Translations under genes and position numbers: made by a program | Origin: Dimorphilus gyrociliatus | Lineage: Eukaryota > Animalia > Annelida | Assembly: GCA_904063045.1 (NCBI GenBank) | Contig: CAJFCJ010000064.1 | Location: 1-47,444, forward strand | Direction of reading: 5' to 3' | Length of the DNA: 47,444 nucleotides | Shown: piece after piece, positions 1 to 47,444 of the stretch | How the letters are laid out: each line of letters opens with the position of its first letter | Position numbering within the stretch: position 1 is the stretch's first letter | Notes under the pieces: generated by a model | Seen by the model: only the letters and a program-made list of their open reading frames with translations | The model's database searches: none | Told to the model about the DNA's origin: nothing

Positions 1-430
1 GAGCCTCTCTCCAGATTCTTTATTAAACTTTGCCTGACATAGCCAAGTTCAGTCAATTCTGTAAAATTTTTCAGAATATTTATCATTGGACATGGAAAAT
101 TAAGTTCATCACATTCCCTTAGGCTAAAATTTCAGCTTTGTTTGATTGTAGACAATTTAAAAGCAGTCTAATGTTCTCTTCTGTAAAAAATGCAATTTTA
201 AAGTCTATAAAAATATTTCATCAATATTTACCTAGAATTTTACATTTGCATAATTTAACTTTGCAACTTGATACATTTCAAGTATTGTAGTGACAAACAT
301 CCAATGAAAAGGCATTACAATTGTTTAGGGTTAAAGACTTTAAAGAAAATGATTCAATAGAATTTCTAAATGTTTTTCTGCCTTAAAGAGAATATCAGAG
401 AGATAAGTGTTTGAGCTTAAAAAACTTTCA
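1..430 (-). pseudogene. Decayed LRR tail of the NACHT gene
   Basis: Other frames overlapping and following the ORF end read KLKHLSL*, LKSLTLNNCN, NVSSCKLN and FSLRECD. These LxxLxLxxC-type motifs are separated by stops and frameshifts. Confidence 0.55.
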
Positions 431-2208
431 AACATATATTGAAAATATTGAACATCAATTGATTTTCTCACCCCTCCTCTTAATATTAAACTCTCCAGAC
501 TCCCATTTAAAGCATCCTTGATTGTATCAAAAAAATCATCAAATGTTATTTTCACAAATGTAAAATTAATCACAGTAATGTTTTTTACAGTATATTCTAC
601 TATCAAATTTAAAAGTGATTTATTCAAATGGATACTTTTTAAGCAGAACTCAAATGAATTTTTAGGATTATATTTTTGAAGTAGTTCAATTACTTGCTTA
701 TCAAGATCTAATTTATCAATTATATTTGAATTTTCTTTCATAATCACAGAGAAAATTTCACCATCCATATCTTGTAGAAAATTGAATACATTCTGCATAA
801 AAATGATATATTTTGATGTCTGTAATGCTTCATTAATATTTTGTCTTTGATTTTCAACATCAGACTTGTACTCTTGAAGAATATAATATGCTGTAAAATA
901 GTCTTGAAATGAAGAATGTATAAATTTCAAAAATTCCTCTCCAATTGTGTTTATTTTAAATGGAGTTAAAATTCCATTAAAATAATTATATCTTTCAACA
1001 ATATTTGTTTTTGTAATTTGTGAATTGTAAAAATGATTTTCAAAAGCTAGTGTTGAACAGAATTTCAAAAATTCCCTACTATCTGATGCTCTTTTAGAGA
1101 TGAGTTCAATAAACTCTTGATATATATCTGTATATCTTACAACTTTCATTTCAGAACTTTTATCATTCCAAATAGAAGCTGTTAGCAAAGCAATTAGAGG
1201 AATTTTGCAAGCTTCCAAAAGGTAGTCTTTATCACTTAAAAAGCTCATAATTTTCTCAGACTTTAAACTCTCTTCTTTGGGTTGTTTTGTTATCCCAATT
1301 TGCTCATGAAAAAATTTTTTGAAAAACATTTTTAGGCTATTTTCATCAAACTGAGATATTTCAAAAATAAAGTCATAAGTATCTTTAATTTCAAAACATT
1401 TTGATTTTCTGGACCAAACTATAACTGGGAAATTGGTAAAACCTTTGCTAGATATGATATCAGTAAAGATTGTTTTGTCTGATTTAAGTTCATCTGCTCC
1501 ATCAAAAAGTAATACAAAGTTTCTTTGTTTGTCAGCTAAGTAATAATCAAATAGTTCCCTTGATATCCATGTTTCATATGTAATATTTTGGGTGAATAAT
1601 TGTTTATTGAAATCTAAGTCATCATTTATCTCATTTAGCCTTCCATGTAAAACTGTATACTCTTGTAGAATAGTATTTTCAATTGCCCATGAATACAAAA
1701 CTTGCAAAAAATGATGAGTTTTTCCTATTCCAGAATCACCTTGTATTAGAATTCTATCATTACCATTTTCAATTATTTTATTAAACTGAATACCATTAGA
1801 TGAACAAGACTCTGACCCTTTTAGCATTATAAAGTTAAATGGGATTGTAATATTCTTCAAATTTACTCTCTTTTTGTTGTTGTTTAAAAATGGAAATTGG
1901 GGAATTGTTTGACATTTTCTTTTCACTTGCTCCTTTATGGCAATATTAAAATCATTCCATGTATTTTGAATATTCTTTAAAAGTTTATCTTTGTTTTTTG
2001 TCCAGCTTTCATGTTTTCTTAATAAATTTATAAAATCTTCAGTCTCCAAAGTAGAAAGATGTTGATCAAAAAGTATTTCTAAATTGTCCAATTGGTATTC
2101 AACATCAATTATTTTTTCTTGTACAAGAAAAGACTGGAAATGAGGATCATTTTTTATATACACAAGTATATCTTTCTTGTGTGTTATAATCTCTGAATTC
2201 ACTCTCAT
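340..2208 (-). CDS. NLR-like NACHT NTPase with a probable N-terminal death-fold (CARD-like) domain; LRR tail truncated
   Basis: 622-aa single ORF. Walker A RILIQGDSGIGKT, Walker B FVLLFDGADEL, HD1-like CKIPLIALL, winged-helix FIHSSFQDYFTAYY. The helical N-terminal ~90 aa look death-fold-like (inference). One LRR-like SLESLIL near the end. Confidence 0.85.
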   Translation of the reverse strand: MRVNSEIITHKKDILVYIKNDPHFQSFLVQEKIIDVEYQLDNLEILFDQHLSTLETEDFINLLRKHESWTKNKDKLLKNIQNTWNDFNIAIKEQVKRKCQTIPQFPFLNNNKKRVNLKNITIPFNFIMLKGSESCSSNGIQFNKIIENGNDRILIQGDSGIGKTHHFLQVLYSWAIENTILQEYTVLHGRLNEINDDLDFNKQLFTQNITYETWISRELFDYYLADKQRNFVLLFDGADELKSDKTIFTDIISSKGFTNFPVIVWSRKSKCFEIKDTYDFIFEISQFDENSLKMFFKKFFHEQIGITKQPKEESLKSEKIMSFLSDKDYLLEACKIPLIALLTASIWNDKSSEMKVVRYTDIYQEFIELISKRASDSREFLKFCSTLAFENHFYNSQITKTNIVERYNYFNGILTPFKINTIGEEFLKFIHSSFQDYFTAYYILQEYKSDVENQRQNINEALQTSKYIIFMQNVFNFLQDMDGEIFSVIMKENSNIIDKLDLDKQVIELLQKYNPKNSFEFCLKSIHLNKSLLNLIVEYTVKNITVINFTFVKITFDDFFDTIKDALNGSLESLILRGGVRKSIDVQYFQYMFESFLSSNTYLSDILFKAEKHLEILLNHFL

Positions 2209-2929
2209 CTTGAGGATAAAGCATAAAGTTCAGGAGAAAGATATCCACACTGAGAGATAATGTAAAAATATGTAAATATATATTTGATTATGGATATTTC
2301 TACAAATTAAGAAAGGCTGCTATTAGAAAAGGGCTGTAGTTAAAAAACTGCAAGTTGATTGGGAAGTGTGGTAAAATATTTCCAGAAACTGAAGTCAAAG
2401 GTTTCTGTTTCATTTGACTCAAGCAATTGCAAAATTGAGTAAATGGATTTATCAAAACAGAAGAGTTATAACAGCTGTATATGTTATGTATAGAGAAAGT
2501 TTATACTCACAATAATTAAGTTGTCAGCTTGCTTTGAATAACTTTTTGAAAAAAGTAAGCAATTTAGAAAACCAGGAAGAAGATTAACTGCAGAATAAAA
2601 ATATTATAAATATAGAAAATATGTTATACATTTTGTATTCTTAGTTATGATAGTTAACTAATTTTAATAATATTCTTTTAATATTACAGTCTATTGTTTA
2701 TTCTAGAAATTTCGTTCTTATATTTTATGTGTAAGCTATATTTCTTTATGCAACTTATATACTTATCTTTAAAAACCTACTCAATAAAATGTAATAAGAC
2801 TTGGCCTAACATGGTCTTTGTTCAGTTCAGGTTGACATGAAATATTTTTAGAAAACCTTAGACCTAACTCAATACTATTTAATATTAATGTTTAAAAGTA
2901 GCATTCTGAGTGAAGTACACACAACAATG

Positions 2930-3390
2930 CTATAACAATGGCCAAACACAGGTCTTGATTTGTCAGCTTGAAGATTAATTTTTAATTACCCAATAAGATT
3001 TGACCAAGTTTTAATTCAATTAACCTTTTTAAATGTTTAACCTTGTGATATTATATTACTTAAGATAAAAGTGAACTAGACAGTTCAGCAACTGTAAAGT
3101 GATGATTGGATATCAGAGGCAAACCTTTGAATATATAAATCCTCACTATTTTTATTCTATTCATTTGTATCTGAATCCAAGCACCAGAGCAGCTCACATG
3201 GAAAGAATATGATAGAAAATTGCCAGAGGTGGGTTGAAAATGGCCAGAGGTTTGAAGCTACTTTCACTGGGACAAGCCTTCTATTTAATTTCATATTGTT
3301 ACTTGCTTAAGTATTTTATTTTGAATAAACATCAGAAATTAGACACTTTGTTTAAAGGTCTGAGCAGAACCAGTTCTGCTATAAGAATGT
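2930..3390 (+). mobile_element. LTR-like repeat, copy A
   Basis: Homologous, inverted, to 14785-15350. Starts TGCTATAAC and contains ATTGG, TATATAAA and a downstream AATAAA. No TSD found. Confidence 0.5.
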
Positions 3391-4194
3391 TTAATTTGGT
3401 TAGGCAACAGTAGTACAATGTTCTTTACAGTGGTAAAGATTTTGTATGGCTTATTCACCAATGAAAGGTTTTTGATAATGAGAAAACTAGAAGAATTGTG
3501 GTGCATTTCATAAGTTATAAGATTTATTCTAAATCTCAGTGGATAATAAGAATTATATAAAATTTTTGTACAGCTGAGATATTGCAAATACTACATACAT
3601 TTTTGAGAAAACTAGAAATTTGCATTAAAAGAATACTTACTGACAATTCTTGGTAAGCTGTTTTGCTGTGTTACCATAACAGTATTGAACATTTCTTTTG
3701 GTTGTGAAAGCATATGTCTGCTAGGTGAACTATTGATTATTGTGTATAACAGATTAAGGTGTGACCATGTTTGATATTATATGAATATAATAGAATATAG
3801 TTGAAACTTGGTTGATATAGATATTTCTGCATAATCAAGTTATTAAAAGAATGTGTCATAGAAATTGTATCACATTTTTAAAAGTAGCATTTTGCACAAA
3901 GCATACAAATATGTAAACAGGATAAGTTTTGCTGTATTTTTAAAACAGTACACTATAGGCATATATTTTTATCATTAATAAAAAGTGAATTGATTAATGA
4001 ACTGTCACTAAAAACTTTCTCAACTTACAAGCCCTGGTTCAAAAGTTATTGAGACTTTAGTTGTGGCACAGTATGAATGATGGTATAAATATACCACCTA
4101 GAAACTAGCCAATATCTTGAATTGACAATATGTGGAATTTGAAGCTAAATAGACATACCTAAGACATTAATTAACATTTATGAATAAGCATATG

Positions 4195-4520
4195 TACACA
4201 TACATTCGTCAGCTATACTCTACAATAGAGAAGTAGTATTGAACCAGTATTGGACTATGCAGATAGCACTGATGAAGATAAGCAGTGGTGACCTAGTTTC
4301 ACATTAGGCAGTGCATACACATTGTGCAGCAATAAAACCTATTAAATTATATAAAGAATATTGCTATTTGCAACCTAGCATTAATATTACAATTTATTAA
4401 TCCATAAATTTATGATTTTGAACTAAAACTAGTTCAATTAATTATCAATTATGCTTAAATTCTAAGTTTAGATTATTCAACAGTATTGTATACACAATAC
4501 TGTTCTTCTTAACATTCATT
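4195..4520 (+). repeat. Dispersed repeat family R2, longest copy, with a hairpin near its right end
   Basis: Shares GCAATAAAACCTATTAAATTATATA and/or ATTGCTATTTGCAACCTAGCATT with 26760-26890, 29010-29210, 36262-36425 and 39985-40150. Perfect 11-bp stem AACAGTATTGT-ATAC-ACAATACTGTT at 4479-4504. Confidence 0.7.
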
Positions 4521-4574
4521 AATCAGATATACTTCCTCCTTATATGCTGATGCCAAGATTAGCTGTGATATACC

Positions 4575-4726
4575 CTTAGCTGTACCTAACCTTTTGCATT
4601 ACCCTTAACCCTTAGAGGAGACCCTCCTAAGTACAAATCAGTTGCTCTTCTTCTCCTTTCTAATCATTTCTCAATCCAAGTTTTTGTATTGAAATTTCTC
4701 ATTTATGGACATTTTTTGTCGACCCC
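4575..4726 (-). mobile_element. Truncated MITE with a MULE-3-type terminus
   Basis: Reverse complement begins GGGGTCGACAAAAAATGTCCATAAA and aligns for about 150 bp with 41265-41420. Confidence 0.75.
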
Positions 4727-5130
4727 TATTTCGATGTACAGTAAAAGAACTAAAAAGCAGAGATGTCCTGCAAGAATTCGTCAACAAAGAAATTCATTTA
4801 TAAAGGGAAGCAAAAAACACATTCATGCAGTAAATCAAAGTTTATCATCCAATATATCAATTAGGAAAGATTTAAGGATATGTGCCTAACTGACACACAT
4901 TTAAGTGGAAGAAGGTTAAGAGAAACAGTTCTGTTGAAACACCAAGAACAAATTGACTGCCAAATGTTGACTACTTGAACAGAATTGCAAATTTTACAAG
5001 ACAAAAAGTTAGGCCTAATGAGCCAAAAGATGTGGACTTTGATTTAAATAAGAATTTCATTCCAAAGGATTTCTTAAAAGAAAACTTTTATGAAAACAAC
5101 AATAGAATCTTGATTTTTGCCACAAATCAT
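4727..5130 (+). pseudogene. MULE transposase remnant (FLYWCH to pre-DDE), MULE-1 family
   Basis: SKRTKKQRCPARIRQQ is identical to the MULE-1 ORF. Also RIANFTRQKVRPNEPKDVDFDLNKNFIPKDFL. Frameshifted. Confidence 0.85.
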
Positions 5131-5229
5131 GTAATTTTAATAGCTCTCTCAAGGGTTTTGTAATTTTTGCAAAGTCCTTGACAAATCTTCTGTAATAACC
5201 CCAAAATGATACAAAATGTCACAAAGTAT

Positions 5230-5990
5230 TTCCAAACACAGGTAACCCAGCATCTTTTATTATCTGAATCTTTTCTGGATCAGTTTCCAATAATTTATCA
5301 ACTCACCAAAGTATTCACACAAATAGAACCTTTCAAGTTTGTCCACAAATAGTCTTCACAAAAGTAATTTCGGTAGAAATTAATCAACAAAATGGCAGTA
5401 TTTCGTTTAAAGAATATGTATTGAGTAAATGAGTTTCTAGTTCTAAACAAGTAAGTTTAAACGACCAGTTAATGGTTAAAGAACTGAACTGACAAGCTTG
5501 GGAAAAGCATTTCCCTTTATACATTTTCAAAGCTTGGGTTCAAGTGGTCAAAGGATTACAAAGTTGAAATCTGACAGTCTCATAATTCTCATGTAACAAA
5601 AATATAAAAGACTTGTTATATCACACATATAAAATATAATCCTAAGATTAGGGCCACATGTCAAACATGTGCCACAGCAAACAGACCTTCCTCATCAGCA
5701 TCTGGTGTTTGACATGCATCTTTTCCACATTCTTTGTTTCTTTGTTAATTCCCAAGTAGCCACCATCTATTATGGTCAAAAAGTTTATTTCTTAGGAAAT
5801 AGAGTTCTTTCTAAAGTACTCAAAGCTAGCTCTACAAAAAAAAAGTGTTTCTAAAGTTCCACCATCATAATTGCTACGAAATAAAAGTATTTCTATAGTT
5901 GCATCATTCTAATTTCTATGAAATAGAAATCTTTCTAATGTACCCTTTTATCTAAAGTCTAAGTATTAATATATCACTATATCTAAGTGC
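5230..5990 (+). repeat. Dispersed repeat family R1
   Basis: Colinear direct copy at 38940-39615, inverted copy at 10330-10815, and partial copies near 6420-6490, 26200-26490, 32000-32075 and 36715-36810. Confidence 0.8.
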
Positions 5991-6149
5991 ACAGTCTCTT
6001 ATTCAGATGAATTTCTAGTGATTCCTGAATCATTATCTGAATAGGTTTTACTGCCAACATCTTCTTCAGTTGAGTTTTGATAATTTTAAAAACGTTTTCC
6101 CTACATTCCAACAGTTATTTTCTCCATATTTGCTTGTTTTCCAGGTTTT

Positions 6150-6390
6150 GCTCATTGAGTTACAGCTTGTTGGATAAACTTCTTAACTAGTTCCCTTCTT
6201 CTGATAAAGAATGAAAGGGAAACTTGTTTTCTTGCAAAATTAATAATGGCTCCAGAATTTCATAGGAAGTCACAATCAAATATTATAGCCATATCCAATT
6301 TTTCCATAATGAAAAATTCTTGTTTTATAATTCTTCCAGCAAACTGGATGTTCAATCTAGCTTTTCCTTTAGTCTTTAAAGGTTCTATTT
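6150..6390 (-). pseudogene. Retroviral-type (Ty3/gypsy-like) aspartic protease remnant, C-terminal half
   Basis: Reads GKARLNIQFAGRIIKQEFFIMEKLDMAIIFDCDFL*NSGAIINF, resembling the retropepsin ILGxDFL region. Related to the 44090-44340 remnant (GKAKLNGQFAG). Confidence 0.6.
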
Positions 6391-6499
6391 GTGTGAGTAC
6401 TTTGGTGCATTGATAAATGATTGGAAAGGACAATTACAGTTGTGACGAACCAGAAACTCCTACCATTACAATACAACAAAGTACATATAAGTCATTTTA

Positions 6500-6950
6500 A
6501 AAATTTTAGCAAAAGCAAATCAGAAAGGAAAAGACTTCTAATCTATAATGGCTATACATTCAATGTTAAAATCAAACAAAAAGGTGATAAAACATAGATT
6601 TGTTCAGTTAGTAATAAATCTCAAAAATGAAAAACCTTTCCAAGAAGAAAAAACCACAACCACTCAGCATTGAAAAATGCTGAACAACAAATTGTAAGCA
6701 TAAATGATATTGAGAAGAAATGTGCCAATGATATTAAATCATCTGGAAAAGCAATTGCAGAGGAAATTGTTTCAAATCTTTGGTATGGAAAATTTAGTTT
6801 TCAGAATTCCAATGAAGTAGCCAAATATAACAATAAAAAAACCTACAGAACCTAATGATTCAAAATGATTCAAGTTTTTTAGCTATTATATCATTTGAAT
6901 TTTTGAAGAAAGAATATTATTTTTTGCAACTGAACATCAGTTAAAATACA
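6500..6950 (+). pseudogene. MULE/FLYWCH transposase remnant
   Basis: KILAKANQKGKDFLIYNGYTFNVKIK and DIKSSGKAIAEEI match the FLYWCH region and the following helix of the intact MULE-2 transposase. Several stops. Confidence 0.7.
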
Positions 6951-7026
6951 TATCCCGCAAATGTAACTTTTGAAATATTGATTAGATTCATATTATTGAT
7001 TTGTTAAATGTTAATTATTTAATTGA

Positions 7027-7180
7027 CTAGTGAAATGTAACCTTTAATCCTCTTCTTTTTGCTTCTTCATCATTTAAAGGAATTTTTCCAATACCAATAC
7101 CTCTGCTGTCTCTTTCAACAACTAAATGATGAATTATACATTCATCATTTTTTGTTGTAGATAAAAGTTCCAACATTCCA
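7027..7180 (-). pseudogene. GNAT acetyltransferase-like fragment
   Basis: IHHLVVERDSRGIGIGK resembles acetyl-CoA-binding motif A (V..xRGxGxG), followed by EEAKRRGL. No complete gene could be reconstructed. Confidence 0.45.
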
Positions 7181-7441
7181 GAAGAGAGTACAGCTTTAAA
7201 TACAGACCTAAATGATAACTTTTGCAGAATAATTGCCACATTGACATGGGTAGGAAAATATTTGACAAGTAATTGAATTTGAGATGACAGTGTCAACACA
7301 GATCTGTTCTTCTACAGCCACAAATGATATAGTTTACTGTCTGTAACCCTATGAAACGGTTGATGTATTCTAAAAAGGAAGAATGCCCAATGTAATCATG
7401 TGTGGATCCATATAAGATGTTTAAGCAAGTGATGTTTCATT

Positions 7442-7783
7442 GATAAAAATGAATTTGACTGTGCAATTTGTTTAGACTCTTGGGTTTATAATGACTCCAG
7501 AATGTTGCCTTGTCAAAAGTTCATATAAGGTCATGTAATGTAAATAAAGAACAGAGTAAAGAGATTAGAAAGCTACTGAAAAATTGCTCTAATTTGCAAA
7601 ACAATTGACCTATCAGAAAACAGAGAGATGAAAACTGGAATATTGAACATTTACAAAGCATTACAAAAGTCATCAAGTACTCGAATTACACTTTATTTAA
7701 AGTTATATGATTTCAATGAAGAACAACCTGAAGAGATAAGAAATCTGATAAAACATTGTTCTAATATAAAAATAAGAATTTAA
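7442..7783 (+). pseudogene. Half-RING fused to a QQSSN-family LRR fragment
   Basis: DKNEFDCAICLDSWVYNDSRMLPCQ, then out of frame SCNVNKEQSKEIRKLLKNCSN / TIDLSENREMKTGILNIYKALQKSSS...NEEQPEEIRNLIKHCSNIK. Not in the ORF track. Confidence 0.8.
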
Positions 7784-8277
7784 TATTTGGAAAGACAAAA
7801 ATATCAGTTTCAAGAGCTCTATAAGATTAAAATAGAAGTGTAGAGACTTATTGCCTAAGTAATAGGAGACAAAATAGCATGGATTATGGTTGAAGATTAG
7901 AATGAAAGGTGTATTTATATAATTCCAATGATTGTAATCCATTTCATTTCTACTAACTACTTTCATTGCAACTGCAACTTTTGGTGTTTACTTTGGTTTG
8001 AAGAAAGCAAGGATAAGACATTGTGTAGAAATTTAATATCAATTTTTTCATTTTACTGACTGGTTGTTCCTTATTTTGTAATTAGGAACAGGAAACAAAT
8101 GAACCTTCATTTTCATGCCAAATGTCAAATTTATTTCAAAAAATCAAATTCAAAATTGGGGTTAGGAATAGCACTATTTCTCATCCATGTATACGTTTAT
8201 TAATAGTTTGTTAAATATGTTGGGATCAGGGTTAGGTTTAACTGGTTTCCTTGCAAAAAGAATCCAAACTTTTAATC

Positions 8278-9436
8278 TTATTCCTTGTCATAATCAAATT
8301 CTTCTCCAAGAGAATTTTGTATATCAAATCTTTTATTACTAATTATGATTATTCCACTAGTCGTTTGCTTTATGTGCCATATATTTTCTATCTCCATTTG
8401 GAAATATTCATTAAGCATATATTCAACACTTGTACATTTTTCTTCATTTAAAGAACAGATACCAAAATAAAGATTCTTCAAAGTGTTTGACGACGTTCAA
8501 AGTCCTTTAAGAATATTGATTATTCCATTATCCCAATCCATATTGCCCAATAGATTTACTGTCTCAATTTTAAAGCAATGTTTAAAAAGATCTTCAATGT
8601 TATGACTGTGTTCTTCCTTCATAAAACAAGAATTAAAATTAATATTCTTTAATGTGTTTGATGACATTTGAAGTCCTTCACAAATATGATATAGACACTT
8701 GTTATTAAAAAAACTATAAGATAGATTTATCGTTTCTATTTGATAAAACTTTTTCAATAAATTTCCAATCTCTTCACTATGATTTCTATGTAAACAATTA
8801 TGGCTTAAATTCAAATTCTTTAAAGTACTTGATGACATTTGAAGTCCCCTCATAATACTGAATAGTCCTTGATCCATCATTTGATTTCCACATAAATTTA
8901 TTGATTCTATTTTGGAACAATGCCACAATAGATTTTCAATTTCTACACATTGTTTTACATTTAAATGGCACTTTTTGAGATTAAGACTTTTCAAAGTATT
9001 TGATGACATTTGTAATCCTCTGCAAATAGCATGTAGTCCATAACCCATCCATTTATTATTTGATAGATCTATTGTTTCTATTCCAGAACAATGTTTTAAT
9101 AAATCACCAATCTCTTCACATTGTGCCATTATTAAATTACAATTTCTAAAATTAACATTCTTTAAAGTATTTGATGATATTTTAAGAATTTCACAAATAT
9201 TTGTAAATTCTTTTCTTGGACTTTTTTCATGAAGTCTATATTTCCAAATCAAATAATCCATAAACATTTCTACCACATAGTGAACATAAGACTTGATTGT
9301 AGCCACTTCTTAACTCAATGTCTACACATGCATAACACATTTTATGTTTACAAGAGAGTATATCTGAACTTTTCTCTTTGTAAAATTCCTCACAAATTCC
9401 ACATTGGAATTCAGTTTCACCAAAAAAGTTCATCAT
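8278..9436 (-). pseudogene. RING-LRR gene with a frameshift and a nonsense codon
   Basis: C3HC4 RING (CGIC...CKH.MCYAC...CSLC) from ATG 9436. The LRR array lies in another frame from about 9215. A TGA at 8497-8499 interrupts GL*TSSNTLK, and the same frame continues to 8278. Confidence 0.85.
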
Positions 9437-9689
9437 GGTATCCACTTTAACAATGTATGTAACCAAAACAAACAAAAGTTTTGAAAATTTTCTCTTATAA
9501 CCATTTTTAAGCATAACCACTTTATAACAATCTTATATACTAAAGGTCAAGGTTTTTGGACTGATATTGTGTTTTTGAACATAATTGTTTATTTCCTAAT
9601 TAACTAAAAGTATCTGGATTCTCATGTGATAGAGTTTTCTTAATTGCTTAATTGGCAGACAAGAGTAGAGCTTGAAACAAAAATTAAAG

Positions 9690-9970
9690 TCACCTCTATC
9701 CTTAAATGTATGCGTAAAAAAAATAAAAACTGGTAAAGAAACTGAAATATAGCAAGGAAAGTGTGACTGCACCAAAGGATTTGAAAGAATTAGAAGTAGG
9801 CGTAAGCCTTAGAATCATTCAGGGGGAGCTGAAAAGACAAAATTTCAAATACATAAGAATCAGGCAAAGAACTGATCTCACCTCTAAAGATTGTAAACAG
9901 AGAAAAAACTATTTTCTCAAAATGATTAGTGAATATCCAGACTAGTCTGGAGTTATTTTTTCAGCTTACC
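9690..9970 (+). pseudogene. Tc1/IS630-like transposase remnant
   Basis: TAPKDLKELEVGVSLRIIQGELKRQNFKY...DLTSKDCKQRK...D*SGVIFS matches the second HTH, the linker and the W..VIFSDE approach of Tc1-type proteins. Confidence 0.6.
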
Positions 9971-10329
9971 TCACAGTTTTCTCTATCCTTTAATTGAAGC
10001 CAATTCAAGACACCAGTTTTCATTGAGATTTTAAATACTTATTTTGATATATTCACATTTTGATAATGGAATGAGTAGATTTCTCATGTTCAAGTAAACC
10101 ATAAGCGAATTTCAACACCATATTTCCAGATACACAATCTAATTCTTCTTTGAGAATGTTTTAATTTATATGCTAGAGCACATCATAAACACCTAAAGTT
10201 ATTATTTCCAAGCAGACTTCCTCTTTACGAATAGTAAAACATGCGACATGATAAAATAATGACATACTTTGACCATTTCTGCCTCTAAATGTTTTTCATT
10301 TGCTATACTTTGTTCATTTAGGACAAAAT

Positions 10330-10815
10330 TATCAATATTTGTGTGCACTTAGATATAATGATAGATCAATACTTTGACTTTAGATATAAGGGAATGTTAG
10401 AAATACTTCTATTTCATAGCAATTACAATGGTCCAACTTTAGAAAGACTTTTATTTTGTAGAGTTAGCTTTTAGTACTTTAGAAAGAACTCTATTTCGTA
10501 AGAAACAAACTCTTAACAGATGATGGCTACTTGGGAATTAACAAATGAACAAAGAACATGGAAAAGATGCATGTCAAACACAAGATGCTGATGAGGCAGG
10601 CCTGTTTACTGTGGCAAATGTTTGGCATGTGGCCCTAATCTTAGCATTATATTTTATATGTGTCATATAACAAGTCTTTCTTATTTTTATTACATAAGAA
10701 TTATGAGACCATCAGATTTCAATTTTGTAACCCTTTGGCCAATTGAAGCCAAGCTTTGGGAAATGTATAAAAGGAAATGCATTTCCCCAGCTTGTCAGTT
10801 CAGTTCAGTTCTTTA
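10330..10815 (-). repeat. R1 repeat, inverted copy
   Basis: Reverse complement aligns with 5480-5995 and 39200-39615. Confidence 0.8.
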
Positions 10816-10954
10816 AGTTAAGATTATCCATTCATTAAAATGATTCAAAGGAGTACAACAATAGGGAAAAACAAGACTAAGAAATGCTTTAATTATTTTC
10901 GAAATGTAGAAATTACAACTGAAAAAGGCTTAAAAATAGAATTATACTAATACC

Positions 10955-11006
<52 letters not shown>

Positions 11007-11008
11007 TA
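10955..11008. repeat. (CT)n(CA)n microsatellite
   Basis: Directly visible, about 35 bp upstream of the GPCR ATG at 11043. Confidence 0.95.
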
Positions 11009-11042
11009 CAAACAAAAACAATTCTCTTCTTCTTTAATCATA

Positions 11043-11966
11043 ATGAATTCTTCAAATTCAACAACAGTTTTATCATCTGAAGGTGGAAGTTCACTTGAAT
11101 TTCTTGCAGTAAGGTTATTCTCCTATGCTATTTTACCAACCAGCATTTTGTTTGGGATACCATTAAATATTTTATCCATTTTGATAATTGTTAGAGGAAG
11201 TTTATGGAAGATGACGATATTTCGATGTTTAGCAGGAATTTCAACTGGAGATTTAATCACTTTAATCAGTTACTCATTCAGAGCTATGGCTTTAATTAAA
11301 ATTGAAAATATTTCAATTGGATTGTATAAACTGTTATATTGTCAAATTTCTGCATTCTGCTATATAACATTTATTTAATTCTCATCGTTCAATCTTGTAG
11401 CAGTGACTGTTGACTGATGTATTTGTATTTCATTTCCAACTAAAGCTAAAATATGGTCTACTCTAAACACTTGTAATAGAGTTGTAGCAGGAATAGCAGT
11501 ATTCTCAATTGGAGTAAATATATTCATGCCATTTGTTCAAGATCATACAGTAAGAATTTCATCCTCAAGGATTGAATGTTTGCCTCAAAATCCAGGTGGT
11601 AAATTCCTATACAAGTATCATTTAACCTATATTTCTCTTATGTATTCATACTTTCCTTCAAAGAGATTAACAATATTAAAATTTGATTGTTTCAACAAGC
11701 TTCATTAGTTTAACTTTCCAATAAGTTGCTTCAGTATTTATGCTCGAGTTTTCTCTAAAAATTACAATTCCAATCCAGTTGAACGAACAATTTTTGAAGC
11801 AACATTTATTCTAAATTCTATGAATCACATGATCAACTTTTTTCTGTATTGTTTATGTGGACAAACATTTCAACGGGAAATGTTTAAACTATCATCATGC
11901 ACTAAAGAGTCTAAGCAGAGAGAAAAGACTATTGCTAGCTCTATTTCAACTTTAAGCCTAACATAA
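11043..11966 (+). pseudogene. Class A (rhodopsin-like, peptide/chemoreceptor-type) GPCR pseudogene
   Basis: TM1 ILFGIPLNILSILII and TM2 ISTGDLITL are present. In-frame TAA at 11376-11378, the DRY-like motif reads VD*C, and TM7 reads MNHMINFFLYCLCGQTFQRE. Part of TM5-TM6 appears deleted. Confidence 0.85.
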
Positions 11967-12347
11967 ATTACTCCTTTGCCTGATGATAGTTTGTCCGTGT
12001 AGAGAGCATGTGAAGCTGGAACTGTGTTAAACCGTGCTCTTTGTTTGGTGATTTCAATGCCTGTTTGCTTTGACAAACAGAGAGTACTTTCAAGTTTCAT
12101 TAATGTCTGCTGTTGAACTGCCAATTCTAATGCAAAATAACAGACAGCAAGACAGGCTAGAGTCAATTTCATTTTTACAAAGCAAGACTTTTGGTCTTTA
12201 TGAAAAGAATGAAACTGTTAAAGAGTGAGTTTGAGCATTTATAGCTAAAGATTTTTGGTATATTTAAATGTTCTTGACATGAGTTAAAATTAGCTCTAAT
12301 ACCTAAATAGCAAAACTGGTTTTTTTAAAAAGACATCTATTGATATA

Positions 12348-12920
12348 CAGTACCGCGGTAAGTCACTGTTACACCTCAAAAAAATAATATTTTCTCAATT
12401 TTTTCTCTTTCTGTACTTAAAGAATGAAAATGAAGGATTTTATTATATTTAATAATATTCTTTTTATCATTATAGAAAGAAAATATATGTTTTTCATTTT
12501 AAATCTCGGAAATATCATTACTTTAATGTGATAGGCCTTTTTATGGAAAAGCATAAGCATCAGTTATGTTCAATAAATTATCAAATACCTTGATCATTGA
12601 GTAGTGTCACTTTTAACCAGATTTTAAGGTCATTTATGAGTGTTTGCATGTGTAATCTAACAGTTGACAAATTTAAAATAAAAATGGTGATGCTATCTGA
12701 AGCAACAAGAATTTCTATTTTAAATTGTCTTCAAAGACCTTAAATGTCCATTTGAAAAGTGGCAAAGCTTTTTAAATGTAGTCCAACTACTGTACAAAAT
12801 ATAAAAAATAAATTTAAAGAGCTAAAAACAGTCAAAGAAAAACAAAGAAGTGGTAGACCAAAAAAAAGTGACACCAAAGATGGAAAGCCAAATTACCAGG
12901 GCATCTAAATCAAACCCCAA
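12348..12920 (+). mobile_element. Tc1-like element, 5' part (TIR plus HTH coding region), interrupted by MULE-1
   Basis: TA|CAGTACCGCGGTAAGTCACTG begins a TIR of about 250 bp, homologous to the one at 37266. Degenerate MLSEATRISIL...KVAKLFKCSPTTVQNIKNKF...RSGRPKK, then ASKSNPK after a frameshift. Confidence 0.85.
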
Positions 12921-13121
12921 GAATAGGGGTGAAACCATACCCGAGTGAAACCATACCCATACTGGGTGAAACTGTACCCATAAAAATATTAGGTTTTTTT
13001 AATTTTATTAATACTAAAGAAAAGTATATATAATACTAAGAAAATGATAATAGATTAACACATAACTTTGAAAGATAAAAGAATGGAAAAAGTGAAAAAA
13101 AACATTTAAAAAAAAAGAATA

Positions 13122-15645
13122 TTATGGAGCATAAATATATGATGTTTGAACCAATAATTCATCTGCCAAAAGCCCTCCAAGTCTATAATTTTCCCAAATT
13201 TCAAATATTTTTCTTTCTATCTCAATATACTGCTTTTTTTGGTGCTTGATAATCTTCTTCTCAGACATAAGCTTTTCATAGATAATAACCAAATCAGCTT
13301 CTCTCTTCAGCTCATCAAGCAGCCAATAAAATGATCCTTTAGATGGTACTTTAGTATTCATTCTATTGTGCCATCCTTCCACACTGTTATTAGTCCTTAT
13401 GGATAATCCATATATAGACCAATTCTCTGGTTTCCATATAGAGTTCATAATCCATGTTGCTTCAAAATATTCCAACAAGTCTGCAAATTTTTCTTTTTCT
13501 GTAAGTTGAGATTTCAATCTGTAAAATGTTGGAGCAATGATATGAGCAGGCAGAAAAGGTAAAGCCATCAGCTTTCTCATGTCTCTCCAGTCCTCTCCTT
13601 TCTCCATATACTTTCCAGAGTATCCAAGAGACTTGAAGGATCATAATTGTAAAAACAAACCTTAGAGGTTAAATTAAATGTTTTACCTGTATTTTTCTAT
13701 ATATTGCTTGTGTAAAATGGAATACACATCCATGAATTTGTGATTCTGGGTATATTTTGGATACAGCTCTCCAGACCCATCTCAAAATTAATTGTTATCT
13801 TCTCAGGCTGTGACATGCCAGTCAGGTTTCTGACACTCTGAGGAATGAAACATTCATCTGAAAGTAGTTAAAGAATGAATTTCTCAAAAGGATACCTTAA
13901 ATGCTTTTTTATAACTCTTTCTTTTCTTTGATGTCATAAAAATAAATGCCAATGGCATATGTTTCATTTCACCAGCTTTTTTGACATAGCTGTGTATAGA
14001 TAAGAGCTGATAAAAAGGATCCTTTACCATTTTAAATGTCCCATCAATGAACCAGTGTTTTGACTGACCAAGCAAATTAAGTTGATGGCTGCTACCAAAA
14101 ATAAGAATTCTCTCTTTATTTTCACAGATGTCATCTTTCAAAAAATCATCTGGGATGAAATCTGTATTTAAATAAAAGTCTACTTCTTTTGGTTCACTTG
14201 GCCTTAGTTTTTGCCTTGAAAAATTAGCCACTCTTTTCAAATAATCAACATTTGGCAGAGAATCTGTTTCATTTTTGTGTTTTAAAAGAATTGTTTCTGC
14301 TAATCTTTTCCCACTGAAACTTGTGTCAGTTTTACAAATATCTTTCAAATCTTTTCTGATTCTAATGTCACTGGTTAGGTGGTTATTTTTACCATGAATA
14401 TGTTCTAAACTTCCCTTGATGAATGTTTTTCCTTGCTGGCGAATTCTTGCAGGGCATCTTTGTTTTTTGGTCCTCTTACTGCACACCCAAATGATACTTT
14501 TTGAAGTTTTAGCTTTTACAGTGAATGAAAATCCATCATTTATCAGAATATCTTTTCCCATTTGACTTCCACCTTTAACTATTTGAAAGTTGTCATGGAT
14601 AAGTTCCTGCAAGTGTTCAATATTTCCATTGTTCAATATTCCATTGTCATTCACATTTGCATCAATCACACCTTCATTTGCATCTACAACCACATCTTCA
14701 TTTAAATTTTCATCCATTTCATTTCCATTCATCTGACAGTTATCAAAATTGCCACTGTACTGCTCTTGCTGGCAAAATCTATGCATTTGCAAGTTATAAC
14801 AATACTGGTTCTACTTGAACCTTTAAACAAATGTTTAAATTAAAATGGTTTATTCGCAATAATAATACTTAAGCAAGTAACAATATGAGAGTTCGATAGC
14901 AGAGTAGATAGTTCATAAAAGCAGGTTGCCAAATTACCAAACTGTCTTCTAATGTTGAGGAGTAGATGGATGGTTCCAATGGAGGTTGTTTCCAGATGAT
15001 TTTCCCAGGTCCTTGGGTCCAGATGGAAGCTGCATGCCAAATGAGAATAGTGAGGGTTTATATACTTTGAGGTTTGCCTCTGACATCCAATCATCACTTT
15101 ACAGTTGCCGAAATGTGTAGTTCATATTTATGTTTAGTAATAGGATGTTACAAGGTTCAAGATTTAGGAAGGTTAATTGAATTATAACTTGGCCACACCC
15201 TAGGCAAGTTAATTAAATTATAACTTGGCCAAACCTTTATTGGTAATTAAAGATGAGCCTTCAAGCTGACTAATCAGACTTATGTTTGGCCAATGTTATA
15301 GCATTTTCTTGTGTAGGTTTTAAGATGTACATGTATAAGTTGCATAAAATAATAGAGTTCAAGCAACCAAAGTTGTACATTGTAATTTTCCATCAACATC
15401 ACCAGTTTCTACAATTTGATCTTCTGGTCTCTTCATCTGAAGAAGGAATCTGTTTTTTTCACAATCCAGACAAACTGACACCTTAGAATCTGATTGAAAT
15501 AGCTGAATATTTATAAATGCCATATTGAATATAGAATCATACTTATGACACATTTTTGATGAATAATTTCATTGCAGAGCACACAAGACATTTTCTTCTG
15601 TCTTTCATATACAAAAAGCTTACAATTCTTACATTTGACTGTCAT
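13122..15645 (-). pseudogene. MULE-1 PHD-FLYWCH-DDE transposase pseudogene (spliced)
   Basis: Exon 1 MTVKCKNC...CVLC..IIHQKC, exon 2 VCLDC, FLYWCH, WFIDGTF, GCVFH and RTNNSVEGWH. The second catalytic Asp reads INFE and is followed by a 1-nt frameshift. An LTR-like insert interrupts exon 2. Confidence 0.9.
14785..15350 (-). mobile_element. LTR-like repeat, copy B, inserted in the MULE-1 transposase
   Basis: Shares GGCCAAACA..., CAACTGTAAAGTGATGATTGGAT(A/G)TCAGAGGCAAACCT and CATATTGTTACTTGCTTAAGTATT with 2930-3390. Confidence 0.55.
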
Positions 15646-16133
15646 GTTTTATGAATAATTCTCTATGCCAGACTGAAAATATTAAATGTAATTAGTGAAT
15701 AAATAAAAAATAATATTATTGAACACATCTAGAAAACAAGAATAATATTTTGATTTGAAATGAGTATTGGAAAGGTATACTTACAATTATTCAAAATGGC
15801 TGAAAAATATTTTTCAAATAAATTGGATTTTTTCACAAAATTAAAAAACATGTATTGAAAATATGAATAAAACATTAATCTAGATTACAATGCACATGAA
15901 ATTACCTCTGTTAAATCTAAAATGATAATCTTTGCCCAAATATAATTATCAAAAAAGGCTTGAGTTTCAAATTAAATTCTTTCCAAAGTGAAAGTTAGCT
16001 TCAGTTTCTTCATTTTTAAAATGGCTGTCAGTTTATATTTCAACAGTGTTTCTATTTTTGTAGCTTCCATTATTATAATTCTAAATAGTAACATTAAAAA
16101 AATGTAATATTTTTATGGATACAGTTTCACCCA

Positions 16134-16767
16134 GCAAGGTCTGTAGAGAGAGATCTAGCTTTAGTGTCTAACTGCATGACAGCTTCAGATTATATCAGAA
16201 TTTTGAGCAGTCATGTTGTCCCAAATTATAAGAGAGGGGACATTTTCCAGCAGGATGGGGTTAGCTGTCATAAAGCAGCCGGAACAAAATCATACCTCAT
16301 GAGAAAGCAAGTGGACACACTGGATCCATGGCCAGCAAACAGCCCAGACCTGAACATTTTTGAGTGAATATGGGGCATATGCAAAAAATGATTAATGGCA
16401 GTAAGCCAAGAAACAAGGATGAGCTGTGGGGATGTTCAGAGAGGAATTTTTTAAAATTTTAGAATTGAAAATTCAATTCTTATACAAGACAATAGAAAGA
16501 AGGCTTAGGGCAGTTGTAGAAGCTAAGGGTATGCACACAAAATACTAAAACATTAACACATATAATATCCTGTTAAATAACAGTAAAAATAAGAACAAAA
16601 AAATTACTTTTAATATTCTTTTAGATTAATTTTTGTGAATGTAACAAGTACTTATGCTCCCATTGAAAATAGGCCTACCACATTAAAATATCAAAAATTT
16701 AGAGATTTGAAATTAAAAATGTATATTTTCTCTCTATAATGATAAGAAGAATATCATTAAATATAAT
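16134..16767 (+). mobile_element. Tc1-like element, 3' part (DDE C-terminus, truncated TIR)
   Basis: FQQDGVSCH...WPANSPDLNIFE*IWG. The right TIR stops about 110 bp short, where MULE-2 begins. Confidence 0.9.
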
Positions 16768-16775
16768 AGAATTAT

Positions 16776-19539
16776 GGAGAAAACGTCCACTGGAGAAAAC
16801 GTCCACTGGAGAAAACGTCCACTGATTGGAGAAAACGTCCACTGGTTGGAGAAAACGTCCACTGGAGAAAACGTCCACTATGTGAAGAATATATTAAAAA
16901 ATACTTTTTCAAATTTAAATAATAATTTTTTATTATTGATTTTGAGATATATCCAATACATTCCCATAATGCAATCACTTTTGGTAGCCATTTTGAAATC
17001 CAGACAGGAAACAGTTCTGGAATCTTCTATGTTTTTCATGGAAAGTGAATATTGTGCATATTTCATCTACAATTTTTCAGAATTTTTTGCAGTTTGAAAT
17101 ATATTTCACTATTGAAAACCATCAGACAAAACACAAACTTTAGAATTGATATCAGTAAGTTATAGAATATTGTGTTGAAATGATTTATTTATAAATTAGC
17201 TTTATTTTTATAGCAGCCATTTTGTTTATCATTATTGTTAATTGTTTAATTTTTAAATTTATACAGTTGGTTATTGATAGAGATTCCAAATTGAACATGG
17301 CACCAATTTGTTACATTTGTGAAGAGAGAATATATGGAAGACAAAATCAAGAGAAATGTCAGCTTTGCTGTCATTTATTTAAAATACATAAAAAATGTTT
17401 GGATTATAAAGGTTTGTTTAAGTTTTTTGTCACTATCCTTCCTTACAAATATGTTTTTATATTTTTTCACAGATCAATCATTTTATTGTAACATTTGCTG
17501 TGACATATCAATGAAGAAATGCATTGTTGCACTTCAAAGGCTACCTTCTAGTGCATCTGCTAATGAAGAAATAAGACAAACACCAAATTTTGATACAGCA
17601 AATAATAGAAATGAGCAAACTATTGTTTGTGAAAATCATTGTGGAAATTCAAGTGGAAATGATACAAATGGCAGTATTATGGAATCACACAATGTTTTAG
17701 TTGAAGATCTTCCAGCTCAGCAAAATAATATGATGGAAGTTTCATTTATAGTTTCTCCAAAATCAGATTGTGAGAAAGAAAGTTATTCATTTAAAATCTT
17801 AAAGGGAATGAGCCAGAAAGGAAAAGATTTGCTACTTTTCAACAATTTCTGCTACAATATTAAAGAAAAAAGAAACAAGACAACATTCTGGATATGCAGT
17901 GTTAGGAACAAAAGAAACAAATGTTCAGCAACAGTTAGTCAGCATGGGAACAGTTTTTATCCTGGAAAGTTATCCCATTCTCATGAAAGAGTACCTGATT
18001 TGGAACAAAAAATAATGATTAGGAATGAACTAAAAAATGCTTGTAATAAAGATATCAGTAGTTCAGGAAAACGTTTAGCTGAAGATGTTCTGGTGAAACA
18101 TTGTAGTTCTGGTGAAGTTATTCCATCTCTAGATAATTGTACAAGACTGGCAAACTGGACAAGAAAGAAGTTTAGACCAGCTGAACCTCAAAGTATTCAC
18201 TTCAACTTGGCTAAAACTTTTATTCCTGATGATTTTTTACAAATGGATATACAAATGGAGAATGATAGAATACTAATATTTTCAACTACAAAGCAAATTG
18301 AATTATTATCTAAAGGCAAAATATGGTTTATGGATGGCACATTTAAATGTGTGAAAGACCCTTTTTATCAACTTTTTTCTATTCATGGATTTATAAAAAA
18401 AAATGGAGAAATAAAACAAATTCCAATGGCTTTTGCTTTTATGGGATCTAAGAGAAAGACAGCCTACAAGAAATTATTTAAGGTACAATAATTTTGCATT
18501 TTAAATTGAATAATCTAATTTGTTAAATTAACAGGCAATACAAGATTTAACAAATGGGCATAGCCCCAAAAAAGTTGTTGTAGACTTTGAAAAAGCTATT
18601 TGGAAAGCACTATCATTCACTTATCCTGAAGCAAACATTAAAGGGTGTGTTTTTCACTGGACACAGGCAATATACAGAAAGATTCAAGTAATACTTTAAT
18701 TTAGTATTTGAGGTCTAGATAGAACTGACATATTTATTTCCAGGAATTAGGATTATGTAAGATGTACAAGGAGAAAAAAGCTGAATATAGAATCATGAAG
18801 AAATTAATGGCATTACCATTCCTGCCCTCTGATCTGATAGAACCAACATTTAAGACTATTAAAGAAATAAGTCCTATTGAAATGAAGTCTCTATTGGAGT
18901 ACATTGAGACACAATGGATAAATGGATTTTATAAACCAGAGGTATGGTCTGTTTATGGTGAGGCTATAAGGACAAATAATGATCTTGAAGGATGGCATCA
19001 CAGGCTTAACAAGAATCTTTGCTCTAACACTGCATTCTATTTGCTTTTAGATGAACTGAAAAGAGAAGCTGATCTGATAAAGCTATATAAAAAATTACTG
19101 AGTGAAAAGAAAATTTGTAGACAGCAAAGAAAAGCATATCAGAATATTCAGAGCAAAATATTCAGCTTATGGGAACAATTTGAAATTGCCTCAATTACCT
19201 CCCTGGACTTACTTGATAAAGCTTCTGACATTTATTCACCAGTTTAAAATACCTTTATTCTTTAATGTTGTTACACTGTTGTCAATCATTCTTGTTATAA
19301 TGCTTCTTTTTACTTAATCAATATATTAATATTTAAATATTTGTAATTCTTATTATTCATTTTTTCCTGTCAAATTGCTCTAAAAACTCCATCTATCAAA
19401 TATCTTATATCTTACTTTGAAGTTTTATAGTGGACGTTTTCTCCAGTGGACGTTTTCTCCAAGCAGTGGACGTTTTCTCCAAACAGTGGACGTTTTCTCC
19501 AGTGGACGTTTTCTCCAGTGGACGTTTTCTCCTGTACCC
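16776..19539 (+). mobile_element. MULE-2 element with modular (foldback-type) TIRs
   Basis: Six identical GGAGAAAACGTCCACT units at each end (16776-16879 and 19429-19532) in mirror arrangement. The right terminus reads GGGTACA on the reverse strand; the left end lacks it. Confidence 0.95.
17297..19247 (+). CDS. Intact PHD-FLYWCH-MULE DDE transposase, 4 exons, 593 aa
   Basis: Exons 17297-17411, 17473-18482, 18535-18687 and 18744-19247. Introns are GT-AG, 61/52/56 nt. The 1782 nt splice in frame. Motifs: C4HC3 PHD, FLYWCH, WFMDGTF, VVDFE, GCVFHW and RTNNDLEGWH. Confidence 0.93.
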
Positions 19540-19973
19540 AGATTTATCATGTTTACGAGACAATACCAATATGAACTTGATAGTTTTTATTCCACAAACA
19601 GATGAATATTTTATAAAATATACTGGATTGTATAAAAGTTGCAGTATATTGAATGCAAACAATACTGTTTGTAATTACAGTTGCTCATGTATAAATAGAT
19701 ATTGTGAAGGTATTTACGTAAAAACCTTTTCAGAAGTGATCAATCCAACAATTTGTGAAATTTCTTTTAATTAAACAAAACACAATCTAATAATAAATAT
19801 AGATATATGTTTTAAAATATTGATAACTGTTGGGTAAAGATAAACATGAAACAGACAAATTCCTAAAACTGCAAAAGTGATGACTGGATTTTAGAGAATA
19901 AAAAATAAACACTCACTGCACCATTCCACTCATCATTTAGTTCACTATTGTCCCTTTTTTTTCTCTTCCTTTT

Positions 19974-20924
19974 CTAGTATGTTTCTGGTTGGCTAGGAGA
20001 TATAGAAGCCATATTACTTTTACATAATTTCATTAATGACATTTTGATTGAAGTATGACCTAAAATAGTTATTATAGGATTAATTGTTGCTTGAAGAAAT
20101 ACAATAAAATCAGTTGCTTTAATTAATATAATAGATTCTAAAACTGGATATTCCAATATTAAAAATGCTCCAATTGAAAAGAATATCCATAGAATGATGA
20201 TTAAACATAACTGGATTAATGTTATTTTTGAATATTTAGAAATATTTTTTATCTTTCTGGTTTGTTTTTCAATATCTTTTGCGTGTTTTTCAGCAATTTT
20301 TAAAATTTTAACATGTAAAATTAAAGCCAAAATTATAATTGGTAAAAGGAATAGAAGATAAATAAAGAAATATGCTCTATGATATCCAGCATAACCTTGA
20401 CAAAGTCTATATTCATTTAAACCCAATGAAGAGAGATAAATTGGAAATAGACATGTAATTAATGAGAAGAGAATTATTGAAATAATAATGATAGTTGACC
20501 TCTTAATTGTTAAAATATCTTCATAGTGAAAAGGGAATTTTATCATAATATATCTATAGATAAATGTAAATAATAGGAAATATTGGGAAATATTGTAAAT
20601 TATTATATGAGTATATAATATTAATATACAAAATGGCGGTAAAAAGTCATTGATGTTTCTTGAATCATTAATAAAAACTTTTGAAAAAATCCAAGTGATT
20701 GTTAAAAAATCACATATCGTTACTGCTGGTGTAAAAATCATCATTTTATCTCTGACTTCTGTGAATTTTCCATAAATAAATAACACCAGACAATTGAAAA
20801 ATACACCAGAAAATAGGAATAAAAAGTAAAATATTCTTAGAATAGTAAGATCTAAAGGATTATAAGATGAGGAATCTTTTTCTGTTGTTGATAAAGAAGA
20901 TATATTATCAGAATTCATTTTCAT
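19974..20924 (-). CDS. Class A 7-TM GPCR (divergent, chemoreceptor-like), single exon
   Basis: 316 aa with seven hydrophobic segments: GVFFN in TM1, ICDFL in TM2, FIYRYIMIKFPFHY at the DRY position and INPIIT at the NPxxY position. Confidence 0.9.
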   Translation of the reverse strand: MKMNSDNISSLSTTEKDSSSYNPLDLTILRIFYFLFLFSGVFFNCLVLFIYGKFTEVRDKMMIFTPAVTICDFLTITWIFSKVFINDSRNINDFLPPFCILILYTHIIIYNISQYFLLFTFIYRYIMIKFPFHYEDILTIKRSTIIIISIILFSLITCLFPIYLSSLGLNEYRLCQGYAGYHRAYFFIYLLFLLPIIILALILHVKILKIAEKHAKDIEKQTRKIKNISKYSKITLIQLCLIIILWIFFSIGAFLILEYPVLESIILIKATDFIVFLQATINPIITILGHTSIKMSLMKLCKSNMASISPSQPETY

Positions 20925-20983
20925 TTGAACATTGGATTCTTTCTAAAATATCAGTGTCTTTTACCTCTCTCTGCTTCCATTGA

Positions 20984-21014
<31 letters not shown>
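20984..21014. repeat. (CT)n/(GA)n microsatellite
   Basis: Directly visible, about 60 bp upstream of the minus-strand GPCR ATG. Confidence 0.95.
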
Positions 21015-21015
<1 letters not shown>

Positions 21016-21439
21016 TATATTTTTCCAATATTAAGTAATTACAGACATTCTGTTTTGTTCTACAAAGAATAAATAATTTTCAACCTTTCTCTACATTATA
21101 TTTTTGTCATTTTGTTGAAGAACTATTTCTTGTGTTATGTTTTCCTGTTTTTGGTTCCTTTCAAAAGAATAGCATTGTTAAAATACCATCTACAGAAATT
21201 TATTAATGGCACCTGTTTATATATTTTTTTTAAATTATTCACTTTTTCATTTATAGTTTAGAATCTCAAAGAATATTTTGAAATAATTGTGCACAAAAGT
21301 TTAGGAAAAAGTAAAAGCTGCTCTAAGTGGTATTCCTAATAACATAGTTAAAGACAATTGTAGTCTTAATGAAGTTAACAATACTTGTAATATGGAGGAA
21401 AATTTATTGCATGAAAATGAAACTGAAAATAATGAGAAT

Positions 21440-21650
21440 ACTGAAGGATCAAACAAATTTCATATTATTGGTGGAAGTCAAAAAGGGAAAGATATTTTGA
21501 CCAACAATGGCATTGCTTTCAATGTAAAATCTAGAAGTGATAAGAGAACCATCTGGAGATGTTCTGTTAGAAATAAGAATGTTCAGTGTCCATATATTAT
21601 TCAACAAAAAGTAAATATTTTCATAAAGAGTAAACATGAACACAATCCTA
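21440..21650 (+). pseudogene. MULE FLYWCH remnant
   Basis: FHIIGGSQKGKDILTNNGIAFNVKSRSDKRTIWRCSVRNKNVQCPYIIQQ...HEHN. Confidence 0.85.
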
Positions 21651-22355
21651 ACATTGCAGTAATATACTTTAAAAGAACTATTAATAACTCACTATATTTT
21701 AGAAGTGTTCCTCTGCTTTCAGGTGAGTGGAAAAGCCACTTGGCAGATTAAAAAATAGAGCAATTTTTTTACCATTCAAATATCTTTTTCCACTCCTTGT
21801 ATGTTTTTCCCACCCTTGGGACATTTTTTCCCAAAGACAATTTTTCCCATACTCATTTATCCAGAAGAAGTATTGAACACTTTGGACACCCCAGATTGAA
21901 TTGGCCAGTTTACCCAAATTCAAGAAATCACCATAAAAACAATCTACAATGAAGTAAACTTGATAAGATATTTAACTAATGTAACCAAACATGTTTTAAT
22001 AAAGCCTAATTTGACATTTGAAGACGATATTGAAAGAGCGGGGTCGACAGAAAACGTCCATGAAAGAAAACGTCCATAAACTGAAAGAAAACATCCATTA
22101 AAATAAATTTCATTTAAATATAAATATATGTTGAAAAAGTAAACCTTTGGTAAAAGAATATGTTAAACATCTACTTAATAAATGAAATATTCACAAAAAA
22201 AAATCACTTAACTTTTCCTATTAGCTTAATTTTTTAGGAATTATATTTCCTTATGGAGTGAAAGAAAATGTCCATAAAGTGAAAGAAAATGTCCATGAAC
22301 TGAAAGACAACGTCCATACAGTGAAAGAAAATGTCTATAAACTAAAAGTAAATAT

Positions 22356-22622
22356 CAAAAGTCATCAAACATTTTAAAAAGTATTGATTTATCTGCATGT
22401 CATTTAAATGAAAAACAGAGTGAAAAATTTGGAGATTTACTTAAAAGATGCTCTAAAATAGAAACAATAAATTTACACTTAAACAAAGGAATGGGGTATG
22501 AATTTTTAGATATTTGCGAAGGGCTTCAGCAATCATTCAACACTCTAAAGAATCTATATTTAGCTGCATGTAATTTAAATGAAGTACAAAGAAAATTTTT
22601 GGGAAATTTGCTTGAAAATTGA
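22356..22622 (+). pseudogene. 88-codon QQSSN-family LRR fragment inside MULE-3
   Basis: QKSSNILKSIDLSACHLNEKQSEKFGDLLKRCSKIETINLHLNKGMGYEFLDICEGLQQSFNTLKNLYLAACNLNEVQRKFLGNLLEN*, with no internal stop and no 5' start codon. Confidence 0.93.
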
Positions 22623-22709
22623 ACTTTTCCAAAATTGCTAAGATTTCTTTTTCAATTTTGCTTTTCCTATTAGCTTAATTTTTTGATATCAAGGTATTGT
22701 CAATTATTT

Positions 22710-24832
22710 TCAATAATATAATTCTGAGCAAAGCTGCAGAAGCTGGTTTGCATTAATTTCACCTTTTCTAAAATTTTCCCAAATTAAGAAAAGATCTTTT
22801 TGAATTTCACTATAAGTCTTCCTTTGAAGTCTAATTGTCTTTCTCTCATTAAAAGGTTTTTGTACAGATTTATCATGTCTGCTTCCCTCTTTAACTCATC
22901 AATCACTAAATAAAAAGAAACATTTTCTCCAACAATTTTATTGAGCCTTTGATGATAACCTTCCAGATCATTATTTGTCCTTATGCTTTGATCAAAAACA
23001 GACCAAGTCTCTGGAGACCAAAATGTATTTTTTATCCAAGTATTAGACACATAGTCCAACAAATCAGACAGTTTATTTTCTTTTGTCAGTTGATTTTGAA
23101 TTTTAGTGAATTGATTTTCAATCATGCCATGAGGCAAATATGGCAAAGACATAATCATTCTCATGGATTCCCAAGCTCCCTCTTTTTTTCTAAATTCCCT
23201 GCTATAACCGAGTTCCTTAAACAAAACAAATATTAATTGGATTGTTAAAAATTTTAGAAATCAATAAACCTGAATTTTTCTAAATATTGCCTGAGACCAG
23301 TGAAATGAACATCCAGTCAAGACAGCATCAGGCCATATATTTTGTAAAGTTTTCCAAACAGCCTTTTCATAGTCTAAGACTATTTTCTTAGGAGCACAAT
23401 TTTCAGCTAAATCCTTCACAGCCTTAAAAATTTAACATGATTGCTTATTAGTAAGTATATTTATGAAATGTAATTCTTACCTGGAAAAGTAGTTTATATG
23501 CTCTCTTTTTTTTAGAAGACAGAAAAGAAAAAAGCAATGGAACTTGCTTAAGCTGTCCATTTTTTTTCAAAAATACATGAATGGAGTACATTTGAATGAA
23601 AGGTTCATTGGCAATCTTAAAAGTACCATCAAGGTACCAAATTTTCCCCTTTGACAATAGCTCCAATTGATGATTTGTTGCAAAGATAATGATCCTCTCA
23701 TTATTCATATTTATATCCTTTGTTAAAAATTCAGGAGGAATGAATGTCATATTCAGCTCAAAGTTTTTATCATTGGGTACAATAGGCCTGTTCTTCCTTC
23801 TATTCCAATTTCCACTTCTTTACAATTAATTATATTTGGTATGTTTGAAGTACTAGAATACTTGACAAGAACATTTTCAGCAATTCTTTTACCTGAAGAA
23901 TTTATATCACTAGAACAATTGTCTTTGATTTCATTTCTTATACGAATACTGGTTTCTAAATATTTTATTGGTGAATGACAATGAATGTTTGTCCCAATTG
24001 CAAAATTGCTTCCTTTTTGATTGATGCTTGCTTTACATTTTCTTTTTTTGCTTCTGACAGAACAAGTCCATACAGTAGTTGTTTTTGTTTTTAATTTAAT
24101 AGTATATGAAAAACCTTGGTGAAAAAGTAAGTCTTTGCCTTTTTGACTTCCATGTGGCAGAATTTTAAAATGAAAATCATCAGAAGAATTTTCTTTGGCA
24201 GATGTTTCACTTTCAAAAGATTCTTCCTCAATTTTTTCAGATTCTATATATGCATTTTGAATTGTTTCAAAATTTTCAACTTCAATTTCATTATCATATT
24301 CAATATCACTTCCATTAATGATATTTCCTTTGTCAACCTTTGTGTTTATACTTTCATCATTATTGTCATTGCTACTCCATGATATAGATAACCTCAATTC
24401 TTCTGTGAACTCTTCAGTACTCTTTTCTTGTCCTTGATTATTGTCTCCTTTCTCATCAATTTTTAATTTTTCCTCAGTCATGCTGTTATTCTCCTCAATA
24501 TTTTTTTCTGGATATTCAACAATTGCTTCTTCCTTCTCATTAAGTTTTGCAGTAGAATTACTTTTTATTGGTACACTTTCCCTGCATTTTTTTGGTTCAT
24601 CAATTCTCTTTAACATCACAAAACAGGTTTTTTTAGTTATTTTATAACAAATAAAACAGAGTGGTGATGCTGTTGATGAATCTGGAAGAAAAAAAAACAG
24701 TAAATGTTTTTCAAATAGAAGATAGTACAAACCATGCAGACATTTTATATGACAAATATGCAGGCACAATGAGCATTGGCCTTTTATTTGCCTACCAACA
24801 AATTGATCATTGCAAATAGAACACTTATCCAT
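22710..24832 (-). pseudogene. MULE-3 PHD-FLYWCH-DDE transposase with two 1-nt frameshifts
   Basis: Exon 1 is 24733-24832, followed by a 51-nt phase-1 intron. Motifs WYLDGTF, VLDYE, GCSFHW and RTNNDLEGYH. Each frameshift (near 23820 and near 22850) is repaired by one extra base next to an A run. Confidence 0.9.
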
Positions 24833-26199
24833 TATTCAATATTTTTTCTAAAATATTGGAGAAAAAGAAGAGCTAAACTAAAATTAATAAATGAATTTGT
24901 CATATCATTATTATGATTATTTATGTAACAATTAGTATTTTGACAATAATATTGAAAAAAAACTTCATTAATAAATAAAATTGCTAAATTTATGTTAGAT
25001 TGATTATTAATAAAATAATCAATAAGTTTTTAATCACAAAGATTAATAAGAACAAAAAAAACCTCTAAAAATTAAAAATTTCATATTACCTCAAGAGAGT
25101 GAAAATAGAAGAGGAAGTTGATATTTTGTATCTCTTTTCCTGAAGATTTCTTCATCTCTACCAGTTTTTTTAAAGTTTTGTGTTAATTTGTTTTTCAACA
25201 TATATTTATATTTAAATGAAAATTTCTTTATTTTATGTGTTCTTTTGATTCATGGATGTTTTCTTTCAGTTTATGGACGTTTTCTTTCACTTTATGGACG
25301 TTTTCTTTCAGTTTATGGACATTTTCTTTTACTTTATGGACGTTTTCTTTCAGTTCATGGACGTTTTCTTTCATGTACGTTTTCTTTCATGGATGTTTTC
25401 TGTCGCATCCTGAAAGAGCTATATATCAATCCAATTAGGTTTAAAATCACAAATTTGACTTTTTTTAATAAATCTGTTCTTACAACTTTTTTTTGGTAAG
25501 TTGGCTTAATAGAGATTAATGAAGTTTTTCATTTGTACACATTTAGGCAGTTTGTAGGTACTAAACACATAAGCTCGTAACCAGGCTCACAAATTCACAC
25601 AATACACCCAAATTGTTACATTTCATTCATCAATGGAAAGCAATATTGAAAGAGTATTATAGAGTACTCTACACACCTAAAACTACAACATACACTATTT
25701 AAACCAAGTTGTAAAAGTATTTTACAACTTAGATGTTAACCCAAATTATTATACACATCATATTTAATGAATATTAATTATATCTTCCACTATTCTATTT
25801 ATATTTGGAGCTTTTAGATTATTGTCACTTTTCAACAGTATTGTATGCACAATACTATATTGGATGATTAAGTTTAATACTTTTATCCTACCAGTCCTTT
25901 ACACAGAAACATATTATCTTACACAAACAATTATTATTAATAATTTGTTGTATATTAAAACGGCATCAAGTTGACCTTTTCCTATTTTTGTGTTTTGGAA
26001 TCAATCCAACTTCTATTAATAATTGTTACATCTTAGGCAACTTTCTGACCTACTAAAATAGGGAGCAAAAGTTCTCCAAGATAAAGAAAAAGTAACAAAC
26101 ATGGAAGTATATTTGAACTTTCCCTTTATCCAAATTGTTACATTTGTTTGTGTGAATATTTTTATCCGTGAACTGTGAACTATTGGAAAAGTATATAAA

Positions 26200-26490
26200 C
26201 CCTACGAATTTAACAGTAGTCAGTTCAGTTTTCTAACCATCAGCTGGTTGTTCAAACTTGCTTGTTTAGAACTAGAAACTCATTTACTCAAATACATATT
26301 CTTTGAATGAAATACTGGTGTTTGTTGGTTAATTTTTACTGGAATTACATTTATTAAGACTACTTGTGGACGAACTTGAAAGGTTCTATTTGGACCAGTA
26401 CTTTGGCACATTGGTAAATGATTGGAGAGGACGAATTTGATAGTGACGAGCTAGGACTTCCTACAATTACAATACAACAAAGTACATCAT
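26200..26490 (-). repeat. R1 repeat fragment, inverted
   Basis: Reverse complement matches 38945-39200, from GTACTTTGTTGTATTGTAATTGTAGGA to GAGTTTCTAGTTCTAAACAAG. Confidence 0.8.
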
Positions 26491-27083
26491 TAGTTGTTTT
26501 AAATGAAAGAACATTTCTATAGAATTTTAAAGCAAATAAAAAAAATAAAATGATATCTTATGTGTATGTATCGTCATCTTATAGCAATATTTCTCATCAC
26601 TACCATCAAGGCAGTCCATATTCATATCACATTCATCTCTTTTATATATACATTGTTTATTATTGAATGTGCTATAAGAAATATTGTTGATTAAAAGTTG
26701 TAAATGAATTGCTTCTTAATTCTATCAATTAATAAATTACTTACAACAATTTTTCTGAACAAAGTATTGAACCAGTATTGTACAATGCAGATAGCACTCA
26801 TAGAGATATGACCTAGTTTTGCAAAGGGCAGTTCATACACATTGTGCAGCAATAAAACCTATTAAATTATATACAGAATATTGATATTGATCTCAATATG
26901 TATTGATAATTTCTGACCTACATTTTCCAGACAAGGTTAGACAAAAAGTATGTGAAAAAAATTAGTTCATGTCTTGAGTTCAACAATTCACAATTGAAAT
27001 ATTCTAACTATGAAAGCATATTCAATACAAAAAATAGTTATATTCTAAGCCTTTAGGCCATAATTTCTTGTTTTTTTTTAAAA

Positions 27084-28267
27084 TTACTGTTCCGTCGTCT
27101 TTAGTTTGTACTTGCACAATTCCTGATAGATATCCATACTTTCATCAATAGCTTCCTGGCACTCTGCTGGAATATCCCATTCTTGCTCTTTTCCTTCTTG
27201 AGTATTTTCAAATTTGTTTGTTGACAACAGATGTTTATGATATGGATTCCATGGACTTAAAAAAAAAACAATTTTTTTCAGATTTGTGGTCAAATTATTT
27301 TTAAAAAAATTATATTACTGTCGAAGCTTTTTAAAATTTGTTGTTGAACCATCCCATTCCACCATACAATGTTTATAGTCCATTCCAACCATCTGACAGT
27401 ATTTTTTTACTACACCCACTAGAATTTTTAAATTAGTAAACAAAAAAAAGTTTTTATTTATAACTTTAAGATCCTGTCTACTCACCAGAATTATTAACTA
27501 AATCATCAGCTTCAATTACTATTGGCTCTTGCCCAAGAACTTTAGTAACATGTTCAAAAAGTTCCATCAGTTGCTTAAATCCAGCTTCAGTCTTGTCAAA
27601 ACTAGTATAAGTTGGGTCCTAAATGAGTTATTCACACTAGGATTAATTTTGTGTATGAAATATTGAAAAAAAAAATAACCTCTCCTTTCCTTATTACAGA
27701 ATACAGTGATCTGACAGTTTTATTTGGATTCCTAATAAGAAATGTGTGTTGAAATTTGTCTGGAAGTGCATCAAATCTTCCTCCTAGCTGATAGGCCAAT
27801 TCTTTGATGAAAATGTATTTCTCTGAAATATTTAAGCATCATTATATGAAGTTGTTATAAGAGATAGTTTACCAGATGGTTCCTTTTCACACATTTCCTT
27901 ACACTTTTGGAAAGAGTAGCCTATGTCTAAATTTACTTCATGTCTGCAAAAATATTTGTTGTATAATTTGAATGATTAAACCTGAACAACTCATTTATTT
28001 ATCATTTATTTTTGAATTTTTTGTTACATGATAATTTAAAAGAATATAAAGATACCTGTCATGTTTTTTCTCAGAAGAATAGTAGAAGCAGGGCATGTAT
28101 GGCTCAAGTAAAACCTGTTGCATGGAGAAATAGATAAATTTAATGAATGTTAAAATCTATTAATATAATTATACTAACCTTTGTATCTGGTCGTTGAGCC
28201 ATTGCTCTTGAAAATGTTGTTGAACATGATCTGGGAGCTGTCCACAGGGCAATTTTTTTCTTGCCAT
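27084..28267 (-). CDS. Sulfotransferase-like P-loop protein (Sulfotransfer_5-type), 7 exons
   Basis: Spliced product reads IALWTAPRSCSTTFSRAMAQR...VLLEPY...FIKELAY...HTFLIRNP...PIVIEADDL...YCQMVGMDYKHCMVEW...PWNPYH. Exons 2-7 splice in frame. ATG 28267 is one base out of frame across an A7 run, so the start is uncertain. Confidence 0.85.
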
Positions 28268-29009
28268 TTCTGCTTAAATGCTTGTAAACTCAGTTTTTTA
28301 TATTGAAAATATTCAACACAATACAGTCAAGATTCTTTTGTAATGGTTCAAAAAAATTGTATTACTAACAATATTGTACTTTGTTGTATTGTAATCATTA
28401 CAATTTCTACTTCTGCAAAACAGTATTTGACTGTTTCAGGGTTAGGTTAAGGTTGGGTTAGGCCACTCACAATATCAATGCTCCAATTAAGATATTCGAG
28501 TCCAAGTTAAAATATATATATATATATTATGTATTAACAGAAAGAGTTTTCTTAAAAAAGGTTAAGTGCACTGTTTTGTCATCTAGTCTTCATCAGGCAC
28601 TGTTGTTTCAAAATTTAAAATGGACTCAAAAACAGACAGAGAATAGAGGTAAGAGGTTAACCCATTCATGAACCAATTCACCCTGTCTGTATGTAGTACA
28701 GTGTGTTTCTGTGGCGTGTGTACATAGTTCCATATTATGGACTCTTACTATCTGTGTGTGTTTCATAACAAGCCTGTGTGGTGATATGTCCTGTGTGTAT
28801 GTGTGTAGATGTTAATATGCAGTGTGTAACACAGCCACCTTTGATTTATAATGTGTGACCAACACCCTTAACTAAACACCTGGTTACAAGTGTGTATGCA
28901 ATTGTGGGATTACCAGTCTGTACTGACTAATGCTATCAGATATGTGGGAATATTTACAATTCAATATACAATGAAACTCTCATTTGCCCAAGCCTTTGAA
29001 CTGAAATTG

Positions 29010-29210
29010 TCACCATTGTACACACATATTCATCAGCTATACTATACAATAGATATACAGTATTAAACTAGTTTCACACAGTGCAGTGCAAATACAATGC
29101 CCCACAATAAAACCTATTAAATTATATACAAAATATTGCTATTTCCAACCTAGCATTAATGTTGTAATTTATTAATCTATAAAATTTAAGATTTTGAACC
29201 AAAAGCAGTT
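29010..29210 (+). repeat. R2 repeat copy
   Basis: Matches 4195-4420 (CAGCTATAC...AATAAAACCTATTAAATTATATA...AACCTAGCATTAAT). Confidence 0.75.
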
Positions 29211-29759
29211 CAGAGTTGTTAATTTCAATGCATCATTCAGCATAGATATTTTATTCCTTTCTTTAAATATTTATTGGAATATTGTTGAAAACAATCACTG
29301 TCCTTGTTGAAAAAGCCCACTGTACTTGTTAAAAACACCCAATGGTGTTTAAAAACTGCTCATGTTCGTACCTGCATCGCAGCATATATGTATAATAGAA
29401 TTGTGCCTACCCAGAGCAAAGATTTGAAATTGGCCTATTGATATTGCTCTATGTACTAAATTTGAAAGCTCTATAATAATTAATAACAGATTTGGTCTTT
29501 TAAAGACGAATATTTTAATGTTTAAAACAAAGTTTAAATATAACATTCATAGGAATGCATATCTCAGCAACTTCTTGGCAGATTTTGATGAAATTTGAAG
29601 TAAAATTAATGACAGAATAAGACTATATCAAATTAGAATGAATTGAAATTATAGGGTTAGCATTATATAATTTTATTAAAGCTTGAATTGCTTGTGGCAT
29701 GTTCCCACAGGATTTTCCATGTGTCTGACAAATATATTATACATTTTTTTTCACAGAAA

Positions 29760-30010
29760 TCAATTATAGTTTGAAGGTTAAGGAGTCAACATCATATTAA
29801 AAATAGCTGGTCTAATGAACAACTTCTACAATTCCTTTCAAAATATACATCCTTCAATAATAGAATGGTATGTCTACATGTCATTAAACAGTAAAGTGTC
29901 TTATATATATTTTGAATGTTTTATTCACAGGGTTCATATTTAGTTTGAAGAATAAGGAGTCAACATCACATTTAAAATACCCAGTTAAATGAACATCCTC
30001 TACAATTGCT
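29760..30010 (+). repeat. Degenerate local tandem duplication with a period of about 173 bp
   Basis: TTTGAAG..TAAGGAGTCAACATCA...AATGAACA...CTACAATT occurs at about 29770 and about 29943. Confidence 0.7.
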
Positions 30011-30082
30011 GATGATTCTAAAATGGTATGTACAAATTCTGATATACAGTGTCATAATACATAGCACTTTCAATATGATATA

Positions 30083-31410
30083 TTAGGTACGAATGAAAAG
30101 TTTCAGTCACTGTGTGTTTTTGTTAGAAATATTTGATGAATGTGGTTAATTTTTGTGTATGTTAAAGCCTAAAGTATATGCTACAAATATTGATAATTTA
30201 ATTTTTCAATAGTCCCCTCCGTTTTCTATACAAGCCTGCCATTTGCTAGGAAGTAGAGTGATGCCATTCCGGTAAAACGAGGTTGGCTTTCTCCTCAGAA
30301 AATCTTTGACATCTGTCTCCAATTCCTCCAAATTGTCATAATGAGATCCTCTGATATGGTCCTTCAATCTCCCAAAAAGATAATAGTCAGAGGGAGCCAA
30401 ATCAGGACTGTAGGCTGGGTGAGGGCATAATGACCACCCTTGATCTCTTATGAAATCTGTTGTATAGAGACTTGTATGCGGTCTTGCATTATCATGCTGT
30501 AGTATCATTTGTTTTCCAGGTCTAATTCTATGCAACCTCTTCCTTAGTCTCTTTAGGGTCTCAACATATTGTATTGAGTTGACTATTTCTCCATACTCCA
30601 TGAATTCAATGTGGACTAAACCAGAATAGTCCCAAAAAACTGAGCACATCAGTTTTTCTGCTGACTTGGCCATTCTAAGCTTCTTGTCAGGTGGAGATGA
30701 TGTGTGTTTATAAGTCAAAGAAGACCATTTAGATTGTGGATCATAGAGGTGTACCCAGGTTTCATCTCCAGTCACAATTTTTTCTAAAAAGTCTCTTCCT
30801 TCTGCCGTGTATCTTTCAAGTAGCTCCATACAATGACTCACCCTCACCTGCTTCTGGTCCAGATTGAGAGCATAAGGAATCCATTTTGCACAGATCTTTC
30901 TGTATCCTAGCTCCTTTATAATTTTCCTTACAGTCTGTTGACAAAATTTCTATTTGTTGGGCAATTGCTCTCTGAGAAATGGTCCAATCTTCTCTGATAA
31001 GCCTGTCAATTTCTTCTCTATTCTGACCTGTTACAGCTGTGCTTGGATGACCAGATCTTGCCAAATCTTTAAAATTTTTTCTTCCTTTTTTTCTGTCAGA
31101 TACCCACCTCCTTATTGAACTTTCACTCAGAGTTTCATCCCCACAAAAGCTTTTTAACCGCTTATAAATTTGTCTTGCAGACACCTTCTCATGCACTAAA
31201 AATGCTATGATTGGTTGTTGATCAGAACGTGTGCACATGACTTGCAGTTGCTCATACCAAAATAAATTTGTAATGCCTCAACAGAATCGAATGAAAGTTT
31301 GCACAGTGAAAGTTTACTAAGTTCCTAAGATTATTGGAAAGTATCAATGATATTAGTTAAGCCGTTTTAAAATTACAGCACAGTGACTGAAACTTTTCAT
31401 TCGTACCTAA
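30083..31410 (-). mobile_element. Full-length mariner (DD34D) element
   Basis: Perfect 32-bp TIR TTAGGTACGAATGAAAAGTTTCAGTCACTGTG with TA on both sides; 1328 bp. Confidence 0.97.
30206..31238 (-). pseudogene. Mariner transposase with one internal frameshift
   Basis: RSGHP, AKWIPYAL (WVPHxL equivalent), TGDETW, HDNARPH and YSPDLAPSDY, with 34 residues between the last two Asp. Frameshift near 30945. Confidence 0.95.
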
Positions 31411-32240
31411 TATATTAAAAAAAAACCTGAAGAAGTGAATTCCCTATTATAATCCTTTAACCTCTGTAGGTGTAGGTTATTAGACCCTGATGAGTCTACG
31501 CCTTGCTTTTATACAATTCCTTATCAGTTGTTTATGCCTCAACTGTCAACAACAAGGGTCTAACCCCAGATAAGGATTGTTCACAACAAATAAGGTGAAG
31601 GGTTAGCATATTATGCAATAGTGATGTAAAAAACTAATATACAACCTTTGTTATATAACAAGTTTCATTGTGAAAGCTTGTGAATGGAAATGACATTTCT
31701 TTTTTCATTCAAAAATATTATTTAGTATTTTTTATATGTTTTGAACATATAGTACAGGTAACCTTTTTTTGAATGCCCAGCTATTTTCTATATTAGTTAA
31801 AATATTTTTTCTTTAACATTAATTTTACAATCCAATAATTAGACATGGCAATTGTGACTTTGTAATCCATGTATTCAATTAATTAAATCTTTGTATTTTA
31901 CTGTTTAAACAACAAAAAATATTTTATTCTGAAAAAATTGGGAAAAGTGCCTGATATCCTATTTTTGAACAATAAGTAAAAATTTATGAAAATGACCAAA
32001 TTATTGAGTAAAATGAGTTTCTAGTTCGAAACAAGATAGTTTAAACAACCAGCTGATGGTTAAAAAACTGCACTATCAACTGTTAATTTCATGGGGTTTA
32101 TATCTCTTTTATGCTTGATGGAAACATAAAAAACAGAGCATTAAGAGAGAAAATGATCAATTTTTAATTTAAAAATGCATCTATAAATATCAATCGCACT
32201 GGTATTGATTATGGAACATTATCCGATTCACATCAATTCC

Positions 32241-33452
32241 TTAGGTTAAATGTATAAAACATTTCCTTTCAGAAAATATTTGTAGTAAATTTCTCAATTT
32301 AATACGTTGTTCTCCATTCAAATCACCACTAGACAATGTAAAACACTTTAATGTATGTGATTTGTGAAGTCCTTCACAAATATTAAAAATCCCACTTCCC
32401 ATCTGATTGTTACAACGTATGTGTACAGTTTTGATTTTAGAACAATTATTAAGCAAATTTCCCAATTTTTCACCACATTCTTCATTCAAATTACATTGAG
32501 AAAAACCAAGATATTTTAAGACATTTGATGATTGTTGAAGTCCCTCACAAATATCAAAAAATCCATTTCCTATCGCATGATTTTGACTTAAACTTAATGT
32601 TTCAATTTTAGAACAATTTTTAAGAAAATTTCCCAATTTTTTACAGCATTCTTCATTCAAATTACATTGATAAAAACTAAGATATTTTAAGACATTAGAA
32701 GATTGTTGAAGTCCCTCACAAATAGCAAAAAATCCATTTCCCATCTCGCTACTTTGTCCTATATCTACTTTTTCAATTTTAGAACAATTTTGAAGCAAAT
32801 TACCAAACTGTGTACTTTGTTCTTCATTCAGATAACAACGAGGCAAGTAAATATCCTTTAATATATTAGAAGATTGTTTAAGCCCTTCACAAATAACAAA
32901 AAACCCATTTCCCATCATTCTATTTCCATCTAAATGTATTGTTTCTATTTTAGAACAATTCTGAAGAGCATTTCCTAACTCAGTGCTTTGCTCTTCATTT
33001 AAAAAACATTCTGTCAAATCAAGATTCTTCAGTACATTTGATGACTGTTGAAGCCCTTTAAAAATTTCGAAAAGTCCTTTTCCCATCTCTACACTATAAC
33101 TTAGATTTAATAGTTCTATTTTAGAACAATTTTTCAATAAATTTCCCAATTTATTACTTTGTTCATCATTCAACTGACAATAAGACAATTCAAGACTTTT
33201 TAATGTGTTGGATGATTGTTGAAGTCCATCACAAATAGCAAAAAATCCATTTTTCATCATTCTATTTCCATGTAAATTTATTGTTTCTATTTTAGAACAA
33301 TTCTGAAGAAAATTTCCAAGACTGGTACTTTGCTCTTCATTTAAACAACATCCTGACAACTCAATAGTCTTTAATATGTTTGCTGATTGGTGAAGTCCTT
33401 TACAAATAGTGAAAAAACCATTTTTTATGTTTTTGTTGATAGCTGTATTCAT
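32241..33452 (-). CDS. LRR-only protein (403 aa), seven tandem 56-aa double repeats of ribonuclease-inhibitor/NLR type
   Basis: Repeating SSNxLKxLxLxxCxLNEEQxxxLGNxLxNCSKIExxxLxxNxxMGNGFFxICEGLQQ, open throughout. It begins in mid-repeat and an in-frame stop lies 6 codons upstream of the ATG. Confidence 0.85.
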   Translation of the reverse strand: MNTAINKNIKNGFFTICKGLHQSANILKTIELSGCCLNEEQSTSLGNFLQNCSKIETINLHGNRMMKNGFFAICDGLQQSSNTLKSLELSYCQLNDEQSNKLGNLLKNCSKIELLNLSYSVEMGKGLFEIFKGLQQSSNVLKNLDLTECFLNEEQSTELGNALQNCSKIETIHLDGNRMMGNGFFVICEGLKQSSNILKDIYLPRCYLNEEQSTQFGNLLQNCSKIEKVDIGQSSEMGNGFFAICEGLQQSSNVLKYLSFYQCNLNEECCKKLGNFLKNCSKIETLSLSQNHAIGNGFFDICEGLQQSSNVLKYLGFSQCNLNEECGEKLGNLLNNCSKIKTVHIRCNNQMGSGIFNICEGLHKSHTLKCFTLSSGDLNGEQRIKLRNLLQIFSERKCFIHLT

Positions 33453-34259
33453 TATTTCTTTTTTACATCATTTTTCTTAAGACAAACTCCTTGCTAATCA
33501 AATAATAATTCCTTATTACTTTAAAATTTTTCTCTATGAAAATAGACATTCGCATTTGATTCTTTACACGAATATGTTGTCAACCAAGACAGAATTTAGC
33601 TTGGAGTTATTATTGGGAGTTATAGAATGGTTTTAACATGACTTTGTGGTTTTAAAAGTGGTTATAAGAGTGGTTTTAAGATTAAAGCTTATGGCTCATA
33701 GTTAAGCTTTAAAGTTTACATCATCAACAAATTATATTTGAATTAATCATCCCAAAGGTTCTGCTGTCATTACGGATAAGGCGTGGTCAAATTATAATTC
33801 AGGGTTAGGGATTAGTGCAAACTATAAAAAATGTTGTAAAAGCATCAAAAAATTTTGATTTCTATTTTTTGTTATGCATCTACTCCTGTTCTTATGAAAT
33901 TGTCACAAAATGATAAATTAAAATTACTGTTTTGTAGGTTATAGAGCTCAGCATACATTATTTCTTAACAATTTAATAACAATAATGTTTGTTCCATAAT
34001 TTAATTCCATAAAAAGCGCCATCTGCTGATTGGTACAATTACAATCTGAAGGCATCATCCTTAACAATATTTAACTCTATAGATTTAACAAATTTTGTTA
34101 GATTGTTGTTTAAAACCTTTTAATTGCTAGTTTAGAAATGACAGATCATAATACTGCAAGACAGTTTGTTAATTAATTTGCCATTTTGATCAAAGAACAT
34201 ATAACAATCAATGTTAGTCTCATATTTTTAGTACAATTTATATGGGTAAAACTCTACCC

Positions 34260-34470
34260 TTGAAATTCTAGACATTTTATTAATACTAAAAAGAGCAATG
34301 ATATCAACAGGCGGAAAAGGTAAGGCCATCAGCTTCCTCCTGTCTCTCCAGTCCTCCATATACTTTCCAGAGTAGCCAAGACACTTTAGGGAACATTTAT
34401 TGTAAAGAAAAACTTCCAAGATTAAATTTTGAATGAATATTTTATCTGAAGTTTTCTATAAGTTACCTAT
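34260..34470 (-). pseudogene. MULE-1-family transposase C-terminal remnant
   Basis: KCLGYSGKYMEDWRDRRKLMALPFPP is near-identical in DNA to 13540-13700. Confidence 0.85.
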
Positions 34471-34677
34471 ATAAAGGAAAATTAGTCTTTGAAATCATCC
34501 AAAAATCAAACAGTCCAAAGTAGAGTACAATTAGCAAACATTAAGAATAGAAAAGTTAGGGATTATAAAAATTAAATACTTTCAAAAAGGATGATTAATA
34601 TTGAGAAAATTATTATCTTCATTAAACAGTCCTGGTGATCAATTGTCCAGGATTTAACTGTCCTGTTCTCTAAAATA

Positions 34678-36123
34678 CTATCTTATTATATCTATTTGAT
34701 AATAGTCTTTTTTCAGATTTTCAATCATTTTCATCTCTTTATCATTAAATTTTGAATGTGTTACATCAAGTTTCATCTTTATAATACTTGAAGATTTTTG
34801 TAGTCCATCACAAATGTAAAATACTCCATTTCCAATATATCTATTCTTTGCTAAACATATTAATTTTATTTTGGAACAATTTTGTATTAAACTTCCCAAT
34901 TTTTTACATTGTTCCTCATTTAAATTGCAATCATATAAATAAAATTTCTCCAAAGTATTTGAAGACTTTTGCAGACCATTACAAATGTGAATTATTCCAT
35001 TCCCCATACCTTGGTTTTCTCCTAAAGAAATCTCTTCTATTTTGAAACAATTTTCTAACAAATTCCCCAACATTTTACAGTGTTCCTCATTTAAATTACA
35101 GGCCTGTAAAAATACATTCTTTAAAGTTTTTGAAGATTGTTGAAGCCCATAAAAAACATTCAATATTCCATTTCCCATGTTTCCGTTATTTGATAAAGAT
35201 ATTTCTTCTATTTTTGAACAATTTTGTAGCATATTTCCCAGCTGTATACTTGTTTCTTCATTTAAATTACTGTTGACTAAGTTTACAACCCTTTGCTCCT
35301 TTGATCTTAATAGATTTTGTAAATTCTGCCTTTTGTTTTCAGGTTTATTTTGTGGATTATCTCTGTCAGTTTTAAAGTAGGTCTTCAGGTTTGAAAATAA
35401 TTTCACTTGATTATCATTTAATTTGTTTATTGTTTCATTACTAATTGTTTGCATATTGTTGTTCAATTGATAGTCAATTTGAAGACTATCAACAATTTCT
35501 ATATTTGGTTTTAATGCTTTTATCCAAAACTTTTCTAAATTTTTTGTTTGCCTTTCAAATGTTTTGAAAAAGAGAATTTTAATAGCATTCATTTCACAGA
35601 ATTGATGTCTTATCTTAGCAAAATGATTTTTCAAATTTTCCATAGCTTTTCTTTCAAATTCATCAATTTTATTCAAAATTTCATCTGTAGCTTTGGCCTC
35701 TTCCATTAATATATTTTTTAAATTATCTTTTGACTTTTCAAATTTTTTCATTGAGAAAGTTGTACAACTTTCATGATTTTCATCCAAACATGAAGGACAT
35801 AAGTTTTCAATATCATGTGTCTGACAATACATCAATGATTCCTCACCATGTTTTTTGCATATAATCTTCCTTTTTATTTCACTTTCAACTGAATGTTCTA
35901 GGCGATTTCTCTGCAGTTTATTAAACTTACCATATGGTATATGGACAACTTTTCTGCATACTGGACAAGTGGTCCCTTCATATTTAATTTGTAATTGCTG
36001 TAAACATACTAAACAAAATGTATGTTGACAAGGTAATATTCTGGGATCATTTCCTATCCAAGATGCTAAACAAATTGCACATATAAATTCATCATGGCTG
36101 ATAAAATATCCAGTAGCAGCCAT
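34678..36123 (-). CDS. RING-B-box-coiled-coil-LRR protein (TRIM-like E3 ligase with LRR C-terminus), single exon
   Basis: C3HC4 RING CAIC..PCQHTFCLVC..CPVC, B-box CKKH..YCQTH..LCPSC..HESC, a coiled coil, then about three 56-aa QQSSN double repeats. Open for 481 aa. Confidence 0.92.
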   Translation of the reverse strand: MAATGYFISHDEFICAICLASWIGNDPRILPCQHTFCLVCLQQLQIKYEGTTCPVCRKVVHIPYGKFNKLQRNRLEHSVESEIKRKIICKKHGEESLMYCQTHDIENLCPSCLDENHESCTTFSMKKFEKSKDNLKNILMEEAKATDEILNKIDEFERKAMENLKNHFAKIRHQFCEMNAIKILFFKTFERQTKNLEKFWIKALKPNIEIVDSLQIDYQLNNNMQTISNETINKLNDNQVKLFSNLKTYFKTDRDNPQNKPENKRQNLQNLLRSKEQRVVNLVNSNLNEETSIQLGNMLQNCSKIEEISLSNNGNMGNGILNVFYGLQQSSKTLKNVFLQACNLNEEHCKMLGNLLENCFKIEEISLGENQGMGNGIIHICNGLQKSSNTLEKFYLYDCNLNEEQCKKLGSLIQNCSKIKLICLAKNRYIGNGVFYICDGLQKSSSIIKMKLDVTHSKFNDKEMKMIENLKKDYYQIDIIR

Positions 36124-36261
36124 CTTGATATTGTATATGGATTTTCGTATTTTTACTTTTGCTTTTAAATATTTTTAAAGTTTGCCTTTTCTCTTCAGGA
36201 TTTCTAAAAGAATCAAAAGGAATGAAATTTTATAGTCCGAAACAAGGAGAATTTTAATTCG

Positions 36262-36425
36262 TAAACACATACCACTTGCAGCTCTATTTCTATAAAAGAT
36301 ACGTAGTATTGTATAGTTCTGATTGCACTGATATAGATAAGAACTATTGACCTAGTTTTGCTGAGCAAGGTGCACAATAAGTCGTGGCAACATACTCTAT
36401 TAAATTATAGACAAATATTGTTATT
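36262..36425 (+). repeat. R2 repeat copy upstream of the TRIM-LRR gene
   Basis: GTAGTATTG...GACCTAGTTTTG...CTATTAAATTATA...ATATTGTTATTTGCA matches 4230-4375. Confidence 0.65.
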
Positions 36426-37265
36426 TGCATCTTAAACAAATACCATAAGTGAAATGGATGAGGAAATATATGAAGTGAATGTCAATGTGGAAAATAATGA
36501 TAAGTATCACTAAACTGACAAACAGGTTATTAAAGAAAGTCTTTCTCTTAAAAATCCAAAACAATAACAAGTTAGAACACATAGAAAATTGATTGATCGT
36601 CCAAAATCCTACAAAATATAACACATCATTTCCAAATATATTTATTGGGGTCGGGTGCAAACGTACAAATATTTCCAACTATTAGCAAAACTGATGTTTC
36701 TTTAATACATTGAATTCATACTGAAAGGTTATTATTTTGTGGACGAACTTGAGGCTTTTGTCAAACCAGTAGTTTGGCAAATTTGTAAATGATTGGAAAG
36801 GATGAGTACAGCTGATAGATACAAATATGAATTGAGTCTGAAATGCTATTTTAGCAGCTTTTCTCAGTGCATGCTTTAAATATAAAAGAAAAATAATGTA
36901 GTGCTTCTACTGTATCATCACTTTACAGTTGGAGAGCTGATGCTTTTAGATTTATCTTAAATAGCAGGAAGTTAAAAAAATCTAATAATCACAAGCCTTT
37001 CTTTGTTTTTGATGGTATATTGATTTATACTATATAATATAATAGATAAGCTTTTCTTATTCAATCGTATCGTTATCTCAATCTAGGTTTCTAAACAAAT
37101 ACCAACAAATTTCTATGGCATATTTTCAAAGTAAAATCTAATTTATAAACTTAACAATCTAGGTGACTGCATATCCAAAGATAAAATGCCTTATGTGTCC
37201 ATTATATTCCATTTTTTCAATCTCAAGGACAGGTATTCTTTTTAAAAATTTCTTTCTTCAATATA

Positions 37266-38151
37266 CAGTACCAGTGGTAAGTCACTGTTATACCTCAAAA
37301 AAATTATATTTTCTTGATTTTTTTCTCTTTCCATACTTAAGGAATGAAAATGAAGGATATTATTATATTTAATGATATTCTTATCATTCTAGAGAGAAAA
37401 TATACATTTTTAATTTCAAATCTCTAAATTTTTGATATTTTAATGTGGTAGGCCTATTTTCAATGGGAGCATAAGTACTTGTTACAATCACAAAAATTAA
37501 TCTAAAAGAATATTAAAAGTAATTTTTTTGTTCTTATTTTTACTGTTATTTAACAGGATATTATATGTGTTAATGTTTTAGTATTTTGTGTGCATACCCT
37601 TAGCTTCTACAACTGCCCTAAGCCTTCTTTCTATTGTCTTGTATAAGAATTGAATTTTCAATTCTAAAATTTTTAAAAATTCCTCTCTGAACATCCCCAC
37701 AGCTCATCCTTGTTTCTTGGCTTACTGCCATTAATCATTTTTTTACAAAAGCCCCATATTCACTCAATAATGTTCAGGTCTGGGCTGTTTACTGTCCATG
37801 GATCCAGTGTGTCCACTTGCTTTCTCATGAGGTATGCTTTTGTTCTGGCTGCTGTATGACAGCTAACCCCATCCTGCTGGAAAATGTCCCCTCTCTTATA
37901 ATTTGGGACAACATGACTGCTCAAAATTTTGATATAATCTGAAGCTGTCATGCAGTTAGACACTAAAGCTAGATCTCTCTCTACAGAGCTTTTTCTTACT
38001 TATTATCTGCCTCTTGGATAAGGCAGGTTTTTTGGCTGCAATCCTCCCATTTAAATTATTTTTCCTTAGTATTTGCTTCACTGTTGTTGGAGACAGAGAT
38101 AGAGATATGTCAGAGTTATATAATACCTGATGGGCTGTCCACTTGGGGTTT
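37266..38151 (-). mobile_element. Second copy of the Tc1 3' part, with a complete TIR and the MULE-1 target site
   Basis: Inverse of 16140-16767, plus a full TIR to TA (37264-37265). On the minus strand it also reads NPKWTAHQVLYNSDISLSLSPTTVKQILRKNNLNGRIAAKKPALSKRQ, continuing the Tc1 frame broken at 12920. Confidence 0.9.
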
Positions 38152-38689
38152 GGTAGCGGGTGAAACTGTACCTGGGTGAAACCGTACTCATGAAGGGTGA
38201 AACTGTATCCATAAAAATATTACATTTTTTTAATGTTATTATTTAGAATTATAATAATGGAAGCTACAAAAATAGAAACACTGTTGAAATATAAACTGAC
38301 AGCCATTTTAAAAATGAAGAAACTGAAGTTAACTTTCACTTTGGAAAGAATTTAATTTGAAACTCAAGCCTTTTTTGATAATTATATTTGGGCAAAGATT
38401 ATCATTTTAGATGTAACAGAGGTAATTTCATGTGCATTGTAATCTAGATTAATGTTTTATTCATATTTTCAATACATGTTTTTTAATTTTGTGAAAAAAT
38501 CCAATTTATTTGAAAAATATTTTTCAGCCATTTTGAATAATTGTAAGTATACCTTTCCAATACTCATTTCAAATCAAAATATTATTCTTGTTTTCTAGAT
38601 GTGTTCAATAATATTATTTTTTATTTATTCACTAATTACATTTAATATTTTCAGTCTGGCATAGAGAATTATTCATAAAACATGACAGT
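38152..38689 (+). mobile_element. MULE-1 right end (complete TIR up to the transposase ATG), inverted duplicate of 15640-16132
   Basis: GGTAGCGGGTGAAAC terminus preceded by TTGGGGTTT (38143-38151, reverse complement of AAACCCCAA). Near-identical to the reverse complement of 15640-16130. Confidence 0.9.
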
Positions 38690-38759
38690 TGGAGACAGAG
38701 ATAGAGATACCCAACTTCCAGAATCAACCCCTTTTATAGGCAAAGGATAAGATATTACA

Positions 38760-39615
38760 TAATCAAACATGTTGACAACAACAACAAGTGTTTATTTACA
38801 TAAATATGATGTAACAATTGACCCTTGAGAGGTAAATTACACAAAGTTGTTGTTGTTTACATCACTATTGCAAAATATGATAACCTTTGACCCTGTTTGC
38901 TCTGAACAATCCTTATCTGGGGTTAGAGCCTTGTTGTTTACAGGTGTACTTTGTTGTATTGTAATTGTAGGAATTTCTGCTTCTTCAGAACAGTATTCAT
39001 CCTTTCCAATCATTTATCAACTTACCAAAGTACTGATCCAAATAGAACCTTTCAAATTTATCCACAAGTAGTCTTAAGAAATGTAATTTCTACAGAAGTT
39101 AATCAACAAAATTGCAGTATTTTGTTTAAAGAATATGTATTGAGTAAATGAGTTTCTAGTTCTAAACAAGTAAGTTTAAACAACCATTTAATGTTTAAAG
39201 AACTGAACTGACAAGCTGGGGAAAAGCATTTCCTTTATACATTTCCAAAGCTTGGGTTCAAGTGGTCAAAGGATTACAAAGTTGAAATCTGACAGTCTCA
39301 TAATTCTCATGTAACAAAAATATGAAAGACTGTTATATCACACATACAAAATATAATCCTAAGATTAGGGCCACATGCCAAACATGTGCCACAGTAAACA
39401 GGCCTGCCTCATCAGCATCTGGTGTTTGACCTGCATCTTTTCCATGTTCTTTGTTCCTTTGTTAATTCCCAAGTATCCACCATCTGTTACAGTCAAAGAG
39501 TCTATTTCTTACGAAATAGAGTTCTTTCTAAAGTACTAAAAGCTTTTCTATTCCTATGAAATAGAAGTCTTTCAAATATACCCTTATATCTAAAGTCTAA
39601 GTATTGATATATCAT
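38760..39615 (+). repeat. R1 repeat, longest copy
   Basis: Direct match to 5230-5975. Its left extension matches 31540-31660 inverted. Its right end joins LRR-coding DNA at about 39620. Confidence 0.8.
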
Positions 39616-39624
39616 TATAAAAAA

Positions 39625-39980
39625 ATTTTCCAGATTTTGGCTTTGTTCTTCATTCAAATTACATGAACTTAAGCCAAGTACTTTCAGTGTATTGGAAGAT
39701 TTTTGTAGTGCTTCGGAAATATTAAAGTTTCCATCACCAATTCCAATATTTTCATTCAGTCCTAAGATTTCTATTGACAACCTATCAAATGTTGAAGTCG
39801 ATTTTTTGGTAGTTGATCAAACTGGTCAAGAGGTATTTTAACCATTTTTCTGCAAACAGGACAGGTTATTTGATTATTATCAACTGGTAATTCTTGTACA
39901 CATTTGAAACAAAAGGTATGTTGACAAGGAAATATTCTAAGATCATTTCCTACCCAAGAATCTAAACAATGCTACAATAA
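39625..39980 (-). pseudogene. RING fused out of frame to an LRR fragment (B-box and coiled coil absent)
   Basis: LDSWVGNDLRIFPCQHTFCFKCVQELPVDNNQITCPVCRKMVKIPLDQFDQLPKNRLQH, then IEILGLNENIGIGDGNFNISEALQKSSNTLKVLGLSSCNLNEEQ. A paralog of 34678-36123. Confidence 0.88.
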
Positions 39981-39984
39981 GCAG

Positions 39985-40150
39985 AATACTGCTATTTGCA
40001 ACCTAGCATTACTATTACAATTTATTAATCTATAAATTTATGAATTTGAACTAAAAGCAGTTGAATTAAAAATGAATTATGCTTCAATTCTAAGTTTAGA
40101 TTATATTCACTATTCCACAATATTGTATACACAATACTGTTCTACTTAAC
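39985..40150 (+). repeat. R2 repeat 3' part, abutting the RING remnant
   Basis: CTGCTATTTGCAACCTAGCATT...TTGTATACACAATACTGTT matches 4362-4510. Confidence 0.8.
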
Positions 40151-40398
40151 ATGCATTAATTGGACATGATTCCTCCTTTTATTTTTCTCCTGACTGAATA
40201 TAACATGTAATTATTTCCAGTTAAAGGTTGCTTTATTAATTCATTTGTACAGTGGCAAACAATATTATAGTCCTTGCTTCACTCTTAAACACTGATTGTT
40301 GAAAAAAGAAAATAAATGACTGAATACTAAAAGTATTCTATTTTTAACATTTATTAAGAAAATTTTGCTAGCATCAGCATAAAAAACCTTCAACATTT

Positions 40399-41010
40399 TT
40401 AGTGGTTGTTCTCAGAGTTGAAAAATAAATTCTTCAATGTTTCGGATGTTTGTTCATGTCCCTCACATATATCAAGAAATCCATTTTTCACATTTATATT
40501 GTATGATAAATATATTCTTTCTATTTTAGAACATTTTTTCAGATGATTTCCTAACTCTGTGCATTGTTCTTTATTCAAATTGCAGTTATTAACATCAATT
40601 AACTTTAGTGTTTGTGATGATTGTTCAAATCCATCACATAGATCAAAAAATCCATTTCCCTTACATTTATTGTATGTTAAATCCATTTGTTCTATTTTTG
40701 AACATTCTCTAAGAAGATATGCTAACTTTGTCCACTGTTCTTCATCTAATTTGCAGTTTTTAACATCAACAACCTTCAAAGTTTAGGATGGTTGTTCAAG
40801 TCCTTCGCAAATATCAAAAAATCCATCAAACATTTAAAAATTCGATTTTAAATCTATTGTTTTTATTTTAGAACATTTTTTTAAAAGACTTCCAAGTTTT
40901 ATGCAATGTTCTGCTTTCATATCACACCGCTCCAAATAAATAAATGTGTTTCTAATGATTGTTCAAGTCCTTCACCAATATCAAAAATTGCATTTCTCAC
41001 ATGTTCATTA
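40399..41010 (-). pseudogene. Degenerate QQSSN-family LRR array
   Basis: ORF 40399-40779 (LKVVDVKNCKLDEEQ...CSKIEQMDLTYNKCKGNGFFDLCDGFEQSS) plus upstream repeats with stops and frameshifts, ending at a MULE-3-like terminus at 41012. Confidence 0.88.
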
Positions 41011-41200
41011 CGGATGCAACAGAAATAGTCCACCCATTCAGATTGTGAAGAGTATGCCATCCTGAAACTTTTAAAAAAACACGAGGAAAAGCATAATTAG
41101 CAATATTATCATGGCAAGCTGCCAAATCTTTGTCATTGATATGATGTTGTATCATTCAAACTTATTATTCTTTATTACATTGTTCATTACCCATTGGACA

Positions 41201-41264
41201 GGCCACAGAAATTTTTTGAAAAAATATTCAAAAATAGAAGCAATACACTTAACGAGTAATGAAT
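41201..41264 (+). pseudogene. Short LRR fragment
   Basis: GHRNFLKKYSKIEAIHLTSNE matches GNFLKNCSKIETIHLxxN. It ends at the MITE terminus. Confidence 0.7.
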
Positions 41265-41471
41265 GGGGTCGACAGAAAACGTTCGCAAATGAGACATTTC
41301 AAGACTAGATTTTGGATTGAGAAATGGCTGGGCACAAGAAGACAGCAACTGATTTGTGGTTAGGAGGGTCTCCTCTAAGGGTTAGGGGCAATGGAAAAGG
41401 TTAGGTACATCCAAGGGCTGGGTTAGTGTTAGGGTAAAAGCACTGCTTTATGGATGTTTTCTGTTACATGC
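41265..41471 (+). mobile_element. MITE (about 207 bp) with MULE-3-type TIRs
   Basis: Left GGGGTCGACAGAAAACGTTC; right (reverse strand) GCATGTAACAGAAAACATCCATAAA. Interior is homologous to 4575-4726 and 45553-45642. No TSD recognised. Confidence 0.8.
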
Positions 41472-42318
41472 AATCTAAATATATATTAATACTTTCATTA
41501 CAATGAATCTTTGTTGAGGTTTTTCACAAAAGAGGTGAAAGATCTTTCGCAATTGCTTATTAAAAGGAAGTGCTCTTTGTTGGGAATTTACAGATGCTTA
41601 TACAGATATTGTTGATAATGCTAAATGTGAAATATGCCCACTTTTGTTCTTTCTGATTATAATATCTAGGTGAAGTTGGCTAGATGACTCCTGAAGGCTT
41701 CTATTGTCAGGTTTGGTCAGGTTTAGTAATCCAATGAAATGATTTTGTTTAAAGATGTTTAAAGAGGGAAATATTGTTATAAAAGTTTAGGGGCGGGGGG
41801 CAGATAGACACAGGTATGATCATGATTGTCCTGGTCAATGGTCTTGCTGTTTCACATAAAAATTCAATATGAGAGAAATCCATTGTCAATGCAATATAAT
41901 AAAAGTCTTGTCTCAGTATGCCATTCTGGAGATTTTGTTTTTTAGTTTAAGATATCAGACAATAAATCATTGTATTTAAATAGATGTCTGTTGTATAATT
42001 CTCATAAAGGAATTAAGGGCATTTCCTACCATAAAAAGATTTACTGAATGAATGTTAAATTTTTGTCATTTCAGAAAATGACAAAAATTTATTAAAAAAT
42101 GTTTTTTTATTTTCTAAAAAATTATTGATAAAAATTATTTTCTGACAGCTTTCATTAATTTTTTTCAAAACAACCCATTTTGTAATAGAAGTATCTTTGT
42201 TCCAATGTACATATAAATATAAATATATATATTGTGCATTTAAAGGCAGAGAAAGAAAGAAAATAGAGGAAATAGAGAGTAAATTAAATTCGTTTTTTCT
42301 TTCATTGGTGTTTCTTAG

Positions 42319-43905
42319 CATCTTTGGTTTGTAAACAGCAATTACATTTACACACCATTGCTGATGTCACTTTTTTATAGGTAGTATAAGTGCATTTCAA
42401 TTTTTGGCACTATTTACCAGTACAATTTCTAAAAACTATGACACGGTTGTCTATCTATCAGAAATTTTAGGATCACCAATATGCAGGTTTGTTGCAAATT
42501 CAGCAAAAATTTGCTTCATTTTATTGATTTAATATTTATTTTAGCTGCAAAACAACAAAACCAGATGGAACTGAACTTTATAGATCATCTGTAAATCTAA
42601 ATCTAAGTGACGAGTATAGAATCCCATATGATATCTTCAAAAATATAACTGAATCCAAGATAATTACTCATAGTTTTACATGCACTGAAGGAATGGACTC
42701 TGTTTCTTTTGACTTAAAATCTCTATTACTTAGTATGGAATTCTATACTTTTTCCAAAAATTTAACACAATACAAATTTATTTAAATTTTTTAACTAGAT
42801 TATCACAAAAAAATTGACCTTTCCATCAAGGCCGAAATCTCAAGTATGGAATCATCATCAAGAAAAGTTGACATGATTAATTTACGTTCACAATTGAATT
42901 GCAAGTAAGCATTATTTTTAACATTTTGTAAATGAACAAAATATTTTCCATGAATAATCTCAGAGAAAAGAATGCATAGAGTTAATGTGAATCTTTTGTT
43001 TTTTTAGTTATACCCTCCCTAATCCTGATAAAGCAAGTAAAGATAAATTGGAAAAAATTTTCTCTATGTATTCTGACGATACTGTGGTAGTAACTAAACT
43101 TGGTTCAGCAAAGTCCGCATTGATGAAATTAACTTGTGCTACAGTTGACTCTTTTGTATTCAGCATTGATATTCCAATTTATTTTACACCTAATAGTGAT
43201 CCATGGTCTTCTGCATCTGGGGATCCACATTTTCAACAAATTGTTGTGGATTATCCAGCTCTGACAACAAAGTCTATATGTTATGATGTCACTGGTTCAC
43301 CTGAAGAATATTTATACATTGCTGGTTTTACTTTAAGTGGAATGCAAGTTTATGGACAGCTTAATGATGACTACTACATGCATAGGATTATTATAAAATT
43401 TGATTCTGGTAGAATAACTGCTTTGACTGATTATCTCATTCTTGATAATGGACAAATAATAAACTGGACAGATGATATGCAAAAGATAACTTTTAAATCA
43501 AAACGATTTGAATATTACATCACCAGAAATCTTATCTTTATAAACTCTTTTGAAAATCCAGGAAAAATAATTCAAATACAGAAATCTATACACTCTTTAT
43601 CAGAAATTCACTTGGATGTAAGTTTTAAACTATCACCTAAAGATTATAAAAAAATGGATGGACTTATTGGTGATATTGGAAAAAAGAAATATATATTTCA
43701 CTCAGAAGTTCAATCTGATAGGAATGTTGGATCAAAGTCAATTTCAATTGAAATTGATAACAAGTTAATAAAGGGAGAAAAAGTGGAAAGAAACAAAGAA
43801 GAATGCTGGCTGATTGATGTTGATGATATTTTAAAACCATTTGAAATATCAAAATATCTATACAAAACTATGAATGTTTTTGAAAATGTCCTTCCAAACC
43901 AATAG
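42319..43905 (+). CDS. Spliced protein with a GDPH motif and an inter-alpha-trypsin-inhibitor heavy-chain C-terminal-like domain; 5' end uncertain
   Basis: At least five GT-AG exons join in frame (42319-42380, 42421-42486, from 42545, from about 42799, from about 43008 to 43905). SASGDPHFQQ...ICYDVTGSPEEYLYI resembles ITIH C-terminal GDPHF...CF...G. No VIT or vWA domain seen. Confidence 0.75.
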
Positions 43906-44089
43906 TTTAGACTTATATAATTACTAGACTTTTCTAACTATTCTGTTTTTAACAATTTCATCTTAAAATTAACCTTTTTGAAAAAAATTTTTCAATAAAA
44001 TTCAACTTTTATTGTATTTTACACTTAAACTTTATTACAATACACAACTTTTAACAATCAAGTAATGTATCATTCTATTAACAAGGAAT

Positions 44090-44340
44090 CAACAAAAGTC
44101 GCCCAGGATATATGATAATTTTCGGTTCCACTGTTTCTCCAGCAAACTGACCATTCAGTTTCGCTTTTCCTCTCTGCATTAAATTTTTCCATCAGCTGTA
44201 GTATTATTCAATCATCCAGATGTTTATTTCTTGAAAACTTTACAATTCATTACCATGATTTCTTTTTCTAAAATAAAGGACATAAATGCTCCTGTGTCAC
44301 ACACAGCAATGACTTCTCTTACCTTGTGGTATTTCAATCA
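44090..44340 (-). pseudogene. Retroviral-type aspartic protease remnant
   Basis: VIAVCDTGAFMSFI (DTG active site), then TTADG and RGKAKLNGQFAGETV. Related to 6150-6390. Confidence 0.6.
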
Positions 44341-44499
44341 AAATTAGAAATCATTTCTTTCTTCTGCTGGAGAAATATATATTAGAGATCTGTTATTTCC
44401 TTCTCAGAGTTGTATTATAGGAAAATAATGGCTTTGCCTTTCATTCCTTGTCAAATTATCAAATCAACAGACATTTTCATGTAGGAAAAATAATTTATG

Positions 44500-44800
44500 G
44501 TGTCCTTACAGATGGTCTGTATATGGATTGGTGATTAGAGCAAACAATGATTGTGGAACATTTCATAGAAGACTCAATTCAAAAGTGGAAACCAACTGCT
44601 CATTTTGCAAACTGATAGATGCCCTTCAATGTGAAGCTGAAATGATCCTAGTCTACCAAAAATTGTTTAATGAAAATAAAATATGCAAGTAGCAAAAGAA
44701 ATGCTATCAGATTCTGGAAAGTAGAATATTTGATTTATGTAATAAATTAGAAATGGAGAGATAAATACAGACCAATTGCTGGATGGAACATGATCAATCT
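44500..44800 (+). pseudogene. MULE transposase C-terminal remnant
   Basis: WCPYRWSVYGLVIRANNDCGTFHRRLNSKV...LIDALQCEAEMILVYQKL...*QKKCYQILESRIFDL. Confidence 0.85.
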
Positions 44801-45552
44801 ACAGCAAATAGTTTTTTTTATAAAAACTTTATATTAAATATGTTTAAAGAAACTAAAACTATTATCACTATCAGTTTAATGCATATTTAAAAAATAATTA
44901 TCTCCTATTAACTGGGTCCAATTTAAACTGGCCCTGACTGGGTTGTGCACAACCATGCTCTGTGGATTGGTTAGTAATATGACCCTGTCATGTGGTGTTT
45001 TTTATGTGTTGGGGATTTTTTCAGGTTTCAGTACCAATAGTCTTTTCTCTGGTGCACATATCCGGATATTATTGGACATCTTCTGCATGTGCAAATCCAC
45101 TTTTTTTTCACTGGGAGTTGTCCCATCACTTTTGGGATTTTACATAATGTAACTCTGCTTATCAAATTTCGGATTTATGGTTTGTGGTTGTTGTCATGTA
45201 CATTCTGTTTGGCCTTATTTGCCATTTTAATCAATCTATGGTGATAAAGTATGACCAAAGGAGTAGTTTCTTTACATGTGAAACCCCCATGCTAATTAAG
45301 TCAATTCCGTGTGATCATGTCAAGAGTATTTTATATTTACATTGGAATTGAATATTCTTCCCATTCTTTGAAATATTTAAATATTATATTATTATATTCT
45401 GATAGAGATAAGAAGTGTTGACCCACTTATGTGTTGTGTGGTGCATATACAAAATATAAAGTGGTCGACAATAAAACCCGGACACTGTAAATTTCTATAG
45501 CCTGAGAAAATTGAACATTATCAAACACATACCACTTGTTATGTTTTTGAAG

Positions 45553-45642
45553 ATTCAGTTGCTCTCTTCTTCTTGCTAACAATTTCTTAATCCAAAATTT
45601 AGTCTTGAAATTTCGCATTTAAGAACATTTTCTGTGGACCCC
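45553..45642 (-). mobile_element. Truncated MITE with a MULE-3-type terminus
   Basis: Reverse complement GGGGTCCACAGAAAATGTTCTTAAATGCGAAATTTCAAGACTAAATTTTGGATTAAGAAAT aligns with 41265 onward. Confidence 0.8.
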
Positions 45643-45659
45643 AATAAAATCAAGAAATA

Positions 45660-45920
45660 AAAGAGTAAATATACATCTTAAAGGCATTTGTTTTAACAGG
45701 AATACAAGTAAAGACTTAGGTAAGTTGCTGATATGTTGTTCCACAATTGAAACAATAAATCTATCATGGAATTTAAATATGAGAAATGAATTTTTAAATA
45801 TTTGTGAAGGACTTCAAAGTTGAACAAACACTTTGAAAAGTCTTCATTTAACTGGTTGTAATTTTAATCAAGAACAAAGCAGAGAGACTAAAAGTTTGTT
45901 GAAACATTGTTTTAGAAAAA
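45660..45920 (+). pseudogene. QQSSN-family LRR fragment
   Basis: LGKLLICCSTIETINLSWNLNMRNEFLNICEGLQS*TNTLKSLHLTGCNFNQEQSRETKSLLKHC. Not in the ORF track. Confidence 0.88.
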
Positions 45921-46595
45921 ATTAAAGTTACTGACATTAAAATTTATTATTAATCTTTTTATCTGTCATTTCAAATTATTTGTAAGCTTTTTCCACTCTT
46001 AACTTCAACTTATTTCATAAATTTCAACATTATCTCTATTGAGTGAAAATAGAAAAGAAAGTAGAATTTTTTTATCTTATTGTCTGAAGATTTCCAATAG
46101 TTTTTTTAAGAGCACTTTTTTTAGAGTTAAATCTTGAAGACATTATATATCTAAACAATATTCATGTACTAAAATTGAGTCAAAAGAAATTGAACAGTTC
46201 TTTTCATCTTCATAAAAAAGAAATGCTAAAATCCATCAATGCTAAGCTTTTCATTTGTAACTGTTTTTTGTGCATTTTAAAGATTGTTTACAAATTGATA
46301 TTGTTACTAAAGTCACTTGCAAATCCTATGTTTATAATGATGTATCCTAAAGAAAAATGCACTAAGAGTAAACAAATTTGGTTTTGTTGCAGTTTTTCTC
46401 TGTTTGAATTCAGTAATTATGTATTATTTCTCTTGCAGCAAAAATCCTTGAAACTTTGTAGTCCTTGAAGTCCTCAAATATCGTTTGAAATAAATTTAGT
46501 GTTTGATCATAATTGAAATCCATTAAATATTAAAGAACTCATCTTTGATAAGGAATATCTGACTATTGCTATTCTGAATAAGTCAACCTTATCTA

Positions 46596-46800
46596 TTAGC
46601 TTTCTTCTTCACTAAAGTTGATGTTTAAATTGTCCACATCCGATCTAATAATTGCGTATCCTCTGATAAATCCTCTGCAATATTCAGGTTTCAGAAGACT
46701 TAACAAGTTTTCTTTACAAGTAACAAAATGACAGCAGGGTAAGAGCAATGCATTTGCTAATTTGTTAAAGCATACTTTGCACTGAAGTTTTGCTTTTAAA
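46596..46800 (-). pseudogene. Degenerate IAP-type C-terminal RING fragment
   Basis: KAKLQCKVCFNKLANALLLPCCHFVTCKENLLSLLKPEYCRGFIRG. Two expected Cys ligands are replaced, and upstream sequence has stops. Confidence 0.6.
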
Positions 46801-47444
46801 CCATAAAATTCATTTAATTGAATGTTTTTGTGAATTGTAATTCAGCAAAATTTTACAATTTTAATTGAATATCATTTTTATATCACTTTTCTGAAATATT
46901 GCAGTTGTTGATATTACAAACAATTGGGTAATGCCCTATTAAATTCTCTTCAAAATGATAAGTGATGAATCATTTTTTGACAAGAAATTTTATTTATAGA
47001 TCAAAGAGTTCATTTTAGATAATTGAATGAGTAATCTTAACAATGAAATGCTTAGAAAAAATATTTAATAATTAGTAGACAAGATATTACAATTTTTAAA
47101 GAATTAGCATTATTTGCAGATGAATCAGAGCTCTCTTCATTGCATTTTTCAACTTCCTCTTTATAAAAAGATTTAGGATATGACAATGTTGTTGGTTCGG
47201 ATTCCATCTGTTAAAAATTTTGTCTATGTTTGTTTGTATTGTTAAAATTTTGAAATATATATCTTACATCATATTCTATTCCATGACCTTCGCAATTTAT
47301 ATCCACAGTGTATGTTTCAACAAGGACTTGAAACTTATCTCGAACATATTTATTTGACCAATCAACTTCTGCTTGACCCTGATTATTTATTTGTCCTAAT
47401 ATTTTGAGATTAGGCATAGATTCACATTTGGAAAGGGACAATTT

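Follow-up and report, generated by a model that had tools for sequence, protein, structure and literature searches.

In plants, gene capture by Mutator transposons contributes greatly to the shuffling of gene fragments. Plant Pack-MULEs (Jiang et al. 2004, summarised in both PMC8277862 and PMC6446971) are non-autonomous by definition. Across 100 animal genomes, 370 Pack-TIRs were found and microhomology-guided template switching was described for animal Pack-TIRs; no Pack-MULE was found among the 100 animal reference genomes, and Drosophila Ssk-FB4 was argued to be a Pack-MULE (Tan et al. 2021, PMC8277862). Neither Hydra nor cnidarians are mentioned in that survey. The Rehavkus group (Repbase) is Mutator-related and has inverted repeats of 26–400 bp (summarised in PMC6446971).

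We analyzed a stretch of 47,444 nucleotides from the annelid Dimorphilus gyrociliatus (contig CAJFCJ010000064.1; hereafter the window). These 47 kb contain three or more MULEs as well as several LRR genes. Window positions 22040–25410 are one TSD-flanked Mutator-like element (MULE) of about 3.4 kb, and the element was probably inserted as a single unit (Table 1). The TSD is perfect and, at 9 bp, within the 8–11 bp of MULEs; on both strands of the window, TGAAAGAGC occurs no more than twice, at the two element flanks. The termini are GGGGTCGACAG on the left and, reverse-complemented, GGATGCGACAG on the right. As in other MULEs, the inverted repeats are long (about 100 and 220 nt); they have the repeat units and tail in common, and their arms are 85–93% complementary. 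In transposase orientation, the left repeat is the 3' end and the right repeat is the 5' end. The unit motif GAAAACGTCCAT (at most one mismatch) occurred 27 times in the window compared with 0–2 times in shuffled sequence, and all 27 occurrences fall in MULE ends. The perfect TSD and the non-random inverted repeats bear out the single TSD-flanked MULE with terminal inverted repeats (TIRs) claimed in a preliminary description of this DNA. That description also called for PCR or long reads across both junctions. Our contig sets were X1 (short-read, Logan), X2 (RNA) and X3. X1 contigs of single-copy depth crossed both outer junctions without mismatch (21769–22068 and 25381–25559), and X3 contigs also crossed the left one. 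No bridging read or contig was seen at the three internal junctions (22235/6, 22356/7 and about 22657–61).

Table 1. Positions of the features of the element in the window.
Feature	Position	Strand	Details
Left TSD copy, TGAAAGAGC	22031–22039	.	9 bp
Left terminal inverted repeat	22040–22140	+	GGGGTCGACAG terminus, three 21-nt units, AT-rich tail
Subterminal spacer	22141–22211	+	X1 depth about 1700 vs about 100–140 for single-copy DNA
24-nt direct repeat, copy 1, CTTTTCCTATTAGCTTAATTTTTT	22212–22235	+	perfect
Filler piece without matching source	22236–22252	+	17 nt
Block of five 21-nt subterminal units	22253–22356	+	no terminal motif
LRR gene fragment	22357–22655	+	about 1.75 repeats of a 171-nt (57-residue) unit
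24-nt direct repeat, copy 2	22661–22684	+	perfect match to copy 1
Transposase gene	22710–24832	-	C4HC3 PHD-like finger, FLYWCH finger, MULE DDE core
Transposase exons	24832–24733, 24681–23480, 23421–23269, 23214–22710	-	spliced RNA contigs
Transposase introns (n = 3)	24732–24682, 23479–23422, 23268–23215	-	spliced contigs; 51–58 nt
Frameshift	22848–22849	-	one base fewer than most other copies; comparison with contigs of other copies
Frameshift	23811–23812	-	one base fewer than most other copies; comparison with contigs of other copies
5' leader, right inverted repeat to start codon	24833–25190	-	RNA contigs extend to 24847
Right terminal inverted repeat	25191–25410	-	eight 21-nt units, AT-rich tail as in left
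Right TSD copy, TGAAAGAGC	25411–25419	.	9 bp

As in Pack-MULEs, a host gene fragment lies within the MULE termini. This fragment of about 300 nt, whose best matches are host LRR proteins, runs antisense to the transposase in the interval from the transposase stop to the 3' inverted repeat; it begins and ends in mid-repeat, as had been reported. An uninterrupted piece of 88 codons without a start had been proposed. The 5' end indeed has no start codon; the frame is open for 93 codons (22341–22619) up to a TGA stop (22620–22622) that stems from a 5-nt insertion near 22621, and LRR homology continues beyond it to about 22655. The chance of a 93-codon open frame in DNA of the same composition is about 4e-4, suggesting recent copying from coding sequence. 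Compared with the LRR genes of the window, the fragment showed at most 59% amino-acid identity (E 1e-27) and at most 73% nucleotide identity; the genes at 32.2 and 34.7 kb are thus related to it, as previously claimed, but as paralogues and not as the donor. LRR homology was looked for in the flanks (9.2–32.2 kb) and none was found. The LRR piece is foreign to the element. It may be called immune-type solely by way of the neighbouring NACHT and RING-LRR genes.

The LRR piece and the block of five units make up most of a 425-nt filler in the 3' subterminal region. The block has the unit of the inverted repeats and aligns in register with part of the right inverted repeat when the latter is reverse-complemented (25255–25358, 88% identity), and it sits inside the filler bracketed by the 24-nt repeat. 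That this repeat is perfect and brackets the filler suggests that templates were switched in the course of repair or replication. Junction microhomology is at most 2–3 nt, the exact value depending on the donor sequence. The 17-nt piece had no match in the window or in the approximately 170 kb of fetched loci, and searches with segment C, the 24-mer, the spacer and the loose ends of the read table found no other source. We consider the spacer common to several copies because of its X1 depth. No insert-free copy with the same 24-mer was seen; the nearest was a joint of 22200 to 22696 with unidentified letters between its sides. Two other origins of the insert were rejected: a nested small element, as inverted termini are absent from the insert and a MULE TSD would be shorter than 24 nt, and transduction of flanking DNA (end bypass), as the LRR piece lies inward of both repeat blocks.

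Plant Pack-MULEs likewise have MULE inverted repeats and a 9-bp TSD around a host gene fragment, which begins and ends inside coding sequence; they also have parental-type sequence elsewhere, for which a single-copy X1 contig is a candidate here. Unlike strict Pack-MULEs, which have no transposase gene, the element keeps a full-length, frameshifted one; it also differs in its annelid host, single known copy and single fragment. With animal Pack-TIRs and Ssk-FB4 it shares non-TE sequence inside a TIR element of an animal, i.e., it has the defining feature of a Pack-TIR (Tan et al. 2021), and its junction pattern fits template switching as in the gap-filling or FoSTeST models (PMC8277862). The preliminary description was wrong in stating that such a system had not been described, because gene capture by TIR transposons in animals is reported in Tan et al. 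2021 (PMC8277862). The filler here, in contrast, is composite (the element's own repeat units and a host LRR), and a 24-nt duplication flanks it.

The transposase gene, reported earlier as full-length with two frameshifts and a stop at about 22710, was recovered as such, and its stop is TGA at 22710–22712 on the minus strand. Both of the 1-nt indels were confirmed, as an additional base follows 22848 and 23811 in most other copies. Spliced contigs show that the remaining frame breaks of the raw ORF list are the three introns. When both 1-nt deletions were marked X, an open model of 653 residues was obtained, with FLYWCH (PF04500) and MULE (PF10551) domains and the motifs DGTF, DYEKA and NNDLEG. 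PF10551 matched the two intron-split halves (E 3e-4 and 5e-5), each of which alone is under the gathering cut-off. The model is colinear with Dimorphilus protein P0152 at residues 17–652 (43.6% identity), the record of which carries PF10551 and PF04500. The PF10551 halves, the colinearity with P0152 and the motifs together identify a MULE-type DDE transposase. A C4HC3 pattern is present at residues 4–45 of the spliced model; no PHD profile matched, and an intron splits the pattern in the unspliced ORF. The copy is disabled by two 1-nt deletions, yet probably still transcribed and spliced.

The PHD-like and FLYWCH fingers, DDE core, 9-bp TSD and long inverted repeats (of 21-nt units) of the element together resemble the Rehavkus group. 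Rehavkus elements are alike in annelid host, 9-bp TSD, inverted repeats within 26–400 bp, and a single ORF. Their PHD-type finger has a putative counterpart here in the C4HC3 pattern. Their minisatellite-like block before the 3' inverted repeat may correspond to the block of five units, which is possibly part of the filler and not native. In contrast to Rehavkus, the transposase here also has a FLYWCH finger.

Other copies and a donor were searched for. X1 depth was 2500–7100 over the transposase and 260–890 over the insert, compared with about 100–140 in single-copy DNA, which suggests that most family copies lack the insert, Logan contig depth not being copy number. Eight X1 and three X3 contigs had different flanks left of 22040. 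In a related element at locus L002, the terminus and eight units are followed by about 190 nt that lead up to the stop, without LRR; the 3' end of our element would measure 219 nt without the insert. Searches with transposase pieces returned distant Dimorphilus MULE proteins only (36–45% identity), and close copies were probably masked as repeats when the genome was annotated. Nine loci were fetched (six D. gyrociliatus assembly loci and three overlapping Logan contigs, about 150 kb in total), in which no copy of at least 88% identity and no donor was found. Exact look-ups of two window proteins gave no record. The region at 45.6–46.1 kb and the mosaic at locus L008 were rejected as a second Pack-MULE and a second clean case, respectively, as neither has an inverted-repeat pair.

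The donor was not recovered in protein or locus searches. A word-indexed protein search with the 93-residue LRR query gave nothing within its length range. An exhaustive HMMER search of cluster representatives reached 58% local identity at best, no better than the window's own genes, indicating that the donor was not found there. Among the contigs, a single-copy X1 contig of 2990 nt, which contains a tandem LRR array, begins exactly at the left LRR breakpoint and is 97.5% identical to 22355–22516 (162 nt, 4 mismatches). This candidate parent matches to 22516 only, short of the right breakpoint.

Internally deleted family members (single-copy X1 contigs) have 12–28 nt of filler at their deletion joints, which is a classic mark of abortive gap repair. 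Such filler is found at deletion joints of cut-and-paste elements, including Ac/Ds, Mu and P. The LRR insert resembles a larger version made from several templates, although it is much longer and one template is a host gene.

We consider it probable that the element is one copy of a transcribed, multi-copy D. gyrociliatus MULE family, which was inserted as a single unit and carries a composite filler acquired via template switching. The 3' subterminal region, from transposase stop to inverted repeat, would have acquired the 425-nt filler from 17 nt without a matching source, about 100 nt of a MULE repeat array and about 300 nt of an LRR gene elsewhere. Serial template switching would have occurred in gap repair after excision or while replication was stalled. 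On re-entering the element 24 nt behind its exit point, the new strand would have produced the perfect 24-nt direct repeat. Antisense to the transposase, the cargo would be a non-functional passenger. We infer both the timing of the capture relative to the insertion and the switching mechanism.

Alternatively, the capture is real but the LRR-bearing variant forms a small mobile lineage that was transposed together with its cargo, mobilised in trans by intact copies. X1 depth over 22529–22675 is about 260, i.e., approximately two times single-copy, but Logan contig depth is not copy number and LRR paralogues of at least 88% identity add to it. Four X1 contigs have the LRR tail to 22657 and then one common different sequence; however, neither another set of junctions nor another TSD was seen. 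In addition, X2 RNA contigs have this copy's frameshift allele and private letters over 23772–24681 and differ from it at four sites in 23658–23733, which hints at a near-twin copy, whereas about 170 kb of LRR-/MULE-rich loci held no close copy. We regard such a lineage as unlikely.

It is quite unlikely that the insert is an assembly or polishing artefact and that the true element here lacks the LRR piece. The exact-word share of 22141–22760 in X1 is low (0.28), as only 28% of sampled 31-mers were present, and 22478 has no exact X1 contig, the sole contig there being the 97.5% paralogue. Bubble collapse in Logan contigs could cause this absence. At 22171, none of the three X1 contigs agrees with the window, but X2 contigs have its private letters both there and at 22195, and patchy coverage extends across the insert. 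The contig that connects 22200 with 22696 also differs from the window at 22171 and so probably represents another copy. Furthermore, a 425-nt composite insert within a perfect 24-nt repeat is unlike consensus assembly errors. That the LRR piece is pre-existing DNA between two independent MULE insertions or fragments is barely credible: the window is an LRR/MULE-rich island (three or more MULEs and several LRR genes in 47 kb) and a second repeat-unit block adjoins the LRR piece, but one perfect 9-bp TSD surrounds the outermost ends, the inner block has neither terminal motif nor TSD of its own, the LRR is on the inner side of both blocks, and the flanks have no LRR homology.

As it stands, the probable template-switching capture concerns one dead copy with a passenger fragment. 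MULE gene capture has barely been seen in animals, where plant-style capture is rare but already described, and this is a clean, anatomically resolved lophotrochozoan case in an element still having its transposase gene. Its readable junction signature, with the 24-nt duplication and the filler from several templates, is a concrete substrate for testing how captures originate. It also draws attention to the LRR/MULE islands of this small genome, in which one may ask whether receptor repeats are reshuffled by transposons. We would give little credence to the broader conjecture that MULEs of this compact annelid genome repeatedly pick up and move pieces of LRR/NLR receptor genes within TE/LRR islands, shuffling modules, with antisense LRR in transposase transcripts. 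If this were true, antisense LRR could contribute to small-RNA cross-talk that links transposon silencing with receptor genes, and the process would parallel the plant Pack-MULE system in an animal, with an immune-type gene family as its target.

The direct repeat TGAAAGAGC flanks the Mutator-like element (MULE) at 22040-25410; the copies of this 9-mer at 22031-22039 and 25411-25419 are the only two in the whole window on either strand. Its ends are inverted repeats (left terminus, GGGGTCGACAG; right terminus, as reverse complement, GGATGCGACAG), and inward of each terminus come 21-nt units with GAAAACGTCCAT (left, three; right, eight) and, after them, a common AT-rich tail. Across the window this unit motif was counted 27 times, compared with 0–2 times in shuffled sequence; all occurrences except one lie within the terminal repeats of two MULEs or the internal unit block. 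In X1, a public sequencing run that behaves as a DNA run (single-copy contig depth, ~100–140), exact single-copy contigs cover both outer junctions (21769-22068 and 25381-25559), and the left junction is also spanned in the run X3. Eight X1 contigs diverge from the window leftward of 22040, indicating that 22040 is a true element end. The TSD-bounded MULE with an LRR fragment is a real observation. The first seven letters of the target site (TGAAAGA) are common to the repeat unit TGAAAGAAAAC, which may reflect chance or target preference. The element is flanked on the left by a FLYWCH-only ORF (21392-21751) and, from 25533 rightward, by an unclassified repeat; both are very high-copy in X1 (depth 6500–18000), and many contigs break at 21854 and 25532.

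The transposase gene lies on the minus strand and encodes a FLYWCH finger (PF04500, E 1e-8), while the MULE domain (PF10551) was detected as two weak split halves. Contigs of X2, X3 and X4 skip three stretches, each GT..AG on the minus strand, indicating that these are RNA contigs and that the gene has three introns. Dimorphilus gyrociliatus has short introns (51–58 nt here). In public contigs, most other copies have one base more after 22848 and after 23811; therefore, the window copy carries two 1-nt deletions. With the introns removed and X placed at both frameshift sites, an open 653-residue model was obtained (stop TGA, 22710-22712). It contains a C4HC3 pattern at its N terminus, the FLYWCH finger and DGTF, DYEKA and NNDLEG motifs, and its residues 17–652 align colinearly with the annotated Dimorphilus MULE protein P0152 (43.6% identity). 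Hence, the proposal that the transposase is two 1-nt indels from intact held once contig comparison revealed the introns. Over 23772-24681, X2 contigs are identical to the window copy and carry its 23811 frameshift allele, indicating that the copy itself or a twin of very recent origin is transcribed. These contigs share the private letters of the window copy there but have four differences from it in 23658-23733, which may reflect a near-twin copy or a contig mixed from two copies.

Positions of element parts and compared features (window coordinates unless a locus is named)
Feature	Position	Strand	Remark
Left inverted repeat	22040-22140		First part inward from left terminus
Spacer	22141-22211		Second part
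24-mer CTTTTCCTATTAGCTTAATTTTTT, first copy	22212-22235		Third part
17 nt of unassigned source	22236-22252		Fourth part
Five more 21-nt units, lacking the terminal motif	22253-22356		Fifth part
LRR homology	about 22357-22655		Sixth part
24-mer CTTTTCCTATTAGCTTAATTTTTT, second copy	22661-22684		Seventh part; then 25 nt, then transposase stop
Transposase intron, 54 nt	23215-23268	minus	X2/X3/X4 contigs
Transposase intron, 58 nt	23422-23479	minus	X2/X3/X4 contigs
Transposase intron, 51 nt	24682-24732	minus	X2/X3/X4 contigs
Deletion joints in X1 contigs	22767-25136, 23196-24278, 23721-24396		Single-copy depth
LRR genes compared with cargo	8.5, 32-33, 34.7-35.3, 39.5-40.9, 45.6 kb
L008 LRR fragment	22071-22367	minus
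L008 TIR-like block	22880-23027		85% identity to element's right repeat

The cargo lies antisense to the transposase and comprises ~1.75 units of a 171-nt repeat. An LRR frame of 93 codons stays open over 22341-22619 (chance ~4e-4 in DNA of like composition), and the homology runs past the stop, the frame being broken by a 5-nt insertion near 22621. The adjoining unit block aligns in register with right-repeat positions 25255-25358, read as their reverse complement, at 88% identity. As the preliminary description stated, the cargo belongs to the same family as the host LRR genes at 32.2 and 34.7 kb. With at most 59% protein and 73% DNA identity to the cargo, the window LRR genes were rejected as donors. 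No LRR homology was found in the element flanks. A 2990-nt single-copy X1 contig, whose start coincides exactly with the left breakpoint, has four mismatches to 22355-22516 and a further repeat of this type alongside. It looks as a parental-type LRR array would, but its match ends short of the right breakpoint.

X1 depth was 2500–7100 over the transposase, ~1700 over the left spacer and 260–890 over the insert, indicating that most family members lack the insert. A related element at the fetched locus L002 has no LRR between stop and inverted repeat. Among public-run contigs, none was seen to bridge any of the three internal junctions; only 28% of the exact words sampled from 22141-22760 are present in X1, and at 22478 the sole X1 contig is a 97.5% paralogue. 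An assembly artefact is an unlikely explanation of the internal structure; bubble collapse between 97.5%-alike sequences could explain both the low word share and the lone paralogue.

The perfect 24-nt duplication around a multi-template filler fits serial template switching. The filler derives from at least two templates, an LRR gene and an array of MULE repeats; the switching could have taken place at a stalled fork or while the gap left by excision was repaired, the element being re-entered 24 nt behind the exit point. Both models have been proposed for animal Pack-TIRs (Tan et al. 2021, PMC8277862). Microhomology at the unit/LRR junction is 2–3 nt at most, its exact length being fixable only with the donor. 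Internally deleted family members in single-copy X1 contigs carry 12–28 nt of filler at their deletion joints, which means that the family is subject to sloppy gap repair. TIR-to-TIR joints in X1 (22060>25390) suggest that there are also short non-autonomous relatives.

The nearest LRR and MULE proteins are those of D. gyrociliatus, and the window's G+C (29%) is in line with loci fetched from its assembly. The window as a whole forms a MULE and LRR-gene island. On its plus strand, a second MULE, from a sister family (16769-19532; six GGAGAAAACGTCCAC units at each end), shares 99.5% identity over 16769-18348 with scaffold CAJFCJ010000049.1 (L002:1-1573), indicating that its family moved recently. 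A third MULE transposase lies at 13122-14792 (minus strand), with further fragments at 4909-5130, 6493-6958 and 44486-44731. A mariner-type transposase frame in two pieces (30206-31238, minus strand) adjoins the LRR-only gene at 32241-33452. A piece of an LRR pseudogene that contains an in-frame stop (45647-45910) lies ~110 nt from a 76-nt stretch (46019-46094) with 79% identity to the element's 5' leader (25076-25150); an inverted-repeat pair was sought around 45647-46094 and not found. At the fetched locus L008, 21887-23615 is a mosaic of FLYWCH fragment, LRR fragment, TIR-like block and MULE C-terminal fragment, without clean ends. MULE fragments occur within ~10 kb of LRR arrays at three of four loci around other Dimorphilus LRR genes; such proximity may favour template switches, and it also increases the rate of chance juxtaposition.

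The D. gyrociliatus genome paper names Mariner and MULE as the species' DNA transposons, and capture is absent from its searched passages. The element behaves as a Pack-MULE or Pack-TIR would, whereas a strict Pack-MULE is by definition transposase-less and this one has a transposase gene. It also fits the description of Rehavkus elements (PMC6446971) in its annelid host and 9-bp TSD, and its PHD-like finger and the minisatellite-like block that precedes its 3' inverted repeat may be further shared features, making it a candidate member of that group. Tan et al. (2021, PMC8277862) reported 370 Pack-TIRs in 100 animal genomes, none by MULEs, and Drosophila Ssk-FB4 was argued there to be a Pack-MULE. 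Capture of an LRR cassette by a MULE is largely upheld, whereas the suggestion of an undescribed system is not, this kind having been described already. The novelty is modest, and we found no evidence of function for the cargo; the element is a new annelid member of a described gene-capture kind.

What the first reader, a model, noticed from the sequence alone, without database searches (positions are those of the whole stretch)
34678..36123. Intact TRIM-like gene with an LRR recognition end (RING-B-box-coiled coil-LRR)
Seen: a single-exon 481-aa ORF with a canonical RBCC N-terminus followed by about three 56-aa RI/NLR-type double repeats. Established: the standard TRIM C-terminal classes (PRY/SPRY, COS-FN3, PHD-BROMO, NHL/filamin, MATH, ARF, TM) do not include LRRs, and RI-class LRRs are the sensor domains of NLRs. 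Inference: a lineage-specific E3 ligase family linking a variable LRR sensor directly to ubiquitination.
Basis: partly seen in the sequence, partly recalled or inferred. Interest (0 to 1): 0.78.

Follow-up and report, generated by a model that had tools for sequence, protein, structure and literature searches.

The report
TRIM-type ubiquitin ligase with LRR tail
This is an intact, intronless gene of the tiny marine worm Dimorphilus gyrociliatus that joins the RING/B-box/coiled-coil head of a TRIM ubiquitin ligase to a short leucine-rich-repeat horseshoe of the kind carried by NLR immune sensors; it is one member of a large, fast-diversifying, worm-specific family that is in the databases but that I found described in no paper.

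Summary
Window 34678-36123 (-) is one open 481-codon frame. It encodes a RING with all 8 zinc ligands, a B-box with all 8 ligands, a 63-residue helix with a helical linker, and three 57-residue (not 56) RI/NLR-type double LRRs with the family's usual C-terminal cap.

The genome is the public Dimorphilus gyrociliatus assembly. At least 36 further intact single-ORF genes there have the same architecture (429-1256 aa). Eight are deposited as unnamed or "RING-type domain-containing" proteins. This gene's own product is not in the protein collection.

RBCC-LRR genes also occur in two read sets from other AT-rich species (unidentified). On an RBCC tree all LRR-bearing genes fall on one side of one branch (SH-aLRT 80), which fits a single old fusion.

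The target's lineage shows purifying selection (dN/dS about 0.44; 0.24 in RING+B-box). In one group of recent paralogues, replacements pile up at concave-face LRR positions (23 non-synonymous, 0 synonymous).

The most likely function is a cytosolic E3 ligase aimed by its LRR. This is inferred; transcription and activity were not tested.

The scan has found this family before on other DNA of this genome. I rate it a new variant of a known kind.

The parts
34678..36123 (-). Complete single-exon coding sequence, 481 codons plus stop
   Evidence: open frame 498 aa, no stops. Deposited models of eight paralogues are the same kind of uninterrupted ORF.
35953..36081 (-). RING finger, residues 15-57 (C15 C18 C32 H34 C37 C40 C53 C56). 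It carries the I17, P54 and R57 positions that RING E3s use to engage an E2~ubiquitin.
   Evidence: Pfam above cut-off. Ligands invariant or >=90% conserved in the family. Aligns to the human TRIM2 RING at E 6e-9. Foldseek gives the TRIM2 RING at TM 0.83, rmsd 2.1.
35752..35871 (-). B-box (type 2-like), residues 85-124 (C89 H92 C100 H103 C109 C112 H117 C120)
   Evidence: Pfam zf-B_box 15.4-16.8 bits, below the 24.1 cut-off. 9 of 36 family members hit it at E<=0.01. Ligands conserved. The profile aligns to TRIM2/TRIM21 RING-B-box structures. pLDDT 85-92.
35563..35751 (-). Long helix, residues 125-187: the coiled-coil segment
   Evidence: AlphaFold2 helix 125-187, pLDDT 85-95. The family profile aligns to the TRIM3 RBCC up to profile position 190. 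Foldseek hits the KAP1 tripartite motif and the TRIM5alpha B-box-coiled coil.
35302..35562 (-). Helical, partly low-confidence linker, residues 188-274 (short helices 193-200, 229-233, 237-254, 262-272). This is the fastest-evolving part.
   Evidence: pLDDT 41-80; dN/dS 0.46-0.80.
34681..35301 (-). RI/NLR-type LRR domain, residues 275-481. It has 7 beta strands: three full 57-aa double units (277-447) plus a C-terminal cap (448-481) of the same form as in the paralogues.
   Evidence: (pLDDT >90); C-terminal cap compared by eye with P0001-P0006.
34776..35288 (-). Three tandem 171-nt DNA copies that encode the double LRR units
   Evidence: 70-73% identity between copies.
36229..36234 (-). TATAAA 111 nt upstream of the ATG. 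A candidate core-promoter element only, because this is an AT-rich genome.
   Evidence: About 135 nt of upstream sequence (-116 to -237) is 72% like the upstream region of paralogue L017.

Best explanation
The locus is a complete, selectively maintained gene for a cytosolic TRIM-type RING E3 ubiquitin ligase. In place of the usual TRIM C-terminal recognition domain (PRY-SPRY, NHL and so on) it carries a short RI/NLR-type LRR horseshoe.

Proposed mechanism. The concave face of the LRR binds a ligand, most likely a microbial or viral molecule or a modified host protein. The coiled coil dimerises the protein. Clustering on a multivalent target brings RINGs together. These then recruit an E2~ubiquitin and ubiquitinate the target, the ligase itself or a signalling partner, as TRIM5alpha/TRIM21 and LRSAM1 do.

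Shown here: the architecture, its TRIM and NLR/RI affinities, the family expansion, purifying selection on the head, and diversification of the LRR face in close paralogues.

Inferred: E3 activity, dimerisation, ligand binding, an immune role and expression.
For: - Architecture.
- All 16 zinc ligands are kept here and across 36 paralogues.
- The consensus CxIC...CPxCR keeps the E2-contact Ile and Pro and the Arg after the last Cys (their role comes from established RING biochemistry).
- There is no signal peptide or TM segment in the sequence (read directly).
- Selection: NG86 dN/dS against the five closest paralogues is 0.38-0.51. A three-taxon estimate for the target's own branch gives 0.24 (RING+B-box), 0.34 (LRR), 0.79 (linker) and 0.44 overall, with branch dS about 0.68.
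- In the recent paralogues L003/L004/L005 the RBCC is about 99% identical. Concave-face LRR codons show 23 non-synonymous and 0 synonymous changes, against 29 and 10 elsewhere in the LRR (Fisher p 0.0096; Poisson against the neutral expectation p 2e-5).
- Immune-type setting: the window also holds a NACHT ORF and many LRR and RBCC wrecks. The same LRR type sits on NACHT proteins of this species, for example P0009 = CAD5126542.1.
- The genome paper reports that the few expanded families are mostly locally duplicated immune-related genes (PMC7854359).
Against: - No expression evidence for this copy. Its exact product is absent from the protein collection, while eight paralogues are deposited, so it may be unannotated or weakly expressed.
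- The pairwise dS values (0.7-1.7) are near saturation and NG86 is crude in a 28% GC genome.
- The selection signal on the LRR face comes from other family members, which could be haplotigs or gene-conversion mosaics. It does not come from this gene.
- The helix 125-187 is shorter than the coiled coils I recall for solved TRIMs (from memory, not measured here). Dimerisation was not modelled.
- With only 7 LRRs, the array is among the shortest in the family.
- No ligand is known.
Confidence: 0.6

Rival explanations
1. It is a working E3 ligase, but the LRR does not sense foreign molecules. Instead it docks onto host proteins, for example the co-expanded NACHT-LRR or LRR-only proteins, and the gene regulates their turnover or signalling, as TRIM27 does for NOD2.
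For: The same LRR type is shared with NACHT-LRR and LRR-only genes that lie in the same clusters. TRIMs that regulate NLRs are known (PMC3400628, listed).
Against: A regulator of a conserved host partner would not be expected to show a non-synonymous excess at concave-face positions, or such variable repeat numbers of 1-9+ units. Co-evolution with equally variable partners could mimic this.
Confidence: 0.2
2. It is a non-functional or barely functional copy: an unexpressed by-product of birth-and-death turnover that has not yet picked up a stop codon.
For: The window is full of decayed copies (7436-7774, 8287-9427, 39619-39968, 40414-40941, 45647-45916) and transposon debris flanks the gene. 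The product is not in the public protein set.
Against: Since splitting from its nearest paralogue the branch has accumulated dS about 0.68, yet dN/dS is 0.24 in RING+B-box and 0.34 in the LRR. All 16 zinc ligands are intact and no stop occurs in 481 AT-rich codons. The C-terminus is the family's normal cap, not a truncation.
Confidence: 0.1
3. The LRR is not a recognition module. It acts as an intramolecular lid or an oligomerisation surface (as NLR LRRs do in the resting state), or as a ribonuclease-inhibitor-like binder.
For: The best sequence matches are ribonuclease inhibitors (E 8e-31). NLR LRRs do have autoinhibitory roles (established knowledge).
Against: RNase A-type enzymes, the known RI targets, are confined to vertebrates (established knowledge). 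A purely structural lid would be conserved rather than most variable at the exposed strand positions.
Confidence: 0.07

Closest known systems
TRIM (RBCC) E3 ligases, nearest by sequence TRIM2/TRIM3 (class VII, NHL); functional models TRIM5alpha and TRIM21 (class IV, PRY-SPRY)
   Same: Same order of RING, one B-box and a coiled coil. All zinc ligands are present. The RING is about 34% identical to human TRIM2 and superposes at TM 0.83. The family is multi-copy and clustered, and its recognition end diversifies, as in primate TRIM5 and fish finTRIMs (PMC2657112).
   Different: The C-terminal domain is an RI/NLR-type LRR, which is in none of the eleven described TRIM C-terminal classes (established knowledge; no paper found). 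The genes are intronless.
NLR proteins (NLRP1, NLRP3 and others) and ribonuclease inhibitor: RI-class LRR horseshoes
   Same: Alternating 28/29-residue repeats. phmmer gives E 8e-31 to RI and 1e-12 to the NLRP1 LRR. Foldseek gives TM 0.79-0.80 to the NLRP1 LRR. The same LRR subtype sits on NACHT proteins of this worm.
   Different: No NACHT or other NTPase domain and no death-fold domain. The output would be ubiquitination, not nucleotide-driven oligomerisation.
LRSAM1 (LRR - coiled coil - SAM - RING E3 that marks cytosolic bacteria for autophagy; also studied in oyster, PMC11863841; review PMC8567218)
   Same: One polypeptide joins an LRR recognition module to a RING E3. This is the closest precedent for the proposed logic.
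   Different: The domain order is reversed (LRR at the N-terminus, RING at the C-terminus). LRSAM1 has no B-box, has SAM domains and is, as far as I recall, a single-copy conserved gene. LRSAM1 was not among the PDB matches; no direct comparison was made.
Teleost NLR-B30.2 (NLR-C) proteins and finTRIMs (PMC4852459, PMC2657112)
   Same: An exchange of recognition modules between TRIM and NLR families within a lineage-specific immune expansion.
   Different: The exchange is reciprocal. In fish an NLR acquired the TRIM's B30.2 domain; here a TRIM carries the NLR-type LRR.
F-box/LRR (FBXL) substrate receptors and bacterial LRR-NEL effectors (IpaH/SspH)
   Same: An LRR aims a ubiquitin ligase.
   Different: These are unrelated catalytic or adaptor modules (F-box in SCF complexes; NEL cysteine ligase). 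The comparison is from established knowledge only and was not tested here.

Membership tests
TRIM / RBCC family | N-terminal C3HC4 RING finger | tested here: met
   Pfam zf-RING_2 31.7 bits (cut-off 27.3) and zf-C3HC4 27.3 bits (cut-off 21). 8 ligands conserved in the family. TRIM2 RING is the best PDB match.
TRIM / RBCC family | B-box zinc finger directly after the RING | tested here: met
   The single sequence is below Pfam's cut-off (15.4 against 24.1 bits). All 8 ligands are conserved in 36 members. The family profile aligns through the B-boxes of TRIM2/TRIM21/TRIM3 at E 1e-14 to 1e-19. Modelled with pLDDT 85-92.
TRIM / RBCC family | Coiled coil after the B-box that forms an antiparallel dimer | tested here: inconclusive
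   A 63-residue helix at 125-187 is predicted and aligns to TRIM3/KAP1/TRIM72 coiled coils. Dimerisation could not be modelled. The helix is shorter than the coiled coils I recall for solved TRIMs (from memory, not measured here).
TRIM / RBCC family | E3 ubiquitin-ligase activity | not testable with these tools
   Only the E2-contact motif (I17, P54, R57 in CxIC...CPxCR) can be read.
One of the described TRIM C-terminal classes (C-I to C-XI) | C-terminal PRY-SPRY, COS/FN3, PHD-BROMO, filamin/NHL, MATH, ARF, TM or none | tested here: not met
   Residues 275-481 are an RI-type LRR. No other Pfam domain was found.
NLR (NACHT-LRR) family | Central NACHT/NB-ARC NTPase domain | tested here: not met
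   There is no NACHT hit in the ORF. PDB matches to NLRs cover only residues about 265-473.
RI-class (ribonuclease-inhibitor-like) LRR | Alternating 28/29-residue repeats forming a horseshoe with helices on the convex side | tested here: met
   57-residue double unit. RI at E 8e-31. The model has strand-helix units with pLDDT >90 and Foldseek matches RI and NLRP1.
LRSAM1 | N-terminal LRR, SAM domains, C-terminal RING | tested here: not met
   The domain order is the opposite, there is no SAM hit and a B-box is present.

The most novel reading that the evidence does not exclude
The RBCC-LRR genes are a germline-diversified set of intracellular restriction or sensor ligases. They bind pathogen structures directly through hypervariable LRR faces and answer by RING clustering and ubiquitination. 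This would be an NLR-independent LRR sensing route and a twelfth TRIM class. It would have arisen once, before D. gyrociliatus split from at least one other AT-rich species, and it mirrors in reverse the fish NLR-B30.2 fusion.
Probability: 0.35. Interest if true: 0.75.

Novelty: new variant of a known kind. Interest (0 to 1): 0.6.

Why it matters
TRIMs and NLRs are the two large families of intracellular innate-immune proteins in animals. Their recognition domains (SPRY against LRR) are usually treated as family-specific.

A whole family in which a TRIM head carries the NLR-type LRR would show that these modules are interchangeable in nature. It would add an LRR class to the TRIM classification. 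It would also give a compact single-exon system of 481 aa, in a 78-Mb genome with a laboratory culture, for asking whether an LRR can aim a RING ligase directly, without a nucleotide-binding switch.

This copy is the shortest-type member, with only three double repeats. That makes it a convenient one to express and test.

Tried and rejected
- Pfam LRR models: none reaches E 1 on this protein, even on the LRR part alone. The LRR call rests on PDB sequence and fold matches instead.

- Expression evidence: the exact product is not on record in the assemblies index or the protein collection.

- Naming the other species. Contigs from SRR23372216/28/29/31 and ERR14224704 carry family members. They are not D. 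gyrociliatus: identity at a Cupin_5 gene is 70% for DNA and 63% for protein.

- Mobile-element cargo: no terminal inverted or direct repeats bracket the gene. The flanks hold only transposon debris. Rejected.

- Truncation by the downstream insertion. I asked whether the LRR-only ORF at 32241-33452 is the cut-off remainder of this gene. It is not, because the target ends in the family's canonical cap (A-type strand, helix, short hydrophobic end), as P0001-P0006 do. The downstream ORF is a separate 5'-truncated copy.

- Different origins for head and tail. The best RBCC relative is C45 (51%) and the best LRR relative is an LRR-only ORF on C132 (58%). The differences between candidates are small and the repeats confound the comparison. 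I left this open.

- Supplement of the genome paper: no mention of TRIM, NACHT or leucine-rich families in the files held.

- ESM Atlas: clusters with B-box + LRR_4/LRR_8 exist (score 0.87; taxa unrecorded; nearby hits are ciliate). This is a lead only. They carry a different LRR class and no alignment was made.

Full report
**What is there.**
Window 34678-36123 on the minus strand is one open reading frame of 481 codons starting with ATG. The window has 26-34% GC. About 8% of random codons would then be stops, so an open frame of this length is not a chance event (my arithmetic).

Pfam finds a RING finger at residues 15-57 above the curated cut-offs. It finds a B-box at 85-118 below the cut-off (15.4 against 24.1 bits) and no LRR model at E <= 1.

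A phmmer search of the PDB shows what Pfam misses. Residues about 275-470 match ribonuclease inhibitors at E 8e-31 and the LRR domains of NLRP1, NLRP3, NLRP5 and NLRP14 at 1e-12 to 1e-10. The RING matches TRIM2, TRIM21, TRIM56 and TRIM3 best.

At the DNA level the LRR part holds three tandem 171-nt copies (34776-35288, 70-73% alike). The unit is therefore 57 residues, the RI-type 28+29 pair, and not 56.

**Which genome.**
The window is the first 47 kb of contig C64 (217,657 bases) of a 77.9-Mb, 349-contig assembly. Four of the six proteins found with the whole ORF are named Dimorphilus gyrociliatus. Their contig lengths (66,194; 209,895; 47,867; 48,654) equal those of C96, C76, C111 and C133/C117 of the window's assembly. 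Eight collected proteins are identical to ORFs I cut from that assembly. The genome is therefore the public D. gyrociliatus assembly described in PMC7854359.

**The head is a TRIM head.**
I aligned the first 280 residues of 36 family members (A2).

- The eight RING ligands (C15 C18 C32 H34 C37 C40 C53 C56) and the eight B-box ligands (C89 H92 C100 H103 C109 C112 H117 C120) are invariant or at least 90% conserved.
- A profile of that alignment hits the TRIM3 RING-B-box-coiled-coil structure 8amr over profile positions 8-190 at E 7.7e-19. It then hits TRIM2, TRIM21 RING-B-box, TRIM56, TRIM72 and KAP1/TRIM28.
- AlphaFold2 models give RING and B-box at pLDDT about 85-93, a single helix at 125-187, a less confident helical linker at 188-274, and a strand-helix solenoid at 275-480 with pLDDT above 90. 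The whole-protein model has mean pLDDT 82.5 and the head model 79.6.
- Foldseek with the head returns only TRIM structures at the top: the KAP1 tripartite motif, TRIM21 RING-B-box, TRIM2 RING (TM 0.83, rmsd 2.1, 34% identity), and further down TRIM72 and the TRIM5alpha B-box-coiled coil.
- Foldseek with the whole model returns the NLRP1 LRR (TM 0.79-0.80 on the target), ribonuclease inhibitors, NLRX1, NLRP3 and NLRC4.
- The RING keeps the Ile after the first Cys, the Pro in CPxC and the Arg after the last Cys. RING E3s use these positions to hold an E2~ubiquitin (established knowledge).

**The tail is complete.**
The protein ends with an A-type strand, a helix and a short hydrophobic stretch. 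This is the same form of ending as in P0001-P0006 (by eye). The 481-aa product is therefore a naturally short member with 7 strands, not a truncated one.

**A family, not a one-off.**
- The head (274 aa) has at least 140 matches in the genome. The LRR type has 1,568 first-look candidates.
- I cut out 52 loci. 36 ORFs of 429-1256 aa carry RBCC and LRR in one uninterrupted frame. The more distant RBCC genes, such as a cluster of about 25 on C5 at 2.52-2.60 Mb, have no LRR and at most weak NHL/SGL-like tails.
- Repeat number varies from 1 to 9 or more near-full double units per gene.
- The window itself shows birth and death. Besides the intact gene there are RBCC and/or LRR wrecks at 7436-7774 (+), 8287-9427 (-), 39619-39968 (-), 40414-40941 (-) and 45647-45916 (+). 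There is also an LRR piece at 22356-22640 (+), an LRR-only ORF at 32241-33452 (-) and a NACHT ORF at 340-2208 (-). MULE/FLYWCH and mariner transposase ORFs lie between them.
- Transposon debris flanks the gene (37361-37991 and 34293-34460), but no repeats bracket it.

**Range.**
- A HMMER search of 1.84 billion cluster representatives gave 2,504 hits. About 37 of the best 150 have RBCC plus LRR.
- Of those whose source I looked up, each is either a D. gyrociliatus record or comes from Logan assemblies of sequencing runs. The runs I traced were SRR23372216/28/29/31 and ERR14224704.
- Those contigs are not D. gyrociliatus. A neighbouring Cupin_5 gene is 70% identical in DNA and 63% in protein. 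The contigs are equally AT-rich (25-28% GC) and carry tandem arrays of 1,160-aa members. I could not name the species.
- A profile search of the 5.8-billion-cluster collection found full-length relatives in the same sources only.
- On a maximum-likelihood tree of the first 200 residues, all 60 LRR-bearing genes lie on one side of a branch from the 15 without LRR (SH-aLRT 80). The D. gyrociliatus genes group together except for one Logan row nested among them, and most Logan genes form one group of their own. The target sits in a fully supported 8-gene clade, as sister to L002 + L006 + L003-5.
- This fits one fusion before the species split, followed by independent expansions. The support is moderate and the search was the quick one.

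**Selection.**
- Nei-Gojobori dN/dS of the target against its five nearest paralogues is 0.38-0.51 overall. It is lowest in RING+B-box (0.28-0.44) and highest in the linker (0.46-0.80).
- A three-taxon decomposition puts dN/dS 0.24 (RING+B-box), 0.79 (coiled coil + linker), 0.34 (LRR) and 0.44 (all) on the target's own branch, at dS about 0.68. A copy that had drifted for that long would not keep 16 zinc ligands and an open frame.
- These estimates are crude, because dS is near saturation and base composition is skewed.
- Across 208 near-full units of the family, entropy peaks at unit positions 3, 5, 7, 8 and 31, 35, 36, 38, 39. These are the x positions of LxxLxLxxC/N on the strand and ascending loop. 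Some helix-surface positions are also variable.
- In the recent paralogues L003, L004 and L005 the RBCC differs by dN 0.007. The concave-face codons show dN 0.17-0.30 with dS 0-0.03, while the rest of the LRR shows dN 0.02-0.04 and dS 0.05-0.10.
- For L003 against L004 that is 23:0 non-synonymous to synonymous changes, compared with 29:10 elsewhere (Fisher p 0.0096). About 8 non-synonymous changes would be expected if those codons evolved neutrally (Poisson p 2e-5).
- Caveats: this signal comes from one group of paralogues. The two other recent pairs I tested had no change at concave-face codons. C112 may be a haplotig of C91. Unit shuffling was not excluded. The positions were chosen from LRR structure, but after I had seen the entropy profile.

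**What it most likely does.**
There is no signal peptide, TM segment or NACHT domain. The protein should therefore be cytosolic, with ubiquitination as its only recognisable output.

The best-supported reading is a TRIM-type E3 ligase aimed by its LRR. It would act as TRIM5alpha/TRIM21 do with SPRY and as LRSAM1 does with its LRR (PMC8567218, PMC11863841). The immune reading rests on three things: the diversifying LRR face, the NLR-type repeats and the clustered birth-and-death dynamics. The genome paper adds that the species' few expanded families are mostly locally duplicated immune-related genes.

Activity, dimerisation, ligand and expression are all inferred. The exact product of this copy is not in the public protein collection, although eight paralogues are deposited, among them CAD5118051.1, CAD5126625.1, CAD5126609.1 and CAD5126338.1.

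**Novelty.**
Full-text searches found no description of a TRIM with LRRs. I searched for RING/B-box/coiled-coil/LRR/tripartite motif/invertebrate, for compound names such as TRIM-LRR, and for annelid NLR/TRIM architecture. The genome paper's text and held supplements do not name the family.

The concept of an LRR joined to a RING exists in LRSAM1. Module exchange between TRIMs and NLRs is known in the opposite direction in fish (PMC4852459). I therefore rate this a new variant of a known kind.

The scan has already met this family on other pieces of the same genome (s1-080475, s1-080527, s1-080934 and others). My results agree with those follow-ups on architecture and lineage restriction. Their statement that members are transcribed was not tested here.

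Noticed in passing
window 340-2208 (-): 622-aa ORF with a NACHT domain (Pfam 4.6e-11, residues 152-302) after a roughly 150-residue N-terminal region that reads like a death-fold domain. There is no LRR in the same frame. It lies at the very start of contig C64.
   Followed up: partly
window 32241-33452 (-): 403-aa LRR-only ORF (7 double units) that starts in mid-repeat and ends in the family's normal C-terminal cap. It appears to be a 5'-truncated copy 1.2 kb downstream of the target, with a MULE transposase fragment (34293-34460) between them. Similar LRR-only ORFs occur elsewhere (C132, C190).
   Followed up: partly
window 7436-7774 (+), 8287-9427 (-), 39619-39968 (-), 40414-40941 (-), 45647-45916 (+): Decayed RBCC and/or LRR pieces of the same family. 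In two of them a RING fragment abuts LRR sequence directly, so there has been an internal deletion of B-box and coiled coil. The piece at 39768-39974 has stop codons.
   Followed up: partly
window 22356-22640 (+): About 285 nt of LRR coding sequence (up to 52% identical to the target's LRR) next to a FLYWCH/MULE-type transposase ORF (23753-24832).
   Followed up: no
window 37361-37991 and 16136-16768: A 634-bp segment upstream of the target is 97% identical, in inverted orientation, to a segment next to the MULE-like ORF at 17319-19247. It is probably a recent transposon end.
   Followed up: no
window 36239-36360 and L017:2245-2377: About 135 nt upstream of the ATG (-116 to -237) is 72% identical to the same position upstream of a paralogue on C169. 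It may be a shared promoter or 5' UTR.
   Followed up: no
G000:C5:2,520,000-2,600,000: A tandem cluster of about 25 TRIM-like genes of about 500 aa (RING, B-box-like, helix) without LRRs. The C-terminal halves give at most weak NHL/SGL (beta-propeller) hits. They may resemble the ancestor of the RBCC-LRR head.
   Followed up: partly
L053 (Logan SRR23372229 contig, 20 kb): In an unidentified AT-rich species (63% protein identity to D. gyrociliatus at a Cupin_5 gene) four RBCC-LRR genes of about 1,160 aa lie in tandem on one strand.
   Followed up: partly
L064 (Logan ERR14224704), protein P0126: A 475-aa relative from a further read set keeps the RING and the LRRs but has lost the B-box zinc ligands.
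   Followed up: no
window 19974-20924 (-), 30206-30847 (-), 43048-43905 (+): An intronless rhodopsin-type GPCR ORF (7tm_1, 2.8e-14); a mariner-like transposase ORF (read by eye, not scanned); and a 285-aa ORF with no Pfam hit.
   Followed up: no
ESM Atlas clusters: Metagenome-derived protein clusters that combine a B-box with LRR_4/LRR_8 repeats (score 0.87; taxa unrecorded; neighbouring hits are ciliate). B-box plus LRR may therefore have arisen elsewhere with another LRR class.
   Followed up: no
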